A stretch of DNA of 64,000 nt, taken from assembly GCA_035489575.1 (NCBI GenBank), contig DATHJY010000009.1, forward strand, positions 5,517 through 69,516. The letters run 5' to 3'. The translations under genes and the position numbers were made by a program. This document shows, in pieces, positions 1 through 64,000 of this stretch (positions within the stretch are counted from its first letter, which is position 1; the number at the start of each line of letters is the position of its first letter). The notes beneath the pieces were generated by a model. The model made no database searches. It was not told the origin of the DNA and was given only the letters and a program-made list of their open reading frames with translations. The stretch is from Verrucomicrobiia bacterium (GTDB lineage Bacteria; Patescibacteriota; Saccharimonadia; Saccharimonadales; JAGQNK01).

Positions 1-645
1 GCCACCAGAAGATTAGACCACTATGACTCCGCCAAGGGCTGGCAGCCATTCTACATCATGGCACTTGTCGGAGGTCTTATCATTGCCGTTGGCGTAGCCC
101 TGCAAATCGTACAAATTATTGCCAGCGTCATACAAAGAAAGCGACTGTACGACACCACGGGCGATCCATGGGATGGCCGCACTCTGGAGTGGTCGGTCAG
201 CTCACCCGCTCCCGCCTACAACTTTGCTACCATCCCAGAAGTAAATAGCCGTGATGCGTACTGGGAAATGAAGCATCTGCACAAACCAAAACATACCTAC
301 GAAGACATACCTACGCCCAAGAACACTGCCTCTGGCATATATATCTCTATCTTTGCTTTTTTGGCTGGATTTGGGTTTGTCTGGGAGATGAACTGGCTGG
401 CCGTGGTTGGCATAGTTGGCATCATCGCCTGTTTGATTGCTCGAACGTTCAACGAAGATTCCGAATATATAATTTCGGCCGAACAAGTTGAAAAGATGGA
501 AAAAACACACGCCCAAAAAGTTCGTGCCCTGCAGCGCGGTGACCATACCAACGAAGAAGACATGGGTCTTATAGAATTTGTGCGTATCGTGCTAGTTTGG
601 GCCCTTGGAATAGCAAAGGGCATACTGAGGGGCAAAAGAAGATGA
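1..645 (+). CDS. cyoB: cytochrome bo3-type ubiquinol oxidase subunit I, C-terminal part (5' end outside window)
   Basis: Frame 1 is open from base 1 (ATRRLDHYDSAKGWQPFYIMALVGG...) with hydrophobic C-terminal helices. The TGA stop at 643-645 overlaps the next ATG (ATGA). Clear cyoC and cyoD homologues follow. Confidence 0.75.
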   Translation, partial: ATRRLDHYDSAKGWQPFYIMALVGGLIIAVGVALQIVQIIASVIQRKRLYDTTGDPWDGRTLEWSVSSPAPAYNFATIPEVNSRDAYWEMKHLHKPKHTYEDIPTPKNTASGIYISIFAFLAGFGFVWEMNWLAVVGIVGIIACLIARTFNEDSEYIISAEQVEKMEKTHAQKVRALQRGDHTNEEDMGLIEFVRIVLVWALGIAKGILRGKRR

Positions 646-1232
646 CGCGTCATGCAGAAATGACTCACGAAGAAGCCGCCAACGACCGCGTGATGTTCGG
701 CTTTTGGGTTTACCTGATGACCGACCTGTTGATGTTTGCCATATTGTTTGCGGTATACGCAGTACTCCACGGCAATACCATGGGCGGGCCAAGCGGCCGT
801 GATTTGTTCAAACCCCAGTTGGCTCTAGCCGAAACGCTGATCCTGCTGACCAGTAGCTTTACCGCCGGTATCGGTATGATTGCTGCCCGCCGCGGTATCA
901 AACGCCAAGTGCTGGTGTGGTTTGGCATCACCTTCCTGCTGGGGCTGGCTTTCTTGGGTATCGAGCTGTATGAATTCGCCGAATTTATCCACGAGGGTCA
1001 TACCATGACCGTTAACGCATTCCTGTCTTCATTCTTCTTGTTGGTTGGTACACACGGCCTGCATATCACCTCGGGGCTACTATGGCTAGCAGTCACGCTG
1101 GTGTTTGTCATAAAAAGAGGTCTTAACTCGCACATGGTCCGCAAGCTGGCCCTGCTCAGCCTGTTCTGGCACTTCTTAGATATTGTCTGGATATTTATCT
1201 TCACAGTGGTGTACCTGAGGGCGTTCGTATGA
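642..1232 (+). CDS. cyoC: cytochrome bo3 ubiquinol oxidase subunit III
   Basis: MTRHAEMTHEEAANDRVMFGFWVYLMTDLLMFAILF...FWHFLDIVWIFIF is typical of oxidase subunit III. The ATG at 642 overlaps the cyoB stop; the ORF track starts at 597. Confidence 0.85.
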   Translation: MTRHAEMTHEEAANDRVMFGFWVYLMTDLLMFAILFAVYAVLHGNTMGGPSGRDLFKPQLALAETLILLTSSFTAGIGMIAARRGIKRQVLVWFGITFLLGLAFLGIELYEFAEFIHEGHTMTVNAFLSSFFLLVGTHGLHITSGLLWLAVTLVFVIKRGLNSHMVRKLALLSLFWHFLDIVWIFIFTVVYLRAFV

Positions 1233-1921
1233 GCAAGACAACCCACACCCCCCACCACCAGCCAAAGGGCGAACACGGCACAACCAAGTCTTATGTTATC
1301 GGCTTTATTTTGTCCCTGATCTTTACCATCATTCCGTATCACCTAGTGGTGAACAAAGTACTAACGGGCAACACACTGCTGGCAACAATCTTGGGGATCG
1401 CAATTTTGCAGATGTTTATCCAGATATTTTTCTTTCTGCACCTGGGCCGTGGACCCAAGCCGTTTTATAACGTAGTTTTCTTCTTTGCGACAGCCGGCAT
1501 TATTGTGCTGGTCATAGGCGCTTCCTTGTTTATCATGAGCAATCTGTACCACAACATGTCACCCAGAGAGGTGGTCAAGAAACAGGCCCAAGAGGAAGGA
1601 ATATCCCAGATAGGCGGCGAAAAGACCGGTGCCTGCGGCCAGCTCCAGGACAATCACGTCGTTACCATTAGCGGAGGTATCGCTACCCCCAGCCGTATCG
1701 AAGCCCAGCAGTGCGACACCCTGACGTTCATCAATAAAGACGGCCTGGAGCGCGAGATGGTTTTTGGCCCTCACCCTAACTACCACAGCTACGGCGGAGA
1801 AGATAAAACATTGCTGGACGACGAACGCGCCGAGACCATCACCCTTAACGAATCCGGAGGGTTCATGTTCCATGACCACCTCCACCCAAGCCTCACCGGC
1901 TACCTCACCGTAGCGCCCTAG
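1229..1921 (+). CDS. cyoD: cytochrome bo3 ubiquinol oxidase subunit IV fused to a ~120 aa C-terminal cupredoxin-like domain
   Basis: The N-terminal ~110 aa resemble CyoD (KSYVIGFILSLIFTIIPY, 3 TM). The ATGA overlap with cyoC suggests coupling. The C-terminal extension is beta-rich and His-rich (FHDHLHPSLTGYLTV). Confidence 0.7.
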   Translation: MSKTTHTPHHQPKGEHGTTKSYVIGFILSLIFTIIPYHLVVNKVLTGNTLLATILGIAILQMFIQIFFFLHLGRGPKPFYNVVFFFATAGIIVLVIGASLFIMSNLYHNMSPREVVKKQAQEEGISQIGGEKTGACGQLQDNHVVTISGGIATPSRIEAQQCDTLTFINKDGLEREMVFGPHPNYHSYGGEDKTLLDDERAETITLNESGGFMFHDHLHPSLTGYLTVAP

Positions 1922-1960
1922 GCCAAATTGTCAGTCTAAATAAAAATAACAGGAGAAACC

Positions 1961-2503
1961 ATGGCGACAAAAAAGAAATTTCTCGATCATTCCGGAATTA
2001 AGGTATGGGCCTTGCTGCGCATTAGCTTGGGTGCCATATTTTTGTGGGCATTCGTAGATAAACTATTCGGCTTAGGTTTTGCGACTTGTCGCGATGCAGC
2101 CACCGGCAGTGTTACAACAATGTGCTCGAAGGCCTGGATCGAAGGCGGCTCTCCCACAATAGGATTTTTAAAGTTTGGGACAAGCGGACCACTTGCCGAA
2201 TTCTACCAAACCTTAGCCGGCAATACATTTATTGACTGGCTCTTTATGATCGGCTTACTGTCCATTGGCGTAGCACTCATTCTGGGCATTGGCGTGCGGA
2301 TTGCCACCATCACCGGTTCGTTATTGCTCCTTATGATGTGGGGTGCGGTCTTGCCGCCAGAAAACAATCCTGTGTTGGACGACCATATCATCTATATCTT
2401 CGTGCTTGCCGGCATCTATCGCACCAATGGCACGCAAGCTTGGGGCCTACGCACCTGGTGGGTCAAACAAAATGTCGTAAAGAAATTCTCAATTCTAGAA
2501 TAA
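1961..2503 (+). CDS. DoxX/DoxD-like membrane protein
   Basis: LRISLGAIFLWAFVDKLFGLGFAT...AWIEGGSPTIGFL pattern and 4 predicted TM helices. Located just after the cyo genes. Confidence 0.55.
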   Translation: MATKKKFLDHSGIKVWALLRISLGAIFLWAFVDKLFGLGFATCRDAATGSVTTMCSKAWIEGGSPTIGFLKFGTSGPLAEFYQTLAGNTFIDWLFMIGLLSIGVALILGIGVRIATITGSLLLLMMWGAVLPPENNPVLDDHIIYIFVLAGIYRTNGTQAWGLRTWWVKQNVVKKFSILE

Positions 2504-2580
2504 GACAGCTTGGGCTTTGCAACACCATGCAACCCGGCATTCTCACCTAAACTTTTATATACTCTTGTAAAAGCTTGAGT

Positions 2581-2656
2581 GAGAAGCCAAAGGGAGAACG
2601 AGACAGAGGTGCCGGCGGTTGCCAGCGCATGTCGGGTTCTGCCCTTTGGCCATCTC
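2581..2656 (-). terminator. long-loop stem-loop 3' of the GC-rich ORF (about 18 bp stem, 36 nt loop)
   Basis: GAGAAGCCAAAGGGAGAAC (2581-2599) pairs with GTTCTGCCCTTTGGCCATCTC (2636-2656) with two small bulges. Confidence 0.35.
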
Positions 2657-2692
2657 TTCCTACCCTAGGGGCAACGCCAGCGATCTAGTTGA

Positions 2693-3193
2693 TCAGATCG
2701 ACACGCCGCCGTACTGCTTGGGCTCGACACCCCTCGGACGCAACATGCGCTGCAAGCTGTCCCAGCTCATGTAGCGAAGGTATCCGACCTCGATCGGTTC
2801 GTCGGTGTCGAGCTTGAAGAACGCGACGGCGATCAGAGCCAGGCCACCCAGCCCGGCGGAGGTGTCAGGAACACTGGGGTAGACGCCGAAGTAGCCGAAG
2901 TCCAGATCCTTTCCGCCATTGGCGCCAGGGTTGACGGTTCGGGACTCGCGTTGGCCCAGCCGGAGGCACTTTTCGTGCGGACGCGCCCATGCGTGCTTGC
3001 CAGTGTGCAAATCGATGCCATCGATTGAGACGACGGCACGCACTGGCTCGTCCCGGGTGTTCCGAACAACCAGGCGGTAGCGCTCGAGCGGATGGACGCC
3101 GATGGTCTCCACACCGTCGAGCTCGTAAGGCACGTAGGGAAGACCATGCCAGCCCTTTTCGCCCGAGTGATTGATCACTACAAGTATCATCAT
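2693..3193 (-). CDS. hypothetical protein (GC-rich orphan, cassette A)
   Basis: 166 aa counted from an internal ATG-ATG (MMILVVINHSGEKGWHGLPYVPYELDG...). Visibly GC-rich compared with neighbours. The upstream part of the tracked ORF is AT-rich leader. Confidence 0.5.
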   Translation of the reverse strand: MMILVVINHSGEKGWHGLPYVPYELDGVETIGVHPLERYRLVVRNTRDEPVRAVVSIDGIDLHTGKHAWARPHEKCLRLGQRESRTVNPGANGGKDLDFGYFGVYPSVPDTSAGLGGLALIAVAFFKLDTDEPIEVGYLRYMSWDSLQRMLRPRGVEPKQYGGVSI

Positions 3194-3347
3194 GCACCTC
3201 GCATAGTGAGTAGTTGCCGCATTCCTTGCCAGGGTCGCAGCGTTGTTTGGGGGCATGATAGGCAAAAAAGGCTTGCGCCCATGATGCCACCAAACAACTA
3301 TCGCACCTCCGACAGGCAGGAAGAGTGCTGTAAAAGTACAACGTATT

Positions 3348-3376
3348 ACTATACAACAAAAAAATATAATCCGCAA
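3348..3376 (-). promoter_or_regulatory. sigma70-like promoter TTGCGG-17-TATAGT for cassette A
   Basis: Read on the minus strand: TTGCGG attatatttttttgttg TATAGT. This implies a ~147 nt leader containing a 22 nt-arm hairpin (3242-3297). Confidence 0.4.
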
Positions 3377-3518
3377 CTTAAGTCTCCCCAAAAAACAAAA
3401 ATTTAGTCCGAACTTGCTTCGGCTAAATTTTATCTGCTCTCAGGAAGGAGCAGCCCACGAAAATGGAGCACATTTTCATGGCGCGATGAGGAAACCTATC
3501 CCGGTTTCCTCATTACCC

Positions 3519-5237
3519 CTAAAAATGGTCGCGAATATGCTTCATGGAATAAGCCCAGTCGGCAGTGGCTTTCTTGTGAGGGTTAAAGATATGTTGCGGA
3601 TCAAAAATATCTTTGGTTTCCTTGAATAAGCCCAGCACTTTGGGGCCATACATTTGGCGCAACCATGGGCCGCGGATCATGCCGTCGTTGTGCTCGCCAG
3701 ACAATGAACCACCATATTTCAGCACCAACTCGTTTACCTCGCGCATGGCAGGCATCAGCTTGGCTCGCTCCGAGGGCTCTTCTATCTTCATCAGTGGAAT
3801 GACATGAAAGTTGCCATCACCCATATGCCCAGCCACCGTAGCCAACAGGTTGTATTTGGTAATTATCTTGCGCAGCCGCGGCAAAAACTCCGGCAGGTAC
3901 GGTGGCGGCACCACCAGGTCATCAATAAAAGGTGCGGTGTGCTTGTCTTTTACTTTTTTTCGCAGCAGGTTAAAGCTCTCCCGGCGCATGATACGGAACT
4001 TCCAGGCTTTGGCGGTGGTGTTGTCTTCTTCTATGCCCTGCAGCTTGTTGTCTTTTAGCAGCTGGTGCATGGCAGAGATTTTCTGGTCTACCTCTGGCTG
4101 GGTTTGTCCGGTAAATTCTATCAGCAACACCATTTTGGGAATGCCGCGCAACAATACAAAGGCGTCTGGAATTAGCTGAAAGGCTAGCTTGATCAGTCCA
4201 CCCCATCCCAGCGTCTTTCTAAAATAGGGGAAGAATTTGATAGACAGCATCAGGGTGTAGTTATCAAAGGACTCAAAGCTGGTAGGGTTCTGCGACACCA
4301 CCTCATTAATCACTTGACCCAAATTCTTGGTGTTTCTCATGAATGCCACCAATACACCAGAATAGGGCTCTTGCGGCACCAGCTTAAACTGAATATCAGT
4401 CACTAACCCCAGCGTCCCCTGCGACCCAACAATCAGTTGAGTCATGTCAAACATCCCTGTTTCGCGGTCCCATACATTCCATAGGCTGTAGCCCGTAGAG
4501 TTTTTGCTGACGTTAGGCTTGGCCGCCTTGATGGTGTCATAATTTTTCTCGATCAGCTGAAATGTCTGCTTATACAGCTGGCCCTCGTATGTTTTTTGGG
4601 CCATTTTTTCATCCAGCTCTTTTTTGGTCAGCGGCTTTACGGTATATTCTTTGCCGTCAGCAAATACTACTTTTAGCTCTTTTATAAACTTCTCTGTCTT
4701 ACCGTAGCGCAAAGATAGCTCACCACCAGAATTGTTGGCCACCATACCGCCGATAGTACACAGCTCGCGCGACGCCGGAAAACTGGGCATGAGGGCCCGA
4801 TGCTTCAGCGTCTCTTTTTCGAATTCGCGGTAGAACATGCCAGGCTGGGCATGAGCATGTTCGTTATCACCCGTAATGAACTGGTTCATATGCTTGTTAA
4901 AATCTACGATCACCGACTCTCCAATAGCCCCGCCAGACATATCGGTACCACCACTGCGAGCGGTCAGCGACAGACTGGGTACAGTTTTGCGAGCTTCTGC
5001 GGCGGCGGACACAATCCGCTGCACATCCTTGGCATTCTTGGGGAACACCACCAGCTGCGGCATTACCTCGAACAGAGAGGCGTCGTGACTATAAAAGTCC
5101 CGAGTTTCCACCGAAGCATCGGTCTCGCCCGTAAAGCCAAACTGTTTCAGTGCCGTCAGAAAAGAGTCCATATATACGTGTCTAACCTTTAGCATTATGG
5201 TATCATGCCAGGGAAGAAAATGACTAAAATAGACCAT
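3519..5237 (-). CDS. FAD-binding oxidoreductase (GlcD / D-lactate dehydrogenase-like)
   Basis: 572 aa with a PCMH-type FAD-binding region (ARSGGTDMSGG, GGMVANNSGG) and an FAD-linked oxidase C-terminal domain (GSLSGEHNDG). The start may be an internal Met. Confidence 0.8.
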   Translation of the reverse strand: MVYFSHFLPWHDTIMLKVRHVYMDSFLTALKQFGFTGETDASVETRDFYSHDASLFEVMPQLVVFPKNAKDVQRIVSAAAEARKTVPSLSLTARSGGTDMSGGAIGESVIVDFNKHMNQFITGDNEHAHAQPGMFYREFEKETLKHRALMPSFPASRELCTIGGMVANNSGGELSLRYGKTEKFIKELKVVFADGKEYTVKPLTKKELDEKMAQKTYEGQLYKQTFQLIEKNYDTIKAAKPNVSKNSTGYSLWNVWDRETGMFDMTQLIVGSQGTLGLVTDIQFKLVPQEPYSGVLVAFMRNTKNLGQVINEVVSQNPTSFESFDNYTLMLSIKFFPYFRKTLGWGGLIKLAFQLIPDAFVLLRGIPKMVLLIEFTGQTQPEVDQKISAMHQLLKDNKLQGIEEDNTTAKAWKFRIMRRESFNLLRKKVKDKHTAPFIDDLVVPPPYLPEFLPRLRKIITKYNLLATVAGHMGDGNFHVIPLMKIEEPSERAKLMPAMREVNELVLKYGGSLSGEHNDGMIRGPWLRQMYGPKVLGLFKETKDIFDPQHIFNPHKKATADWAYSMKHIRDHF

Positions 5238-5251
5238 TTTAGGAGCAGCAT

Positions 5252-6466
5252 CTGAGCAACCACAACATTGTTATCGTTGGCGGCGGATTTGGGGGAGTCA
5301 AGGCCGCGCTAGAACTGGCGAAAGATCGCCGGTTTCATATCACGCTTATTAGTAGCCACTCGGACTTTCGCATTTACGGCACGTTGTATCATGTTGCCAC
5401 CGGGGGTGCACGGCGCGTTTCTAGCATTCCACTAACAGAGATCTTTGCCGGTACCAAGGTCAAGGTCGTGATAGACAAAGTGACCGCCCTAGACCGCAAG
5501 GCACGCGCTGTCATCACCGGCTCCAAAACGTCCTTTGGCTACGATGCCCTGGTACTAAGCCTGGGTGTCACTACCAATTTCTTCCACATAGAAGGCCTAG
5601 AAGAATTTGCCTATGGCATAAAAACCCCCGACGACGCCGAAAAGCTAAAACAACACCTGCACAAGCAGATGGTAGGCGATGGTCGAACCGACCTAAACTA
5701 TGTGGTTGTTGGCGGTGGCCCCACGGGAGTAGAACTGGCCGGTGTCTTGCCTTCATATATCCGCAAGATTGCCAAAAGTCATGGACTCAAACCCCAGAAA
5801 GTGCACGTAGACCTCATAGAGGCCGCCCCGCGGCTGCTGCCCCGCATGCCCAAAGACTTGTCCAAGAAAGTCAAAAAACATCTGCAAAAAATTGGCATTA
5901 CCGTACGGCTAAACAAAGCCGTCCAGGCTCAAAGCGCCGATGCACTCATGGTAGACGGCAAACCCATACGCAGCCACACCGTCATCTGGACCGCCGGCGT
6001 TACCAACAACCCGTTCTTTAGCGCTCAAGAGTTCCAGCTAACCCACACCGGCAAAGTCCGGGTAGACCAATACTTGCAGGCCGAGCCTGGTATTTACGTC
6101 ATTGGCGACAACGCCGACACACCCTATACTGGCATGGCCCAAGTGGCTATTTCTGACGCCAAATACGTTGCCAAGAACCTCGTGCGGCTGGCTGACAAAA
6201 AAGAGCCCCACCCCTACCATGCCAAAAAGCCCATATACGTCATGCCTGCCGGGCCAGGCTGGTCTGCCGCCTTGTGGGGAAACGTTCGGATATACGGACG
6301 GCTTGGGCATTTCTTGCGGCGCATGGCCGACTACATTGCCTACCACGACTACGTGCCTTGGCAGATGGCCCTCTCCCGCTGGACCGCAGAATATGACGAC
6401 GAAGAAAACTGCACCACCTGCGACGGCAAGCTCCAAAGAGTAAAATACGAATCCGGCGAAGTATAA
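5252..6466 (+). CDS. ndh: type II NADH:quinone oxidoreductase (Ndh-2)
   Basis: IVIVGGGFGGVKAALEL and VVVGGGPTGVELAG dinucleotide-binding motifs. The first motif lies upstream of the first canonical start (TTG 5384). A CTG at 5252 sits 6 nt after AGGAG, and there is an in-frame TAG at 5240-5242. Confidence 0.75.
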   Translation: MSNHNIVIVGGGFGGVKAALELAKDRRFHITLISSHSDFRIYGTLYHVATGGARRVSSIPLTEIFAGTKVKVVIDKVTALDRKARAVITGSKTSFGYDALVLSLGVTTNFFHIEGLEEFAYGIKTPDDAEKLKQHLHKQMVGDGRTDLNYVVVGGGPTGVELAGVLPSYIRKIAKSHGLKPQKVHVDLIEAAPRLLPRMPKDLSKKVKKHLQKIGITVRLNKAVQAQSADALMVDGKPIRSHTVIWTAGVTNNPFFSAQEFQLTHTGKVRVDQYLQAEPGIYVIGDNADTPYTGMAQVAISDAKYVAKNLVRLADKKEPHPYHAKKPIYVMPAGPGWSAALWGNVRIYGRLGHFLRRMADYIAYHDYVPWQMALSRWTAEYDDEENCTTCDGKLQRVKYESGEV

Positions 6467-6486
6467 AAAACTTATAAAAGTAGTAA

Positions 6487-6548
6487 GGGTCCGGATAGGC
6501 ACTGGGATGCACGCGGCAAGGCGGGCAAATCAGTGCTTTTCCGGACCC
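6487..6548 (-). terminator. long-loop stem-loop 3' of paralogue 1 (18 bp stem, 26 nt loop)
   Basis: GGGTCCGGATAGGCACTG (6487-6504) pairs with CAGTGCTTTTCCGGACCC (6531-6548). The arms are conserved with the copy at 7594-7657. Confidence 0.4.
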
Positions 6549-6574
6549 CAAAAGACCCGATCAAAAAGCGGCGT

Positions 6575-7381
6575 CTACCACCTACTGATCAAAGTCGGTA
6601 TAGCCCGCGCCGGGCTGACGATCCACCCCGATTCTGCACCTACATAGGGTGCACGGTCACGATGCCAATCCAGCACCGGAACTCCAGACCACTCAGGTTG
6701 GGACGAGTCGTTGACCTGCAAGCCGGGCAACCAAACGCGCGGAACCATCTTTGTGCCCATTCTCACCAACCATTCCGGGTGCAGGGCCGCAGCCGCTAGC
6801 ACTTCAAGACCTGGCGAAGTGTCAGGATGACGGACACTTTCTGGGCTGTGCTGGCAACGATGTTGCGGTGTCCAATAGCCACCCAGGTCAAGTTCCACGG
6901 TCTTCACCTCTGGCTCTGCACCATAGCGGCCGACGTCAAGCAATCGCAGCTGATCAGCTCCGCTGGAGACAGTGTCGACTGGCCAATACCGGTGTACATC
7001 GCACATCCACAGCCATAACTCGATATAGGTGGTCTGCAGATCGCCCAGCCAGATGTCAACGCTCAGACACCGCAGGCCGCTGCTGTGACCTTGCAAAAGC
7101 TGGCCACAAACCACATCGATCTGCTCTTTGGCAAGCGGCCAACTCCGCCATTCGGCACGTCGCCTCAGGGCCGTAGCCATGTCGGTGGGCGACGCGAACA
7201 CGCTGGCCGGATCAAACGGAGCCACGGCAGCCCCGAAGCGTCGCCGGTCAATCTGACTTGGGTCAACCTCCAGCAACATCCTGAGCAAGTCCTGTGAATC
7301 CAGCAGCCGCTCGACAGTACCGCCAGGATGGTCGGCGAGCAACCGTAGTAGCCGTGTCACCTGATCTATACTGGCCGTCAT
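6575..7381 (-). CDS. hypothetical protein, GC-rich tandem paralogue 1
   Basis: ATG at 7381 is preceded by GGGAG. Shares blocks with the next ORF (PFDPASxF, DIWLGD, ELWLWM, SPGLExLAAAALHP, WLPGLQ). Confidence 0.6.
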   Translation of the reverse strand: MTASIDQVTRLLRLLADHPGGTVERLLDSQDLLRMLLEVDPSQIDRRRFGAAVAPFDPASVFASPTDMATALRRRAEWRSWPLAKEQIDVVCGQLLQGHSSGLRCLSVDIWLGDLQTTYIELWLWMCDVHRYWPVDTVSSGADQLRLLDVGRYGAEPEVKTVELDLGGYWTPQHRCQHSPESVRHPDTSPGLEVLAAAALHPEWLVRMGTKMVPRVWLPGLQVNDSSQPEWSGVPVLDWHRDRAPYVGAESGWIVSPARAIPTLISRW

Positions 7382-7440
7382 CAACACTCCCTTCACCAAG
7401 TGTGCGAGGATATCCTGTGTCTCCCTGAATTGTCAGAGCA

Positions 7441-7500
7441 GGTATCCTATTCGGAAACGGCGCACTGCCGCCTAGCTTAGGCAACAAAACGCCACCTCCA
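7441..7500 (-). promoter_or_regulatory. conserved leader block upstream of paralogue 1
   Basis: About 85% identical to 8576-8634. Contains a GCCTA-nnn-TAGGC hairpin with a variable loop. Confidence 0.45.
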
Positions 7501-7593
7501 AAAAATGCACAGCAGGTTCTAAAAAGTGCAACTTGTATACTATAAAATAAAAACTACTCAACGTCTATGAGTTACTGTATCCAGATGTGGAAA

Positions 7594-7657
7594 GGGTCCG
7601 GAGGGCACTGGGCGGCGCACGCATAAAAAGCGAGCATCGACAGTGCCATCCGGACCC
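7594..7657 (-). terminator. long-loop stem-loop 3' of paralogue 2 (17 bp stem, 30 nt loop)
   Basis: GGGTCCGGAGGGCACTG (7594-7610) pairs with CAGTGCCATCCGGACCC (7641-7657). Confidence 0.4.
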
Positions 7658-7678
7658 AAAAGGACAAATGGCTGGTAA

Positions 7679-8569
7679 CTACAGGCGTTCCACGATCACG
7701 GGGATCGAGTATGGCCCGCGCGACTCCGAGTCAAGCGCCTCGCCCATGAACAGCTCGTGCTCGGCGTCCACCCACCGCATGAGCGGCACGTGCGTCCACG
7801 GTGCATCGTCGCGCGCCCTGATCTGCAGACCCGGAAGCCAGATACCAGGAACCAGGCGGGAGCCAGTGCGCACGTACCACTTAGGGTGCAGCGCCGCGGC
7901 AGCCAGCAGCTCGAGGCCCGGAGAACTCTCTGAACGACGGACGCTAGCCGGACTGGTGAAGACGCGACCCGTAGTGCCACCAGGCCAATGAGCGCCCAGA
8001 TCAAGCCGCACTACTCCCAGAGATGGCTGCCCCTCGACATAACGCCGGACGCCAGGCAGAAGCTGCATGCGATCACGGCCCCAGAAAAGTCCGCGCCACT
8101 CATGCACCACATCAACACCCAGGACGTCACCCATCCAGAGCCATAGCTCCTTGTAGGTTCTCTCGAAATCACCGAGCCAGATGTCAAAAGAGTAGCATGA
8201 CAGGCCATGAGAAGGATGAAGCGGCAGCTTGTCCACGACTTCCTGAAGCTGTCGGGGAGTGAACGGCCAACGGCGTACGCGAGCACGTTCCAGAAACGCA
8301 CTGGCCAGCTTTTCGTGCGAGGTGAACGCACTGGCCGGATCGAATGGCCGTAACCCCTCCTTGAAGGACAGCACGTCAACCTGTGACAGATCAACATCTT
8401 TGCCAAGCATCATCTTCAGCAGATGACCCGCTTCGATGAGGGCCTGCACTTCTTGTCTCGAGTGGCCGGCGAGAAGCTCCAATAGCCCTTTCGCTTGGCC
8501 TAAGGGCCTCCATGAGACATTCCCTTCTGTCTGCCGCAAGGATAGCCTATGTTCCCCTGGATGATCCAA
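7679..8569 (-). CDS. hypothetical protein, GC-rich tandem paralogue 2
   Basis: A 296 aa ORF that I estimate at ~35-40% identity with 6575-7381 over its full length. The exact start is uncertain; the tracked start is TTG. Confidence 0.6.
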   Translation of the reverse strand: MDHPGEHRLSLRQTEGNVSWRPLGQAKGLLELLAGHSRQEVQALIEAGHLLKMMLGKDVDLSQVDVLSFKEGLRPFDPASAFTSHEKLASAFLERARVRRWPFTPRQLQEVVDKLPLHPSHGLSCYSFDIWLGDFERTYKELWLWMGDVLGVDVVHEWRGLFWGRDRMQLLPGVRRYVEGQPSLGVVRLDLGAHWPGGTTGRVFTSPASVRRSESSPGLELLAAAALHPKWYVRTGSRLVPGIWLPGLQIRARDDAPWTHVPLMRWVDAEHELFMGEALDSESRGPYSIPVIVERL

Positions 8570-8575
8570 GAGTAA

Positions 8576-8634
8576 GTATCCTGTTCGGAAACGGCGTGCT
8601 GCTGCCTAAATTAGGCAACAAAACGCCGCTTCCA
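8576..8634 (-). promoter_or_regulatory. conserved leader block upstream of paralogue 2
   Basis: GTATCCTGTTCGGAAACGGCGTGCTGCTGCCTAAATTAGGCAACAAAACGCCGCTTCC aligns with 7441-7500. Confidence 0.45.
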
Positions 8635-8711
8635 AACGGTGTAGTACCAATATTTTAAAGTCCAAGCTAGATATTATGCAATAAATAAAACACAGATACA
8701 ATGGCAGGCAG

Positions 8712-9065
8712 TCAGGATCGCTCGACGCCTTCTGCTCGATGGCGTGGAGAATGAGGCCAGAAAACTTTGGCCACAACCAATTCTCTGGGCAGCCACCCAA
8801 AGTGCCGGCTATCTGTACTTGTCTCTGAATGGTCCCCCAGCACAAAAATCCTGTCATCCTGCAGTTGGTCTAGGCGCTTTATCTTTTCTTTGCCGTTGTG
8901 CTCAAAAATAATCACGTCGCCCGGGCTCAGCCGCATAAACCATCGCCGCCCCACGACAAACGTACCCGGGGGAAGTACGGGCAACATGCTGTGGCCATGA
9001 ATCTGCCTGACAGCCAGTGGGCGTCTACGACTTGGTGGCGGCAAAAACTTTGGCAATCTCATCAA
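8712..9065 (-). CDS. sodX: S26-family peptidase, nickel-SOD maturation protease
   Basis: GHSMLP (Ser nucleophile) and GDHSETSTDSRHFG signal-peptidase-like motifs. Lies immediately downstream of sodN and overlaps it. Confidence 0.7.
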   Translation of the reverse strand: MMRLPKFLPPPSRRRPLAVRQIHGHSMLPVLPPGTFVVGRRWFMRLSPGDVIIFEHNGKEKIKRLDQLQDDRIFVLGDHSETSTDSRHFGWLPRELVVAKVFWPHSPRHRAEGVERS

Positions 9066-9411
9066 TCAGATCTAACAGCTTCTGGCTTTCATCCACGTCA
9101 GTGATCTTTTTGACCGCACCGGCCTGCTTGGTAGCCTTCCAAAATAAATCATGCAGGTCCGGGTGCTTTTCTAGGTGCTCGGGCTTAAAGTAGTCAGTCC
9201 ACAGCACCCACAAGTGGTGCTTCACCAGTTCCAACCGCTGCTCTTTAATAAATACCGCTCGCCACCTGTCTTCTTCGTGGTCCAAGCTTTTATATTTCTC
9301 TAGTATTTTGTGCACCGACTCTGCCTCTATACGGGCCTGGGCAGGATCATACACCCCACAAGGCAAATCACAGTGAGCGTAAACCGGCTTGATAAAACTC
9401 CTTAAACGCAT
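9025..9411 (-). CDS. sodN: nickel-containing superoxide dismutase precursor
   Basis: A 12 aa leader (MRLRSFIKPVYA) precedes the Ni-hook HCDLPCGVYDP. The rest fits a four-helix-bundle length (128 aa). Confidence 0.9.
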   Translation of the reverse strand: MRLRSFIKPVYAHCDLPCGVYDPAQARIEAESVHKILEKYKSLDHEEDRWRAVFIKEQRLELVKHHLWVLWTDYFKPEHLEKHPDLHDLFWKATKQAGAVKKITDVDESQKLLDLIDEIAKVFAATKS

Positions 9412-9593
9412 AATGGCTCCTTCTATTTCAAAGTCTTATTATACCAATCTTCATGCCACAAAACGCAAAATGATAATGTTAACTTTTTAACAGTAAGGAT
9501 AGATGTCCGGCGGGAGCCGCAAATCGCGACGAGCCTGCTGCTGCGACATCACATATCACAAAAATTATTTGTGAGCTTTCTGGCAGTACCACT

Positions 9594-10730
9594 ATGCCTC
9601 AAGCTGATACATTTACCCCCCTAATATTCTCCCTAAAAGAAAGGTGTGTTGTAGTGCGTATAGGTATTGTAGGGCCGTCAGATGAGCGAGTACCGCCGGT
9701 CCGGTACGGTGGCACCGAGGTGCAAGTATCTAACCTAGCCGAGGGTTTGGTAGAGGAAGGCCATGACGTAACACTCTTTGCCAGCGGCGACTCAGAGACA
9801 TCCGCAACACTTCACGCCACAACGCCCCATGCAGTACGTGTGTTGCCTGAAGCTGCCGATTTTGACACACGCCGAAGGCTCAACAGAACAGCACTCAAGG
9901 CTGGCCTAAGGCATATTCGTGACAACCAGGACGCATTCGATGTCATTCACACCCACACATTCCCCCCTGAGCTTGTGATACGAGCCAGCCGTATCATGAA
10001 TCTTACGATACCGCTCGTCTGCACGCCCCACAGCAGACTAGACCTTTCTATGTATAAAAGACTCCAGCAAAACTACCCAGACGCACCGTTTGTGAGCATC
10101 AGCAATGCACAGCGAGAACCAGCGCCAGATCTCAATTACATAGCCACTGTCTATAATGGCATCAAGATTCCGGAGTACGAAGTCAATGAGTCGCCAGGAG
10201 AAGACCTACTGTTCGTAGGCCGTATGTGTCCCGAGAAAGACCCGCTATCTGCCATAGAAATTGCCAAAAAGACCGGCAGACGCCTTATCATGGCGGCCAA
10301 GGTTGACCCGATAAACCGAGACTACTTTGAGACCGAAGTCGAACCCGCCATCGACAGCAGTAAAGACATCGAATACATAGGCGAAATCACACCCGCCGAA
10401 CGCGACGAGCTACTACGCGATGCCTATGCGCTTGTTGCACCCATAAACTGGCCCGAGGCCTTTGGGATGTTTGTAGCAGAAGCCATGGCCGCTGGCGTAC
10501 CTGTAGTGGGCCGAAGACGAGGTGCATTACCAGAGCTTATCAACGAGGACGAGGAAAAGCGCACCGGCTACCTGGGTGAAACCGTGGATGAAATGGCAAA
10601 CTATGTAGAGAAAGTCGAGGGGCTCGACCGTCAGGGATGCCGTGACCATGTAGAGCTTAACTTTACTGCCAAGAAAATGGTTCAAGGCTATATTAGCGTC
10701 TATCGACAGCTCCTCTCACAAACGGCCTAG
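9594..10730 (+). CDS. glycosyltransferase family 4
   Basis: GT-B pattern: N-terminal GGTEVQVSNLAEGLVEEGHDVTLF and a C-terminal EAFGMFVAEAMAAGVPVV E-x7-E region. The start is uncertain; an internal GTG near 9655 is possible. Confidence 0.75.
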   Translation: MPQADTFTPLIFSLKERCVVVRIGIVGPSDERVPPVRYGGTEVQVSNLAEGLVEEGHDVTLFASGDSETSATLHATTPHAVRVLPEAADFDTRRRLNRTALKAGLRHIRDNQDAFDVIHTHTFPPELVIRASRIMNLTIPLVCTPHSRLDLSMYKRLQQNYPDAPFVSISNAQREPAPDLNYIATVYNGIKIPEYEVNESPGEDLLFVGRMCPEKDPLSAIEIAKKTGRRLIMAAKVDPINRDYFETEVEPAIDSSKDIEYIGEITPAERDELLRDAYALVAPINWPEAFGMFVAEAMAAGVPVVGRRRGALPELINEDEEKRTGYLGETVDEMANYVEKVEGLDRQGCRDHVELNFTAKKMVQGYISVYRQLLSQTA

Positions 10731-10753
10731 ACATTCTTTCCAGCTGCTCTCCC

Positions 10754-11407
10754 TTATCTTGTTTGAGCGTTCGCCTGCTCTTGGCGCCAAGCTTCTATCT
10801 GGGCATGGTTGCCACTCAGTAATACTTCTGGCACCTGCATACCCCGAAAGTCTTCGGGGCGAGTGTACTGCGGAAACTCCAGATTGTCCCCGTCGCTAAA
10901 ACTTTCTATCTCGGCGCTCTTTTCGCCGCCCAAAACACCAGGGATTAGCCGGACAACAGCGTCTACCAGCATCATGGCTGGCAGTTCGCCGCCGGTCAGC
11001 ACAAAGTCGCCAATACTTACCTGCCGGTCTACAAGAGTAGTGATACGCTCGTCGTAGCCTTCATACCGGGCACAGATAATAATCATCCCGCTGTCTTCAT
11101 CGGCAATCTCCTGGGCACGCTTTTGCACCAAACGGTCGCCTCGGGGCGTCATCAGATACACCAGCGCATCAGAATCTTGCTGCTTGGCGTGTTCTACCGC
11201 CGCAAACAGCGGCTCTGGCTTGAGCAGCATGCCATCGCCACCGCCATAAGGTGTGTCGTCTACGGTTTTGCGAGTACCCAGCCCAAAGTCGCGCAAATTG
11301 ATATAGCTATACTCCACAATGCCTTTATCTTTGGCCTTGTAGAGCATGCTAGTTTCCAAAACGGGCGGAAACATCTCTGGAAATAGTGAAATAATCTGTA
11401 TCTTCAT
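10754..11407 (-). CDS. trmD: tRNA (guanine37-N1)-methyltransferase
   Basis: MKIQIISLFPEMF...DDTPYGGGDGMLL...ICARYEGYDERI...IGDFVLTGGELPAM are the canonical TrmD motifs. Confidence 0.9.
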   Translation of the reverse strand: MKIQIISLFPEMFPPVLETSMLYKAKDKGIVEYSYINLRDFGLGTRKTVDDTPYGGGDGMLLKPEPLFAAVEHAKQQDSDALVYLMTPRGDRLVQKRAQEIADEDSGMIIICARYEGYDERITTLVDRQVSIGDFVLTGGELPAMMLVDAVVRLIPGVLGGEKSAEIESFSDGDNLEFPQYTRPEDFRGMQVPEVLLSGNHAQIEAWRQEQANAQTR

Positions 11408-11538
11408 GAGTATCATCTTATCAGAAGCATAAAAGTATCAGGGAGTCTCATACCCTTATGTCAATATCACAACAGTGTTTGTAGGGGGAAAGAATGAAAT
11501 GATTTCATCATTCTTCCCCCCCAGGGTTATTTCTCTGC

Positions 11539-11946
11539 CTACTTGCCGCTAAAGGGCACCAATCCACCAAGTGCCGCACGCAATCCCAGGGGCCTTCCCC
11601 AGTCAAGCCGACGTAGCACCACGGCGTGGTCTTTTTGGACCGTAATGTCATAGTGGGTCGTGGCCAGCGCAGGCAGCCAGGTATGGCCATACAGGGCCTT
11701 CTCGGGGCTGGCAAAGAGAGAGCCCTCAGAAGCGTCTATCTTGAAATGGCCCGAGGACCGACTGTAGCCGGTGCCCCACACCTGGCGCTCACTCAACACA
11801 GCGTCGTCAGCCCAGCCCCCGAAGAGACGAGGCAAACCGTACACCCTGAACATGACATAGAACATATAGCCGTCTTCGGACTGACAGAGATACGTCCACC
11901 GCGGATTTACTCTCCGCTTTACCCCAGATAGGGTGGACCGAGTCAT
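11539..11946 (-). CDS. hypothetical protein (moderately GC-rich orphan, cassette D)
   Basis: ATG at 11946 is preceded by AGGAG. No recognisable motifs. A 14 bp-stem hairpin follows at about 11485-11522. Confidence 0.4.
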   Translation of the reverse strand: MTRSTLSGVKRRVNPRWTYLCQSEDGYMFYVMFRVYGLPRLFGGWADDAVLSERQVWGTGYSRSSGHFKIDASEGSLFASPEKALYGHTWLPALATTHYDITVQKDHAVVLRRLDWGRPLGLRAALGGLVPFSGK

Positions 11947-12070
11947 ATCTTCTCCTGAAACTATAGGTTGGCGGCAGAGAATCACACATTATCTCGGAGA
12001 TACTTCTCCCAAGATAGATCCCATACTCCCACAAATGCCGTACAAACGTCAACGAGCCTTCTCTCATTTA

Positions 12071-12209
12071 TGCTCTGCAAATCAAAAAGAACCCTACGAT
12101 AGGATTCCTTCTGGTTTGCTGCGCAATCAAAAAGAACCCTTTTTGTGGGGTTCTTCCTGGTTTGCTGCGCAAAACAAATAGAACCCTGTAAAAGGGTTCT
12201 ATTTGTCAC
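12071..12209 (-). repeat. three tandem ~46 bp units, each a terminator-like hairpin
   Basis: Units start at 12071, 12117 and 12163 (TGCTGCGCAA..AAAAGAACCC-loop-GGGTTCT). On the minus strand each hairpin is followed by a T-run. The array lies downstream of the GT2 gene. Confidence 0.7.
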
Positions 12210-12315
12210 ATATAAAGCTCCCACCAAGGTGGCTCGCAATGAGCTTTGACGCATTTTTGTTTTAAAAGTATTAGTCTTTGTATAGACTAGAATTCACTGT
12301 ACCGCAACTCTTCTT

Positions 12316-13446
12316 TTATTGCAAGTGAAGCTTGTAGAGCTCTTTATGGCGAGGTGCTGAAACGAAAATAGATGCCAAGGTTTCGCCATTTTGGCTTATA
12401 TATTCAATTGTCTCTGCCAAGTATCTATCTATTGTTAGATGAATACGGTTACGATCAATCAGTTGCAGGGCCCGGTCCACAAATTCCCTCCCCTTATGAT
12501 AGAAGTGCCTCAGGAGCTCTGCCAGCTCAAGGATAAGCGCCACGGTGAGTTCTATGTGCTGATCTTTGACTCCAATATTTTTTAGCCACTTGCGTCTCAT
12601 CAGATTCAAGAACACTTCCTCGGCCTCATGGTTGGTTCGCATTTCGTTCCTTGCGGCCATTGCCACCAAGGTAGCCAGCAGAAAACGCTCGCGACCAGGG
12701 AGATTGCGCATAATCGAATATTGTAGTGTAGTCCTATCGTCATGAAAAATGACCGAACTCATGATATACGCCATGTGATACCCAAGATCAGTCAAGCGCG
12801 CGCAAAGCTCCACGTGTTCTCCATGCATGCCAAAGAAGGGGTGAAAACCTCCTACTTCTAAGAATACAGGGGTGCGTACAGCAAAGAAGCAGCCATGAAT
12901 AGCCGGCACCTGCACCACTCCCTTGGTACGCAAGAGCATACCCTGTCGTAATAGTGACCCTTCGGGCTTGTTTATAAGCTCTCTGGGTAGCCGGTCAAAG
13001 GCTGGTGGATGATCAAGATATGCCAGATCCGTCGAATCACGAAGCCACATAGACGGAAACCCAAAAGCACTCATCTCAGGGTGCTCGTCAGCCCTCTCCC
13101 AGAGCAGCTGAATGGTCTTGCGCGGCAGATACACATCGGAGTCTATGAATAGCAAAAAGTTTCCGATAGATGTGATCTGACTGCTCTCCTGCAAGAGTTG
13201 AGTGCCCTTATTTTTTGCAGTACTAATAGTAAGCGTGGCATCAAAGTGGTACACAATCGATGCAACACCCGCCCGAGCCCTGATATCTTGTAAGCCCTGG
13301 TAAATTACATCCCGTGTTTCCTTATGCAACGACTGATCTACCACTACAATGTGAGCCGACTTACCTGCGTCCTCCAGGCTGCACAGCAAATAGTTTAGGC
13401 ACGCAATAACCTCTGGTCTTTCGAAAACCGGTATGACCACACTCAT
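12316..13446 (-). CDS. glycosyltransferase family 2
   Basis: MSVVIPVFERPEVIACLNYLL...VVVDQS...FIDSDVYLP (DxD) is a GT-A signature. The ORF is open up to 13635; the ATG at 13446 was chosen as a conservative start. Confidence 0.7.
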   Translation of the reverse strand: MSVVIPVFERPEVIACLNYLLCSLEDAGKSAHIVVVDQSLHKETRDVIYQGLQDIRARAGVASIVYHFDATLTISTAKNKGTQLLQESSQITSIGNFLLFIDSDVYLPRKTIQLLWERADEHPEMSAFGFPSMWLRDSTDLAYLDHPPAFDRLPRELINKPEGSLLRQGMLLRTKGVVQVPAIHGCFFAVRTPVFLEVGGFHPFFGMHGEHVELCARLTDLGYHMAYIMSSVIFHDDRTTLQYSIMRNLPGRERFLLATLVAMAARNEMRTNHEAEEVFLNLMRRKWLKNIGVKDQHIELTVALILELAELLRHFYHKGREFVDRALQLIDRNRIHLTIDRYLAETIEYISQNGETLASIFVSAPRHKELYKLHLQ

Positions 13447-13684
13447 GTCGGCCCGCGAACTTACCTTTAGCCTCTTGGTCTTAACACGGCCTACCGACAG
13501 CGAATCATCCTTGAAAACTTTTTTGCCCCGCTCAACCACAAAGTAACCAGCGTCGCTCACTACACACCCCCTTATGAATAGATACAACCTACATAATCTA
13601 CAGATCCACACAGAAACTACTACAGGATTTATCACATTTAATACATAGTTAGGTGATTGGTAGTGACGACGATAAATTTTTAAA

Positions 13685-13705
13685 CCCCCAGAGTTGATCT
13701 GGGGG
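13685..13705 (-). terminator. rho-independent terminator after the KH-domain gene
   Basis: CCCCCAGA-gttg-ATCTGGGGG stem. On the minus strand it is followed by TTTAAAAATTT. Confidence 0.5.
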
Positions 13706-13731
13706 CTTATCGTGATATGTCGTCTAGCTTG

Positions 13732-14163
13732 CTAGATATCTAAGTCGTCTAAATCTTCTAGTTCTTTGCGAGTGTTCGCTACTACTTCGCTCTCTTTTTC
13801 TTCGGGTTCTTCCGCGGCAGTAGCATCAGCAGGGGCATCATCTGCAGCAGCGTCGTCCGCAGGGGCGGCAGCGCCATCATCAGATGCGGGGCCTGTTCCA
13901 CCGGTAACATCTACAATCTTTAGGTTATAGCGGGCATCGTTCTTAGTACCCAGGGCACGCAACAGGGTACGCAGACTCTGAGCGGTTGCCCCACGTTTGC
14001 CAATAACCCGGCCTAGATCTTCGCCATCTACGGTTAGTTCTAGCAAAACACCTTTCTCATCTATCCGGCGCTCGATTGTGACGGCGTCGGGGTTACTTAC
14101 CAATGATTTTACAATGTATTCGATAAATTGTTGGTCGATAGTCGCACTCATATTGTCAGCCAT
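13732..14163 (-). CDS. KH-domain RNA-binding protein (YlqC/KhpA-like) with an acidic Ala/Asp/Glu-rich tail
   Basis: IEYIVKSLVSNPDAVTIE...GRVIGKRGATAQSLRTLL (GxxG KH motif). Conserved position downstream of rpsP. Confidence 0.8.
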   Translation of the reverse strand: MADNMSATIDQQFIEYIVKSLVSNPDAVTIERRIDEKGVLLELTVDGEDLGRVIGKRGATAQSLRTLLRALGTKNDARYNLKIVDVTGGTGPASDDGAAAPADDAAADDAPADATAAEEPEEKESEVVANTRKELEDLDDLDI

Positions 14164-14270
14164 TCCTCCATGTTTACAGATTTCAGACTATCTTATTATA
14201 CACCACGCCTTTCAAGGCCACTGCAAAAAGCCAGGCTGCGGGCGCCTGGCTTTTCTGCCTGTGTAGTAGT

Positions 14271-14708
14271 TTACTTTGCGGGTTTTTCTTCTGCGGCTGC
14301 AGGTTCTGCTTGTGCGGGAGCTTCTTTGGCTGAAGCTTCTGCGGCTTCGGCGGCTGGCTCTTCAGCAGGTATTTCTTTAGGGGCGGCTTCTTCTGCAGGG
14401 CGATTTTTGCGCAGTTTTTCGGCGTGCCTGGTGGCGCCCTGTTTGGCAGTGGGTAGTTTGACCCATGTAGGCAACTTGACACCTTCATTTTTCAGCAGGC
14501 GAGCTACACGGTCAGAAGGCTGCGCACCATGCTCTAGGTAGTAGGCTGCTTTTTCTTTGTCTATAACCGCTGTTTTAGTATGAGGGTTAAAGTGGCCCAA
14601 AGCAGCTACAACACGGCCGCTGGTTGGGGTCCGGCGTGAATCTTGGACGACTACGCGGAATTGGGCGTGGCCCTTGCGACCAGTACGCTGCATACGAATG
14701 GCTAACAT
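14271..14708 (-). CDS. rpsP: 30S ribosomal protein S16 with a ~60 aa Ala/Glu/Lys/Pro-rich C-terminal extension
   Basis: MLAIRMQRTGRKGHAQFRVVVQDSRRTPTSGRVVAALGHFNPHTK is canonical bS16. Confidence 0.9.
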   Translation of the reverse strand: MLAIRMQRTGRKGHAQFRVVVQDSRRTPTSGRVVAALGHFNPHTKTAVIDKEKAAYYLEHGAQPSDRVARLLKNEGVKLPTWVKLPTAKQGATRHAEKLRKNRPAEEAAPKEIPAEEPAAEAAEASAKEAPAQAEPAAAEEKPAK

Positions 14709-14820
14709 TCTATGTTCTCTATCTTCCCATTAGGATTTATATGATTAACTGACCTATTTTACCAGAGAACCACCCCTGTAGTCAATCATTGCTTAATTTT
14801 TGGTGATCTGGGGTGGTATA

Positions 14821-14848
14821 TTGACTATTTGGTATTTTATTGTATAAT
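14821..14848 (+). promoter_or_regulatory. sigma70-like promoter TTGACT-16-TATAAT for cassette E
   Basis: TTGACT at 14821-14826 and TATAAT at 14843-14848. This implies a ~135 nt leader. Confidence 0.5.
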
Positions 14849-14896
14849 TATATACACTATTCCCTTAGGGATAGCACCTTACCAATCTCTGCTACC

Positions 14897-14951
14897 GATA
14901 ACTGGAAATACAGGCACTTTTTAAATTAAATTGTCTGTATTTCCAGTTATC
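14897..14951 (+). promoter_or_regulatory. perfect 17 bp inverted repeat in the leader (extends to ~20 bp, 15 nt loop)
   Basis: GATAACTGGAAATACAG (14897-14913) pairs with CTGTATTTCCAGTTATC (14935-14951). A second palindrome, GGAACAGCTGTTCC, lies at 14958-14971 just before the AGGAGG. Confidence 0.8.
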
Positions 14952-14990
14952 TCACCCGGAACAGCTGTTCCATGATTGCCAGGAGGCACC

Positions 14991-15350
14991 ATGCCCACCG
15001 ACACCACCCCGACCACTGTCATCGAGTTCGACAACCAGACCAACCCGCCCAGCGGCAACACCACCCAGGCCTTCGTCATCTTCGACGAGGGATTTCCCTC
15101 GGACGTGGAAGTCGAGCTCAAGGAGCTTCTCCCCGACCGCGTGGTGCAGAGCCCCGACCAGATCATCCACATCGCCGACACCCTCCTGACCCATGGCGTG
15201 TTCAGCTTCACGTTCTACACCACGCACAAACCGGAGCCCCAGCGCCTCGAGATCCACGACCTCGTCGCGGTGTTCACGGTGCTGCAGCATCTGGGCCAGA
15301 CGGTCGTGAATGTCGCTCAGTACGAGCGCCGCACGGCCCCGCCGCTGTAG
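14991..15350 (+). CDS. hypothetical protein (GC-rich orphan, cassette E)
   Basis: ATG at 14991 lies 4 nt after AGGAGG (14981-14986). 119 aa (MPTDTTPTTVIEFDNQTNPPSG...). The competing overlapping ORFs lack SD sites. Confidence 0.5.
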   Translation: MPTDTTPTTVIEFDNQTNPPSGNTTQAFVIFDEGFPSDVEVELKELLPDRVVQSPDQIIHIADTLLTHGVFSFTFYTTHKPEPQRLEIHDLVAVFTVLQHLGQTVVNVAQYERRTAPPL

Positions 15351-15387
15351 GTGGTGACGCCCCAGGGTCGTACCCAGTAGCAGAGAT

Positions 15388-15450
15388 CAGAACGGGCCAG
15401 CGGCGGCAACAAGGTGCCTCACCGGCAACCCCACCCCGCAGCCCGTTCTG
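15388..15450 (+). terminator. long-loop stem-loop 3' of cassette E (10-11 bp perfect stem, 43 nt loop)
   Basis: CAGAACGGGC (15388-15397) pairs with GCCCGTTCTG (15441-15450). Confidence 0.35.
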
Positions 15451-15502
15451 AACTCTCCCAGCTTTAGATGCCACCATGTAGAGCTAGGAGAGTAAACGGT
15501 TT

Positions 15503-16201
15503 CTAATCTTTTTGGATAGCGTGCAGGGCATTTTCGGCTGCAGCCACCTGAGCCATTTGCTTGCTGGGACCCATTCCTTTGCCGCGCTCTTTGCCGTTCA
15601 CAAACACCCCAACCGTAAAGGACTTCTCGTGGTCAGGACCGACCTCTTCGAGCACCTTGTACTGAGGCGTATGCCCTTCCTGGCTCTGCGTCAGCTCTTG
15701 CAGGTGCGACTTGGGGTCCATCCAGGACCCTGACTTGAGGATATCGTCAAAGGTTATCAATAGGTTTTTGGCTATAAACTCGCTGGCCACATCATATCCT
15801 TGGTCCAGATACATAGCCCCAATCACTGCCTCGAAAGAGTTGGCCAGTATCTGGGCGCGGGCACGAGCCGTACCCCGCTTTTCGCCACGACTCAGCCGTA
15901 GCAGAGGTTCAAAACCCAAGCGAGCAGCTGCCGCACCAATGCTTTCGGTGCGTACCAAAGCACTCCGCCAGTTGGTCAAAATACCCTCTGGTTCGCCGTG
16001 GTGAGTGAACAAATACTCGGTGACCACCAGTTCTAGCACGGCGTCGCCCAAGAATTCTAGGCGCTCATTGTGCTCTTTGACGGTTTTCTTGTGTTCGTTT
16101 ACATACGAACGATGAGTAAACGCCGTTACCAACAACTCTAAATCTTTAAATGTAATATCTAACTTGTCTTTGGCAAATGCTTGATATGCTGAAAAATCCA
16201 T
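15503..16201 (-). CDS. rnc: ribonuclease III
   Basis: NERLEFLGDAVLELVVTEY signature plus a C-terminal dsRBD (GPDHEKSFTVGVFVNGKERGKGMGPSKQMAQVAAAENAL). Confidence 0.9.
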   Translation of the reverse strand: MDFSAYQAFAKDKLDITFKDLELLVTAFTHRSYVNEHKKTVKEHNERLEFLGDAVLELVVTEYLFTHHGEPEGILTNWRSALVRTESIGAAAARLGFEPLLRLSRGEKRGTARARAQILANSFEAVIGAMYLDQGYDVASEFIAKNLLITFDDILKSGSWMDPKSHLQELTQSQEGHTPQYKVLEEVGPDHEKSFTVGVFVNGKERGKGMGPSKQMAQVAAAENALHAIQKD

Positions 16202-16223
16202 AAAACTCTAAGTAAGTTCCCCT

Positions 16224-16736
16224 CTATAGTCCTGCGTGTCTAATCTTTTTAAGCCCCAATAATATAATCTTGCCGATATCTTCGTACTCTATCTTGTCCA
16301 AAGCTTCGGTAGCCGGGAACCATTTGATACCGTTCATCCAATCCTCTGGCTTGAGGTCGTCGGTGTCACCCTGGCCTTGCACCAAGAATATCTCGGTGGT
16401 CATGAGCACCAGGCTAGACCCGCGACGATACCGGAAATTGATCTTGCCTAACCAGTTTAGGACTTTCATCTTTTGCAGACCAGTCTCTTCCTTGATCTCG
16501 CGCTCGGCTGTTTCTTTGGCTGTCTCGCCTTCTTCTATGTGGCCCTTTGGGATGGTCCACCGATTTTTGGCATCTTGGATTAGCAAGATCTCTATGTCTT
16601 TGGACTTGGGATTGCGACGAAAAATAATGCCGCCAGCGGTAGGCTCGCGCACAACCTCGCTAATAGCGGGACGACGCTTGTGTACAAACTTTCGAAAGCC
16701 CTGCAAGGGCTTTTGTAATGGCTTAGGTCTCTTCAT
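16224..16736 (-). CDS. NUDIX hydrolase
   Basis: Nudix box [23 protein letters not shown]. The ATG at 16736 gives a 14 nt overlap with the nusB stop; the tracked ORF is longer. Confidence 0.8.
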
Positions 16737-17214
16737 TCTGTTCTGCTTTCTTGGGTTTGGCAGGAGTTCCCTCGGACGCACCTTCTTCGCCACCCCGCTC
16801 GCGCAACACCGTACCAAGGACACCGTTGATGAACTTGCTAGAGTTTTCCCCACCAAAGGCCTTGGCTAGTTCAACAGCTTCATTGATAACAACTTTGGGT
16901 GGCACACCGTCGCCATAGATAAGCTCGTAAGCACCCATGCGCAAAACGATACGATCCATGCGAGCAATCTGGTCAATAGGCCACTCTGGAGCAACGGGCT
17001 GCAGAATGGCATCAAGCTCAGTTTGTTTGGATTCGACGCCAAAAACCAGTGTCCGGATGAACTCCTGGTCATCAACCATATCTTTGTAACGGCTGATGTT
17101 TCGCGCCAATACTGACTCAAGGTCAAAAGTCGTGTCCTGACAATCCAAGCGAAAGTCTTGTTCGTACAAGGTCTGCAGTGCGATGATACGGCCAAGGTGT
17201 CGGTTCGATGCCAT
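16723..17214 (-). CDS. nusB: transcription antitermination factor NusB with a charged C-terminal tail
   Basis: [17 protein letters not shown]...[22 protein letters not shown] is canonical NusB. Confidence 0.85.
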
Positions 17215-17270
17215 GTTGTTAACTATCCTCTTATCATGCTTATCCCCAGTATACGCTACTGGTTATAAAA

Positions 17271-17417
17271 CTAGGCCGATTTTTTACCGGTTTCGCGGTT
17301 TGTAGTGCGGGCCTTTACTGGCGACTTAGCATTGACGGCACGGGCCAATTTAAGGACAAGGTGACTACGGCGTGTACCAGTGCGGCGTGGGCTGGTTCGT
17401 TTCTTTGGTTTACCCAT
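17271..17417 (-). CDS. rpmF: 50S ribosomal protein L32 (absent from the ORF track, 48 aa)
   Basis: My minus-strand translation is MGKPKKRTSPRRTGTRRSHLVLKLARAVNAKSPVKARTTNRETGKKSA. This matches the bL32 pattern K(K/R)RTSxxRxxxRRSH. Confidence 0.8.
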   Translation of the reverse strand: MGKPKKRTSPRRTGTRRSHLVLKLARAVNAKSPVKARTTNRETGKKSA

Positions 17418-17538
17418 GGTTAAAAAGCACTCCTGCTACTTAATCTGATGAATATTAGCCCTAGTATACCTTTTTATATAGATAAGCACAAGACGCAAAT
17501 ATTGACACGAAGTCTATTATGTGTTAATATTTACGTCT

Positions 17539-17874
17539 ATGTCCGAAATAACACACGATGATGCCACGCCAGCCAAGGACGTACGCCTTGGCCAGATTAC
17601 TTATGATCGCCGCCGTCCCGTGCAGTTTGAAGATGGCGAAGTTCAGCGAGAAGCGCTTGGCATCTGGAAAATTGTACTTACCGTTGGCGGCACAGCAGTT
17701 GGCATCGTTGGGTATGGTGCCTGGCGCCTCGTAAGCGGCAACAACGAAGCACCAACACCGCCGCCCGCCGAACCAATAGTGGTCGAAGCACCCATCGATC
17801 ACGCAGGCGATGCCTACCTGCCTTCAGACCCCCTTATGCAAGACGTCGATGCCTTTCTTGGCTACGATGAGTAG
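17539..17874 (+). CDS. hypothetical single-pass membrane protein
   Basis: MSEITHDD... with one TM helix (WKIVLTVGGTAVGIVGYGAWRLV). No recognised motifs. Confidence 0.4.
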   Translation: MSEITHDDATPAKDVRLGQITYDRRRPVQFEDGEVQREALGIWKIVLTVGGTAVGIVGYGAWRLVSGNNEAPTPPPAEPIVVEAPIDHAGDAYLPSDPLMQDVDAFLGYDE

Positions 17875-17898
17875 TAAATACAGTTTACGGGGGTATAA

Positions 17899-17927
17899 TT
17901 GACTTTTGAAGAGTTTTATTATAAAAT
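17899..17927 (+). promoter_or_regulatory. sigma70-like promoter TTGACT-17-TAAAAT for cassette F
   Basis: TTGACT at 17899-17904 and TAAAAT at 17922-17927. The leader is short (~45 nt). Confidence 0.4.
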
Positions 17928-17974
17928 ATATGTAGATTTGTCCTTTCAAATCACGCCTAGAAGGAAGTGATTGC

Positions 17975-18508
17975 ATGCGCACTCGTCTTGTCATAGCCGC
18001 CGCGGCAGCTCTGATCGGCCTGGGCCTGTTGGTCCCGTTCGCACTGAGCCATGTCGGTTCAGATGCCCAACCCTCGGAGTCCTCGCAAGAGGATCTCTGG
18101 TGCCCGCCCGAGCCCATAACCCACACCGTCACCGGCAACCTCGACACGCGGATCGACCTGCACGACGGCATGTGGTACAACGCCACGTACGCCGGCTCCC
18201 GCCTAAAGCTGGACCTGATGGTCGGCATCCAGCCGGCACTGATGCATCCGGACTATTCGGAATCGGAAGACTTCTCGGTCTTCGACTCTGACGCAGGGAC
18301 GCAGCACGCCATCGACGAGGGATACTACCCCATCGTCCGATTCCTGACCGTTCCGACTGTCGACGAAGATCCCATCTTCACCTACATCGAAGGCGGTGGT
18401 CTGCACGTCTACGTGTCGGTCACGCCCGTGCGTGAAGATGGCTACCCCCAGGTCCAGATCTTCAGCGAGGGAGAGACCCTCAGAATGACTTGCGAGTTCC
18501 GCCGCTAA
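17975..18508 (+). CDS. hypothetical secreted protein (GC-rich orphan, cassette F)
   Basis: N-terminal signal-peptide-like MRTRLVIAAAAALIGLGLLVPFALSHVGSDA. GGAAG lies upstream of the ATG. GC-rich. Confidence 0.55.
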   Translation: MRTRLVIAAAAALIGLGLLVPFALSHVGSDAQPSESSQEDLWCPPEPITHTVTGNLDTRIDLHDGMWYNATYAGSRLKLDLMVGIQPALMHPDYSESEDFSVFDSDAGTQHAIDEGYYPIVRFLTVPTVDEDPIFTYIEGGGLHVYVSVTPVREDGYPQVQIFSEGETLRMTCEFRR

Positions 18509-18604
18509 CCATCACCACCTCTTTGCCCCGCCTAGGCCCCTTGCCCCATAGGGGATACTTCCGAATGGTTCGGAAGATCAAAGGTTTGCCCTCCTAGGCA
18601 CCCC

Positions 18605-18666
18605 GGACCAAGCTTTCCCGCGTTTTTGGGTGCCACCGCACTCTCACCGCTCGCTCAGCTTGGTCC
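18605..18666 (+). terminator. long-loop stem-loop 3' of cassette F (10 bp perfect stem, 42 nt loop, then a T-rich run)
   Basis: GGACCAAGCT (18605-18614) pairs with AGCTTGGTCC (18657-18666), followed by TTCTTTATATTTT. Confidence 0.4.
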
Positions 18667-18681
18667 TTCTTTATATTTTGC

Positions 18682-18710
18682 TTGAAATATTTATAAAAGT
18701 ATTGTATAAT
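18682..18710 (+). promoter_or_regulatory. sigma70-like promoter TTGAAA-17-TATAAT for cassette G
   Basis: TTGAAA at 18682-18687 and TATAAT at 18705-18710. This implies a ~130 nt leader with an imperfect hairpin at about 18761-18811. Confidence 0.45.
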
Positions 18711-18848
18711 AGTGTCTTCTCTATCTTATAGAGATGTTTTTTGACAAGCAAACAGGAAGATTAGGTGGAGTAGTGGCGCTTTAGCACTTAAGGCACTACC
18801 ACTCCGCCTAATCCCAACCAATCTGTTCCCCCCTCGAAAGCGAGTGAC

Positions 18849-19247
18849 ATGCCCATTCTCGTTGCCCTCTTCATGCTGGTAGTCCACCTGTACGTCGTGG
18901 CCTTCTGTGCCGTTCCTCTGGTGCACGCCCTTGGCCCCTACTTCACCACGCGACTCCAGCACCTGTCGAGCCGACACGATGCCATCAAGGCCGATCTGTT
19001 CATCCTGGGCGTCCCCCTGGCAGGCTTCGTGCTGTGCGAGTGGATGATCTACCTCAACGGTGGTCCTACGCTCATCTTCGCAGCTGCTGTCGCGGTGGTC
19101 ATCGCGGTCATGCTGAACCTCTACTGGCACTACAAGGCCCAAGTCCACCCCCAGGGGATGACCAACTTCGAGATCGTCACCGAGACCGCCTTCGGGCTGG
19201 TCTTCGGCGCAGCCGCGCTGTACATGCTGTACGGACAGCTGGTCTAA
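18849..19247 (+). CDS. hypothetical integral membrane protein (GC-rich orphan, cassette G)
   Basis: 132 aa with about 4 hydrophobic helices. GC-rich. Followed by a stem-loop at about 19271-19335. Confidence 0.5.
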   Translation: MPILVALFMLVVHLYVVAFCAVPLVHALGPYFTTRLQHLSSRHDAIKADLFILGVPLAGFVLCEWMIYLNGGPTLIFAAAVAVVIAVMLNLYWHYKAQVHPQGMTNFEIVTETAFGLVFGAAALYMLYGQLV

Positions 19248-19386
19248 CCAACGTGGGAGCGACGAGCCAAGAGGAGAGAACAGAATAATAGAAGCTGCCG
19301 GTCTTTGACCCGCACCCTTCTATTTCTGTTTTGTCCTGTTTGCTTGTCGCCCTACCACGCTTTTTATTCCCACGCCCGTCCCATGG

Positions 19387-21867
19387 CTAGACCACGAAGT
19401 TTATGAGTTTTTTGGGGACATAGATAGTTTTCTTGGTGCCAGCTTCTATATAGCCGACCACTTTGGGGTCGGCCTTGGCTGCCGCTACTACAGTATCTTC
19501 TGTCGCATCTGTAGACACTTCTATCTGAGCACGTAGCTTGCCATTTACCTGCACCACAATTTTCATGGTGTCCTGCTGCAGATATGTCTCGTCCCACTCT
19601 GGCCAGGTGCTGACATGCACTGAGCCTTCTTGGCCCAATTGCTGCCACAACTCTTCGCTGATGTGCGGAGCAAATGGAGCCAGCAATTGTATCAGGGCGA
19701 CCAGCCCTTGGTTCCACTCGTCTGAGCCTACCGGAATAGTTGTTTTATGCTTATACAATTCGTTGATGTATTCCATCAGCGCGGCCACGGCGGTATTGAA
19801 GCCCAGCTCATGCAGGTCTTCGGTTACGCGCTTGATGGCACGGTGCTGTGACTGCTGTAGAGCCCTGACGTCGCCGGCTGATTCTTTGGGGGCGTCAGCG
19901 GCCTCTTGCACCAGTGTCCAGATGCGCTGCAAGAAGCGATGGGCGCCACCCATGCCCTTGACGCTCCAGTTGGCCACCTGGTTCCAGGGGCCAATGAATA
20001 GTTCCATAATACGGATAGAATCAGCACCGTAGCCTTGTTCGATCAGAACACCTGGCTCTATGGTGTTGCCCTTGGACTTGCTCATCTTGGCGCCGTCGGG
20101 GGCCAGAATCATGCCATGGTTGCGCAGTGTCTTGAAGGGTTCCTGGAAAGTTATCAGGCCTTCGTCAAACATCACCTTGGTCCAGAAACGAGCGTACAGC
20201 AGGTGCATCACGGCGTGCTCGGCTCCGCCGATGTAGTCGTCTACCGGCAGCCAAAACTTGGCCTGTTCTGGGCTAAAGGGTTGGTCGTTGTTGTGTGGGT
20301 CGGCAAAGCGCAGGAAATACCAGCTACTGCAGGCAAAGCCGTCCATGGTGTCTGTCTCGCGCTCGGCTGGGCCGCCACAGGTGGGGCAAGTAGTGTTCAC
20401 AAACTCTGGTACATTGGCCAGCGGACTACGGCCATCACCTGATGGTTCATAGCTCTTCACTTCTGGCAAAACCACGGGTAACTGGTCATCTGGTACCGCC
20501 ACTGCTCCGTCTGTGGGACAGTGGACAATAGGGATGGGTGCGCCCCAATAGCGTTGGCGGCTGATCAGCCAGTCACGGATACGGTAGCTATGGACGCGCA
20601 CGCCCATACCGGTTTCTTCCATGTGGTCTTTCATTTTCTCGGTGGCTTCGTGAATGTCCAGGCCGTCCAAGAAATCTGAGTTGATCATCTTGCCAGTCTT
20701 TTCCTGTACCTGCTCGGGCTTAGTCACCAGCGATTCGTCGCCGTCTGGACCCACCACAACGCGCTGAACAGGAATATCAAACTGCTGCGCAAACTGGAAA
20801 TCACGCATATCATGGCCAGGCACACCAACCACCGCACCAGTACCAAAACCAGCCAGCACAAAGTCAGACACCCATACCGGCAACTTCTTGCCATTCAGCG
20901 GGTTATCTATATAGAAGCCGGTGAAGGCGCCGGTCTTTAGGCGACCTTCTTCTTGGCGTTCGAGTTCGCTCTTGTTCAGTGACTTTTGCACATAGTGTTC
21001 TACCGCCTGCCAATGAGACGGACCGTCGGTGGGGACAATTTCTTGTTTGATAACTTTTTGCACAAAAGGATGCTCGGGTGCCAATACCAAGAAGGTAGCG
21101 CCAAAGTTAGTGTCTGGGCGAGTCGTAAAGACGGCCAGTTCCTGGTCACTAGCGACATTGGATACTTTGTAAGTAATGTTTATACCGGTCTTGTGGCCGA
21201 TCCAGTTGCGCTGCATTGTCTTGATGCTGTCCGTCCAGTTAACATCATCCAGATCTTTTTCTAGGCGGTCAGCATAGTCGGTAATCTTGAAGAACCACTG
21301 CTTAAGGGCTTTCTTTTCTACCTGGCTGCCACACCGCCAACACTGGCCGTTTTCTACCTGCTCATTGGCCAGCACGGTCTTGTCTACCGGGCACCACCAC
21401 TGCATGCTTTCTTTTTGATAAGCCAGTCCACGCTTGAACAGCAGGTTGAAAAACCACTGGGTCCATTTGTAGTAGTTGGGGTCAGTACTGTCTATCTCGC
21501 GTGACCAGTCGTAGCCAAAGCCCATTTGGGTTAGCTGTTGCTTGAAGCGCTTGGTGTTTTCGTCTACGGCCTTGCGCGGGCTGGTGCCGGTCTTTATAGC
21601 ATAGTTTTCGGCGGGCAAGCCAAAGGCATCCCACCCCATGGGGTGCAGCACATTGTAGCCCTGCATGCGGTTAAAGCGGCTGATGGCGTCGCCAATAGTG
21701 TAGTTGCGTACATGACCCACGTGCATGGCAGCACCACTAGGGTATGGGAAATATTCCAGCACGTAGCGCTTAGGTTTGCTGGGGTCTTCTGTGGCTCGGT
21801 GGATGCCCTGCTGTTCCCAGGTGTCTTGCCACTTGGACTCAATATCTTTTGGGATGTATCGTTTCAT
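19387..21867 (-). CDS. leuS: leucine--tRNA ligase
   Basis: 826 aa with HVGHVRNY (HIGH), KMSKSKGN (KMSKS) and a CP1 editing domain. Confidence 0.95.
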   Translation of the reverse strand: MKRYIPKDIESKWQDTWEQQGIHRATEDPSKPKRYVLEYFPYPSGAAMHVGHVRNYTIGDAISRFNRMQGYNVLHPMGWDAFGLPAENYAIKTGTSPRKAVDENTKRFKQQLTQMGFGYDWSREIDSTDPNYYKWTQWFFNLLFKRGLAYQKESMQWWCPVDKTVLANEQVENGQCWRCGSQVEKKALKQWFFKITDYADRLEKDLDDVNWTDSIKTMQRNWIGHKTGINITYKVSNVASDQELAVFTTRPDTNFGATFLVLAPEHPFVQKVIKQEIVPTDGPSHWQAVEHYVQKSLNKSELERQEEGRLKTGAFTGFYIDNPLNGKKLPVWVSDFVLAGFGTGAVVGVPGHDMRDFQFAQQFDIPVQRVVVGPDGDESLVTKPEQVQEKTGKMINSDFLDGLDIHEATEKMKDHMEETGMGVRVHSYRIRDWLISRQRYWGAPIPIVHCPTDGAVAVPDDQLPVVLPEVKSYEPSGDGRSPLANVPEFVNTTCPTCGGPAERETDTMDGFACSSWYFLRFADPHNNDQPFSPEQAKFWLPVDDYIGGAEHAVMHLLYARFWTKVMFDEGLITFQEPFKTLRNHGMILAPDGAKMSKSKGNTIEPGVLIEQGYGADSIRIMELFIGPWNQVANWSVKGMGGAHRFLQRIWTLVQEAADAPKESAGDVRALQQSQHRAIKRVTEDLHELGFNTAVAALMEYINELYKHKTTIPVGSDEWNQGLVALIQLLAPFAPHISEELWQQLGQEGSVHVSTWPEWDETYLQQDTMKIVVQVNGKLRAQIEVSTDATEDTVVAAAKADPKVVGYIEAGTKKTIYVPKKLINFVV

Positions 21868-22012
21868 AATAAAAAACCAACTTGTATTACTTTGTTTGCA
21901 TTATAACTTAGTGAAAGAGAAAATTGCCCTAGCGGGCGAGAAGAGTACGTGCGGTAGTATGTCGCATAATCATTGCTACACAATACTAAAGTAGCCAACA
22001 GAGGTCAATGGG

Positions 22013-22825
22013 CTAATGGCGTCCGAATATATCAGCCTTTGGGGATTGGAGCGAAAGACCCATAAGCTGGCTGACCGTTACCAGTTGATAGTGTTGTTTT
22101 AGGGTAGCCACAAATTCTGTGGCAGCGGCCACGGTCACCGATTTTATATCATGCATGACCACGATGCCGCCCGGCTTGGCCAAGGCAATGACGGCCTGAG
22201 CCAAAGCATGCGGATCTTTAGCATCCCAATCCTTGGGGTCAATGTTCCAGTAGGCTAGTGACATCTCGGTGGCTTGCTGCACAGCAGGAGTGTGGATGCC
22301 ATACGGCGGACGCATCAGTCGAGGCGTAACTCCCAGGTCTTTGAAAGACTGCTGGGCGTGGGCAATATCCGCTGCAATATGCACTTGCTGCATTGGCCCA
22401 AAGTTGGCATGACCCCAGCTGTGGTTGCCGATCTCGTGTCCCTCGTGAGCCACCCGGCGTACAACGTTTGGATACTTCACTGCCTGTGAGCCCAACATAA
22501 AGAAGGTGGCACTGGCCTGGTGGGCAGCCAAGGTATCGAGCAAGGCGGCAGTATGTTCGCCCGGCCCATCGTCGAACGTCAGAGCCAGACAGGCCCGAAC
22601 CGCACAGTCCAGAGCCGGCTTTGGTGGACTGAGTTCGGCAAACACTACGGTAGCTGGTGCGTGATTGATCTGGAGCACTCGGGCTGCAGACTGGCGGGAC
22701 ACCGTGGACTGGGGTGAGGATGACGCAGGGGCACAGGTGACACCAAGCTGCATGGCCAACAGAGCCACCCCGGCGGCGGCTGATTTAATGCAAGCGGCCA
22801 TACTTGCCCCTTTGTCAAAAAGCAT
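22013..22825 (-). CDS. polysaccharide deacetylase (NodB domain), secreted
   Basis: LTFDDGPGEHT...HEIGNHSWGH...RPPYG NodB motifs and an N-terminal hydrophobic signal. Somewhat GC-rich. Confidence 0.8.
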   Translation of the reverse strand: MLFDKGASMAACIKSAAAGVALLAMQLGVTCAPASSSPQSTVSRQSAARVLQINHAPATVVFAELSPPKPALDCAVRACLALTFDDGPGEHTAALLDTLAAHQASATFFMLGSQAVKYPNVVRRVAHEGHEIGNHSWGHANFGPMQQVHIAADIAHAQQSFKDLGVTPRLMRPPYGIHTPAVQQATEMSLAYWNIDPKDWDAKDPHALAQAVIALAKPGGIVVMHDIKSVTVAAATEFVATLKQHYQLVTVSQLMGLSLQSPKADIFGRH

Positions 22826-22829
22826 GAGC

Positions 22830-24128
22830 CTATTGTACAGCTTGGACTATTTGCTGCAAAGTCGCAGAAAACTTGGCGTCGTCAGCTTCCAGCAATGTCA
22901 TGCGGAAACCAGGCACGTAACTATTAAAGCCTGTGGTCAGTGGCACCGTACAAATACCCGTGGCCGCCAGTAGCTGGTAGCAGAACCGTTTGTCAAAAGC
23001 ATCCTCAGGAATTTTGGCCAATTCTTGGTCTAGGAGCGCCTGAGCCTTGGGGTTCGCCGCCGCTAATACAAAAGGCTTCTTCATGAATTCCTCAGAGAAT
23101 GTCACCGACAGATAAAACGCTCCTTTTGGAATAACCACATCGAGTGCGGGGCTGGTACCAAGTACTTCCAAAGCTTGTTGGGCACGTTTGGCATACTGGA
23201 TTCGTCGGACGGCAAGGTGAGCCGGATAGCGTTCGTCGCTCAGAATAGTAGGCAGCACCGCTTGCGGCAGCGTGGTCGAACATACTTCGTTCATCTTGGC
23301 TTCTTCTATAGACTGCACGTAGCGGGCAAAATCTGGATCTGCGTCTACATTGTAGAATTCTAGCCAGCCACACCGGCCACCAGGCCATGGCACTTCCTTG
23401 GACAAGCCACGCATGATCATAGTCGGAATGCCTACCGCCAGCTGTGCAATAGACACAAAGCCGCTATCTTCATAGGCCAGGTTAGCGTAGATCTCGTCGG
23501 CGATGAGGAACAGGTTGTGTTCGCGGGCGATATTCACAAACTCTTCTAGTATTTCGCGCGGGTAGACTACGCCAGTGGGGTTGTCGGGGTTAATAATCAG
23601 CAATGCGCAAACGCTGGGGTTGTATTCTACCTGCCTGCGTACGTCTTCTACGTCTGGCAGCCAGCCGTTGTCCGGCAAGAGTTTGTAAGTCAGTTGTGGC
23701 GAGCCGCCATGGGCACCCTCGAGCGATGAATGCGTAGGATAGGCGGGATTGGGACCAAGCACCCGGGCACGGGGATGCAGCCAAGCGTACACCTTAGTTA
23801 CGGCATCGCCCAAGCCATTAAAGAAAATAATATTCTCAGACTTTAGGTCGATTCCCGTTTCTTTGGTACGTGTACGGGCCAGATACTGACGAGCCTCTAG
23901 CAATCCTTTGGTAGGCGAATAGGCAAAAGACTGCACGTCGGTTCGCACCTCGTTGGCCACGATATCACGAATCCAGTCAGGGATTTGTTCGCCCTTGGCC
24001 ACGGGATCACCGATATTCTCCCAGATAATATCTACGTCTGCTTTGGCTAGTTTTTGAGCAAACTTTACAATGCCGCGGATTTCATACCGAAGCTCTCCTG
24101 CCCCGGGATGCACAATGTTGGTTCTCAT
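22830..24128 (-). CDS. class I/II pyridoxal-phosphate aminotransferase (alanine aminotransferase-like)
   Basis: 432 aa with NPDNPTG, DEIYANLAY and GLSKEVPWPGGRCGW (PLP lysine region). Confidence 0.8.
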   Translation of the reverse strand: MRTNIVHPGAGELRYEIRGIVKFAQKLAKADVDIIWENIGDPVAKGEQIPDWIRDIVANEVRTDVQSFAYSPTKGLLEARQYLARTRTKETGIDLKSENIIFFNGLGDAVTKVYAWLHPRARVLGPNPAYPTHSSLEGAHGGSPQLTYKLLPDNGWLPDVEDVRRQVEYNPSVCALLIINPDNPTGVVYPREILEEFVNIAREHNLFLIADEIYANLAYEDSGFVSIAQLAVGIPTMIMRGLSKEVPWPGGRCGWLEFYNVDADPDFARYVQSIEEAKMNEVCSTTLPQAVLPTILSDERYPAHLAVRRIQYAKRAQQALEVLGTSPALDVVIPKGAFYLSVTFSEEFMKKPFVLAAANPKAQALLDQELAKIPEDAFDKRFCYQLLAATGICTVPLTTGFNSYVPGFRMTLLEADDAKFSATLQQIVQAVQ

Positions 24129-24138
24129 TGGAATCTCC

Positions 24139-25290
24139 TTAAGAAATTAAATATCGACGTACGTCGGGTGACAAATCCGTCAGCAAAGAGTAAGAAAACA
24201 GCCCGTGCTGGACTGCAATGGTATCTATTGAATTTTGATCTGCCGAGTGGTTACTATACACCACTACTTCATCGCCTGCATGAACATTTTCATCCCCTAG
24301 AGCGACTATAGTGTGGTTCATACAGACCCGGCCAACAATGGGGTAGAATCGTGATCCAATTTTGACCTGGCCCTTATTGCTCAGCGCTCGGCTGACCCCC
24401 TCATGATACCCCAGCGGTAGTATGCCAATGCGCATAGCCTTAGGAGCGGTAAAGGTGTAGTTGTAGCTCACTTTATCGCCCTTCTCTAGCTGTTGCACCT
24501 TGCTAATGGTGCTAACTAGCCGCAGTGCGGGACGCAACCGCACAGTGTCATGTAGTGCATGTTTGGGTGGGAATGGGTTGATTCCGTACAGACCAATACC
24601 CAGGCGCATCGCGTTGGCATAGGCGGACTGCGCCCGGGGCCCACCGGCGGTTTGTGCCGTGTGGAACAGCGTTGGCTTCAACCCGGCAGCCAGTATCTTT
24701 TCTACTGATGTATCAAACAATTTTACGGCAGCGTGAATGGTCTGACTGTCGTCTCCGTCTGGGTCGGCCAAATGAGCCATGATACCTTCCAGCTGAATTT
24801 TCGGATACTGCTGTATGAGATCGATATATTTTTGCAGCTCATGTGGCATAACACCGTATCGGTTCATTCCCGTATTCAGTTCTAGATGAATCTTGACCCG
24901 TTTGCCCAGCTTGCCCAGAGCGTGCAGAGTGTCCTCGTCCTGGACGACAAAAGCTAATTGGCGAAACTTGAGCTTGGGAAAATTCTGTGGCTTGATCATA
25001 CCCATAACCAAAATGGGCTGGCGCGGATTATGTGCACGCACCTTGAGCGCCTCGAAGTACCCATCTACTGCAATATAAGCGAACCATTCGCCTTTTAGTG
25101 CTGTGGCTACTTGCTGGATACCATGACCGTAGGCGTTGCCCTTTAGCACCGGGATTATCTGGAGTCCACTGTGCTGGCCGAAAAATTCAGCGTTGTGCGT
25201 CAGCGCAGACTTGGATATTTCAATACGATTGTATACTTCGTACGATCGCTGCAATTTCTTTGTTAGGCGGTGCAGATGTGTACGAATCAT
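24139..25290 (-). CDS. alr: alanine racemase
   Basis: PVLKGNAYGHG PLP-lysine motif and length typical of Alr. Confidence 0.9.
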   Translation of the reverse strand: MIRTHLHRLTKKLQRSYEVYNRIEISKSALTHNAEFFGQHSGLQIIPVLKGNAYGHGIQQVATALKGEWFAYIAVDGYFEALKVRAHNPRQPILVMGMIKPQNFPKLKFRQLAFVVQDEDTLHALGKLGKRVKIHLELNTGMNRYGVMPHELQKYIDLIQQYPKIQLEGIMAHLADPDGDDSQTIHAAVKLFDTSVEKILAAGLKPTLFHTAQTAGGPRAQSAYANAMRLGIGLYGINPFPPKHALHDTVRLRPALRLVSTISKVQQLEKGDKVSYNYTFTAPKAMRIGILPLGYHEGVSRALSNKGQVKIGSRFYPIVGRVCMNHTIVALGDENVHAGDEVVVYSNHSADQNSIDTIAVQHGLFSYSLLTDLSPDVRRYLIS

Positions 25291-25298
25291 AGCCTTAC

Positions 25299-26468
25299 CT
25301 AAAATTGCTTTAAGAAGTTGGTACCAAAGCTAGTTTGCAAACGCTGCTGGGCCGCAAAACGGGCTTCGGCGTATCCGACCAGTCGCGTCACCAGCTCTAC
25401 GTTAGACACACCCTTTTGGCGCCAGTTGTGAGCGTATAGGCTGCCGGGTAGCGGATTGACTTCGTTGAAATAGACTGCGCCTTTCTTGCTGTCTATCAGC
25501 ATGTCCACGCGAGCCGTGCCGGTGCAGCCCAGTGCACGGTAGACATCCAGACCAGTTTGTTCGGCTTTTTTGTACAGCTTTTCGGGCAGTTCGGCCGGGA
25601 CCTTGCTGTAGCCTTGGGCACCCAATTTGCCACCCATTTTTTTGCCAGCGCCTTTGCCGCCCTGGCCCATATACTTAGTCTCGAAATCAAAGAAGTCTTC
25701 GCTCTGCACGAGGGGCTGTTCCAGATAGGATGGCACCGGATCCTCGTTACCCATAATAGGCAGCGTTACTTCGATAAGGTTGGGTACTGCTTCTTCAACA
25801 ATCACTTTGTCGTCATAGTGCACGGCCACTTCCAGGGCATTCATGAGCTGCTTTGGGTCTGTCGCACGGGTAATGCCAATACTAGAACCAATGTGCGTTG
25901 GCTTCACAAATAGTGGGTACTTCAATGGCTTGATACGCGTCAGCACCTCTTGTGGATTTTGTGCCAGTTCGCGCGACATAAACCATACCCACTTGTTGCT
26001 GGACACACCCTGACTTATGGCCACCTGCTTGGCCAAGACCTTGTCCATGGCAATAGCACTGGCTGCTACACCACAGCCCACATACGGCACGCCGGCCATT
26101 TCTAGCAGTCCCATCAGATCGCCGTCTTCGCCGTGAGTGCCGTGCATTGCCGGAAACACCACGTCAATTTTTTTATAAGCTTTGCGGCCAGCGAATTGGC
26201 TGGATTTGACCAGTGTCAGGCCGTTGTCGAACAGCAAGTGAACTTTGGACGCCTTGTGCATAAAGCTTTCTAGCTCGGTGCCCTGGTACAGCTTGATATC
26301 TTTTAGTTTTTGGTCCCAGTACCACGAGCCGTCTTTGGCAATGTAGACCGGTTCTACTTGGTATTCTTTGGCTAGTTCGAGGGGTTTGATGATACTGGCG
26401 ATGGCCGTGACTATCGAGACATCATGCTCGGTAGACTGCCCGCCAAAAATAACGGCGATTGTTTTCAT
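25299..26468 (-). CDS. ddl: D-alanine--D-alanine ligase
   Basis: MKTIAVIFGGQSTEHDVS...HGTHGEDGDLMGLLE...ATP-grasp...EVNPLPGS. The ATG at 26468 is preferred over the tracked 26510. Confidence 0.9.
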   Translation of the reverse strand: MKTIAVIFGGQSTEHDVSIVTAIASIIKPLELAKEYQVEPVYIAKDGSWYWDQKLKDIKLYQGTELESFMHKASKVHLLFDNGLTLVKSSQFAGRKAYKKIDVVFPAMHGTHGEDGDLMGLLEMAGVPYVGCGVAASAIAMDKVLAKQVAISQGVSSNKWVWFMSRELAQNPQEVLTRIKPLKYPLFVKPTHIGSSIGITRATDPKQLMNALEVAVHYDDKVIVEEAVPNLIEVTLPIMGNEDPVPSYLEQPLVQSEDFFDFETKYMGQGGKGAGKKMGGKLGAQGYSKVPAELPEKLYKKAEQTGLDVYRALGCTGTARVDMLIDSKKGAVYFNEVNPLPGSLYAHNWRQKGVSNVELVTRLVGYAEARFAAQQRLQTSFGTNFLKQF

Positions 26469-26523
26469 AAGCCTAGTGTACGGCGGCCAAACTACAATTA
26501 CAATATACAATTAATATGTGCAA

Positions 26524-27030
26524 TTAAGCGTGCTTTGGGCGATAAGGAATGCCCGTTTCCTTTGACACACGCTGTGCGAAATCATCTAGATCTGCAAAAT
26601 GCTCGCGCTCGTGCTGAGTGAACTCATCAAAGTCTTTTCTAAGTTCGTTCAGCATCCTGTAGAGCTCTTTGATGTCGTTCTCGATCGCCTCTTGGCGACC
26701 CTCAAGCCGTGCCAGGCGCTGGTTTGTTTCACGCTGGCCACCTTCAAGGTGCTTCTGACCAACTTCAAGCCGTGCCTGGCCTGCCTCAAGGTGCTTTTGA
26801 CTTTTTTCGAGTCGAGCCTGACTCTCCTCAAGGTGCTTTTGACTCTCCTCCAGTCGTGTTTGTCCAACTTCGAGTCGGTCAAGGCGCTGGTTAGCCTCCT
26901 GCTGGTTCGCCTCAAGCTTATCCATGCGTCCACCAAGTTCATTAAAGCCAGTGCCAACCGCAAGAGCAAGCTCCTCGATTGATCCAGCCAAATCAGCTAT
27001 GGTGGTGTCTTTTTTCTCGGCTTGAGTCAT
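26524..27030 (-). CDS. coiled-coil heptad-repeat protein, function unknown
   Basis: 168 aa. The central region is made of 7 aa units (GQTRLEE SQKHLEE SQARLEK SQKHLEA GQARLEV GQKHLEG). Confidence 0.5.
   Translation of the reverse strand: MTQAEKKDTTIADLAGSIEELALAVGTGFNELGGRMDKLEANQQEANQRLDRLEVGQTRLEESQKHLEESQARLEKSQKHLEAGQARLEVGQKHLEGGQRETNQRLARLEGRQEAIENDIKELYRMLNELRKDFDEFTQHEREHFADLDDFAQRVSKETGIPYRPKHA
26680..26910 (-). repeat. in-frame 21 bp tandem repeats encoding the heptads
   Basis: Repeated CTCAAGGTGCTTTTGAC / CTCGAGTCG-type 21-mers are visible on the plus strand at 26700-26880. Confidence 0.5.
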
Positions 27031-27076
27031 AAAGTCATTATATCATTGGCATCCGACGAGCTTAACGTAATAACCG

Positions 27077-28513
27077 CTATGCGTAATTATCAGTCCAGTC
27101 GTTCTGCAACACCCAGAGGTCTCCGGCGGCCACCAAGTGTTCCATTCCCGTGTAGAAACGCAGAGGATTGTCCTCTATATGTAGTTCGTTGCTAAAGCCG
27201 GCGTCTTTCAGGCCAGCTTCTATGGCTGGACGGGCTGAGTTTTCCATCAGAACCACGCGATCAGGATTGGCCCCCGCTATGAGCTGCCCCATGTGGTGAT
27301 GCACACGAACGGTTTCTATGCCCTGATCGACCAAACCTGGTGTCACATACACCTTGCGCTTGGCGGGCAAGTCTTTGAGCAAGGCTAGGCCAGCCTTGAT
27401 GCCGTCGATATTGCCGTTGTAGGTATCGTCGATAATCCAGGCGCCGCCAAGCGGGCGTGGCTGCATGCGGTGTTCGAATGGCACAGTCTTGGCCACGCCC
27501 TCTTCTATGTCCTTTTTGCTCAGCCCCAGGCCATCGGCTATTGCCGATACAGCTGCCAATGGCCCCACCTGGTGTCGCCCCAGCAATCCACTATGCAAGG
27601 ATAGCTTTTTGCTGCCTTTGGCCATGGTAAACCGGACGCCGTCGAAGCCTACCTTTACGCCGCTGATCTTCCAACTGCCCACATGGTGAGCATCGTAGGT
27701 AATATGACTATCGGCGATATAAGGTTGAGCCGCCTCTGACTCGGCATTTACATAAACCTGCCTGTTGTCTAGGTAGTCCGCCAGACTAAAGATGTCCCGA
27801 GCGGCAGCCTCCAGCGTGGGGTACTGGTCCAGGTGGGCAGGCGCGATACCCGTAATAACGCCAATGGTGGGCCGAGTAGTCTGCGAAAAACGAGCCACGT
27901 CACCGGGCGCGCCCTCGCCATATTCGATAACCAGTACGTCTTCGCCGCCAGCGAGCTTTTTGGCAAACAAAGCGTGCGAGCTGGCCACATTTTTGTTGGC
28001 CGGTGTGATAGCCACCTTCCTGCCCTCGGCTAGGACCGTGCCCAGCAGTTCTTTCATGGTGGTTTTGCCGTAACTGCCGGCCACCGCAATTGTGGTGGCC
28101 GAATGCTTGGCAAAAATATCACGCGACTCGGCAATCAGCTTCTTTTCTTTGGGCCTGGTAATAAACACCCGCCCCAGCCACAACGGCACCACTATCAGAT
28201 GCGCCCACACCAACGGCGACAACCATACCAAACAAACGCCACTAATCCCGACCGAATAATGCGCACCCCTAGCCCACAGGCCAATACAGAACAGGCCCAG
28301 CAGAATTTGCAGACCCATGCCGGCCACCAGTGCTAGTAACAGCATTTTCGCCGCCTTGGTCTTTTGCAGATCGCGCCGTTTCATAACTACGCCAAAACTG
28401 GGTGTTCGCCAGTACCATTTCAGGTAAGGTTCTATTTGGTATTCGGTACTCTGCAACATGTAGATCACCGTCTTTGGGTATCGTGGAGAAAATGAACTGA
28501 TGGTTTTTCTCAT
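27077..28513 (-). CDS. murF: Mur ligase, MurF-like (D-alanyl-D-alanine adding) with an N-terminal transmembrane region
   Basis: Central P-loop AVAGSYGKTTMKE and a C-terminal Mur ligase domain. The first ~125 aa contain 2-3 hydrophobic helices instead of a soluble N-domain. Sits in a cluster with alr and ddl. Confidence 0.75.
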   Translation of the reverse strand: MRKTISSFSPRYPKTVIYMLQSTEYQIEPYLKWYWRTPSFGVVMKRRDLQKTKAAKMLLLALVAGMGLQILLGLFCIGLWARGAHYSVGISGVCLVWLSPLVWAHLIVVPLWLGRVFITRPKEKKLIAESRDIFAKHSATTIAVAGSYGKTTMKELLGTVLAEGRKVAITPANKNVASSHALFAKKLAGGEDVLVIEYGEGAPGDVARFSQTTRPTIGVITGIAPAHLDQYPTLEAAARDIFSLADYLDNRQVYVNAESEAAQPYIADSHITYDAHHVGSWKISGVKVGFDGVRFTMAKGSKKLSLHSGLLGRHQVGPLAAVSAIADGLGLSKKDIEEGVAKTVPFEHRMQPRPLGGAWIIDDTYNGNIDGIKAGLALLKDLPAKRKVYVTPGLVDQGIETVRVHHHMGQLIAGANPDRVVLMENSARPAIEAGLKDAGFSNELHIEDNPLRFYTGMEHLVAAGDLWVLQNDWTDNYA

Positions 28514-29271
28514 TTTAGGAATCCTTTGACCAGCTCATAAACCTCATCCAGTCGGTCGTGGTGCACAAAATGTCCGGCACCTGGCAACACTTGTAATTTG
28601 CTGCCAGCAATGGCCACGTGGAATAGCTCGCCGTAAGTCACTGGCGTCGCGGTGTCTTCTGATCCATATATTAAAAGTGTGGGCAGTTTTAATGTGGCGG
28701 CCTCTGTCTGAACGTCATCGGTTACTATTTTCTTGAAGGTTTCTTGCAGGTGCTCGGCAACAAACAGGTCTGAACCGATGGCTTTATAGGCCTTCTTTTT
28801 CAGCCTGGTCTGGACCGACTTAGGCAGTGGCGCAGTAGCTAGCTTGGCAGTCTTGGCTGCCAGCCGGAGCATTTTCTTCCGGCCCCTGTACACATCCCGT
28901 ATGCCAGCTGATGCCAGTAACACCAGGATGTCCGCTTTTAGTTCGCCAGTGGCAAGCCCTTTTATGGCAATGGTTCCGCCGTTGGAGTGGCCCACAATAC
29001 CCTGTAGTTTGGGGGCATCAATTTTTTTTAGAAACTGTGACACAAAATGAACGTAGTCACCCACTCCCCACGTTTCTTGTGGTGGCTGCGTGCCGCCAAA
29101 GCCTGGCAGATCTACCACTATAGTTGTGTGTGTTGTCTGAAGCTTTTTGGCTAGCTGGGCAAAAGTAGCCTGACTGTCACCCCAGCCATGCAACAGCAGC
29201 ACTGCCGGACCCTTGCCAGCTTGCTCGTAAGTAGTGAGCAGATTGTCTACGACAACATTCATTACTGGCAT
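28510..29271 (-). CDS. alpha/beta hydrolase
   Basis: HGWGDS oxyanion region and GHSNGG nucleophile elbow. 4 nt overlap with murF. Confidence 0.7.
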   Translation of the reverse strand: MPVMNVVVDNLLTTYEQAGKGPAVLLLHGWGDSQATFAQLAKKLQTTHTTIVVDLPGFGGTQPPQETWGVGDYVHFVSQFLKKIDAPKLQGIVGHSNGGTIAIKGLATGELKADILVLLASAGIRDVYRGRKKMLRLAAKTAKLATAPLPKSVQTRLKKKAYKAIGSDLFVAEHLQETFKKIVTDDVQTEAATLKLPTLLIYGSEDTATPVTYGELFHVAIAGSKLQVLPGAGHFVHHDRLDEVYELVKGFLK

Positions 29272-29291
29272 TATAACCCTAAACGCTTATG

Positions 29292-30203
29292 CTACTGGAT
29301 AGATTGCAGCTTGGCCTGTAGCTCTTCAGTTGGAATAGTGTTTTCCGGAATAGTTACACCACGATTAATGCCAAAGCTACCATATTTTTCAATCCGGCTG
29401 CCCATTTGGTATTGGATCTCGACAAATCGCTGGCTCCAGACGTCTACCTTGATCTTGAAGACAATAGGTTCGCCGTCTTTGTACTGCGAAGGGTCGATAC
29501 TCTCTAAGTGGGTAAGGTTCATATCAGAAGCAAATTGCTTCAGCATAGTCACATAGGCCTCGGGCTTTACACTGACATCATAGGTATAGAATGGCCGACC
29601 ACCTTCTATAGCGTGCACTACTTTTTGTTGATCTATTTCGTAGACGTTTTTGTCGCGGATGAGCTTGAGCAGCCCCTGGCGCTTTTGGACATTCAGATTG
29701 GCAACCGGCACAACGCCCAGCGTTGATTCGTTATAAAGGTCACCGGCGGTCATACCCTGAGCAGGCTCGGATTTGCCCCAGATATTGAGCAAGCTGGAAA
29801 AATCCAATGATTGTCCCCCGGCATTTTTCTGAGTGGTATCTATCTGCGCATAACGCACATAGTCAGCCGTAGGCGTACCGACAGACTCGGTTTTGATAGT
29901 AGCGTTGACCTCGCCGGTCTGGTCGATAGTACTGGTACTGCGGGCGACATGTTGCGCACCTTGGCTAAGGTAGGCGTCCTGATGTAACTTTTGCGGACCA
30001 CTTTCTTGGGTCACCTGGCGGCTTATGCCGGTCGTGCGCAAGCTGTTGTCTATTGCAGAGTAAAAAGTTCGTTCAGGATTGCTACGGACTACATGCCACC
30101 AAGCCCAGCCACTAATGCCGAATATTACCACCGCTGCTACTGTAAAGATTGAAGCCCATCGACCTTGGTCGGACGAGCCGGGGAGTTTGTTGAGTGATTT
30201 CAT
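29292..30203 (-). CDS. hypothetical membrane-anchored protein
   Basis: N-terminal TM helix (WASIFTVAAVVIFGISGWAWW) followed by a ~260 aa soluble domain. No recognised motifs. Confidence 0.45.
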   Translation of the reverse strand: MKSLNKLPGSSDQGRWASIFTVAAVVIFGISGWAWWHVVRSNPERTFYSAIDNSLRTTGISRQVTQESGPQKLHQDAYLSQGAQHVARSTSTIDQTGEVNATIKTESVGTPTADYVRYAQIDTTQKNAGGQSLDFSSLLNIWGKSEPAQGMTAGDLYNESTLGVVPVANLNVQKRQGLLKLIRDKNVYEIDQQKVVHAIEGGRPFYTYDVSVKPEAYVTMLKQFASDMNLTHLESIDPSQYKDGEPIVFKIKVDVWSQRFVEIQYQMGSRIEKYGSFGINRGVTIPENTIPTEELQAKLQSIQ

Positions 30204-30381
30204 TTCCCCATTGTATCAATATAAGAGAAGAGGGACCAAGTATTACAGGATTTGTAAAAATTGGTCCCTTGTCCAGGGGGAATCGCGGACACCTTATAGG
30301 TGCCGGATGCTTCGTTGCTGGACACTCCAACAACTACTTATCCCTAGACGCCCGTCACGTTGCTTGCCCCTGGTAAGGGTC

Positions 30382-30630
30382 TTATGTCTCGAACATGAGC
30401 ACCTTCTTGGCGCGCTGCCGGGCACTCAAGCCAGGCCACCGCTGCTTAGAGTCGCGGAACACGATGTACGAGAAGGCAAAGGCCAGAACCAGTGGAGTCC
30501 CGAGCAGCGACACCCACTGAGCGGCTTCAAGCCCCCAGATGATGTAGCTCCACAGGATGGCACCAATGACCCCAATCATAGGAATCACAAAGACCGCCCA
30601 GAACTTTCTCTCGCCTGGTGTTTCGAACAT
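30382..30630 (-). CDS. hypothetical small membrane protein
   Basis: 82 aa with two hydrophobic helices. GC-rich relative to its flanks. Confidence 0.4.
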   Translation of the reverse strand: MFETPGERKFWAVFVIPMIGVIGAILWSYIIWGLEAAQWVSLLGTPLVLAFAFSYIVFRDSKQRWPGLSARQRAKKVLMFET

Positions 30631-30734
30631 GGCCGTCCTTTTAATGTGTCCCGCCGTGGCAGGGTCTATCCATTCGGAGAGACACCTTTATTATACCGAG
30701 TGATACTGGTATAATAAGCAACTGAAATTTCTAT

Positions 30735-30811
30735 GGGGCATTGGCGCAGTTGGCTAGCGCGCCTCGATGGCATCGAGGAGGTCATCGGTTCGAATCCGAT
30801 ATGCTCCACCA
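30735..30811 (+). tRNA. tRNA-Ala (anticodon GGC), CCA encoded
   Basis: Cloverleaf folded by hand: acceptor GGGGCAT/ATGCTCC with the G3:U70 Ala identity pair, anticodon loop AT-GGC-AT, T-arm GGTTCGAATCC. Confidence 0.9.
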
Positions 30812-30844
30812 AGTACGAATACGTATCCTGGCATCAAGAGCTAA

Positions 30845-30870
30845 GCCCGTCCGATTGGACGGGCTTTCAT
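30845..30870 (+). terminator. rho-independent terminator after tRNA-Ala
   Basis: GCCCGTCC-gatt-GGACGGGC followed by TTTCATTT. Confidence 0.6.
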
Positions 30871-30930
30871 TTGCCGTGAACCTGAGGTCTTGATCTAAGC
30901 TATACTAGAACGGTATAAAGGAGCATCTAC

Positions 30931-31317
30931 ATGGCAGACAAGCTAGATTTTTCAGGCACTTGGAAAAGCACATTTGAGTACGTAAATAAGCTAGAGCCAG
31001 AAGGCGGCAAGAGCGAGTACGACATCAAGATCCACCAAATGGGCAACCAGCTGGTCTTAGAAAGCATAGCTACTCCTGCTGGCAACTACTTTGTAGCCCG
31101 CCTGAGCCTAGACGACCACCTAAATCTACTAACAGGCAACTGGCAAGAAGACGCCTCGCCAGGCGGCGCCTACAAAGGCCAAGCCTACTACGGCGTAGGC
31201 ATGCTCAAGATAGACCCAGACGGTACAACCCTTCGTGGCAAGATTGTCGAATACAACAACGACGTAGAGATCATCAGCGGCGACTGGGAAGTGACGCGCA
31301 CAGACAAAACTGCCTAA
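30931..31317 (+). CDS. hypothetical protein
   Basis: 128 aa with AGGAG upstream. Beta-rich sequence with no recognised motif. Confidence 0.5.
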   Translation: MADKLDFSGTWKSTFEYVNKLEPEGGKSEYDIKIHQMGNQLVLESIATPAGNYFVARLSLDDHLNLLTGNWQEDASPGGAYKGQAYYGVGMLKIDPDGTTLRGKIVEYNNDVEIISGDWEVTRTDKTA

Positions 31318-31342
31318 AATATCGACTGTAAACGCCATATAA

Positions 31343-31372
31343 AAGAACCGACCAAAAGCCGGTTCTTTTATT
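31343..31372 (+). terminator. rho-independent terminator
   Basis: AGAACCG-accaaaagc-CGGTTCT followed by TTTTATT. Confidence 0.55.
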
Positions 31373-31515
31373 CGTGCGCGCCCACCCTGCGGCGGATACT
31401 ACGCCCATCTTTTTATTTTTGCACAGTTCTTGCAGCTGGTGTGGAGCAAGAAATTGTGAAGATGTTTGTTTTTCTTCGCCGCATAATGCGCACGATTACT
31501 ATTAGCATAACCTAT

Positions 31516-33126
31516 TTACTCAATACCGTCCACAAACCTGTAGAGTTCGAGTTGGAAATTGGCGTCGGTCAAGTAGAGTGCTGATGGCGAGGTTGCCTTG
31601 ATGGTATTTGGATAATCAATGGTTACCATAACGACATTGCCCTTCTGCTGAAGGTAAAAAGTCGTAGGTACACTCACGGCTTCTTGGTGGTTCTTGAACG
31701 AGTCGTAATACAGCGCCTTACCCTTGGGCGTCTTCACGGCTATGCACCGAAGTAGCTTGGGCTCGGGCCGACGCGAGGCTTCTTTGCGCTCTGCCTGGCC
31801 CAACCTGCCTACTTGACGCAGTCCCGAGAAGTCACATTTTTCGTCTTTGTATTTATAAGGATCCAACACCGGGTCGTCCCTCAGCACTGTTACCTCGAAA
31901 AAATTCTGAGGGGCAAAAGTGATATCAGTGACCGGGGGTTGAGCCTGTACCTTCTTGATCCGCGCTTGGGTGGTGAGCGTCAGGTAACCAGGATACTGCT
32001 CGAACCGGTAGCCGCATTCATACCAGGTAGCAGCTACTTCTGTTTTGGAGCAAGGTATGTCTTTTGAATCCTCTTGGACCCCCGGCGGTAGGTAGCGCGG
32101 ATAGACTGCCCAGTCTATATCTGAGACCTTTCGGTATACAAAGTCCGGTGTTGGCGGATCGTATAACTGGACGAGAATGTTCAGGCCCAGCACGGCAACC
32201 GCCAAAATACCGACAAGTGCGACTTTGTAGCGAAATACATTGGTGACATAGGTAAACAGCACAAACACGAACGCACCGACCAGGAACATGCCACCCAGTA
32301 CCGCTGCCGGGTTACTATACAGCCGCTCCCAGCGGGTGAGTTCGTATCCTTTTAGATACTTGAGTTCGGTCCCCGGCAATTTAGAAAGCAGTATAAAGCC
32401 AGCATACAAGGTAGTCATAGACAGAGTTGCAATCGTCATCGCAGCCTCTAACCCACGATGCTTCAAACTGTTATAGGCGATAATAATAGCGCAACAATAA
32501 ACCAGTGCAGGCAATCCGTTCTGAAAAATCATGGCAGTGTAGAGCGCCACTATAAAACTCATAGACGTCAGAACTGCAATAAAGGCCATCAACAGAAGCT
32601 GCGTGGCCGCTCCCAATAGGGCAACCTGAGCCCACGGAATTTTGTACTGCTCGATCTTCACAATGCCGGCCTGTGGATGGTTGGGCGAGATTGGCAAAAC
32701 ATCATCGGACCTTGCCCTTCTCCCTACGTCTATGCGTGCCTTCAGGATGAGCAAGAACAGCCCACCCAGCGCCACAATACTGGGCACGCTAAACCGAACC
32801 TCACCGGCAAAAGGCGCAAACACCGAGTAAGAAGCCAATATGGCCAAGACTTCTATCATGATCAAGGCGAGCCATAGTGACAACAGCAGCGAAACAGTCT
32901 TGAAACGGTTTGATACCAAACACATCACGCCCACGCCACCGAACCCTATAGATATCACCAGAAATGGCAGAAAGACAGAAAGACTGTTGGAGACGCTATA
33001 AGTGTCTCTTATTACAGATACGTCCGAAGCAGCCAACCCCAAGCACGCTACGCTGCCAAAAATGGTTACAACGCCCAAAATCCTGAGAGACAACGGACGC
33101 TTTGCAGTGTGCATTTTGTTCTCCAA
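31516..33126 (-). CDS. hypothetical polytopic membrane protein with a C-terminal soluble domain
   Basis: 536 aa: about 9 hydrophobic helices in the first 330 aa, then a ~200 aa hydrophilic domain. Confidence 0.5.
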   Translation of the reverse strand: MENKMHTAKRPLSLRILGVVTIFGSVACLGLAASDVSVIRDTYSVSNSLSVFLPFLVISIGFGGVGVMCLVSNRFKTVSLLLSLWLALIMIEVLAILASYSVFAPFAGEVRFSVPSIVALGGLFLLILKARIDVGRRARSDDVLPISPNHPQAGIVKIEQYKIPWAQVALLGAATQLLLMAFIAVLTSMSFIVALYTAMIFQNGLPALVYCCAIIIAYNSLKHRGLEAAMTIATLSMTTLYAGFILLSKLPGTELKYLKGYELTRWERLYSNPAAVLGGMFLVGAFVFVLFTYVTNVFRYKVALVGILAVAVLGLNILVQLYDPPTPDFVYRKVSDIDWAVYPRYLPPGVQEDSKDIPCSKTEVAATWYECGYRFEQYPGYLTLTTQARIKKVQAQPPVTDITFAPQNFFEVTVLRDDPVLDPYKYKDEKCDFSGLRQVGRLGQAERKEASRRPEPKLLRCIAVKTPKGKALYYDSFKNHQEAVSVPTTFYLQQKGNVVMVTIDYPNTIKATSPSALYLTDANFQLELYRFVDGIE

Positions 33127-33146
33127 ACTAACCCCAATCCCCTGCC

Positions 33147-33665
33147 CTAGGCAAGTATCTGTTTTTCTATATGTACTAGTTCATCTGCACAGACCCTGAA
33201 GACGGTTTCGCTGCGTAGCTTTGCCTCTGTACCCTCAAACCATACCGATAGCCACTTACAGTGCAAGCCATTTTTCTCCTCGGTCCACTTCATATCTTCT
33301 TTCTCTGCGACAGCTTTGGCCGAGCTGTTTGGTGGGATAATGAAATCTACATGATCCAGCCCCACGGCATCGGACGAGCCAGGACGACGCTGCATGAGCT
33401 TGATAAGCGTTACACCGCCGGGGAGTGAGGCATCCCTCAGATGCAAGCTAGCCAGCCAGCGTTCGTTTATCCATCCCAGATGGATTTGGTCTGATTGGTC
33501 CTTTAGCTCGGCAAATAGTTTGTCGAATTCGGCCAGGTCGGTTGTTTTCCATGCAACCGAAGTTGGCCGGAGCGAGGCAAAAAACTCTTTGTTAGAGCGA
33601 TCGGCTATAAATGTGGCCCATTTGGTTTGATAGTCTTCGAGTGCGGCAGTTAACTCTTCTAGCAT
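33147..33665 (-). CDS. VOC-superfamily, YecM-like protein (tentative)
   Basis: Length and the LDHVDFIIP / KLRSETV pattern recall YecM-type metal-binding proteins. The similarity is recalled from memory only. Confidence 0.35.
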   Translation of the reverse strand: MLEELTAALEDYQTKWATFIADRSNKEFFASLRPTSVAWKTTDLAEFDKLFAELKDQSDQIHLGWINERWLASLHLRDASLPGGVTLIKLMQRRPGSSDAVGLDHVDFIIPPNSSAKAVAEKEDMKWTEEKNGLHCKWLSVWFEGTEAKLRSETVFRVCADELVHIEKQILA

Positions 33666-33666
33666 A

Positions 33667-34371
33667 TTATTTTCCCTCCTTAGGCTTTGGCGTTACCTGG
33701 GGCAGGACGCCAAATGTCAGTATAAACGCGAACACTACCGCAAAGCCACACATGATACTGGGTATGCCCATCAGTGATTCTGGTCTGAGGATATTAACAG
33801 TGGCGGTCGGCAGCAAGAACACAAGATAGCCGGCCACCAGCAACATCAGCGCATTTCCCTGCTTCTTTTTGGCCTTGCGCAGGAACCGAGTCGCCAACAC
33901 GATGCCCCCGAGCAACCACCCATAGTAGTACACGCAGTAAAGTTCCATCAGACTGCCGCGCAAGTCAAAGATGACATAATTTCCGCCGCAAGCATGACCC
34001 ACAAAGGCCCAGTCGCCTGCGCCAAACAGTACCGCCCAGGCCAGCCCCGTGGCGTAGGCAATGTATACCAAGCGGCGCCCCGGCCGCTCGGCAATCAGAT
34101 GCACCAAGTGCAACCCCAAGGGTGGCAAAGCCGTAATAGCCACAAACCCAACGCGTGACCACAGGGCAGCAGAGGTGCCGGTGCCTCCACAGACGTAGTA
34201 CTCGGCCAGCTGAAAAGTAGCCAAGAACACCAATGCACTGCTGATCAGCCTGACAATTGGCGACATTTTGTACCGCCACAACACATATGCCAACAAGGCA
34301 CTCTCTATCAGAAAGGTGGCCACCATAACAGGCGGCGAAAAACAGTACAGCACTGTCTGCTTTTGCTTCAT
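33667..34371 (-). CDS. hypothetical integral membrane protein
   Basis: 234 aa with about 7 hydrophobic helices. Confidence 0.45.
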   Translation of the reverse strand: MKQKQTVLYCFSPPVMVATFLIESALLAYVLWRYKMSPIVRLISSALVFLATFQLAEYYVCGGTGTSAALWSRVGFVAITALPPLGLHLVHLIAERPGRRLVYIAYATGLAWAVLFGAGDWAFVGHACGGNYVIFDLRGSLMELYCVYYYGWLLGGIVLATRFLRKAKKKQGNALMLLVAGYLVFLLPTATVNILRPESLMGIPSIMCGFAVVFAFILTFGVLPQVTPKPKEGK

Positions 34372-34412
34372 ATTATTTAGAGCATAAGCTATTTAGCCGT
34401 GATTTCAAAACC

Positions 34413-37413
<3,001 letters not shown>

Positions 37414-37422
37414 GATTTTCTC

Positions 37423-38301
37423 TTACTTAGCTTCACTCATATGTCGCAACTTTGCAACGCGATCTTGCAACGGAGGGTGGGTGCTGAATAGGTTAGATAG
37501 GCCCTTACCCTTTAGCGGGTTGGCAAAAAAGAAGTGGGCCGTAGAAGCATTTTGCTTTTTGAGGGCGCTACCATGGGCTTCTATCTTTTCGAGTGCACTG
37601 GCCAGCCCCTCGGGATACCGAGTAGTTAGCGCCCCGGTGGCATCGGCCAGGTATTCCCGGCGCCTAGATATTGCCAGCTGGATAAAGACAGCTATAAGCG
37701 GTGCAATGATAGCGGCAGCGATGCCCAGTACAAAGAAGAGTGTATTGCCCCCACCCTCATCATCATTGTCCCGAAACCACACCATTCGAAGCATAAAGTC
37801 AGCAATGATGCTGACAATGGCCACCAGGGCGAAAGCAATCATGGACACCCGAATATCATAGTTTTTAATATGCCCTAATTCGTGCGCCATCACCCCTTCT
37901 AATTCGGTATCGGTCATAACGTCTAGGATGCCCGTAGTTGCAGCCACAGCTGCATGGTTAGGGTTGCGACCGGTCGCCATAGCATTGGGGGCCGGATCGT
38001 CTATGAGGTATACCTTTGGCATAGGCAAGCCATTGGTAATAGCCAGGTTCTCGACAATACGCCACAGCCGGGGGTTGTCTTTTTTGGCTATCTCTCGGGC
38101 ACCGTTAAAGGCTAGTGCCACGCTAGAGCCCACAAAATAGCTAAACAACGCATACACCCCAGCCCCCGCCAGCACATAGGGCGTGAGGGCCTGCCGGCCC
38201 ATATACAGCCCAAACAGCCAGCCCAAAACGCTTACCAGAAGTATGAACAGTACCATCAATAGTACTGTTCGTCGCTTGTTAGCCGCTATTTCTTTGTACA
38301 C
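37423..38301 (-). CDS. htpX: M48 zinc metalloprotease HtpX
   Basis: HELGHIKNYD zinc motif, 4 TM helices and the EYLADATGA region. Confidence 0.85.
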   Translation of the reverse strand: MYKEIAANKRRTVLLMVLFILLVSVLGWLFGLYMGRQALTPYVLAGAGVYALFSYFVGSSVALAFNGAREIAKKDNPRLWRIVENLAITNGLPMPKVYLIDDPAPNAMATGRNPNHAAVAATTGILDVMTDTELEGVMAHELGHIKNYDIRVSMIAFALVAIVSIIADFMLRMVWFRDNDDEGGGNTLFFVLGIAAAIIAPLIAVFIQLAISRRREYLADATGALTTRYPEGLASALEKIEAHGSALKKQNASTAHFFFANPLKGKGLSNLFSTHPPLQDRVAKLRHMSEAK

Positions 38302-38337
38302 TAGAACTTACCCTGACCAATCAGCCTGAGATTTTGC

Positions 38338-38895
38338 TTAAAATTCAACCTTAGTCGGCTTGCTAATACTTGCCATTTCGCTTTCTTCTACCTCGAAGAA
38401 TGCGCGTGCCTTAAAACCAAGCATGCCCGCAAAGATGTTAGTAGGGAAAGTTTTGACTTTGATATTAAGATCACGAGCCGATCCGTTATAGAACCGGCGA
38501 GCAGCCTGGATCTTGTCCTCGGTATCTACTAATTCTTCTTGGAGGTGCTTGAAGTTTTCGTTAGCCTTTAGGTCTGGGTAGTTTTCGGCAACCGCAAACA
38601 AACTCTTCAGCGTTTGCTCAAAGGCGTTTTCAGCCTTGGCAGTTTCTTCTACACCCTTAGCACCCATTGCTTGGGTACGGGCTTTGGTGACTTCTTCGAA
38701 TACACCCTTTTCGTGTTTGGCGTAGCCTTTGACAGCACTAACCAAATTGGGAATAAGGTCATACCGGCGTTTAAGCTGCACGGTAATGTCGCTCCAAGCC
38801 TCGTCAACTCGGACGTTGGCCCGAACAAGGCCGTTGTACATTGCAATCAAAGCGATAACAACTACCGCAATTACTGCCAGAATTATCCACATCAT
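38338..38895 (-). CDS. lemA: LemA family protein
   Basis: N-terminal TM helix plus YNGLVRANVRVDEAWSDITVQLKRRYDLIPNLV, canonical LemA. Confidence 0.85.
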   Translation of the reverse strand: MMWIILAVIAVVVIALIAMYNGLVRANVRVDEAWSDITVQLKRRYDLIPNLVSAVKGYAKHEKGVFEEVTKARTQAMGAKGVEETAKAENAFEQTLKSLFAVAENYPDLKANENFKHLQEELVDTEDKIQAARRFYNGSARDLNIKVKTFPTNIFAGMLGFKARAFFEVEESEMASISKPTKVEF

Positions 38896-38977
38896 AGGTA
38901 GGTTTTCCCCTTATATTTATCAGTAGTAGTGTAGCACTTTTGGCCCCAGGGTACCACTGTAGAGAGCGCCCGTTTGT

Positions 38978-39700
38978 TTATATATATTGTGCGATCCAGG
39001 TAGTCATATCGTCTATGTCTATGCCGGTGATGGTGTGATTGACCGCGCCGAGGTTGGTCATGGTTGCACCAGTAGCAGTCCCAAAGGCCGTTACAACACT
39101 AGGCACGCAAACAATGTCGTTAGACGAATACCATATACGAATGGGCACCGCTGCAAAAGTGGCAGTATTTACAGCTGGATTAAAATTGGCGGGCGGGGTA
39201 CCGCCGTAGGCTGCAGTCACACTGGGACCCAAACCGGACCGGTTGTTATCGATAATGTCCTGAATATCTACAGCGGGAACATGGAGAACAATAGCAGCTA
39301 CCTTGGAAATGTTAGCCCGTGCCCAATTCAGAACCGTCGTGGCACCCATGGACTGACCCAGCAATATAACCTGATCGGTACGCGCACCCATTTGGCTGTG
39401 AAAATATGTCATGGTGGCGTCCATAGCAGTCATGGCCGTGCTATTGCCCCAAGATATAACGCCTCCTGCATCGGTAGCGATAGCGGGCATGCGGTTAGTA
39501 GACGCCGCGTTGGGCGCAATCAAGCCAGAGATAGGATCTGTAAAGAAATAATCTGCCGTACCACCCGCACCATGTATCAACGCCATGCCAATTTTGGCGT
39601 CTGCATCTAGTGGGTCTAGCCGGTGCCACCACATCACATGACGCTCACCTGAAATATACTGGTCCACGCCGCGTGTCCGACACACCTGTTGGACAGCCAT
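38978..39700 (-). CDS. alpha/beta-hydrolase (esterase/lipase-like), last gene of the fibre cluster
   Basis: HGAGGT oxyanion-like motif and GQSMGA nucleophile elbow. The start lies 5 nt after the fibre-3 stop. Confidence 0.55.
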   Translation of the reverse strand: MAVQQVCRTRGVDQYISGERHVMWWHRLDPLDADAKIGMALIHGAGGTADYFFTDPISGLIAPNAASTNRMPAIATDAGGVISWGNSTAMTAMDATMTYFHSQMGARTDQVILLGQSMGATTVLNWARANISKVAAIVLHVPAVDIQDIIDNNRSGLGPSVTAAYGGTPPANFNPAVNTATFAAVPIRIWYSSNDIVCVPSVVTAFGTATGATMTNLGAVNHTITGIDIDDMTTWIAQYI

Positions 39701-39705
39701 ATTAC

Positions 39706-40386
39706 TTACGCCTCTACGGCTTTAAAGAAGCTAGGCGCAATAGACGTTGCCACAATATTGCCGCTGCCGGACGTAACGTTGGCCACCAAGCGATAAGTAT
39801 CAGGGGTATGAGGAGGTATACGTACTTCTATATAAATCTCTTCCTGCCGAATTGCCGTAGGGATAGTAACCGCGCACGCCTGAATAACTTGCAGCACAAT
39901 CGTACCAGCACTGGGCATTATTCCGACCACGACCCCAGCGCCTGCCGTGTCGTTGGTCACGTGCACTATGGCCGAAAGATATACCGGACGAACAGTATCT
40001 GGCACCGTAACCGACAAGTTGGTGATGTTAGTTACGGCAAAGCCTGGTCCAGCGCCCGTTGTAACAATTCCCAGTTGGTTAGTCGTAATCGCCGCATAGG
40101 CCAGCTCGCGACCAGACGAGTGAACGGCAGCGTCAGCAACGTGAGCGTCAAATGCCGTGGTGTTCGTTTTGGCAGTCAATCCCGGCACCGTTGGACTTGC
40201 AGACGTGCCGCCGAGGTCACCGGTTAATTGGACGACACCCTTAGCAGTCGGTGAAGCGTCGGTGGCGGCACTGGCCACTGCTGCAGTTTTTAGGCTGCCA
40301 TCGGTATTGTGAGCGGCTGCCAAGAAGTCGTTTAGGACGGCGCCCCACGTGTTCTCGTCGCCACCCGGGACTGGAAGTCGTGCCAC
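39706..40386 (-). CDS. fibre-like protein 3 (shared N-terminal module, 226 aa)
   Basis: MARLPVPGGDENTWGAVLNDFL...GVVQLTGDLGGTSASPTVPGL aligns with the N-termini of the ORFs starting at 41781 and 45145. Confidence 0.6.
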   Translation of the reverse strand: MARLPVPGGDENTWGAVLNDFLAAAHNTDGSLKTAAVASAATDASPTAKGVVQLTGDLGGTSASPTVPGLTAKTNTTAFDAHVADAAVHSSGRELAYAAITTNQLGIVTTGAGPGFAVTNITNLSVTVPDTVRPVYLSAIVHVTNDTAGAGVVVGIMPSAGTIVLQVIQACAVTIPTAIRQEEIYIEVRIPPHTPDTYRLVANVTSGSGNIVATSIAPSFFKAVEA

Positions 40387-40455
40387 TGTTTTATTTTCCT
40401 CGCTTACTACTTATGCTTTAGTGTAGCGAATATACCCCGACCTTGTCTAGAAAAG

Positions 40456-40599
40456 TTACAGGCCCAACTCTGCCTTGCGCGCTTCCATCTGCGAGATAAC
40501 TTCTACGCGCCCTTCCTCGGATAGTTTAGCCAGAGTCTCTGGCAGTTGTTGCATTTGTAGTATAAATTCGACTATTTCGGCCACCTGTTTTGGTGTCAT
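40456..40599 (-). CDS. small hypothetical protein (47 aa, absent from the ORF track)
   Basis: ATG at 40599 is preceded by AGGAGG. My translation is MTPKQVAEIVEFILQMQQLPETLAKLSEEGRVEVISQMEARKAELGL. Confidence 0.4.
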   Translation of the reverse strand: MTPKQVAEIVEFILQMQQLPETLAKLSEEGRVEVISQMEARKAELGL

Positions 40600-40614
40600 G
40601 TAAACCTCCTAGAC

Positions 40615-41781
40615 TTACCCATAGGTAATTACTATTACCGTTCCCATTCCGCCCACGCCACCATTACCCCCAACTCCCGCGCCAGTTCCAGCGCCGCCGC
40701 CTGCACCGCCGCCACCGTTGGCACCACCTGCGCCACCAGCACCACCACTGCTACCCGATGTCGTGTGTGAACCGCCACCACCGCCGCCAGAGCCACCATT
40801 AGTTCCTACGCCAGCTACACCAGTGGCACCTACGCCGCCCTGAGAAGTCGAACTAGCTCCGCCAGCCCCCGCGGGTGAAACTCCGCCCGCACCCACAAAA
40901 GCGTTAGGGCTGTTAGCCGCATCGATAGAGCGACCAGGCGCGCCGCCGCCCACATGGCCCGCACCACCAGTAGCTGCAAAGGCACCTGTGATTGCTGCTG
41001 TGCCGCTTCCTACAATCAACGAAGTAGCACCCGGGTTACCACCAAGTCCGGCACCAAAAGCAGTACCGCCAAAACCGCCACCGCCGCCACTTGCTATAAC
41101 GTACGATCCAAACGAAGAGCTACTGCCAACATTAGTACCCGTAGTAGTTGGGTCGGTACCACCTGCTCCACCTGCTCCGACGGTAACCGCTACCGTTCCC
41201 GTCAGGGCATTGGCGTCGAACTGCCCAACCACCACACCACCTGCAGCACCGCCGCCTCCACCCAACCGCACTACGCCAGAGGCAGCCGTTGCGCCCTTGC
41301 CGCCACCGCCGCCACCGCCGATTACAAACACCTCTATTACCTTGGCACCTGCCGGCTTGGTCCAGGTAGTACTGGCAACGTAGGCGTCGTAGGCCAAGAC
41401 ACCTTTTTGATTGAGGGCAGTTTGAGTTGCCGTAGAGATCGGCTTGCCAGCGTCAGATGTATTGTCCACATTTGCCAATCCCACCGCTGACTTATCCAGC
41501 GCCTGAAAGCTTTTGTCACCACGCCAGTAGTGCGCGGTCGTACCAGCCGTGATGGTGTTTTCTTTTCCGGCCAGGCCAGGCACCGTGGGACTGCCTGCAG
41601 TTCCGCCCAAGTCACCAACCAGCTGCACAATACCTTTCTTGGTTGTACTTGCGTCGGATACAGCGTCTTCAACAGCCGTCGGTTTAATAGAACCGTCAGT
41701 ATTGAAAGACTGAGACAAAAAGTCATTCAGCACATCCCCCCATGAACCATCATCACTACCCGGAACCGGAAGCCGAGCCAT
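40615..41781 (-). CDS. fibre-like protein 2 with a glycine-rich C-terminal domain (388 aa)
   Basis: Shared N-terminal module, then TWTKPAGAKVIEVFVIGGGGGGGKG...VTVGAGGAGG and long Gly/Ala/Ser tracts. Confidence 0.65.
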   Translation of the reverse strand: MARLPVPGSDDGSWGDVLNDFLSQSFNTDGSIKPTAVEDAVSDASTTKKGIVQLVGDLGGTAGSPTVPGLAGKENTITAGTTAHYWRGDKSFQALDKSAVGLANVDNTSDAGKPISTATQTALNQKGVLAYDAYVASTTWTKPAGAKVIEVFVIGGGGGGGKGATAASGVVRLGGGGGAAGGVVVGQFDANALTGTVAVTVGAGGAGGTDPTTTGTNVGSSSSFGSYVIASGGGGGFGGTAFGAGLGGNPGATSLIVGSGTAAITGAFAATGGAGHVGGGAPGRSIDAANSPNAFVGAGGVSPAGAGGASSTSQGGVGATGVAGVGTNGGSGGGGGGSHTTSGSSGGAGGAGGANGGGGAGGGAGTGAGVGGNGGVGGMGTVIVITYG

Positions 41782-41917
41782 ATCTACCCCCCAAACTATA
41801 CCCCGTTTTTCTTATGCTTATTCTACGTCCGCAACCACCCGGGTGTCTAGCTTAATAACAATTAAATAATTTCAATTCGCTAAATATGACATAGATATGC
41901 AAAAGAAATGGGTATAA

Positions 41918-42226
41918 CTATCTCTTTTTAGAGGTTGTACCCTCGAGCAGGTCGCAGGTGCGACCATAGACCAAGGGGTTATAGACTTTGCCAACGCGCT
42001 CTTTTATCAATGAGGCTTCTTCCAGGGTCAGGTCCACTTCGTTAGCGCCGTAGAGCCTGGTGCTGAGTGCATATATCTGTGCCATGACGTCTGGCGCAGG
42101 TCGGTCTTTGTCTTCAAAAGCATTTAGAGCCGTCACAAATACCCGGCGATATGTCACAGGTTCGGTACCTTCTACCAATTTTCGGTCTTCGTAATCTGTC
42201 AGTTGGTCAGTAACTTTGATACGCAT
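41918..42226 (-). CDS. hypothetical protein (102 aa) downstream of fibre-like protein 1
   Basis: An ORF with GGAGG upstream. No recognised motifs. Confidence 0.45.
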   Translation of the reverse strand: MRIKVTDQLTDYEDRKLVEGTEPVTYRRVFVTALNAFEDKDRPAPDVMAQIYALSTRLYGANEVDLTLEEASLIKERVGKVYNPLVYGRTCDLLEGTTSKKR

Positions 42227-42268
42227 ATTTGTTCCTCCAAATATATTTAGGATTATACAGCAAGTAGT

Positions 42269-45145
42269 TTAGATAACAGCCCGAGCAACTTCACGCCAGC
42301 CTTGCGTGCCGCCTATTTCGCTCAGCACCAGGGTCAGGCTATCCCCCGCCGTGGCCACAAAGTCTACTGCACCCGCCAACAGAATAGTAATGTTGGTCGT
42401 TGCCGTGGCCTGGGCATGCTTGACAGTAGGGGTAGCAGTAAACAACAAGGTAACCGTTGACCCATTTTGCCACCCGATATTAGACAGCAGATTAACCTGA
42501 GTGGTGCCGGTAATCTCAAAAACGTTACCGTCCGTACCTAGTACCAGGTTGTTGACCGACGCCACGTCTGCCCCCTGGTTGCCAAGTATTCTGCCGTCAA
42601 ACCGGGCCGTGCCAGCATCTACCCATAGCGCAAACGGGCCATTGGTGACCGAAACGTTAGCACCGGCCACGGGCGCCCCGGCGATATACACGCTGGCTAA
42701 GTTGGTAATAGTGCGAACATTGGTGGTAGAAGTCATGGTGGCTACACCAACAGAAATACCATGCTTGTTAACAAGCGTAGCAGTCTGGTTGCCCACGCTA
42801 ATGCTGACCGTCGGAATAAGGAGGCCTATGCTGTCGGTAGAAGCTCCCAAGCCGTTTGCAAGTGCAGGATGAGCAATCCTTGCCCCGACATTTGTAGTGA
42901 GCGCGCCGGTAAGCGAGGCAACATCCAAGCCGTACTGGTTGGTGAAGGTGCCGGCAAATGGGTTTATGACGTCAGTAACCGAATAGGCTGTAAATGACGT
43001 CAGTATGGACAGTGGATTAAAGATAGTAATCCCCGCCTGTACGCCATAAGCATTGGCTATAGTGGATGCACCCGAGTGAACGGTTTGAGTCTTTAGGCCA
43101 TACAGATTCGTGACGTTTCCGGAAGTTCCGTACCCGGGTGAACTAGATATATTAATAAAGTCCGTCAGTCCCCCGGTGCCAGTTGCACTGGTTTCTAGGG
43201 CGAAACCCACTACGCTGGCAATGGTCTTAGCCAATGCGGCGATTGGCTTGATCCAGAGCGGCCTAAAGATGGTGCTGGCGTTCACTCCCCCTACATTCGT
43301 AAAGGAAACGGTACCATCTATCTGAGTAAGGGCGAACTCACCCGCACTTGTTGCAACTGATTCGGTATAGTCGATACCAAACCAGCGAGCAGTATGTGTG
43401 GTGGCACGCAGAACAAACTTGTCAGCGGCAACGACCGACACCGACCCCTTGGTGCCGTTAGTCGTAGAGGCCAGTGTCAGATTCTCTGAGCTGGCAGTTC
43501 CTCCGATAAGCGCCTGGCCACCGGCCCGGCCCGCAAGCAAAGCATACTGAGTGTGGTCATCATCGGTCAGACCAGTGAGCGCCAGGCCGTGGTCCAGCGT
43601 TCCGCCACCGGCAGCGTTTTGGTGATTATGCGTGGCACTGACAAAACTAGCAATAACAGGCGTGGTGAGCGTCGGGCTTGAATACGTACCACCGGTAATG
43701 GTCTTGCCTGTGAAAGTCACTGCCGTAGGAATACCCAGGGTCGGGTTGCCCGCAACGCCATTACCGTCGGTAATAGTAATCTCATTGGCCACGCCCATGA
43801 TAGTTCGGCCAGTAAAAGTATCGGCAGCAGTCTGGGTTACTAAGCCATTGGTGTTATAGGCGGCCAAGGCCGTCAGGGTGGCATCGGTAGCCTGCGCGCC
43901 AATAGTGGCACGGGCGTCGCTGGCATTTACATCATCAATCAGTGACCGTCCAAAGGCAGTCAGGACAATTTCTTCGATATCTCCAGCTCCCGGGGTAGAA
44001 CGCCCCAGCAGCCGATCGGTCGCCGAAACATTCTGGATCTTGGCGTAGGTTACGGCGTCGTTGGCAATAGTGGCCACGGCCGATCCAGCCGTTGCAGTTA
44101 CGTCCCCTCCGGCGAGAGCCGAACGCTGGATGCCGCCAGAACCCGTGAATTCCAGGCCGCCAGAGACGGTTAGTTCCTCGACATCACCCGACGATGCAGT
44201 GTCACGCCCCAGCAACCGGTCTGTAGCAGATACATCTTGGATCTTAGCGTATGTCACGGAGCCATCTTTGACGTCTGCCGTTATGATTGGGGTTGCATCA
44301 TCGTAAATAAAATCAATGGTGGCGGTATCGGTCAGGATAAAGCCCACAGCGTCTTGGGCATCCTCGTTGACATACTGCGTTACAGTAGAAGAAAGCGCAC
44401 CACCTGTTAGCTGTAGCCCCGTACCGATCGTAATCTCTTCGACGTCGCCACTACCTCCTGCACTGCGCCCCAACAGCCGACTCGTTGCAATATTTTGGAT
44501 TTTGGCAAAAGTCACGGCGTCGTTGGCAATAGTGGCCACAGCCGAACCAGCCGTTGCTGTTACGTCTCCGCCAGTCAGGGCCGAACGTTGAATGCCACCC
44601 GAGCCAGTGAATTCTAGCCCACCAGAAACCGTCAGTTCCTCGGTATTGCCGGAACCTGCGGTGTCACGCCCCAGCAACCGGTCTGTTGCAGATATATCCT
44701 GCATTTTTGCATAAGTGATGGAATTGTCATTTACATCGGCGGTGAACGACGGCGAGCTGTCTATGTAGGTCAAGTTCACGGTAACAGTATTGGCCGCCAT
44801 TGCCCCTACTGCATCTTGGGCCATCTCGTCCGTATAGCCACCGGCAGAGGTCTGTGGCTCCCACTGGCTGCCCGCAGAGTTGTATAAAAGGACCTGGTTG
44901 TTGGTGGGCGAAGTCGGAGATACGGCGTGGCCTTGCAGCCCGGTAACTGTTGGCACACTTGCAGTACCACCCAGATCACCCGTGAGCTGCACTATTCCTA
45001 GGGCAGACGGCGAGGCATGGGGCGCGGCACTTCCAACAGCAGACGTCTTAAGCGAGCCGTCAGGATTCATCGACTGCTGCAGGAAATCGTTGAGTATATC
45101 CCCCCAGGCACCATCATCACTACCCGGATTTGGAAGTCGTGCCAC
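42269..45145 (-). CDS. fibre-like protein 1 (958 aa) with an internal 154 aa tandem duplication
   Basis: Shared N-terminal module, repeated xYAKIQxxSATDRLLGRxxxGxGxxEE motifs, and Thr/Gly/Ala/Val-rich beta-type sequence throughout. Confidence 0.7.
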   Translation of the reverse strand: MARLPNPGSDDGAWGDILNDFLQQSMNPDGSLKTSAVGSAAPHASPSALGIVQLTGDLGGTASVPTVTGLQGHAVSPTSPTNNQVLLYNSAGSQWEPQTSAGGYTDEMAQDAVGAMAANTVTVNLTYIDSSPSFTADVNDNSITYAKMQDISATDRLLGRDTAGSGNTEELTVSGGLEFTGSGGIQRSALTGGDVTATAGSAVATIANDAVTFAKIQNIATSRLLGRSAGGSGDVEEITIGTGLQLTGGALSSTVTQYVNEDAQDAVGFILTDTATIDFIYDDATPIITADVKDGSVTYAKIQDVSATDRLLGRDTASSGDVEELTVSGGLEFTGSGGIQRSALAGGDVTATAGSAVATIANDAVTYAKIQNVSATDRLLGRSTPGAGDIEEIVLTAFGRSLIDDVNASDARATIGAQATDATLTALAAYNTNGLVTQTAADTFTGRTIMGVANEITITDGNGVAGNPTLGIPTAVTFTGKTITGGTYSSPTLTTPVIASFVSATHNHQNAAGGGTLDHGLALTGLTDDDHTQYALLAGRAGGQALIGGTASSENLTLASTTNGTKGSVSVVAADKFVLRATTHTARWFGIDYTESVATSAGEFALTQIDGTVSFTNVGGVNASTIFRPLWIKPIAALAKTIASVVGFALETSATGTGGLTDFINISSSPGYGTSGNVTNLYGLKTQTVHSGASTIANAYGVQAGITIFNPLSILTSFTAYSVTDVINPFAGTFTNQYGLDVASLTGALTTNVGARIAHPALANGLGASTDSIGLLIPTVSISVGNQTATLVNKHGISVGVATMTSTTNVRTITNLASVYIAGAPVAGANVSVTNGPFALWVDAGTARFDGRILGNQGADVASVNNLVLGTDGNVFEITGTTQVNLLSNIGWQNGSTVTLLFTATPTVKHAQATATTNITILLAGAVDFVATAGDSLTLVLSEIGGTQGWREVARAVI

Positions 45146-45246
45146 TACTTGTGTCCTATATTTATCCTATTACGTTTACGGTTTATTTTAGTCCTCTCCT
45201 ATGGTTATGTCCAGATACATATAGGCTGCCAGAAGCCGTCAAAACC

Positions 45247-45474
45247 TTAGTTTGCGTTTACAGCAGTGGCGGCATGCGCCTGACCTTTCGGGTACCAATG
45301 CGTTACGGTTGCTTCTGGCGAAAGCGGCTCTACCTGAACTGGCGCTAGTTGATCATCAGCCTCACACTCGACCACACGAAGACCCAAGATCGAACCGAGT
45401 TCGGCCTGGTCTGCTTCTCCAAATTCTGGCTGTGGGGCGGGTTGTAAATCTGGTGATAAGTCTGCTAAGGACAT
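45247..45474 (-). CDS. small acidic hypothetical protein (75 aa)
   Basis: ATG at 45474 is preceded by AGGAG (MSLADLSPDLQPAPQPEFGEADQAELG...). Confidence 0.4.
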   Translation of the reverse strand: MSLADLSPDLQPAPQPEFGEADQAELGSILGLRVVECEADDQLAPVQVEPLSPEATVTHWYPKGQAHAATAVNAN

Positions 45475-45546
45475 CTTTTCTCCTAGTGTGCACAATGTGC
45501 TTATTTTTAATACCACACAAGTATTTATAGGTAATCGAAGTGCCTG

Positions 45547-46149
45547 TCAATTAAAAAAATCTTGCGGAAGGATGTCAATACAGAGGTGTACCGAGTCACG
45601 AACTGTTGTAGTAGAATGAACCACTCCCTCAGGAATAAACAAGCCATCGCCAGGTTCCAAGGCCGCTCCAGCCTCAAACTCTGGGAAACCAAATCTCTTG
45701 CTCCCCTTTAGCTGCACAGCCAGAACGGGATTGCCATCGGGGTGAGGCGGAAAAACAGCATCACCGGTCTCGGATATGTAGACACCCGCAGACACCTCAT
45801 GGGGACTGTACAACTCACCAAGCGCCACCCGCAGGCCATTAACCGCCGCGGACAGCCCTTCCACAGCACCAATGGTATAGCCGCCGTAGGTGCCCTGCCC
45901 CCTGACATCCGTCAGTTCACCTAAGTTTTTAGGGAATATGACCTTGTTTCCTGTCTGCGCAAAATTGCTATTGTACATAGACAGCGTCTGCAGACTCAAC
46001 GCCCTGAGGACCAACGCCTCTTCGTCTTCACAAAAAGCCAGACATTCGCTCACTGTATCAGGGCCAATAAGCTCCTTGAAATGAGTTGGATTCTCGGCAT
46101 GTAAAGCGTTTCTTAGCTCAGAACCAATCACAATAAATTCTACCCCCAT
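45547..46149 (-). CDS. cupin / JmjC-like putative Fe(II)-dependent oxygenase
   Basis: An HPD...H arrangement (FPPHPDGNP ... FIPEGVVHSTT) in a beta-rich ~200 aa protein. The tracked N-terminus overlaps tRNA-Leu, so Met28 is used as the start. Confidence 0.5.
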   Translation of the reverse strand: MGVEFIVIGSELRNALHAENPTHFKELIGPDTVSECLAFCEDEEALVLRALSLQTLSMYNSNFAQTGNKVIFPKNLGELTDVRGQGTYGGYTIGAVEGLSAAVNGLRVALGELYSPHEVSAGVYISETGDAVFPPHPDGNPVLAVQLKGSKRFGFPEFEAGAALEPGDGLFIPEGVVHSTTTVRDSVHLCIDILPQDFFN

Positions 46150-46187
46150 AAAAAACAGCCCGAAAAACGAGCCTTTAAATAATGTTC

Positions 46188-46273
46188 TGGTGCGCGGGGC
46201 GGGAATCGAACCCGCAAGCCTTGTGAGCACGACATTTTAAGTGTCGCGTGTATACCAATTCCACCACCCGCGC
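46188..46273 (-). tRNA. tRNA-Leu (anticodon TAA), class II, CCA encoded
   Basis: Hand fold: acceptor GCGCGGG/CCCGCGC, anticodon loop CT-TAA-AA, long variable arm, T-arm GCGGGTTCGATTCCCGC. Confidence 0.9.
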
Positions 46274-46286
46274 TTATCCTGCCGTA

Positions 46287-46676
46287 TTATAACAAAGCTG
46301 CTAGCTCTTGAGGTGTTTTAATCACTTTATCAATCAAGGCGTCACGGCATGGATCGCCCGTCTTGCCCGACAAAGCAAACACCGGCTTAGCCAGAGCAGT
46401 CGCATAGGCCATTTCCATGGTCACGCTTGTGCCTACATAATCGTCTTTATTATAGACAAAGCACACCTCGCTTTTCCTGATCCAGTCAAAATGCTCCAGG
46501 GTCAAACCCTTAAATAATTTCGAGGTAGCGTAATCAGACCCCACCTTTTCGTGCTCAAAGATTGGCTGCTGGATACTAGGCTCGAAAACCAGTACGCCCA
46601 AGTCCTCTAACTTTTTGCAAAAATCTGCAATTTCTTTTTTATAACGCTTAGATCCACAAACAACGACAGATTTCAT
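46287..46676 (-). CDS. hypothetical protein, possibly nucleoside 2-deoxyribosyltransferase-like
   Basis: 129 aa with a Rossmann-like start (MKSVVVCGSKRY). The family assignment is tentative. Confidence 0.35.
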   Translation of the reverse strand: MKSVVVCGSKRYKKEIADFCKKLEDLGVLVFEPSIQQPIFEHEKVGSDYATSKLFKGLTLEHFDWIRKSEVCFVYNKDDYVGTSVTMEMAYATALAKPVFALSGKTGDPCRDALIDKVIKTPQELAALL

Positions 46677-46696
46677 AAACAGTACCCCTCATAAAA

Positions 46697-46770
46697 TGGA
46701 GGTGCGTACGGGTAACGCTCCCGTCTACTGGGTTTTGCAGACCCATGCCTAACTTCTCGGCCAACGCACC
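46697..46770 (-). tRNA. tRNA-Cys (anticodon GCA), CCA encoded, non-canonical T-loop
   Basis: Acceptor GGTGCGT/ACGCACC, discriminator U73 (typical of Cys), anticodon loop CT-GCA-AA. The T-loop reads AGCGTTA instead of TTCRANY. Confidence 0.7.
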
Positions 46771-46861
46771 ATATTCCGGGAGTATTCTACCAAAAATCGC
46801 CTTGGCCTCCTATTGGCCTTGTTCAAAACCGATCCAATGAGGTATAATTTCACTCTGTTAA

Positions 46862-46937
46862 GCGGGTGTAGCTCAGTTGATAGAGCGCTTCCTTGCCAAG
46901 GAAGAGGCCAGGAGTTTGAGTCTCCTCACCCGCACCA
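46862..46937 (+). tRNA. tRNA-Gly (anticodon GCC), CCA encoded
   Basis: Acceptor GCGGGTG/CACCCGC, anticodon loop TT-GCC-AA, D-loop AGTTGATA, T-loop TTTGAGT. Confidence 0.9.
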
Positions 46938-46940
46938 GGA

Positions 46941-46972
46941 AAAATACCCCGGCTTTAGTCGGGGTATTTTTC
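46941..46972 (+). terminator. rho-independent terminator after tRNA-Gly
   Basis: AAAATACCCCG-gctttagt-CGGGGTATTTT followed by a T-run. Confidence 0.6.
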
Positions 46973-47084
46973 TTGATCTATGGTTGATCTGGCTCAAACT
47001 CGGTGCCCGTAGGGCAAGTTTGTTAATCAAGGCCACGCACAGGAGCGTGGCTAAACAGCACGGCTGCAGATTTGCCCTGCCCCT

Positions 47085-47096
47085 TCACCCGCACCA
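47085..47096 (+). repeat. 12 bp direct repeat of the tRNA-Gly 3' end (att-like)
   Basis: TCACCCGCACCA at 47085-47096 is identical to 46926-46937. Confidence 0.4.
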
Positions 47097-47189
47097 ATCC
47101 AACATAACAGATGAGACATGCCATTAGGGTGTGTCTTTTCATTCTCACCCTATCTGTTATACAAATTTGAGTCCCATTTGCATAAATCT

Positions 47190-47205
47190 TACTAGTAAAC
47201 TAGTA
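47190..47205 (+). promoter_or_regulatory. perfect palindrome TACTAGT-AA-ACTAGTA overlapping a TATAAT box; candidate GntR operator
   Basis: Palindrome at 47190-47205 and TATAAT at 47204-47209. The ATG at 47216 has no SD, which suggests a leaderless mRNA. Confidence 0.45.
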
Positions 47206-47215
47206 TAATAGTGAA

Positions 47216-47605
47216 ATGATTATTTTTCGCTTGAATACTCGCTCTGGCGTTCCGCCGTACCTGCAAATTGTGCAGCAAGTTAAACAGGCATTTCAAATGG
47301 GTGTGCTGCAAGAGGGTGACCAGCTGCCTACTGTCAAAGAAGCTGTGACACAGATTGCCATAAATCCAAACACCGTATTTAAAGCGTACCGTGAACTTGA
47401 AAGCCTAGGTTTGGTAGAAGGCAGAACTGGAAGCGGCACATTTGCAAAGAAGCGACCTGACGGTCCTTCACTCGCCGTACAAACGAAGTTAGCGGGAAGC
47501 TTGGATACATGGATAGCAGAAGCGCATAAAGCTGGGCTTGATGATGAGCAAATAGAGGCATTGGTTCACGTCAATCTACATAACGGAAAGAGAAGGGATA
47601 AGTAG
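47216..47605 (+). CDS. GntR-family transcriptional regulator (short, YtrA-type)
   Basis: PPYLQIVQQVKQAFQMGVLQEGDQLPTVKEAVTQIAINPNTVFKAYRELESLGLVEGRTGSGTF is a winged-helix GntR signature. 129 aa. Confidence 0.85.
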   Translation: MIIFRLNTRSGVPPYLQIVQQVKQAFQMGVLQEGDQLPTVKEAVTQIAINPNTVFKAYRELESLGLVEGRTGSGTFAKKRPDGPSLAVQTKLAGSLDTWIAEAHKAGLDDEQIEALVHVNLHNGKRRDK

Positions 47606-47607
47606 GT

Positions 47608-48498
47608 ATGAGTTCTAATAACGCAATAGAAACAACGGGTCTTGGAAAGAAATATAGGTCATTCTGGGCGTTGAAAGACGCAAACATCACTGTTCCTAAA
47701 GGTAGCGTTACGGCTCTTGTCGGTCCAAACGGTGCCGGTAAGACTACTTTACTTAAATTGTTAGTTGGCTTAAGCACATCTAGTGCTGGCACCAGCACAG
47801 TACTGGGCGAGCCATCAAGTAACGCTGCTGATTTTATTGCTGAAATTGGTTACCTTGCACAAGAAATACCCCTCTATAAACAGTTCAATACAAGCGACCA
47901 TATAACGATGGGTGCGCATCTAAATAAAACTTGGGATAAAGCATCGGTAGAAAAGCGCATAACGGAATTGGGTATTCCATTAGGCCGTGCCGTTGGCAAG
48001 CTCTCTGGCGGTCAAAAGGTGCAAGTTGCATTAGCTTTAGCCCTAGCAAAGAAGCCAAAGGTTCTGTTGTTGGACGAACCTGTTGCTGCGCTAGACCCTC
48101 TTGCTCGTGTAGATTTCCTATCGTCACTGGCTCAAGCAGTAGCTGACGCAGAAGGTGAGCTGACGGTTGTAATGTCATCTCACTTACTCGCTGACCTAGA
48201 GCGTGTATGCGACCACGTTATTATTTTGGCTGCTGGCAAGACGCAAGTGTGCGACAGCATAGATAACGTCCTAAAAACACACAAGTTACTTACGGGTCCA
48301 AAGAACGATAAACCAAAAGCGTCAAACTACACAATTATTCAAGAGACACACTCTCCTCGCCAAACAACGCTTGTAGTTAGACAAAAGGACGGCAAAATCA
48401 ACGAACCACACTTCAAAGTACAAACCGTAAACATTGAGGAAGTCGTATTGGCTTATATGGAACAAGACAAAGCAAGCAAGTTAGGAGGCGTAAAATGA
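47608..48498 (+). CDS. ABC transporter ATP-binding protein
   Basis: Walker A GPNGAGKTT, signature LSGGQKVQ, Walker B VLLLDEP. Confidence 0.9.
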   Translation: MSSNNAIETTGLGKKYRSFWALKDANITVPKGSVTALVGPNGAGKTTLLKLLVGLSTSSAGTSTVLGEPSSNAADFIAEIGYLAQEIPLYKQFNTSDHITMGAHLNKTWDKASVEKRITELGIPLGRAVGKLSGGQKVQVALALALAKKPKVLLLDEPVAALDPLARVDFLSSLAQAVADAEGELTVVMSSHLLADLERVCDHVIILAAGKTQVCDSIDNVLKTHKLLTGPKNDKPKASNYTIIQETHSPRQTTLVVRQKDGKINEPHFKVQTVNIEEVVLAYMEQDKASKLGGVK

Positions 48499-49565
48499 AC
48501 TGGCTTATTTGGCGACAATACAGAAAACAATTACTGATTTTTGTTGGTATATTCATCATCTTTGCAGCAGTAGCAATTCCGTTTGGTGTGAACTTTTGGA
48601 AACATTACCAAGAAGTGCAAACCAGTTGCAGTCAAGTCGGTGCTGCTGGCTGTAGTCAGAAAGAAATTAGAAATGTTATTTTCAGAACCGCAGCCGAGGG
48701 ACAGGTTGTTAATCTCGTAAAGCTGACGCTCTTGGGCTTACCGTTCTTACTGGGTCTATTTTGGGGTGTACCGCTACTTGCAAAAGAGTATGCCGAGAAT
48801 ACGAACAAACTCGTTTGGACGCAAGGTATCTCAAGGCGCAAGTGGCTCACTACAAAGCTAGCTTGGGTACTATTTGCAACGGTCTTGTATGCAGGAGCGT
48901 TCACGGCAGTAGCGACTTGGTTCTCACGTACAGGCAATGCAGTTAATAGTGATAGATTTACAGAACTAGCATTTATGAGCCAAGGAGTTGTCCCAGTTGC
49001 AATGGCGGTGTTCGCCGTTTGTGTTGGTATTCTTTTCGGAGCTTGGTTTAAGAGATTACTTCCAGCATTAGGGGCTACGCTCGGACTATTGTTAGTTCTA
49101 CAGATTGCCGTTCCTACGTTTGCCCGACCTCACTATCAGGCTACTCAGGTTACTACAGAGTCATTAAAAGTAGAGAAGGGCGAGTTTGCGCCTGGTGGAC
49201 CGAATAAAGAAGATTGGACTATTAGCGCAAAACAGCTTGATAGCTCTGGTAAGGAATTAGACTCTAAGTTTCCGCCACAGCAATGCATCATTGACGAAGA
49301 ACAAATGCAGAAAGAACGAGCAGAGTCGCAGGAAGCACCAAAACCTGGTACACCAGAAAAGCCCAGAACTGCTGCCTTTTCACTTGCTGGTGGACCAGTC
49401 ATTAGTATAAATTGCTTATCGGACTTAGGCTATCACTGGGAAGTTAAGTATCAGCCAGCATATCGCTACTGGAACTTCCAACGTATTGAGACCGCATTGT
49501 ATTTAGTACTGACTGGGATGGCAGTATCTGCAACCTACTGGCTTGTCCTAAGGCGTGACGCATAA
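48495..49565 (+). CDS. ABC-2-type transporter permease (putative)
   Basis: 4 nt overlap with the ATPase gene. Six hydrophobic helices with a large extracytoplasmic loop. Confidence 0.6.
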   Translation: MNWLIWRQYRKQLLIFVGIFIIFAAVAIPFGVNFWKHYQEVQTSCSQVGAAGCSQKEIRNVIFRTAAEGQVVNLVKLTLLGLPFLLGLFWGVPLLAKEYAENTNKLVWTQGISRRKWLTTKLAWVLFATVLYAGAFTAVATWFSRTGNAVNSDRFTELAFMSQGVVPVAMAVFAVCVGILFGAWFKRLLPALGATLGLLLVLQIAVPTFARPHYQATQVTTESLKVEKGEFAPGGPNKEDWTISAKQLDSSGKELDSKFPPQQCIIDEEQMQKERAESQEAPKPGTPEKPRTAAFSLAGGPVISINCLSDLGYHWEVKYQPAYRYWNFQRIETALYLVLTGMAVSATYWLVLRRDA

Positions 49566-49820
49566 ACAATAGCGTAAGTCCCAGCTCTTACTTACTAAGC
49601 AAGTAACGTCTGTAAGGTGCCTCTAGCATCTGCCTCCAACCTAGGAGTTCTTGGCTGAATAAGTGTAAACTTTTACTACTATCCCTGCACCTTCATAATT
49701 ACCAGCTTTCAAGCTTTTTGGAGGAGAATTTCATAGACAAAACCTGAGCTAGATAATGTAAAATGTCTTAGGAGTTAAATCTATTTAAGAACTTAATTTT
49801 AATGAAAAGGGATAAATGAG

Positions 49821-50201
49821 ATGACGAAATATATCGATGGATTTGTGCTTGTAGTGCCCAAAGGAAAAGAAGCCGAATACCAGAAAATGGCAGAAGAAGG
49901 GCGAGACTCTTGGATGAAGCACGGTGCGCTTCAATACTTCGAGTGCAGAGGTGATGATCTGAAGCAGCAGGAAATGGGTGACCAAAAATCACGTGCTTTT
50001 GCTGAAATGACTGGCGCAAATAGCGATGAAAATATCTGGTTTTCTTTTATTGTTTTTGAGTCTAAAGAACACCGCGATGAAGTAAACAAAAAAGTTATGG
50101 CCGAGATGGATGAATCATATAGCGATCAGACTGACTTTGAAATGCCGAACGATATGAAGAAAATGGCGTACGGTGGCTTTGCGGTAGCCGTAGAAGGATA
50201 A
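49821..50201 (+). CDS. DUF1428 (YbaA-like) protein
   Basis: MTKYIDGFVLVVPKGKEAEYQKMAEE...ALQYFEC...MAYGGF matches my recollection of the E. coli YbaA pattern. Confidence 0.75.
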   Translation: MTKYIDGFVLVVPKGKEAEYQKMAEEGRDSWMKHGALQYFECRGDDLKQQEMGDQKSRAFAEMTGANSDENIWFSFIVFESKEHRDEVNKKVMAEMDESYSDQTDFEMPNDMKKMAYGGFAVAVEG

Positions 50202-50216
50202 AATTAAAAAACAGAG

Positions 50217-50666
50217 ATGAAAGCCAAAAAATCTAATCTAAAAAGGATGGACAACGTTGGTATCGTGGTGGAATCACTCGATAAAGCCGTTTCTTTTTTC
50301 ACTGAGCTTGGCCTAAAGCTCGAAGGACGGGCAATGGTTGAAGGGGAATGGGCTGGGCGTGTCACCGGCTTAGGCAACCAGAGCGCTGAGATTGCTATGA
50401 TGGTTACCCCCGACGGACACGGCAGACTTGAACTATCGCGTTTTCTTACCCCACCCGTAATCGCCGACCATCGCAATGCTCCGGTGAATGCACTTGGCTA
50501 TCTACGCACTATGTTCACCGTAGAAGACATTGACGAGACAGTATCTAGACTCCAAAAGCATGGAGCCGAGCTTGTCGGTGAAATAGTTCGGTACGAGGAC
50601 TCTTATCGCCTTTGCTACATTCGTGGTCCTGAACAAATCCTCGTTGGACTAGCAGAAGAACTCTAG
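50217..50666 (+). CDS. VOC family (glyoxalase/bleomycin-resistance fold) protein
   Basis: MDNVGIVVESLDKAVSFFTELGLKLEGR...LELSRF...GYLRTMFTVEDIDETVSRLQKHGAELV. Confidence 0.75.
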   Translation: MKAKKSNLKRMDNVGIVVESLDKAVSFFTELGLKLEGRAMVEGEWAGRVTGLGNQSAEIAMMVTPDGHGRLELSRFLTPPVIADHRNAPVNALGYLRTMFTVEDIDETVSRLQKHGAELVGEIVRYEDSYRLCYIRGPEQILVGLAEEL

Positions 50667-50902
50667 AAGGAATCAGACGACTATCGTTAATGTGCTAATA
50701 GGTTGCGGATAAATTAAACCGATTTGCAAGTTTCGTTTGAGTTGGTAGGATCAACATTCTCGGAATTTACAGTTAGAGATACGTACATTATCTGGCATCA
50801 AGAAGCCCGTGCTGGGGGCTGCGGTGCTTGAGGCTCGCCCCTCACCGGGATGCACTAGAGCCAAATGCGGTGCAAATGTAAGTCTTGGGCTACAATGAAA
50901 CT

Positions 50903-51340
50903 ATGAAAGAAATACAATTCTTAGTTGAGATACATGCTCCTAAAGAAAAGGTGTGGGACACTCTATGGCAAGACCAAACACTTCGCGAATGGGCGGGTAT
51001 CATTGACCCGGGAACATACATGTCAGGGGAACTAAAAGAAGGTAAAGAAGTACAGTTTATATCTTCTGAAAACGGGTATGGTGTAACAAGTCTGGTTGAA
51101 AGGCTCGTGGCCCACGAATTTTTGCTGCTCAGGCACCAGGCAGATACGCAAGGTAGCGGAGAAAAGGAACGCGCCCAGGAGTGGACTGGCGGCAAAGAAA
51201 GCTACTCACTAGTAGAAAAGGATGGCACCACGACTTTAACTGCCGTATTTGATGTTCCGTCAGAAATGGAAGAATACTTCAAAGACACCTACCCCAAAGC
51301 CCTAGAGCGAGTTAAGGTATTGGCCGAAAAAGATAAGTGA
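50903..51340 (+). CDS. SRPBCC / AHSA1-like domain protein
   Basis: IHAPKEKVWDTLWQDQTLREWAG is typical of the Aha1/BPI-like START-fold family. Confidence 0.65.
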   Translation: MKEIQFLVEIHAPKEKVWDTLWQDQTLREWAGIIDPGTYMSGELKEGKEVQFISSENGYGVTSLVERLVAHEFLLLRHQADTQGSGEKERAQEWTGGKESYSLVEKDGTTTLTAVFDVPSEMEEYFKDTYPKALERVKVLAEKDK

Positions 51341-51365
51341 CAATTTCTGGGCCAACACAAACTCG

Positions 51366-52121
51366 TTAGGTGATTAACCCTGATAGTACGTCATGCCTGT
51401 CATCCAGAAAACGCTTGGTCAGCCTATAATGCTCCGTATCCTCGTAATTCACTATCTGCATACCATTCTTTCCGACTAAATAAATATCTGCGTCAGGATA
51501 GCCCATGATAATAGGAGAATGTGTAGCAATAATAAACTGGGCGCCATTACTGACGTGCTGATGCAGAAGAGTTATGAGCTTGAATTGCCGAGCAGGAGAC
51601 AGCGCAGCTTCGGGCTCATCCAGTATATAAAGACCATTTCCCCTAAACCTGTGCTCCATTGGAGAGATAAATGATTCACCGTGTGATTGCTCATGCAGGG
51701 AGATGCCGCCATACGAAGATGTAATTGGTGGTCCACCCTCAGGGTCTTCATCTAGTCGTTCAATTTCAGACGCAACATTGTAAAAGCTTTCTGCCCTTAG
51801 AAAGTAACCGTCACGTGGCCGTCTAATACCTTTTACTAAGGTAAAGTAGTTGTGGAGTTCCGAATGACTATCTTTGGTTGAAAAATGAAAGTTCCGCGAG
51901 CCCCCTTCTGCATTAAATCCCATGCCAATGGCAAGCGACTCAAGTAAAGTCGATTTGCCGGAACCATTCTCTCCCACGATAAAGGTTACCTTTGGGTGGA
52001 ACTCAAGACTGGTAAAATGCTCGACTATCGACAGATTAAAGGGATAGGTATCATGGCTTGGAAATTCTTCATAATTAATCGAAGCTTCAATTAAATAGTG
52101 GCGGGCATCAATTGCTTTCAT
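51366..52121 (-). CDS. AAA/ABC-like ATPase (COG3910-type)
   Basis: Walker A GENGSGKST, Walker B LYILDEPEAALSP and H-loop ATHSP. No partner gene is evident. Confidence 0.75.
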   Translation of the reverse strand: MKAIDARHYLIEASINYEEFPSHDTYPFNLSIVEHFTSLEFHPKVTFIVGENGSGKSTLLESLAIGMGFNAEGGSRNFHFSTKDSHSELHNYFTLVKGIRRPRDGYFLRAESFYNVASEIERLDEDPEGGPPITSSYGGISLHEQSHGESFISPMEHRFRGNGLYILDEPEAALSPARQFKLITLLHQHVSNGAQFIIATHSPIIMGYPDADIYLVGKNGMQIVNYEDTEHYRLTKRFLDDRHDVLSGLIT

Positions 52122-52199
52122 CCCTGCATTATATTGTAGCGATACGCCAATAAGCTAGTACCATCAATAGACCTTGGCATAAGGATTATTTTATTTGCT

Positions 52200-52595
52200 A
52201 TGATTAACAGTATGAAAACTAAACCAACTGGGATAGACGTAGAGTCTTTCCTAGGAAGTGTAAGCGACAAAAGGCGCGAAGAAGCCCACACATTGATTGC
52301 TCTGATGCAAGAAATATCTGGCGAAAAACCATGCATGTGGGGGCCGAGTATCATTGGGTTTGGCTCGCAGCACTATAAGTACGATACAGGGCGCGAGGGC
52401 GATATGCCCCGGCTAGCTTTTAGTCCACGGAAGGCTAATATAACGGTTTACTTCGAGGGTTTTGATAGATACGGCGAATTGCTAGCAAAACTAGGCAAAC
52501 ACAAAAGGACCGTGGCTTGTTTGTATATAAATAAGCTTGCGGATGTTAAGCTCGACGTATTGCGCGCAATGCTTGAGCAATCATTTGCAGCATAA
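52200..52595 (+). CDS. DUF1801 (YdhG-like) domain protein
   Basis: VESFLGSVSDKRREEAHTLIALMQEISGEKPCMWGPSIIGFG...ITVYF. Confidence 0.7.
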   Translation: MINSMKTKPTGIDVESFLGSVSDKRREEAHTLIALMQEISGEKPCMWGPSIIGFGSQHYKYDTGREGDMPRLAFSPRKANITVYFEGFDRYGELLAKLGKHKRTVACLYINKLADVKLDVLRAMLEQSFAA

Positions 52596-52693
52596 CTACG
52601 TGTGTGCATGGTTATACCCTTACTGCTGCCTGGCTATCTTAATTTCTCGACTCCACATGCGGCAAATCACTACAGACAGAGTAGTATATAGAG

Positions 52694-53377
52694 ATGGCCC
52701 AAACCCCTTCTAGCGTTGTTATATTTTCGCATGGCTTTGGCGTACGCAAAACTGACCGCGGATTATTTACCGCGATCTCCATTGCTTTGCCCAACACCCA
52801 AAGCGTGATGTTTGATTACAATCCCATAAACGAGCAGTCGAACACACTGACGGTAAAACCTTTGCATGAGCAGGCATTGAAACTTCGGAAAGTCATTAAT
52901 GCTGCTAGGGCTGAATATCCGGACGCAATTCTTGACCTAGTATGTCACTCTCAGGGATGCGTTGTAGCGGGGCTGGTGAAGCCTAGGGGCATACGCAAGG
53001 TTATTATGCTCACTCCTCCGGACGATATGAATGAAGCAACCGTTGCCGAGCAGCTCGGTGCGCGTACAGGAACAGCCATTGATGTAACGGTTAGGACACG
53101 TTTGTCACGCGCTGATGGCAGCACGACGGTTATTCATCCTGATTACTGGCAAAGCCTGGCCGGTATCGAGCCCGTGAAACTCTATAATAGACTGGCTCGA
53201 TTTACGAAGCTGCGTATCATAAATGCCAGACAAGACGAAGTGTTGGGTGAGGTCAGGTTTGAAGGAATTGATCCGGCGATCCCACTCGTAACGCTGGATG
53301 GCAACCATAATTTTGATGACGAAGAAGCTCGCAAGCGGATCCTCTATATTCTGCAAAAAGAGCTAGCAAAAAGCTAG
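52694..53377 (+). CDS. alpha/beta hydrolase
   Basis: VVIFSHGFG and the CHSQGC nucleophile-elbow variant. 227 aa. Confidence 0.6.
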   Translation: MAQTPSSVVIFSHGFGVRKTDRGLFTAISIALPNTQSVMFDYNPINEQSNTLTVKPLHEQALKLRKVINAARAEYPDAILDLVCHSQGCVVAGLVKPRGIRKVIMLTPPDDMNEATVAEQLGARTGTAIDVTVRTRLSRADGSTTVIHPDYWQSLAGIEPVKLYNRLARFTKLRIINARQDEVLGEVRFEGIDPAIPLVTLDGNHNFDDEEARKRILYILQKELAKS

Positions 53378-54843
53378 GCTTTCTCGACTCCGCCAAACCA
53401 GGTTGTAAGCGCTTGGGGTAGCTCTGGATCTGCGATGTTTCCTGTCCAGGCAACGTACCCGTCCGGTCGGATTAATGCGGCAGAGGCAGCGGTGATCTCG
53501 CCAAGAACGGGGAGTTCCCACGTACCTTTGTAAGTAGCGTTGATCAATTTAACCCTACCGGACCAAGCAGAAACATCAAACTCATCGGCCCCGCCCAGAT
53601 TAAGAAGTACGGCCTTGGCATCATGTAATAGGCTGAACAAACGCGTCGGGCCGTCTGCGACCACTAGATCAAGGTCGGGCATGCGCCGTCCGAGCAAGGG
53701 GTACCCCTCTCCAAGGTCGTAGTGAATATCCAGGGCAGAGAGCATGCCCACTACGTGTTTGCGCGGCTCGTCCATGTCCAGTAGTTCGGTCATGATCTCG
53801 TGGGTGGCCACATGTTGGCCGTCGGGTTTGCTCAGGACAATTTGCGCTCTGGTGTTCTGCAATACCCGGGCACCAACCGGATGGCGCTCGGCATGGTAGC
53901 TATCCAGAAGCTTCCCTGGCGATGTTTTGTTGACCACTTGTGCCAGTTTCCATCCCAAATTCACGGCGTCTTGCAAACCAGTGCCAAGGCCTTGGCCACC
54001 TTGTGGCGGATGTATGTGTGCGGCGTCGCCGGCGAGTAATATGCGTCCTTTGCGATAAGTCGCCGCTTGCCGGGTGGCGTCGCTGAAACGCGAGACCCAA
54101 TTGACGGCAGTCAGTCCATAATCTGTCTCATATGTAGAGACAAGTGCCTCGCGAAGTTCTTCCATGCTCGGCCTGTCGCCATGCTTGACGACCTTTTCGC
54201 GTATTGTGACTCCTATCGATTTGCCGTCTGCCGATGGGCCAATACCACCACCTTCAGGACGCATGCCGAACGCTGGCGTTTCACTCATCTTTACCTCGGC
54301 AATAATGTAACTAACCGAGGCGTCCAAACCGGGGAAGTCAATCCCGGCTACCTTGCGGACCAGACTCTGCCCTCCATCACAACCGACCAGATAATCTGCC
54401 CGCAAAGACTGACCATCCGACACTTTAATAGTGACGCCGTGGTCGTCTTGGGTGAAGTTCGTTACCTCGCTGCTACGCATAATTGGAACACCAAGTTCTT
54501 CAGCCCAATCTGCCAGGATAGGCTCGAACTTGCTCTGCGATATTCCCAGTAAGTAGTTGTGGCGAGTCGGAAAGTCACTGATATCTAATCTAGCGCCAGC
54601 AAATCCTATGTTTGGGTACGATTGCCCTGCAGAAATAAACCGCTCTGCGACACCACGCTGGTCTAATACTTCTACAGCACGAGCGTGAATGCCCTTGGCG
54701 CGTGACTCATCCAGGTGCTGGTCAGCGCGGCGTTCGACGATGACAACGTCAACCCCAGCCAGCTTAAGCTCAGCCGCTAACATCAGCCCGGTCGGACCAC
54801 CTCCAGCGATCACTACTGCGTGTTTTTTTGTCTCCACTTTCAC
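53374..54843 (-). CDS. FAD-dependent aromatic-ring monooxygenase (group A flavin monooxygenase)
   Basis: VVIAGGGPTGLMLAAELKLAGVDVVIVERR (GxGxxG), DG motif GCDGGQSLVR, GDAAHIHPPQGGQGLGTGLQDAVNLGWKL. Confidence 0.85.
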   Translation of the reverse strand: MKVETKKHAVVIAGGGPTGLMLAAELKLAGVDVVIVERRADQHLDESRAKGIHARAVEVLDQRGVAERFISAGQSYPNIGFAGARLDISDFPTRHNYLLGISQSKFEPILADWAEELGVPIMRSSEVTNFTQDDHGVTIKVSDGQSLRADYLVGCDGGQSLVRKVAGIDFPGLDASVSYIIAEVKMSETPAFGMRPEGGGIGPSADGKSIGVTIREKVVKHGDRPSMEELREALVSTYETDYGLTAVNWVSRFSDATRQAATYRKGRILLAGDAAHIHPPQGGQGLGTGLQDAVNLGWKLAQVVNKTSPGKLLDSYHAERHPVGARVLQNTRAQIVLSKPDGQHVATHEIMTELLDMDEPRKHVVGMLSALDIHYDLGEGYPLLGRRMPDLDLVVADGPTRLFSLLHDAKAVLLNLGGADEFDVSAWSGRVKLINATYKGTWELPVLGEITAASAALIRPDGYVAWTGNIADPELPQALTTWFGGVEKA

Positions 54844-54916
54844 CCCCGTTTCCTAGCTAAAATTATAACATCTCAACAATTTAGGGTCAGGGCTACAATC
54901 CGGGGTTTTCTTTTAG

Positions 54917-55189
54917 TTATTTAGCCGGATGGCTCTTGGCCCAGGCAACAACTTCGTCAGGTTTGTTCATGGCTGTACCGTCGTCTAGTACTAGAACTGG
55001 CACAAAATACGAGCCAGTCAACGCAAATACTTCCCGGCGTACTTTGCCCTGGAGAAATTTTGGCAGATGTTCTTGCCCTTTTGCTTTTTGGATCTGGGGG
55101 TTATGGCCTGCTGCAGTCAAGGCTTTATGGACCTTTGCGCAGTCGTGATGGTCGCTTCCGTTGGTGCTCCAGCATATGTATAGCTTCAT
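54917..55189 (-). CDS. glutaredoxin-like / thioredoxin-fold small protein (tentative)
   Basis: MKLYICWSTNG...HDCAKVHKALTAAGH...VPVLVLDDG. Met63 of the tracked ORF is taken as the start. Confidence 0.45.
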   Translation of the reverse strand: MKLYICWSTNGSDHHDCAKVHKALTAAGHNPQIQKAKGQEHLPKFLQGKVRREVFALTGSYFVPVLVLDDGTAMNKPDEVVAWAKSHPAK

Positions 55190-55192
55190 GTT

Positions 55193-56467
55193 TTGGATTA
55201 TACACCTGGCATCAGCGAAAAGCGTAGCAAACCCCGTGCTACAATTCCCTGGATGAATCAAAAAGCAAAAGACATACTGCGACCACTGTATGCCTGGGCG
55301 TTTACTGAGGCACTTATTTTTTGGTATGCCATCGAGAAGCTGCTGTGGAGCGGTTCCGGTATCACCGCCAAACAAATAATCATTCTAGGCATAATCGCCC
55401 AAAGCAGCCAGATTCTTATCGAAGTACCTTCGAGCATCATCGCCGATCGCTGGAGCAGGCGGAAGTCGTTGATGGTGTCGTCGGTCTTTATGCTCACCGC
55501 AATTGTCATCGTGCTAAGTGTTCGCTCATTCTTGTCGTTTGCAATTATGTCTTTAGTCTGGGCGTTCTACTATTCTTTCCAGTCAGGGACAGTCAATGCA
55601 TATATCTATGATCTCCTGAAAGAAAAAGGCGAGCAGTCACAATACAGAAAAGCCTTGTCGCGGTATACCACATTTCAACTAGCTGGATTGTTGGTTTCTT
55701 CTTTGGCTGCAAGCGTGCTTATCAAGCTCGGCGACTTACTCACCCCTTATTGGGTAACGCTTATCCCAACTGTGGTTGCACTTGTGTTGCTGTGGCGTAT
55801 GCATGATCCAGCCGTAGAACGTACAGAACAATCTACCGGCACAGCCTCCCATCATGTGCGAAGCGCTATTCTTAATGTATCTAAGAAAAAGTGGCTTATT
55901 GCCATCTTTGTCGCATTGGCGCTTGTAACGGCAGGCCGTTTTGTTTGGTACGAGTACTATCAGCTATATGCGCTAAAACAAAACGTAGCTCCCATGTTGT
56001 TTGGACTGCTGTTGGCGCTTATACATGTAGGCAACATAGCTGGCTCGGAGTTTGCGCACCGTGTAAAAAGTCCGAACAGAGTACTACTAACAGCACTCGG
56101 CGCGTTACTAGCCAGCACGACAGCCCTAGCATTTGTGACGGGTACTCTCGCAATAGTTATATTCCTGGTGGTGTGTTTCTTTGGCTCGCAGGCTGGCTCA
56201 ATAGTCCTGGACGAAAACCTACAACACGAAACAGCATCTGAGCTACGCGCAACAACTCTGTCAATGGCTGGGCTCGTCAGCAGAATTTTCTTTGGCGTTT
56301 CGGCTGGAGTAATAATAGCCTTTAATACATCACCAAGAATAATCGCGATTGTAACGCTCGTGGCATTTATCGGTATAGCCCTGTATTTGCCAGTGCGTAA
56401 ACGACTTGCCAGTGCGGTATCCATAGAGGATGAGCTTATACCTCTTCCCACATCTCCCGAACTGTGA
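55193..56467 (+). CDS. MFS transporter
   Basis: About 12 hydrophobic helices and an ADRWSRRK motif in the loop 2-3 position. The start may be the Met at 55253. Confidence 0.7.
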   Translation: MDYTPGISEKRSKPRATIPWMNQKAKDILRPLYAWAFTEALIFWYAIEKLLWSGSGITAKQIIILGIIAQSSQILIEVPSSIIADRWSRRKSLMVSSVFMLTAIVIVLSVRSFLSFAIMSLVWAFYYSFQSGTVNAYIYDLLKEKGEQSQYRKALSRYTTFQLAGLLVSSLAASVLIKLGDLLTPYWVTLIPTVVALVLLWRMHDPAVERTEQSTGTASHHVRSAILNVSKKKWLIAIFVALALVTAGRFVWYEYYQLYALKQNVAPMLFGLLLALIHVGNIAGSEFAHRVKSPNRVLLTALGALLASTTALAFVTGTLAIVIFLVVCFFGSQAGSIVLDENLQHETASELRATTLSMAGLVSRIFFGVSAGVIIAFNTSPRIIAIVTLVAFIGIALYLPVRKRLASAVSIEDELIPLPTSPEL

Positions 56468-56511
56468 CCGATTTTTGCTCGTCCTGCATAGTCTGGGGTG
56501 AAACTCTGTAC

Positions 56512-56590
56512 ACTTAAGTTCGGCCGCCAATATCAGCCCGGTCGGACCACCCACCTTCCATAGTTACTAGCGCGTGCCTTTACTCTACTC
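56512..56590 (-). pseudogene. remnant of the 5' end of a second FAD monooxygenase gene
   Basis: CATCAGCCCGGTCGGACCACC is shared with 54783-54803. It encodes ..VGGPTGLILAAELK preceded by in-frame TAG and TAA, and the homology ends abruptly near 56512. Confidence 0.5.
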
Positions 56591-56618
56591 ACCCATGTCC
56601 TCTAACCACCCCACATAA

Positions 56619-57440
56619 CTAAAGCTGTGTCCTGTCTTGCTTTAGTAGCTTTAACTTGTCGAGGATCCTGGTATACACAATATCTATTGAATAAGGCGGC
56701 GCGCCCGGTGTGTCCCGTTGCGCAGGGGCTTCATGATGAGACTTATGCCTGAAGGACGCCGAGGGTACGATTAAATGGAGTGCTTTCGGTCGCATGTCTT
56801 TTCCGGCAGTTGGCGCCGGTCCACCTTCTTTGTGCTCTGGCATTCCCGCATACAGCGCTGCCAGCGATGAGCCCAGAAGGAATCCACTATACCAAGCCAA
56901 AGCTCGTGGCATAGGGACTTCAGAGTGTCTATTCATATATCTTCTGTATCGAGCTGCTACGAGAAGAGAAGGAATAGCGAGATTGCTTAAGGGCTCGGGC
57001 AGCTTTGTGAGTGCCTCGCCAACAATAGTCCTTTTTACACCCACAGGCTTGCCTGCTTCGTCGTACTTTAGTATAGGGTCGTTGGCTGGGTCCAAACCCT
57101 GGAACACAAGGGCACCGTGAAGCTCTTCGTCTGCAAGGATATTTTTAGTATGTCTCCGGGACACATAGCTGTCGCCCAAGGTTTTTTTAAACGCATGAAA
57201 AATTGAGCCGGGTGGATATACCACCTCTTCGTGATGATGTTTGCGGTGTTCAATGCTAAACGTAGTGGGGTCAGACCCAACCGCCCACAATGCAACTTCG
57301 GCCATCTCTCGCACCGGACTCACGAGCTCATCTGTTCTATGTGCTTGTCGGTGCGCTAAAATCTCAGCCGACAAAGGACCAATCACTACTCCGTACCCCA
57401 AACCTTCGCCAAAACTAGCTGCTAATTCTATCGGTCTCAT
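56619..57440 (-). CDS. His-box membrane desaturase/hydroxylase-like protein, paralogue 1
   Basis: Three His boxes in the canonical order: HRQAH, HRKHHH and HKSHH, with hydrophobic segments between them. Confidence 0.5.
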   Translation of the reverse strand: MRPIELAASFGEGLGYGVVIGPLSAEILAHRQAHRTDELVSPVREMAEVALWAVGSDPTTFSIEHRKHHHEEVVYPPGSIFHAFKKTLGDSYVSRRHTKNILADEELHGALVFQGLDPANDPILKYDEAGKPVGVKRTIVGEALTKLPEPLSNLAIPSLLVAARYRRYMNRHSEVPMPRALAWYSGFLLGSSLAALYAGMPEHKEGGPAPTAGKDMRPKALHLIVPSASFRHKSHHEAPAQRDTPGAPPYSIDIVYTRILDKLKLLKQDRTQL

Positions 57441-57591
57441 AATGCCCTTCTTAGTGTGAAACTACTATACAACATAAGCCCGTACTAAGAGAAAATTCAC
57501 ACACCCCTTGTATTAATTCCTCTACATTATGGCGTGGTGTTTGTCGCCGATGTGATACTATATGACGCAAAATAAATGAAGGAGGCATTAG

Positions 57592-58500
57592 GTGAGCGAA
57601 GCTGGTGACTTAGCAAAAGCGGCAGCGGTGGGTATGGCAGCGGGAGTGGTTGGTATTGCAGTCGGTGGTGAAGCTTGGGGACATGAGTCGTTGGCACACC
57701 GGACTGCAGAACTGCATCCAGTAGCTGCAGTAGCAGGTGACTTGTGCTTATGGGCACTGGGCGTTGATATAGCCACTACGGATGTAGGTCACCGAAAGCA
57801 TCATGCCACCGAAATGCAACACCCCGTTCGATCTCTTGGTGTGGCATTTGTAGATACTATGAAGGATATATATGTCACGCGAAAGCAGGCCCAAGAAATA
57901 TTGCGCGATACGTCTCTTCATGGCTATATTATGGATTTTGGCATGGACAGAGCAACTGATCCACTCCTGGAATATGATAATGAAACTCCTACAGCAATCA
58001 AACGAGGCCATTGGCCAGGCAAGCTATTCGGAAGAGTGTTGCCCGAACCAGCGGGTAGGCTTGCTGTCCCGGCTGCCATTATTGGCATAGGTGGCCAGCT
58101 TGCCGAGAAAGCCTTTCCGGGCAAGGGACGTCAGATGCTTCTGGCAGGCTATGCGGGCTATGCAGCCTTTTCACTAGTTGCCGCTCTTATACCAGGTGTT
58201 GCCGAATACACTAATGGTGGAGACGGTAAAACAGTGGGCAGAGATATTATGAAAGGGTCTAAGGCTCTGTCGCTCATAATGCCTTGGGTAGCTTTTCGGC
58301 ATGGCGAGCATCACGAAAATCCTGCCAAGCGTAGATTGGATAGCGAGCCTGCCTATTCCAGTGCACGTTTAGTTATGGTTGCACTTGATAAGTTGGGTCT
58401 TGCGAGACCAACCGGATCAGAGGAAACCGCAGTGGCTCATAAAGCAGTTATATCCGCGCCATTAGACGCTGAGCAACTTGAGTTTGAGGCGGCTACATAA
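57592..58500 (+). CDS. His-box membrane desaturase/hydroxylase-like protein, paralogue 2
   Basis: HESLAH / HRKHH / HGEHH. Aligns with the divergent neighbour (DPxLxYDxxxxPxxxKR, FRHxxHHExPAxR). Confidence 0.5.
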   Translation: MSEAGDLAKAAAVGMAAGVVGIAVGGEAWGHESLAHRTAELHPVAAVAGDLCLWALGVDIATTDVGHRKHHATEMQHPVRSLGVAFVDTMKDIYVTRKQAQEILRDTSLHGYIMDFGMDRATDPLLEYDNETPTAIKRGHWPGKLFGRVLPEPAGRLAVPAAIIGIGGQLAEKAFPGKGRQMLLAGYAGYAAFSLVAALIPGVAEYTNGGDGKTVGRDIMKGSKALSLIMPWVAFRHGEHHENPAKRRLDSEPAYSSARLVMVALDKLGLARPTGSEETAVAHKAVISAPLDAEQLEFEAAT

Positions 58501-58601
58501 TAATCTAGCGATGGCAACCCTAGGGATAATTTAGGCAGAGTGGGTAGAGTCGGGACGCCGGCTACCGACCCAGCTATCGCTGGATTTGTTAAGATAAAGG
58601 T

Positions 58602-59204
58602 ATGAGAAAAATAGTAGTACTAATGATGATCAGCCTGGATGGGGTTATGCAGGCGCCTGGTGGGCCGGAAGAGGATACTTCGGGCGGTTTTAAATACGGT
58701 GGTTGGACCTATGCATACTCTGACGAAGCTATGGCCGAAATAATTAGCAAAGAATTGAGTGAGCCATTTGACTTGCTGCTGGGCAGGAAGACATACGACA
58801 TATGGAACGCGTACTGGCCCAAGCAAACGGGTTTTGTGGCTGACCCTTTTAATAAAGCTAAGAAATACGTGGTATCGGGCAAAGGCGTAGACCTCACCTG
58901 GAAAGAGTCAATTCTTATCAGTGATGACGTTGTGGCTCAGCTCAAAGCCCTGAAGGCAGAAGACGGTCCGCAGCTGCACGTATGGGGTAGCAGCGTGCTC
59001 ATCCAAACACTCCTAAAGCATGATCTGGTTGATGAACTACGGCTCAGAATATACCCGGTCACGCTTGGCAGCGGAAAGCGTTTGTTTGCAGAGGGAACAA
59101 TCCCTGCTGCGTTTGAGTTGCTGGACTCTACGGCTTTGCCAAGCGGTGTCATCCTAGCCAATTACAAAAGAGCTGGCGAAGTTAAAACCGGTTCGGTTGT
59201 CTAG
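58602..59204 (+). CDS. dihydrofolate-reductase-like (RibD C-terminal domain) family protein
   Basis: MRKIVVLMMISLDGVMQAPGG...LLLGRKTYDIW...HVWGSSVLIQTLLKHDLVDELRLRIYPVTLGSGKRLF. Confidence 0.75.
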   Translation: MRKIVVLMMISLDGVMQAPGGPEEDTSGGFKYGGWTYAYSDEAMAEIISKELSEPFDLLLGRKTYDIWNAYWPKQTGFVADPFNKAKKYVVSGKGVDLTWKESILISDDVVAQLKALKAEDGPQLHVWGSSVLIQTLLKHDLVDELRLRIYPVTLGSGKRLFAEGTIPAAFELLDSTALPSGVILANYKRAGEVKTGSVV

Positions 59205-59212
59205 AACACACT

Positions 59213-59854
59213 GTGAGACTCTATCTTTCCTCTTACGGACTGGGCAATAAGCCAGAAGAAATGCTACCCCTAATCGGCAACAATAAGCGTGTGGCAATCA
59301 TCATGAATGCCCAAGACGCCAAGGCACCCGACAGACGCAGTGAACGTCTGCAGCAAGAAATCGACGGTCTGGCCGCTCTTGGCCTGGTGCCCGAAGAATT
59401 TGATTTGCGGGACTACTTTGATGATCAGGACAACCTAACAGCTGTCGTTAAACAGTTTGGATACATATGGGTGAGGGGCGGCAATGTTTTCTTGTTGCGG
59501 CGTGCGTTTAAACAAAGTGGCTTCGACCAGCTACTTACGCAACTACTGCAAGATGACCAAGTAGCTTACGGCGGTTTTAGCGCAGGAGTGTGTGTCTTGG
59601 CGCCTTCCCTACACGGTATTGAACTAGTTGACCCCACGGATGAGCTAGCAGAGGGTTACGATAGCGACATCGTATGGGAAGGCCTGGGGATTCTTGAGTA
59701 TGCAGTAGCGCCACACTATAAGTCCGACCACCCGGAGTCAGCAGACATAGATAAATGCGTAGCGTACCTCAAAGAAAAACAAATCCCTTATAAAACACTA
59801 CGAGATGGTGAGGCAATTGTAATCAATGGGAATTCAGAAAAACTAGTTTCCTAG
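59213..59854 (+). CDS. peptidase S51 (dipeptidase E-like) family protein
   Basis: GTG start. VRGGNVFLLRRAFKQSG and the GFSAG serine motif. Confidence 0.7.
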   Translation: MRLYLSSYGLGNKPEEMLPLIGNNKRVAIIMNAQDAKAPDRRSERLQQEIDGLAALGLVPEEFDLRDYFDDQDNLTAVVKQFGYIWVRGGNVFLLRRAFKQSGFDQLLTQLLQDDQVAYGGFSAGVCVLAPSLHGIELVDPTDELAEGYDSDIVWEGLGILEYAVAPHYKSDHPESADIDKCVAYLKEKQIPYKTLRDGEAIVINGNSEKLVS

Positions 59855-59919
59855 GGCATAGCCCTTACCTGCCCCTATCGGAAGTCTTCTGTTGGTTTGG
59901 CCAGCCAGCCAAAAAATAA

Positions 59920-59948
59920 TTGCATATGCTTACGTAACAGCGTATAAT
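59920..59948 (+). promoter_or_regulatory. sigma70-like promoter TTGCAT-17-TATAAT upstream of the ABC exporter
   Basis: TTGCAT at 59920-59925 and TATAAT at 59943-59948. This implies a ~200 nt leader. Confidence 0.45.
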
Positions 59949-59989
59949 CTGTTGTATATTTATCAATTAACCCGGAGACGGCGACAAAA

Positions 59990-60043
59990 ATGTTTATAGT
60001 TACAAGTATTCTGCTAGCAGATGTTGCCGGCTTACGGCGTTAA
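59990..60043 (+). CDS. candidate 17-codon leader ORF (MFIVTSILLADVAGLRR)
   Basis: ATG is preceded by GGAG (59974-59977). Lies inside the leader of the ABC exporter gene. Speculative. Confidence 0.25.
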   Translation: MFIVTSILLADVAGLRR

Positions 60044-60161
60044 AACTCTCTTTTAGCAAAACCTCACAACTGCCCTGAGCCATAGCGTAGACTATGATGG
60101 AGCGCTCTATACATACCACTAATTATGCGGCAACCAACCGCTCTACTTTCCAAGGATCCCT

Positions 60162-61913
60162 ATGAAAAATTATCCATCACTTCGTGCGTTTGCCAGTTAT
60201 ATTGCAACGTTCAAGAAGTCATTTCTAGCTACTGCATTAGCATTTTCTATAGCCAACATACCGCTGGCTGTTTTGCCGTTGCTCATTGGACAACTTACAG
60301 AAAGCCTCACCACCAACAGCGGACAGGCCATATGGTGGCTGGGTGCTGTTATCGGCGCCAGCATACTCCATAACATTCTATGGATTGTCGCAGACTTTCT
60401 ATACAGAGATAAGCTGCTGGAACGGCTGCACCGGTTTGACGACATCGTGTTTGGCAACATCATGACTCATGATTACGGCTTTTTTACCGAACGTTTTACC
60501 GGCAAAATAAGCAGCTACGCCGGCACCTTGGGCCAGGAACTGCGTGACATATGCGATAATTTCATGCACTCGTACTCAGCAGCTATTGTCTTTATGCCAG
60601 TGTTTGTGGCAACCATGTTCAGCGTAAATATCTACATTGGCGCGCTATTCACGGCGTCCTTGGTGGCAATGTTTGTTGGCGGGAAACCCCTAGCCAAACG
60701 CGATGCCGCAGCCGAGCGCAAACAGGCAGATGCCAAGTCTACCATAGACGGCTATACCGTAGACTCCATTGCTAACTTTATGGCCATAAAGTCATTTGGC
60801 AACGAACAAACAGAAGCCAAGCATCTGTACGCCAAGCGCGTTCATCTGATTGTAGTCAGCAAGTATGCGTATCTACGCGCCATTTACTTTTGGGGCTATA
60901 TGGGTACGGTGGTGCGAATGTTCATGTGGACCGCAACGTTTGCGATGGTTATTTACCAGTATCTACATGGTGATATATCGATTGCCCAGGTATCTACCTT
61001 TGTAGCGGCTATCATGGTTTACCAAAGCTACATTTGGGAAATAGTTTGGAACTTTTCGCAGCTGAATATCAAGATTGCCCGCATCGAAGAGGCCTATCGT
61101 TACCTGTTCGGTACCCGCGATATCATCCGCCAACCATTGCCGGCCACTTCACCACGCTTGCCTGATAGTGCCTTTAAAAACAGTTTAGAAATACGCAATA
61201 TGCACTTTGCATATCCCGACAAGCCTGACGTGCCCGTCCTCCAGAACATTAGCATGACCGTCCAAGTCGGAGAAAAGATTGGCATCGTTGGCCCCAGTGG
61301 CGGTGGCAAGTCCACTCTGCTGAAACTACTGCTTGGGTACTACCCAGTAGAGCCCGACACACTACTTGTAGATGGCAAGCCAGTAGAGAGCAGCCAGCTG
61401 ACCGATCTCCTGTCATACGTGCCACAAGATACCTCGGTATTTCACCGCTCTGTTCGTGACAACATAGCTTACGCCCGCCCAGACGCCACCACAGAACAAG
61501 TCATAGCCGCAGCCAAGCATGCTCAAGCCCACCAGTTTATCAGCACGCTGAGCGAGGGGTACGACACATTAGTCGGCGAACGCGGCGTCAAACTGTCCGG
61601 AGGCCAACGGCAACGCATAGCCATTGCCAGGGCACTGCTCAAAAACGCACCATTGCTGCTACTAGACGAGGCTACCAGTGCCTTAGACAGTGAGAGCGAG
61701 CTGCTGATTCAGCGTGCTTTTAGCGATCTGTTGGCTGGCCGCACGGCGATTGTCATTGCGCACCGGCTCAGTACCATTCAGCGCATGGATCGTATCTTGG
61801 TCATAGTCAAGGGGCGGATTGTGCAACAAGGCTCACACGCCCAGCTCGTAGACCAACCCGGTATGTACCGGGCACTTTGGCAGCACCAAAGTGGAGGCTT
61901 TCTTGAAGACTAA
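60162..61913 (+). CDS. ABC exporter, fused permease/ATPase (MsbA/type IV fold)
   Basis: Six N-terminal TM helices, Walker A GPSGGGKST, LSGGQRQRIAIARAL, LLLLDEATSALD. Confidence 0.9.
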   Translation: MKNYPSLRAFASYIATFKKSFLATALAFSIANIPLAVLPLLIGQLTESLTTNSGQAIWWLGAVIGASILHNILWIVADFLYRDKLLERLHRFDDIVFGNIMTHDYGFFTERFTGKISSYAGTLGQELRDICDNFMHSYSAAIVFMPVFVATMFSVNIYIGALFTASLVAMFVGGKPLAKRDAAAERKQADAKSTIDGYTVDSIANFMAIKSFGNEQTEAKHLYAKRVHLIVVSKYAYLRAIYFWGYMGTVVRMFMWTATFAMVIYQYLHGDISIAQVSTFVAAIMVYQSYIWEIVWNFSQLNIKIARIEEAYRYLFGTRDIIRQPLPATSPRLPDSAFKNSLEIRNMHFAYPDKPDVPVLQNISMTVQVGEKIGIVGPSGGGKSTLLKLLLGYYPVEPDTLLVDGKPVESSQLTDLLSYVPQDTSVFHRSVRDNIAYARPDATTEQVIAAAKHAQAHQFISTLSEGYDTLVGERGVKLSGGQRQRIAIARALLKNAPLLLLDEATSALDSESELLIQRAFSDLLAGRTAIVIAHRLSTIQRMDRILVIVKGRIVQQGSHAQLVDQPGMYRALWQHQSGGFLED

Positions 61914-61988
61914 CGCTAAAAACTAACCACGGTTGCCCGGTATCGACAGAACAGCCCCACGGGGCTATTTTTGGGTTAGTCACCGAGG

Positions 61989-62234
61989 CTAGCCAAGTAC
62001 CGGCAAAGATTCGACCGGTACTTTGAGTACCTGAGCTAAACGCTCAATATGTTGAAACTTACAGTATTTTATCGGTTCATTGTCATGGGAATAAATGCGG
62101 TAGTAGTGAGTAAAAGTAACCTTCTCATTCTTAAAATTCTTTGCGCTTGTTGGCTTGTCGATTCGTTTGATCACCCAGCCGCCAGGCTGCTGATCTAGGA
62201 TCCGTTTAATTTTTGCATAGTGGTTGAACGGCAC
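61989..62234 (-). CDS. hypothetical protein
   Basis: 81 aa ORF with no recognised motif. Confidence 0.35.
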   Translation of the reverse strand: MPFNHYAKIKRILDQQPGGWVIKRIDKPTSAKNFKNEKVTFTHYYRIYSHDNEPIKYCKFQHIERLAQVLKVPVESLPVLG

Positions 62235-62258
62235 ATGAGGAAGTATAAACTAAGAGGT

Positions 62259-62852
62259 ATGAGCAAACTTATTCTAAACATGACCATGTCACTGGACGGC
62301 TTTACGGCCGGCCCAAATATTCGGCCCGAAGAACCTATGGGGGACGGCGGCGAGGAACTTCACCGCTGGATGTTTGCAGGCGGCAGCACGGACGAAAACC
62401 CTGGAAAGTTCCAGACTGAGTTTTTTGAAAATATCGGCGCCTACATTATGGGCAGGCGAACACTGGACCTAGGACTAGAGCCATGGGGAGAAAACCCGCC
62501 GTATCATGCCCCGTGTTTTGTATTGTCAAAAGAGCGGCACGACACCATAACAAAACAGGGCGGCACATCATTTGCTTTCGTAACTGACGGTGTCCACAGC
62601 GCATTCAAACAAGCGCAGGCGGCAGCGGGCAGCAAAGATATCATAGTCATGGGAGGCGCCAATGCGGCGCAACAGTTTGTAAATGCCGGCTTGTTTGACG
62701 AGCTGTACATCCACGTTGCACACATGCTGCTCGGGAGCGGCACCAGACTGTTCGACAACCTCACAATCAAACCAACTGACCTAGAAAAAATCGCCGTGAC
62801 CGATGCGCTGGGTGCAACGCATATGAAATTTCGATTCCGCAAGCTCGTATAA
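62259..62852 (+). CDS. dihydrofolate-reductase-like (RibD C-terminal domain) family protein, second copy
   Basis: MSKLILNMTMSLDGFTAGP...GRRTLD...VMGGANAAQQFVNAGLFDELYIHVAHMLLGSGTRLF. The start was chosen by alignment to 58602-59204. Confidence 0.75.
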   Translation: MSKLILNMTMSLDGFTAGPNIRPEEPMGDGGEELHRWMFAGGSTDENPGKFQTEFFENIGAYIMGRRTLDLGLEPWGENPPYHAPCFVLSKERHDTITKQGGTSFAFVTDGVHSAFKQAQAAAGSKDIIVMGGANAAQQFVNAGLFDELYIHVAHMLLGSGTRLFDNLTIKPTDLEKIAVTDALGATHMKFRFRKLV

Positions 62853-62859
62853 TTAGGGC

Positions 62860-63309
62860 ATGCCCCGTAGGTCACGCAAGCAACACCATGCGGCAGATTT
62901 CGATCTAGATATTCTATCGGGAGACACCGATATGTTTCGATGGTTTTTGCTGTGTTATCTATTTGGGAAGCCAATTCAGTCCGACGCTGCAGTAACAACG
63001 TGGCGGCTTTTTATCACAGAAAAGTTAGATACGCCTTGGGCTATCGTGGCAGCTTCCGACCACAAACTGGTCCGAGTACTACACAAAGGTGGCTACACGC
63101 GCTACCAGCATGTGACTGCACGTGGACTGCAAGTTTGTATGGAACGATTGATACATGACTATGAGGGCTCGCTGTATCTGATGCTAGAAAACAGCCTAGA
63201 CGAAGATGAGTTTTCTAAAAGACTCCAGGAGTTATATGGTGTCGGCCCAAAGATAGCAGAGATTTTCCTGCACGAGACCGAAGAGATCTTTGCCAGAAGA
63301 GTAGAATAG
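62860..63309 (+). CDS. HhH-motif protein (endonuclease III / HhH-GPD-like, tentative)
   Basis: LQELYGVGPKIAEIFL helix-hairpin-helix motif. No clear catalytic residues identified. Confidence 0.4.
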   Translation: MPRRSRKQHHAADFDLDILSGDTDMFRWFLLCYLFGKPIQSDAAVTTWRLFITEKLDTPWAIVAASDHKLVRVLHKGGYTRYQHVTARGLQVCMERLIHDYEGSLYLMLENSLDEDEFSKRLQELYGVGPKIAEIFLHETEEIFARRVE

Positions 63310-63364
63310 TTGCCTACCCTTTTACTGCGTTAACAGATCGACAGCAAGGTGTATATAAATTACC

Positions 63365-63393
63365 TTGACAGTCATAGTAATGTGTCATACGAT
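63365..63393 (+). promoter_or_regulatory. sigma70-like promoter TTGACA-17-TACGAT for the PadR gene
   Basis: TTGACA at 63365-63370 and TACGAT at 63388-63393. The ATG lies 7 nt downstream with no SD, which suggests a leaderless mRNA. Confidence 0.4.
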
Positions 63394-63399
63394 GTAGTC

Positions 63400-63726
63400 A
63401 TGATAAATAAATTGTCATCAGACTTGCTTCGTGGCCACACGGACACGATCATCCTCAAATTACTGGTGGGTGGCGATAAGTACGGGTACCAAATAACCAA
63501 GCTTATTTACGAAAACTCGGACGGCGTGTACGAGCTAAAAGAAGCCACCATGTATTCCAGCCTCAAACGCCTGGAGCACGATGGCCGCATCATTTCGTAT
63601 TGGGGCGACGAAAGTCAGGGTGGACGGCGCAAGTACTACCGGATCACTGGGGCTGGTCGTGAAGTATATGAAAGTAATAAACAGAACTGGGATTATGCCA
63701 AGAAAATCCTGGGCAAATTATTGTAA
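63400..63726 (+). CDS. PadR family transcriptional regulator
   Basis: LLRGHTDTIILKLLVGGDKYGYQITKLI...YSSLKRLEHDGRIISYWGDESQGGRRKYYRITGAGRE is canonical PadR. Confidence 0.85.
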   Translation: MINKLSSDLLRGHTDTIILKLLVGGDKYGYQITKLIYENSDGVYELKEATMYSSLKRLEHDGRIISYWGDESQGGRRKYYRITGAGREVYESNKQNWDYAKKILGKLL

Positions 63727-63737
63727 GGAGAATAGAC

Positions 63738-64000
63738 ATGGAAAAGAAACTACAGCAATTTTTAGACAACGCATTTGCACCCTACGGTGACTTCCCTGCG
63801 CGGGCCGATGTCACCAAAGAGCTTCTGGCCAACCTTGTAGAAAAGCACAAGGACCTGAAGAGCCAGGGCATGAGCGACGAAGCCGCTTACCAGGCGACCA
63901 TCGATTCGTTCGGTGATGCTTCTGAAATCATGGAGCATCTGCCACATAGCGAAAATAGGCATGCCGATGAGCCGGAAGACGAATCGAACATACATAAGTC
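63738..64000 (+). CDS. PadR-associated protein (DUF1700 / permease-prefix-like N-terminus), 3' end outside window
   Basis: ATG at 63738 lies after AAGGAG. MEKKLQQFLDNAF...SDEAAYQATIDSFGDASEIMEHL. Open to the window end and absent from the ORF track. Confidence 0.55.
   Translation, partial: MEKKLQQFLDNAFAPYGDFPARADVTKELLANLVEKHKDLKSQGMSDEAAYQATIDSFGDASEIMEHLPHSENRHADEPEDESNIHK

What the first reader, a model, noticed from the sequence alone, without database searches (positions are those of the whole stretch)
38978..46149. Stand-alone cluster of three tail-fibre-like proteins with a shared N-terminal module and swapped C-termini, each paired with a small partner ORF
Three minus-strand ORFs (958, 388 and 226 aa) begin with almost the same ~70 aa:
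- MARLPNPGSDDGAWGDILNDFLQQSMNPDGSLKTSAV...GIVQLTGDLGGTASVPTVTGL
- MARLPVPGSDDGSWGDVLNDFLSQSFNTDGSIKPTAV...GIVQLVGDLGGTAGSPTVPGL
- MARLPVPGGDENTWGAVLNDFLAAAHNTDGSLKTAAV...GVVQLTGDLGGTSASPTVPGL

After that they diverge into unrelated Thr/Gly/Ala/Val-rich, beta-type C-terminal regions. A conserved N-terminal 'adaptor' with variable distal domains is the logic of phage receptor-binding proteins and of polymorphic surface adhesins.

Each fibre gene is followed by a partner ORF of 102 aa, 47 aa and a 240 aa GxSxG esterase respectively. This recalls tail-fibre chaperone or accessory-enzyme arrangements.

No capsid, portal, terminase, tape-measure or integrase gene is present. The cluster is bounded by htpX-lemA on one side and by a cupin gene plus tRNA-Leu on the other, so it is not an ordinary prophage.

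If the organism is an epibiont (inference), this could be a domesticated host-attachment or cell-surface-targeting system. I do not recognise the N-terminal module as a named family.
Basis: partly seen in the sequence, partly recalled or inferred. Interest (0 to 1): 0.85.

Follow-up and report, generated by a model that had tools for sequence, protein, structure and literature searches.

The report
Phage-type fibre island in a Saccharibacterium
A small parasitic soil bacterium (Saccharimonadales) keeps, at a fixed chromosomal site and under purifying selection, three phage-tail-fibre-like proteins with the same short N-terminal "cap" but different binding tips, plus an esterase; these are good untested candidates for how such bacteria recognise their hosts.

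Summary
Three minus-strand genes (958, 388 and 226 aa) share a 73-aa N-terminus at 64-67% identity, then diverge completely. Each is followed by a 102-aa ORF, a 47-aa ORF or a 240-aa Ser-Asp-His hydrolase.

The shared module has two parts:
- An unnamed 36-aa cap (MARLPxPGxDxxxWGxxLNxFL..DGxLK) that sits at residue 1 of thousands of proteins.
- The first unit of a DUF5907 repeat.

The proteins are phage receptor-binding-type fibres:
- The 958-aa protein has DUF5907 repeats, and its family profile matches a solved cyanophage fibre.
- The 388-aa protein has a neck like actinophage minor tail proteins and a Gly_rich_2 domain.
- The 226-aa protein has a confidently predicted TNF/C1q-like lectin head.

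In real siphophage contigs the capped gene lies right after the tape-measure gene. Here the locus is not a prophage. In at least seven related Saccharimonadales genomes, capped fibres sit upstream of lemA-htpX-ligA, and in four of them immediately downstream of tRNA-Leu(taa). Fibre numbers and types vary between genomes. dN/dS is about 0.1, with dN 3-8 times that of housekeeping genes. Esterases recur beside or fused to capped fibres.

The best reading is a domesticated, fast-evolving fibre set for binding another cell's envelope. Function and export are untested, and none of the proteins has a signal peptide.

The parts
46188..46273 (-). tRNA-Leu(taa), the upstream boundary of the fibre island. 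tRNA-Cys at 46697-46770 and a conserved 129-aa gene at 46287-46676 lie beyond it.
   Evidence: ARAGORN found it. The same tRNA-Cys/tRNA-Leu(taa) pair immediately precedes the fibre genes in relatives L083, L084 and L060.
45547..46149 (-). JmjC-type cupin of about 200 aa, present only in this genome between tRNA-Leu and the first fibre gene. Whether it belongs to the system is uncertain.
   Evidence: Pfam JmjC_2 at 1.3e-9, and PHROG 4992 and 8014 at 5e-9 and 2e-8. It is absent from the syntenic loci L083, L084, L085 and L060. The only phage match is weak.
45247..45474 (-). Acidic 75-aa ORF, window-specific, function unknown.
   Evidence: It is called as a gene on the identical Logan contig. It has no homologue in any fetched locus.
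45185..45213 (-). Promoter-like site (TGGACA-17-TAAAAT) 40 nt upstream of the 958-aa fibre gene.
   Evidence: It matches the consensus at 10 of 12 positions. The number of sites in the region is not above the shuffled expectation, so this is weak evidence.
42269..45145 (-). fib958, the large fibre. Layout: cap (aa 1-36, nt 45038-45145); first DUF5907-like unit (aa 37-73); DUF5907 repeat shaft (about aa 100-470, including a 262-nt direct repeat at 44020-44281 and 44482-44743); beta-rich C-terminal region of about 480 aa with no named domain.
   Evidence: - Pfam DUF5907: 5 stretches, 86.8 bits against a cutoff of 27.
- The DNA repeat is reported.
- A profile of the family matches the solved fibre gp28 of cyanophage P-SCSP1u (8i4m) at E 1.9e-4 over about 400 positions.
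- Orthologues of 913, 926, 714 and 758 aa exist in relatives. They differ mainly in repeat number, and the C-terminal 600 aa are 62-69% identical.
- The AF2 monomer model is poor (pLDDT 52).
41918..42226 (-). p102, a small charged protein ending in a Lys/Arg tail, encoded 42 nt after fib958 behind a strong Shine-Dalgarno sequence.
   Evidence: Homologues that are 62-80% identical follow the large fibre directly in L083, L084 and L085; one also occurs in L007. There was no Pfam, PHROG, NCBIfam, PADLOC or PDB match.
41820..41849 (-). Promoter-like site (TAGACA-18-TAGAAT) upstream of fib388.
   Evidence: It matches the consensus at 10 of 12 positions. This is weak evidence.
40615..41781 (-). fib388. 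Layout: cap plus DUF5907-like unit (aa 1-73); neck like actinophage minor tail proteins (aa about 70-145, nt 41347-41574); glycine-rich C-terminal domain (aa 137-384, nt 40630-41373).
   Evidence: - Pfam Gly_rich_2: 31.5 bits against a cutoff of 24.3.
- PHROG 863 at 2e-21, plus several other tail fibre and minor tail PHROGs.
- tblastn found 75 phage records, of which 73 are phages of Actinomycetota, mostly annotated as minor tail protein. Identity is 48-72% over aa 70-145.
- The close relative L113 has an 81.5% identical copy.
40456..40599 (-). p47, a 47-aa helical-looking ORF 15 nt after fib388, with a strong Shine-Dalgarno sequence.
   Evidence: It is conserved at 89% identity in the same position in L113, with dN/dS 0.10. 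It has no family match.
39706..40386 (-). fib226, the short fibre. Layout: cap plus DUF5907-like unit (aa 1-73); neck helix (aa 76-88); TNF/C1q-like jelly-roll head (aa 94-226, nt 39709-40107).
   Evidence: - AF2 with a 50-sequence alignment: mean pLDDT 83.8, with the head at pLDDT 90-98.
- Foldseek against PDB: Chlamydia Pgp3 C-domain, the trimeric TNF-like lectins PLTL and BC2L-C-Nt (target TM-score 0.7), the cyanophage short-tail-fibre carbohydrate-binding domain and the phi812 spike knob.
- Foldseek against BFVD: many Caudovirales tail proteins, including a Microbacterium phage minor tail protein.
- Copies 84-86% identical exist in other samples.
38978..39700 (-). est240, an alpha/beta-hydrolase with a Ser117 (GQSMG)-Asp195-His222 triad, encoded 5 nt after fib226.
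   Evidence: - Pfam Hydrolase_4: 32.2 bits against a cutoff of 27.
- The triad is invariant in an alignment that includes the Gordonia phage Tangerine gp25 esterase.
- All 19 phage matches are Gordonia phages, where the gene lies in the virion structural module.
- Homologous hydrolases lie directly downstream of capped fibres in L113, L014, L038, L007 and L039.
37423..38895 (-). lemA (38338-38895) and htpX (37423-38301), the conserved downstream boundary. They are housekeeping genes, not part of the system.
   Evidence: Pfam LemA and Peptidase_M48. They are 74-97% identical and syntenic in L083, L084, L085, L060, L039 and L113.

Best explanation
This is a chromosomal 'fibre island' of a Saccharimonadales (Saccharibacteria/CPR) bacterium: a set of domesticated phage-type receptor-binding fibres.

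Architecture (shown):
- Each fibre starts with the same 36-aa cap plus one DUF5907 unit.
- It continues as a shaft or neck.
- It ends in a different distal domain: an unnamed beta-rich domain, a glycine-rich domain like those of actinophage tail proteins, or a TNF/C1q-like lectin head.

Evolution (shown):
- The island sits at a fixed site upstream of lemA-htpX-ligA. In four of the related genomes tRNA-Leu(taa) lies directly upstream of it.
- It is inherited vertically and kept under purifying selection.
- It evolves faster than its neighbours and changes its fibre complement between lineages.

Mechanism (inferred):
- The cap docks each homotrimer onto one common anchor. In phages that anchor is the tail tip, because the capped gene follows the tape-measure gene. 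In the cell it is unknown.
- The variable tips bind glycans on another cell's envelope, most plausibly the actinobacterial host of this epibiont.
- The adjacent Ser-Asp-His esterase removes acyl groups from that envelope, as receptor-modifying tail enzymes do.
- The small ORFs p102 and p47 act as fibre-specific assembly factors or accessory subunits.

Confidence by layer: about 0.8 that this is a functional, non-prophage, phage-derived fibre locus; about 0.4 that its job is attachment to or recognition of a host cell.
For: - Fibre nature: DUF5907, Gly_rich_2 and several tail fibre/minor tail PHROGs. The fib958 family profile matches the solved cyanophage fibre 8i4m. fib226 has a confident TNF-like head, a fold whose top PDB matches are trimers. 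Relatives with the same cap carry Collar, Gp10_C, BppL_N, Phage_tail_C, PTR and CBM_5_12 domains.
- Cap as a docking module: in hits that include it, it nearly always starts at or near residue 1. In the phage contigs L090 and L099 the capped gene directly follows the tape-measure gene. Six of 19 viral contigs have a 767-900 aa gene just upstream of it. DUF5907 shafts also occur behind a different N-terminal adaptor, Mtd_N.
- Not a prophage: no hallmark genes. The same site is occupied in at least seven related genomes with different fibre sets. Neighbours of capped genes in 75 genomic loci are housekeeping genes, lectins and esterases. No viral structural protein has a homologue there.
- Functional: dN/dS is 0.10-0.12 for the fibres, 0.10 for p47 and 0.04 for the esterase, against 0.02-0.03 for lemA, ligA and htpX. 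Fibre dN is about 3-8 times the housekeeping value.
- Esterase link: hydrolases lie next to or are fused to capped fibres in the window, L113, L014, L038, L007, L039 and L084; BD-FAE esterases lie next to them in 3 more loci. The catalytic triad is invariant.
- Link to phages of Actinomycetota.
- Saccharibacteria are epibionts of Actinobacteria, and their growth on the host needs surface adhesins (PMC10633639).
Against: - None of the six proteins has a signal peptide, lipobox or membrane segment. Capped relatives also start at residue 1, so the export route and the cellular anchor are unknown.
- No experiment or expression data exist.
- The trimer state is inferred from folds and homology, not modelled. 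The fib958 monomer model is poor.
- Phages of Actinomycetota are over-represented in GenBank (my own knowledge), which weakens that link.
- The annotation tables for the cultured Saccharibacterium Southlakia hold no 'tail fiber' or 'DUF5907' entry, so the family may be missing from the experimentally tractable strains.
- p102 is more conserved than its fibre, and in L007 it is not adjacent to one. That fits a fibre-tip chaperone poorly.
Confidence: 0.5

Rival explanations
1. The fibres act in trans on phage or phage-like particles. Being leaderless and cytoplasmic, they would be loaded through the cap onto the tail tips of a phage or phage-like particle encoded elsewhere in the genome. This could serve as alternative host-range cassettes. 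Alternatively they could be loaded onto an infecting cap-compatible phage and spoil its virions, acting as a decoy defence.
For:
- No signal peptides are present.
- The esterase homologue is a structural-module gene in Gordonia phages.
- Viral contigs with caps span GC 0.34-0.70, so cap-using phages exist for many hosts.
Against: - No tail, baseplate or capsid gene was found in the 64 kb window, about 8 kb beyond its left edge, or within 10 kb of 76 genomic capped loci.
- Several scattered capped loci occur per roughly 1-Mb genome.
- A pure decoy would not need diverse, conserved binding heads and an active esterase.
- There is no PADLOC match.
Confidence: 0.25
2. The cluster is an inert remnant of a degraded prophage that integrated next to tRNA-Leu. 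Only the tail-fibre end survives, without function.
For: - It lies next to a tRNA gene.
- Its protein families are phage-derived.
- Gene content at the site varies between genomes.
Against: - dN/dS is about 0.1 for all fibre genes and p47, and all ORFs are intact.
- The fibre and p102 are retained at the same site in genomes whose LigA is only about 70% identical.
- The three N-modules are saturated at synonymous sites but conserved in protein.
- There are no att-like repeats and no integrase.
Confidence: 0.05
3. The cluster is part of an ordinary, complete prophage or a tailocin/contractile injection system whose other genes lie nearby.
For: Only the tail-fibre-like identity of the proteins.
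Against: - The flanks are lemA, htpX, ligA, tRNAs and metabolic genes, in the window and in all syntenic relatives.
- No sheath, tube, baseplate, portal, capsid or terminase match was found.
Confidence: 0.02

Closest known systems
Tail-spike/fibre proteins encoded right after the tape-measure gene in uncultured siphophages (IMG/VR contigs such as UViG_3300006028_000018 = L090 and UViG_3300026557_000082 = L099), and capped proteins of Streptomyces phages BRock and GiJojo
   Same: They carry the same 36-aa N-terminal cap at residue 1, followed by a fibre or spike body with tail-spike PHROG matches.
   Different: In the IMG/VR contigs there is one capped gene per phage, placed inside a full virion module (shown for L090 and L099). 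In BRock and GiJojo the capped gene lies inside the tRNA array instead. Here there are three capped genes with no virion genes, at a conserved chromosomal site, inherited vertically.
Minor tail proteins of phages of Actinomycetota with glycine-rich C-terminal domains (Pfam Gly_rich_2; phages of Mycobacterium, Arthrobacter, Gordonia and Rhodococcus), and the Gordonia phage structural-module esterase (Tangerine gp25)
   Same: The fib388 neck is 48-72% identical to these proteins and fib388 passes the Gly_rich_2 threshold. est240 shares fold, size and catalytic triad with gp25.
   Different: Similarity is limited to modules. The phage proteins lack the cap, and the genomic context is cellular.
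Bdellovibrio bacteriovorus MAT (mosaic adhesive trimer) fibres (PMC10769870)
   Same: Both are families of chromosomally encoded, phage-tail-fibre-like proteins in a bacterium that lives on other bacteria. Both have an invariant N-terminal domain thought to bind an unknown element of the producer, and varied C-terminal adhesive tips.
   Different: There is no sequence relationship. MAT proteins have a signal peptide, an N-domain of about 130 aa and often an S74 chaperone-protease. The proteins here are leaderless, have a 36-aa cap and have no S74 domain. The resemblance is in how they may work, not in membership.
Bordetella phage BPP-1 Mtd-type fibres (Mtd_N adaptor, PF18454)
   Same: DUF5907 shafts homologous to fib958 occur behind an Mtd_N-type N-terminus in other proteins. 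This shows that N-terminal adaptors are interchangeable docking modules. That PF18454 is the Mtd N-terminal domain is my own knowledge.
   Different: The window proteins carry the MARLP cap, not Mtd_N, and no diversity-generating retroelement was noticed.
Trimeric TNF/C1q-like lectins and heads (Burkholderia BC2L-C N-domain, Photorhabdus PLTL, Chlamydia Pgp3 C-domain, cyanophage A-1(L) short-tail-fibre carbohydrate-binding domain)
   Same: The fib226 head has this fold (Foldseek E 1e-6 to 1e-5, target TM-score up to 0.73).
   Different: Sequence identity is only 12-18%. The ligand is unknown and the N-terminal part is different.

Membership tests
Phage tail fibre / receptor-binding protein (structural class) | Sequence or profile homology to known tail fibre, tail spike or minor tail families | tested here: met
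   DUF5907, Gly_rich_2 and tail fibre/minor tail PHROGs; minor tail proteins of phages of Actinomycetota; solved cyanophage fibre 8i4m.
Phage tail fibre / receptor-binding protein (structural class) | Homotrimeric fibre architecture with a distal binding domain | tested here: inconclusive
   fib226 has a confident TNF/C1q-like head, a fold whose top PDB matches are trimers, plus a neck helix. No multimer modelling was possible, and the fib958 monomer model is poor.
Phage tail fibre / receptor-binding protein (structural class) | Encoded within a virion structural module and assembled onto a tail | tested here: not met
   The window and the syntenic loci hold no virion genes. Physical assembly cannot be tested here.
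Prophage | Integrase, terminase, portal, capsid, tape measure and att repeats | tested here: not met
   No matches. No att-like direct repeats. The flanks are housekeeping genes in all relatives.
Tailocin / contractile injection system | Sheath, tube and baseplate genes next to the fibre genes | tested here: not met
   None found in the window or about 8 kb beyond its left edge. The rest of the genome was not seen.
Pfam DUF5907 (PF19264) | Score above the gathering threshold of 27 bits | tested here: met
   fib958 scores 86.8 bits with 5 repeats. fib226 scores only 19.8 bits, below threshold, and fib388 has no hit, although both carry the first 25-30 residues of the repeat.
Pfam Gly_rich_2 (PF21722) | Score above the gathering threshold of 24.3 bits | tested here: met
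   fib388 scores 31.5 bits over aa 137-384.
Bdellovibrio MAT fibre family | Signal peptide followed by the conserved ~130-aa beta-rich N-domain; S74 chaperone-protease in many members | tested here: not met
   No hydrophobic N-terminus, no S74 or other shared domain, and the cap is only 36 aa. The defining features are taken from PMC10769870.
Tail fibre assembly/chaperone proteins (for p102 and p47) | Small gene immediately downstream of the fibre gene | tested here: met
   The gaps are 42 and 15 nt, with strong Shine-Dalgarno sequences. The position is conserved in L083, L084, L085 and L113.
Tail fibre assembly/chaperone proteins (for p102 and p47) | Homology to a known chaperone family, or binding to the fibre tip | tested here: not met
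   No Pfam, PHROG, NCBIfam or PDB match. There is one weak phage match. Binding cannot be tested here.
Alpha/beta-hydrolase esterase (est240) | Fold match plus a Ser (GxSxG)-Asp-His triad | tested here: met
   Hydrolase_4 scores 32.2 bits against a cutoff of 27. S117, D195 and H222 are invariant in 6 homologues, including a phage esterase. The substrate is unknown.
Sec/Tat-exported or wall-anchored surface adhesin | N-terminal signal peptide, lipobox, Tat motif, transmembrane segment or sortase signal | tested here: not met
   The ORFs cannot be extended upstream. No hydrophobic N-region or transmembrane segment was found by a crude hydropathy scan. No dedicated signal-peptide predictor was available.
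Known anti-phage defence systems | Match to a PADLOC model | tested here: not met
   No match for 9 proteins of the locus.

The most novel reading that the evidence does not exclude
Saccharibacteria may have captured the receptor-binding hardware of phages that infect their own actinobacterial hosts: capped fibres with lectin or glycine-rich tips, plus envelope esterases. They would maintain these as a multi-locus, fast-evolving host-recognition organelle. The 36-aa cap would be a universal plug that docks leaderless trimers onto an unknown export or anchor structure, for example the type IV pilus or the unusual type IV secretion system. Fibre repertoire would then set the host range of these epibionts.
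Probability: 0.3. Interest if true: 0.85.

Novelty: new variant of a known kind. Interest (0 to 1): 0.62.

Why it matters
How ultrasmall CPR/Saccharibacteria epibionts choose and grip their hosts is an open question. Type IV pili and a few adhesins are implicated, but no specificity determinants are known.

This locus and its family give concrete, testable candidates:
- The proteins are modular and phage-like, with recognisable glycan-binding heads and partner esterases.
- They are present in several copies per roughly 1-Mb genome.
- They are conserved in position but evolve faster than their neighbours.

The work also defines an uncharacterised 36-aa N-terminal cap. The full 73-aa module profile found 6,953 protein clusters in the representative library, 2,171 of them at E<=1e-10. 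The cap is shared by phage tail-tip proteins and cellular genes, and its docking partner is unknown.

If the function is confirmed, it would parallel the Bdellovibrio MAT fibres. It would then be a second, independent case of a bacterium that lives on other bacteria using phage-type fibres.

Tried and rejected
- AF2 model of fib958 (60-sequence alignment): mean pLDDT 52 and pTM 0.31. It was too poor for a fold search and was not used.
- PDB sequence and profile searches found nothing for the cap (A7, A2), p102 (A5), est240 or the fib226 family.
- tblastn against phages gave only 3 weak matches for fib958 and none for fib226. p102 and the cupin gave one weak match each.
- PADLOC gave no match.
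- Literature: no paper mentions DUF5907, and none was found that links Saccharibacteria or Patescibacteria with tail-fibre-like proteins.
- The Southlakia Tn-seq and annotation tables hold no 'tail fiber' or 'DUF5907' entry, so no essentiality data could be borrowed.
- The listing of cluster members returned no organism names.
- The search for att-like repeats or a duplicated tRNA end around the island found none.
- Promoter and terminator scans were not above the shuffled expectation.
- The first homology search with the 73-aa profile returned only short proteins of 128 aa or less.
- Two edge look-ups meant to widen the context added little.
- Rejected readings: ordinary prophage, tailocin and decaying remnant (see the rival explanations). 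A simple Sec-exported adhesin is also rejected, because no signal peptides are present.

Full report
**1.

The minus strand carries six genes in a row:

| Gene | Coordinates | Length |
|---|---|---|
| fib958 | 42269-45145 | 958 aa |
| p102 | 41918-42226 | 102 aa |
| fib388 | 40615-41781 | 388 aa |
| p47 | 40456-40599 | 47 aa |
| fib226 | 39706-40386 | 226 aa |
| est240 | 38978-39700 | 240 aa |

- The first 73 residues of the three large proteins are 64-67% identical, with 40 invariant columns.
- tblastn E-values between them are 1e-21 to 1e-30, and no fourth copy exists in the window.
- After about residue 75 they are unrelated.
- At DNA level the modules are 59-64% identical, with third codon positions at 30-42%. 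They are old paralogues kept similar by selection on the protein.
- The flanks are as described: lemA and htpX below; a JmjC-type cupin, a 75-aa ORF and tRNA-Leu(taa) above.
- All six genes have plausible Shine-Dalgarno sequences.

**2. What the shared module is**

A profile of the 73 aa found 6,953 cluster representatives (E<=1e-3) among 1.84 billion proteins, 2,171 of them at E<=1e-10. The matches split the module in two.

- Positions 1 to about 36 (MARLPxPGxDxxxWGxxLNxFL..HNxDGxLK) nearly always match at or near residue 1 of the target. Of the 149 best new representatives, 104 start with this cap.
- Positions about 35-73 recur internally and repeatedly. They correspond to the first 25-30 residues of Pfam DUF5907.
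- Orthologues of fib958 can lack the second part altogether.
- The cap itself matches no Pfam, NCBIfam or PDB entry.
The 73-aa unit is a cap plus one repeat.

**3. The proteins are phage-type fibres**

- fib958 has five DUF5907 stretches (86.8 bits).
  - A 262-nt internal DNA repeat marks the shaft.
  - A profile of its family matches the solved fibre gp28 of cyanophage P-SCSP1u (8i4m, E 1.9e-4, about 400 positions).
  - The AF2 monomer model was poor (pLDDT 52), so the C-terminal 480 aa remain uncharacterised.
- fib388 passes Gly_rich_2 and matches PHROG 863 (2e-21) and several tail fibre and minor tail PHROGs.
  - Residues 70-145 match 75 phage records at 48-72% identity.
  - 73 of those are phages of Mycobacterium, Arthrobacter, Gordonia or Rhodococcus, mostly annotated as minor tail protein.
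- fib226 folds confidently (pLDDT 83.8): a cap helix, a neck helix and a beta-sandwich head at pLDDT 90-98.
  - The head is a TNF/C1q-like jelly roll. It is similar to the Chlamydia Pgp3 C-domain, the trimeric lectins PLTL and BC2L-C, a cyanophage short-tail-fibre carbohydrate-binding domain and a phage spike knob.
  - It also resembles many Caudovirales tail proteins.
- Other capped proteins carry Collar, Gp10_C, BppL_N, Phage_tail_C, PTR and CBM_5_12 domains. NCBI names one 'tail fiber protein [Ca. Saccharimonadales]'.

**4. Where the cap occurs**

- A broader cap profile found 25 IMG/VR viral contigs (GC 0.34-0.70), each with one capped gene.
- In L090 (from a 41-kb contig) and L099 (from a 43.6-kb contig) the order is major head, major tail, tape measure, then the capped protein, which matches tail-spike PHROGs. 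The tape measure matches PHROG 991 at 1e-52 and 2e-34.
- In 6 of 19 contigs a 767-900 aa gene lies just upstream of the capped gene.
- Streptomyces phages BRock and GiJojo also have a capped gene, but inside their tRNA array.
- DUF5907 shafts also occur behind a different N-terminal adaptor of the Mtd_N type.
- Together this marks the cap as an interchangeable N-terminal docking module of phage tail-tip proteins. The docking itself is inferred.
- In a scan of one genome per species, 224 loci encoded a relative. Of the best 76 loci, 62 are labelled Saccharibacteria or Saccharimonadales and 5 are other Patescibacteria (2 'Patescibacteria group', 1 each Peribacteria, Woesebacteria and Parcubacteria). 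Several genomes have 2-4 capped genes spread over different loci. The ranking favours relatives of the query.

**5. Not a prophage but a conserved island**

- Around the 76 genomic loci the recurrent neighbours are tatC, tatA, dnaK/grpE/hrcA, lepA, ftsH, nusA, ABC transporters, Laminin_G_3 lectins and esterases. No phage hallmark recurs.
- None of the viral structural proteins has a homologue there.
- The window's housekeeping genes are 60-81% identical to those of Saccharibacteria MAGs. The NCBI label 'Verrucomicrobiae' is therefore probably wrong.

At the window's own site, related genomes show the following arrangements:

| Genome | Gene order at the site |
|---|---|
| L083 | tRNA-Cys, 129-aa gene, tRNA-Leu(taa), 913-aa fibre, 103-aa partner, lemA, htpX, 320-aa gene, ligA |
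| L084 | tRNA-Cys, tRNA-Leu(taa), 639-aa capped protein with a fused SGNH esterase, 714-aa fibre, 104-aa partner, lemA... |
| L085 | M28 peptidase, 926-aa fibre, 105-aa partner, lemA... |
| L060 | tRNA-Cys, tRNA-Leu(taa), 324-aa capped fibre, 191-aa protein, lemA... |
| L039 | capped 346-aa fibre, alpha/beta hydrolase, GDSL esterase, 231-aa protein, lemA... |
| L113 (close relative) | [387 aa], p47, 226-aa fibre, esterase, lemA... |

- Window-only additions, relative to the more distant genomes:
  - the cupin and orf75;
  - the fib388-p47-fib226-est240 block, which is shared with L113.
- Large-fibre orthologues differ mainly in the number of DUF5907 repeats.

**6. The genes are functional and evolve fast**

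Window versus L113, by Nei-Gojobori:

| Gene | dN/dS | dN |
|---|---|---|
| fib388 | 0.098 | 0.121 |
| fib226 | 0.122 | 0.101 |
| p47 | 0.10 | 0.058 |
| est240 | 0.041 | 0.032 |
| lemA | 0.023 | 0.016 |
| ligA | 0.023 | 0.023 |
| htpX | 0.034 | 0.038 |

- The fibres are under clear purifying selection, but change amino acids about 3-8 times faster than their neighbours.
- This argues against a decaying remnant and fits interaction proteins.

**7. The partners**

- p102 is 62-80% identical in four other genomes and directly follows the large fibre in three of them.
  - It is more conserved than the fibre. In L007 it is 5 kb away from a fibre with a different C-terminus.
  - A tip-chaperone role is therefore only positional.
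- p47 is conserved in L113 (89%).
- est240 has an invariant Ser117-Asp195-His222 triad.
  - Its only phage relatives are esterases of 19 Gordonia phages, encoded in the virion structural module.
  - Hydrolases follow or are fused to capped fibres in at least six other loci, and BD-FAE esterases neighbour three more.
  - The pairing of fibre and esterase is therefore a recurrent design.

**8. Mechanism and its weak point**

- The most economical reading:
  - Cap-docked trimeric fibres with varied glycan-binding tips, helped by an envelope esterase, bind another cell. For an epibiont of Actinobacteria (PMC10633639) that cell is most plausibly the host.
  - The closest functional parallel is the Bdellovibrio MAT fibre family (PMC10769870).
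- The weak point:
  - None of the six proteins has a signal peptide or membrane segment, and the ORFs cannot be extended upstream. MAT proteins, by contrast, are Sec-exported.
  - So either a non-classical export route and an unknown anchor exist, or the fibres act inside the cell on cap-compatible phage tails. In the second case they would serve as spare host-range cassettes or as decoys.
  - No tail genes were seen in the window, about 8 kb beyond its left edge, or within 10 kb of 76 capped loci. The rest of this genome was not available.

**9. Novelty**

- I found no paper describing this cap family, DUF5907 or tail-fibre-like proteins in Saccharibacteria.
- The kind of system is known from Bdellovibrio: phage-type fibres domesticated by a bacterium that lives on other bacteria.
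- This variant differs in being leaderless, in its 36-aa cap shared with phage tail tips, in its esterase partners and in its CPR host. It is not yet described.
- Function remains inferred.

Noticed in passing
window 39706-45145; L001 and L113: Other assemblies of the same or a close organism break at this locus. ENA contig k141_400358 ends 75 nt upstream of fib226, and Logan contig L113 starts inside the island. The repeated cap-coding DNA probably fragments short-read assemblies, so such islands may be under-represented in MAGs.
   Followed up: partly
whole window: NCBI labels these proteins (VK694_03920, VK694_03930, VK694_03940) as 'Verrucomicrobiae bacterium'. However, the window's housekeeping genes are 60-81% identical to genes of Saccharibacteria/Saccharimonadales MAGs, and synteny is shared with them. 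The taxonomic label is probably wrong.
   Followed up: partly
window 58-1921 and 9025-9411: The left edge holds the end of a haem-copper oxidase operon (COX1, COX3 and COX4_pro). A nickel superoxide dismutase with the HCDLPCG hook lies at 9025-9411. These are signs of an aerobic lifestyle, unusual for CPR bacteria.
   Followed up: no
window 45247-46149: A JmjC-type cupin (PHROG 4992 and 8014 matches, and a weak match to a Sinorhizobium jumbo phage) and an acidic 75-aa ORF are inserted between tRNA-Leu(taa) and fib958 only in this genome. No att-like repeats were found. Any role, for example in fibre modification, is unknown.
   Followed up: partly
genome loci such as L062 and L067 (e.g. L067:552-3065): In a subgroup of Saccharibacteria, capped genes lie next to tatC (9-16 loci), tatA and a 58-89 aa peptide with a Tat-signal-like motif (KKMTRAEFLGLIGASAL). 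Often a glycosyltransferase and a 151-aa partner are present too. This is a possible hint about export or a different accessory set, and it is not present in the window.
   Followed up: no
proteins P0376, P0378, P0332, P0368 and P0390: DUF5907 shaft proteins with an Mtd_N-type N-terminus (MSFGRFQIRRDTAANWTS...) lie on contigs of up to about 43.9 kb. One of them, P0378, is on 13 contigs. These are probably complete phage genomes that use a different adaptor on the same shaft.
   Followed up: no
window 36451-37413: The conserved 320-aa membrane protein between htpX and ligA evolves as fast as the fibres (87% identity to L113, dN/dS 0.096). It has no Pfam match.
   Followed up: no
L081 (Streptomyces phage BRock) 7791-8738; L082 (GiJojo) 7956-9398: In these 112-115 kb Streptomyces phages the capped gene (annotated as collagen-repeat protein or hypothetical protein) sits inside the large tRNA array, far from the annotated tail genes.
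   Followed up: no
L100 (IMGVR_UViG_3300043331_000441, 130 kb): This 'viral' contig carries a capped gene and also proteins with full-length matches to Saccharibacteria genome loci (for example 41.6% identity over 368 aa to L070). It may be a Saccharibacteria genomic fragment or a large element of that lineage.
   Followed up: no
L007 (DATHJH010000022.1, labelled Limnocylindria): This contig holds a 1026-aa capped fibre, a 790-aa protein with an est240-like domain and a p102 homologue at 70% identity. It looks like Saccharimonadales-type DNA binned into a Chloroflexota MAG, or a horizontal transfer.
   Followed up: partly
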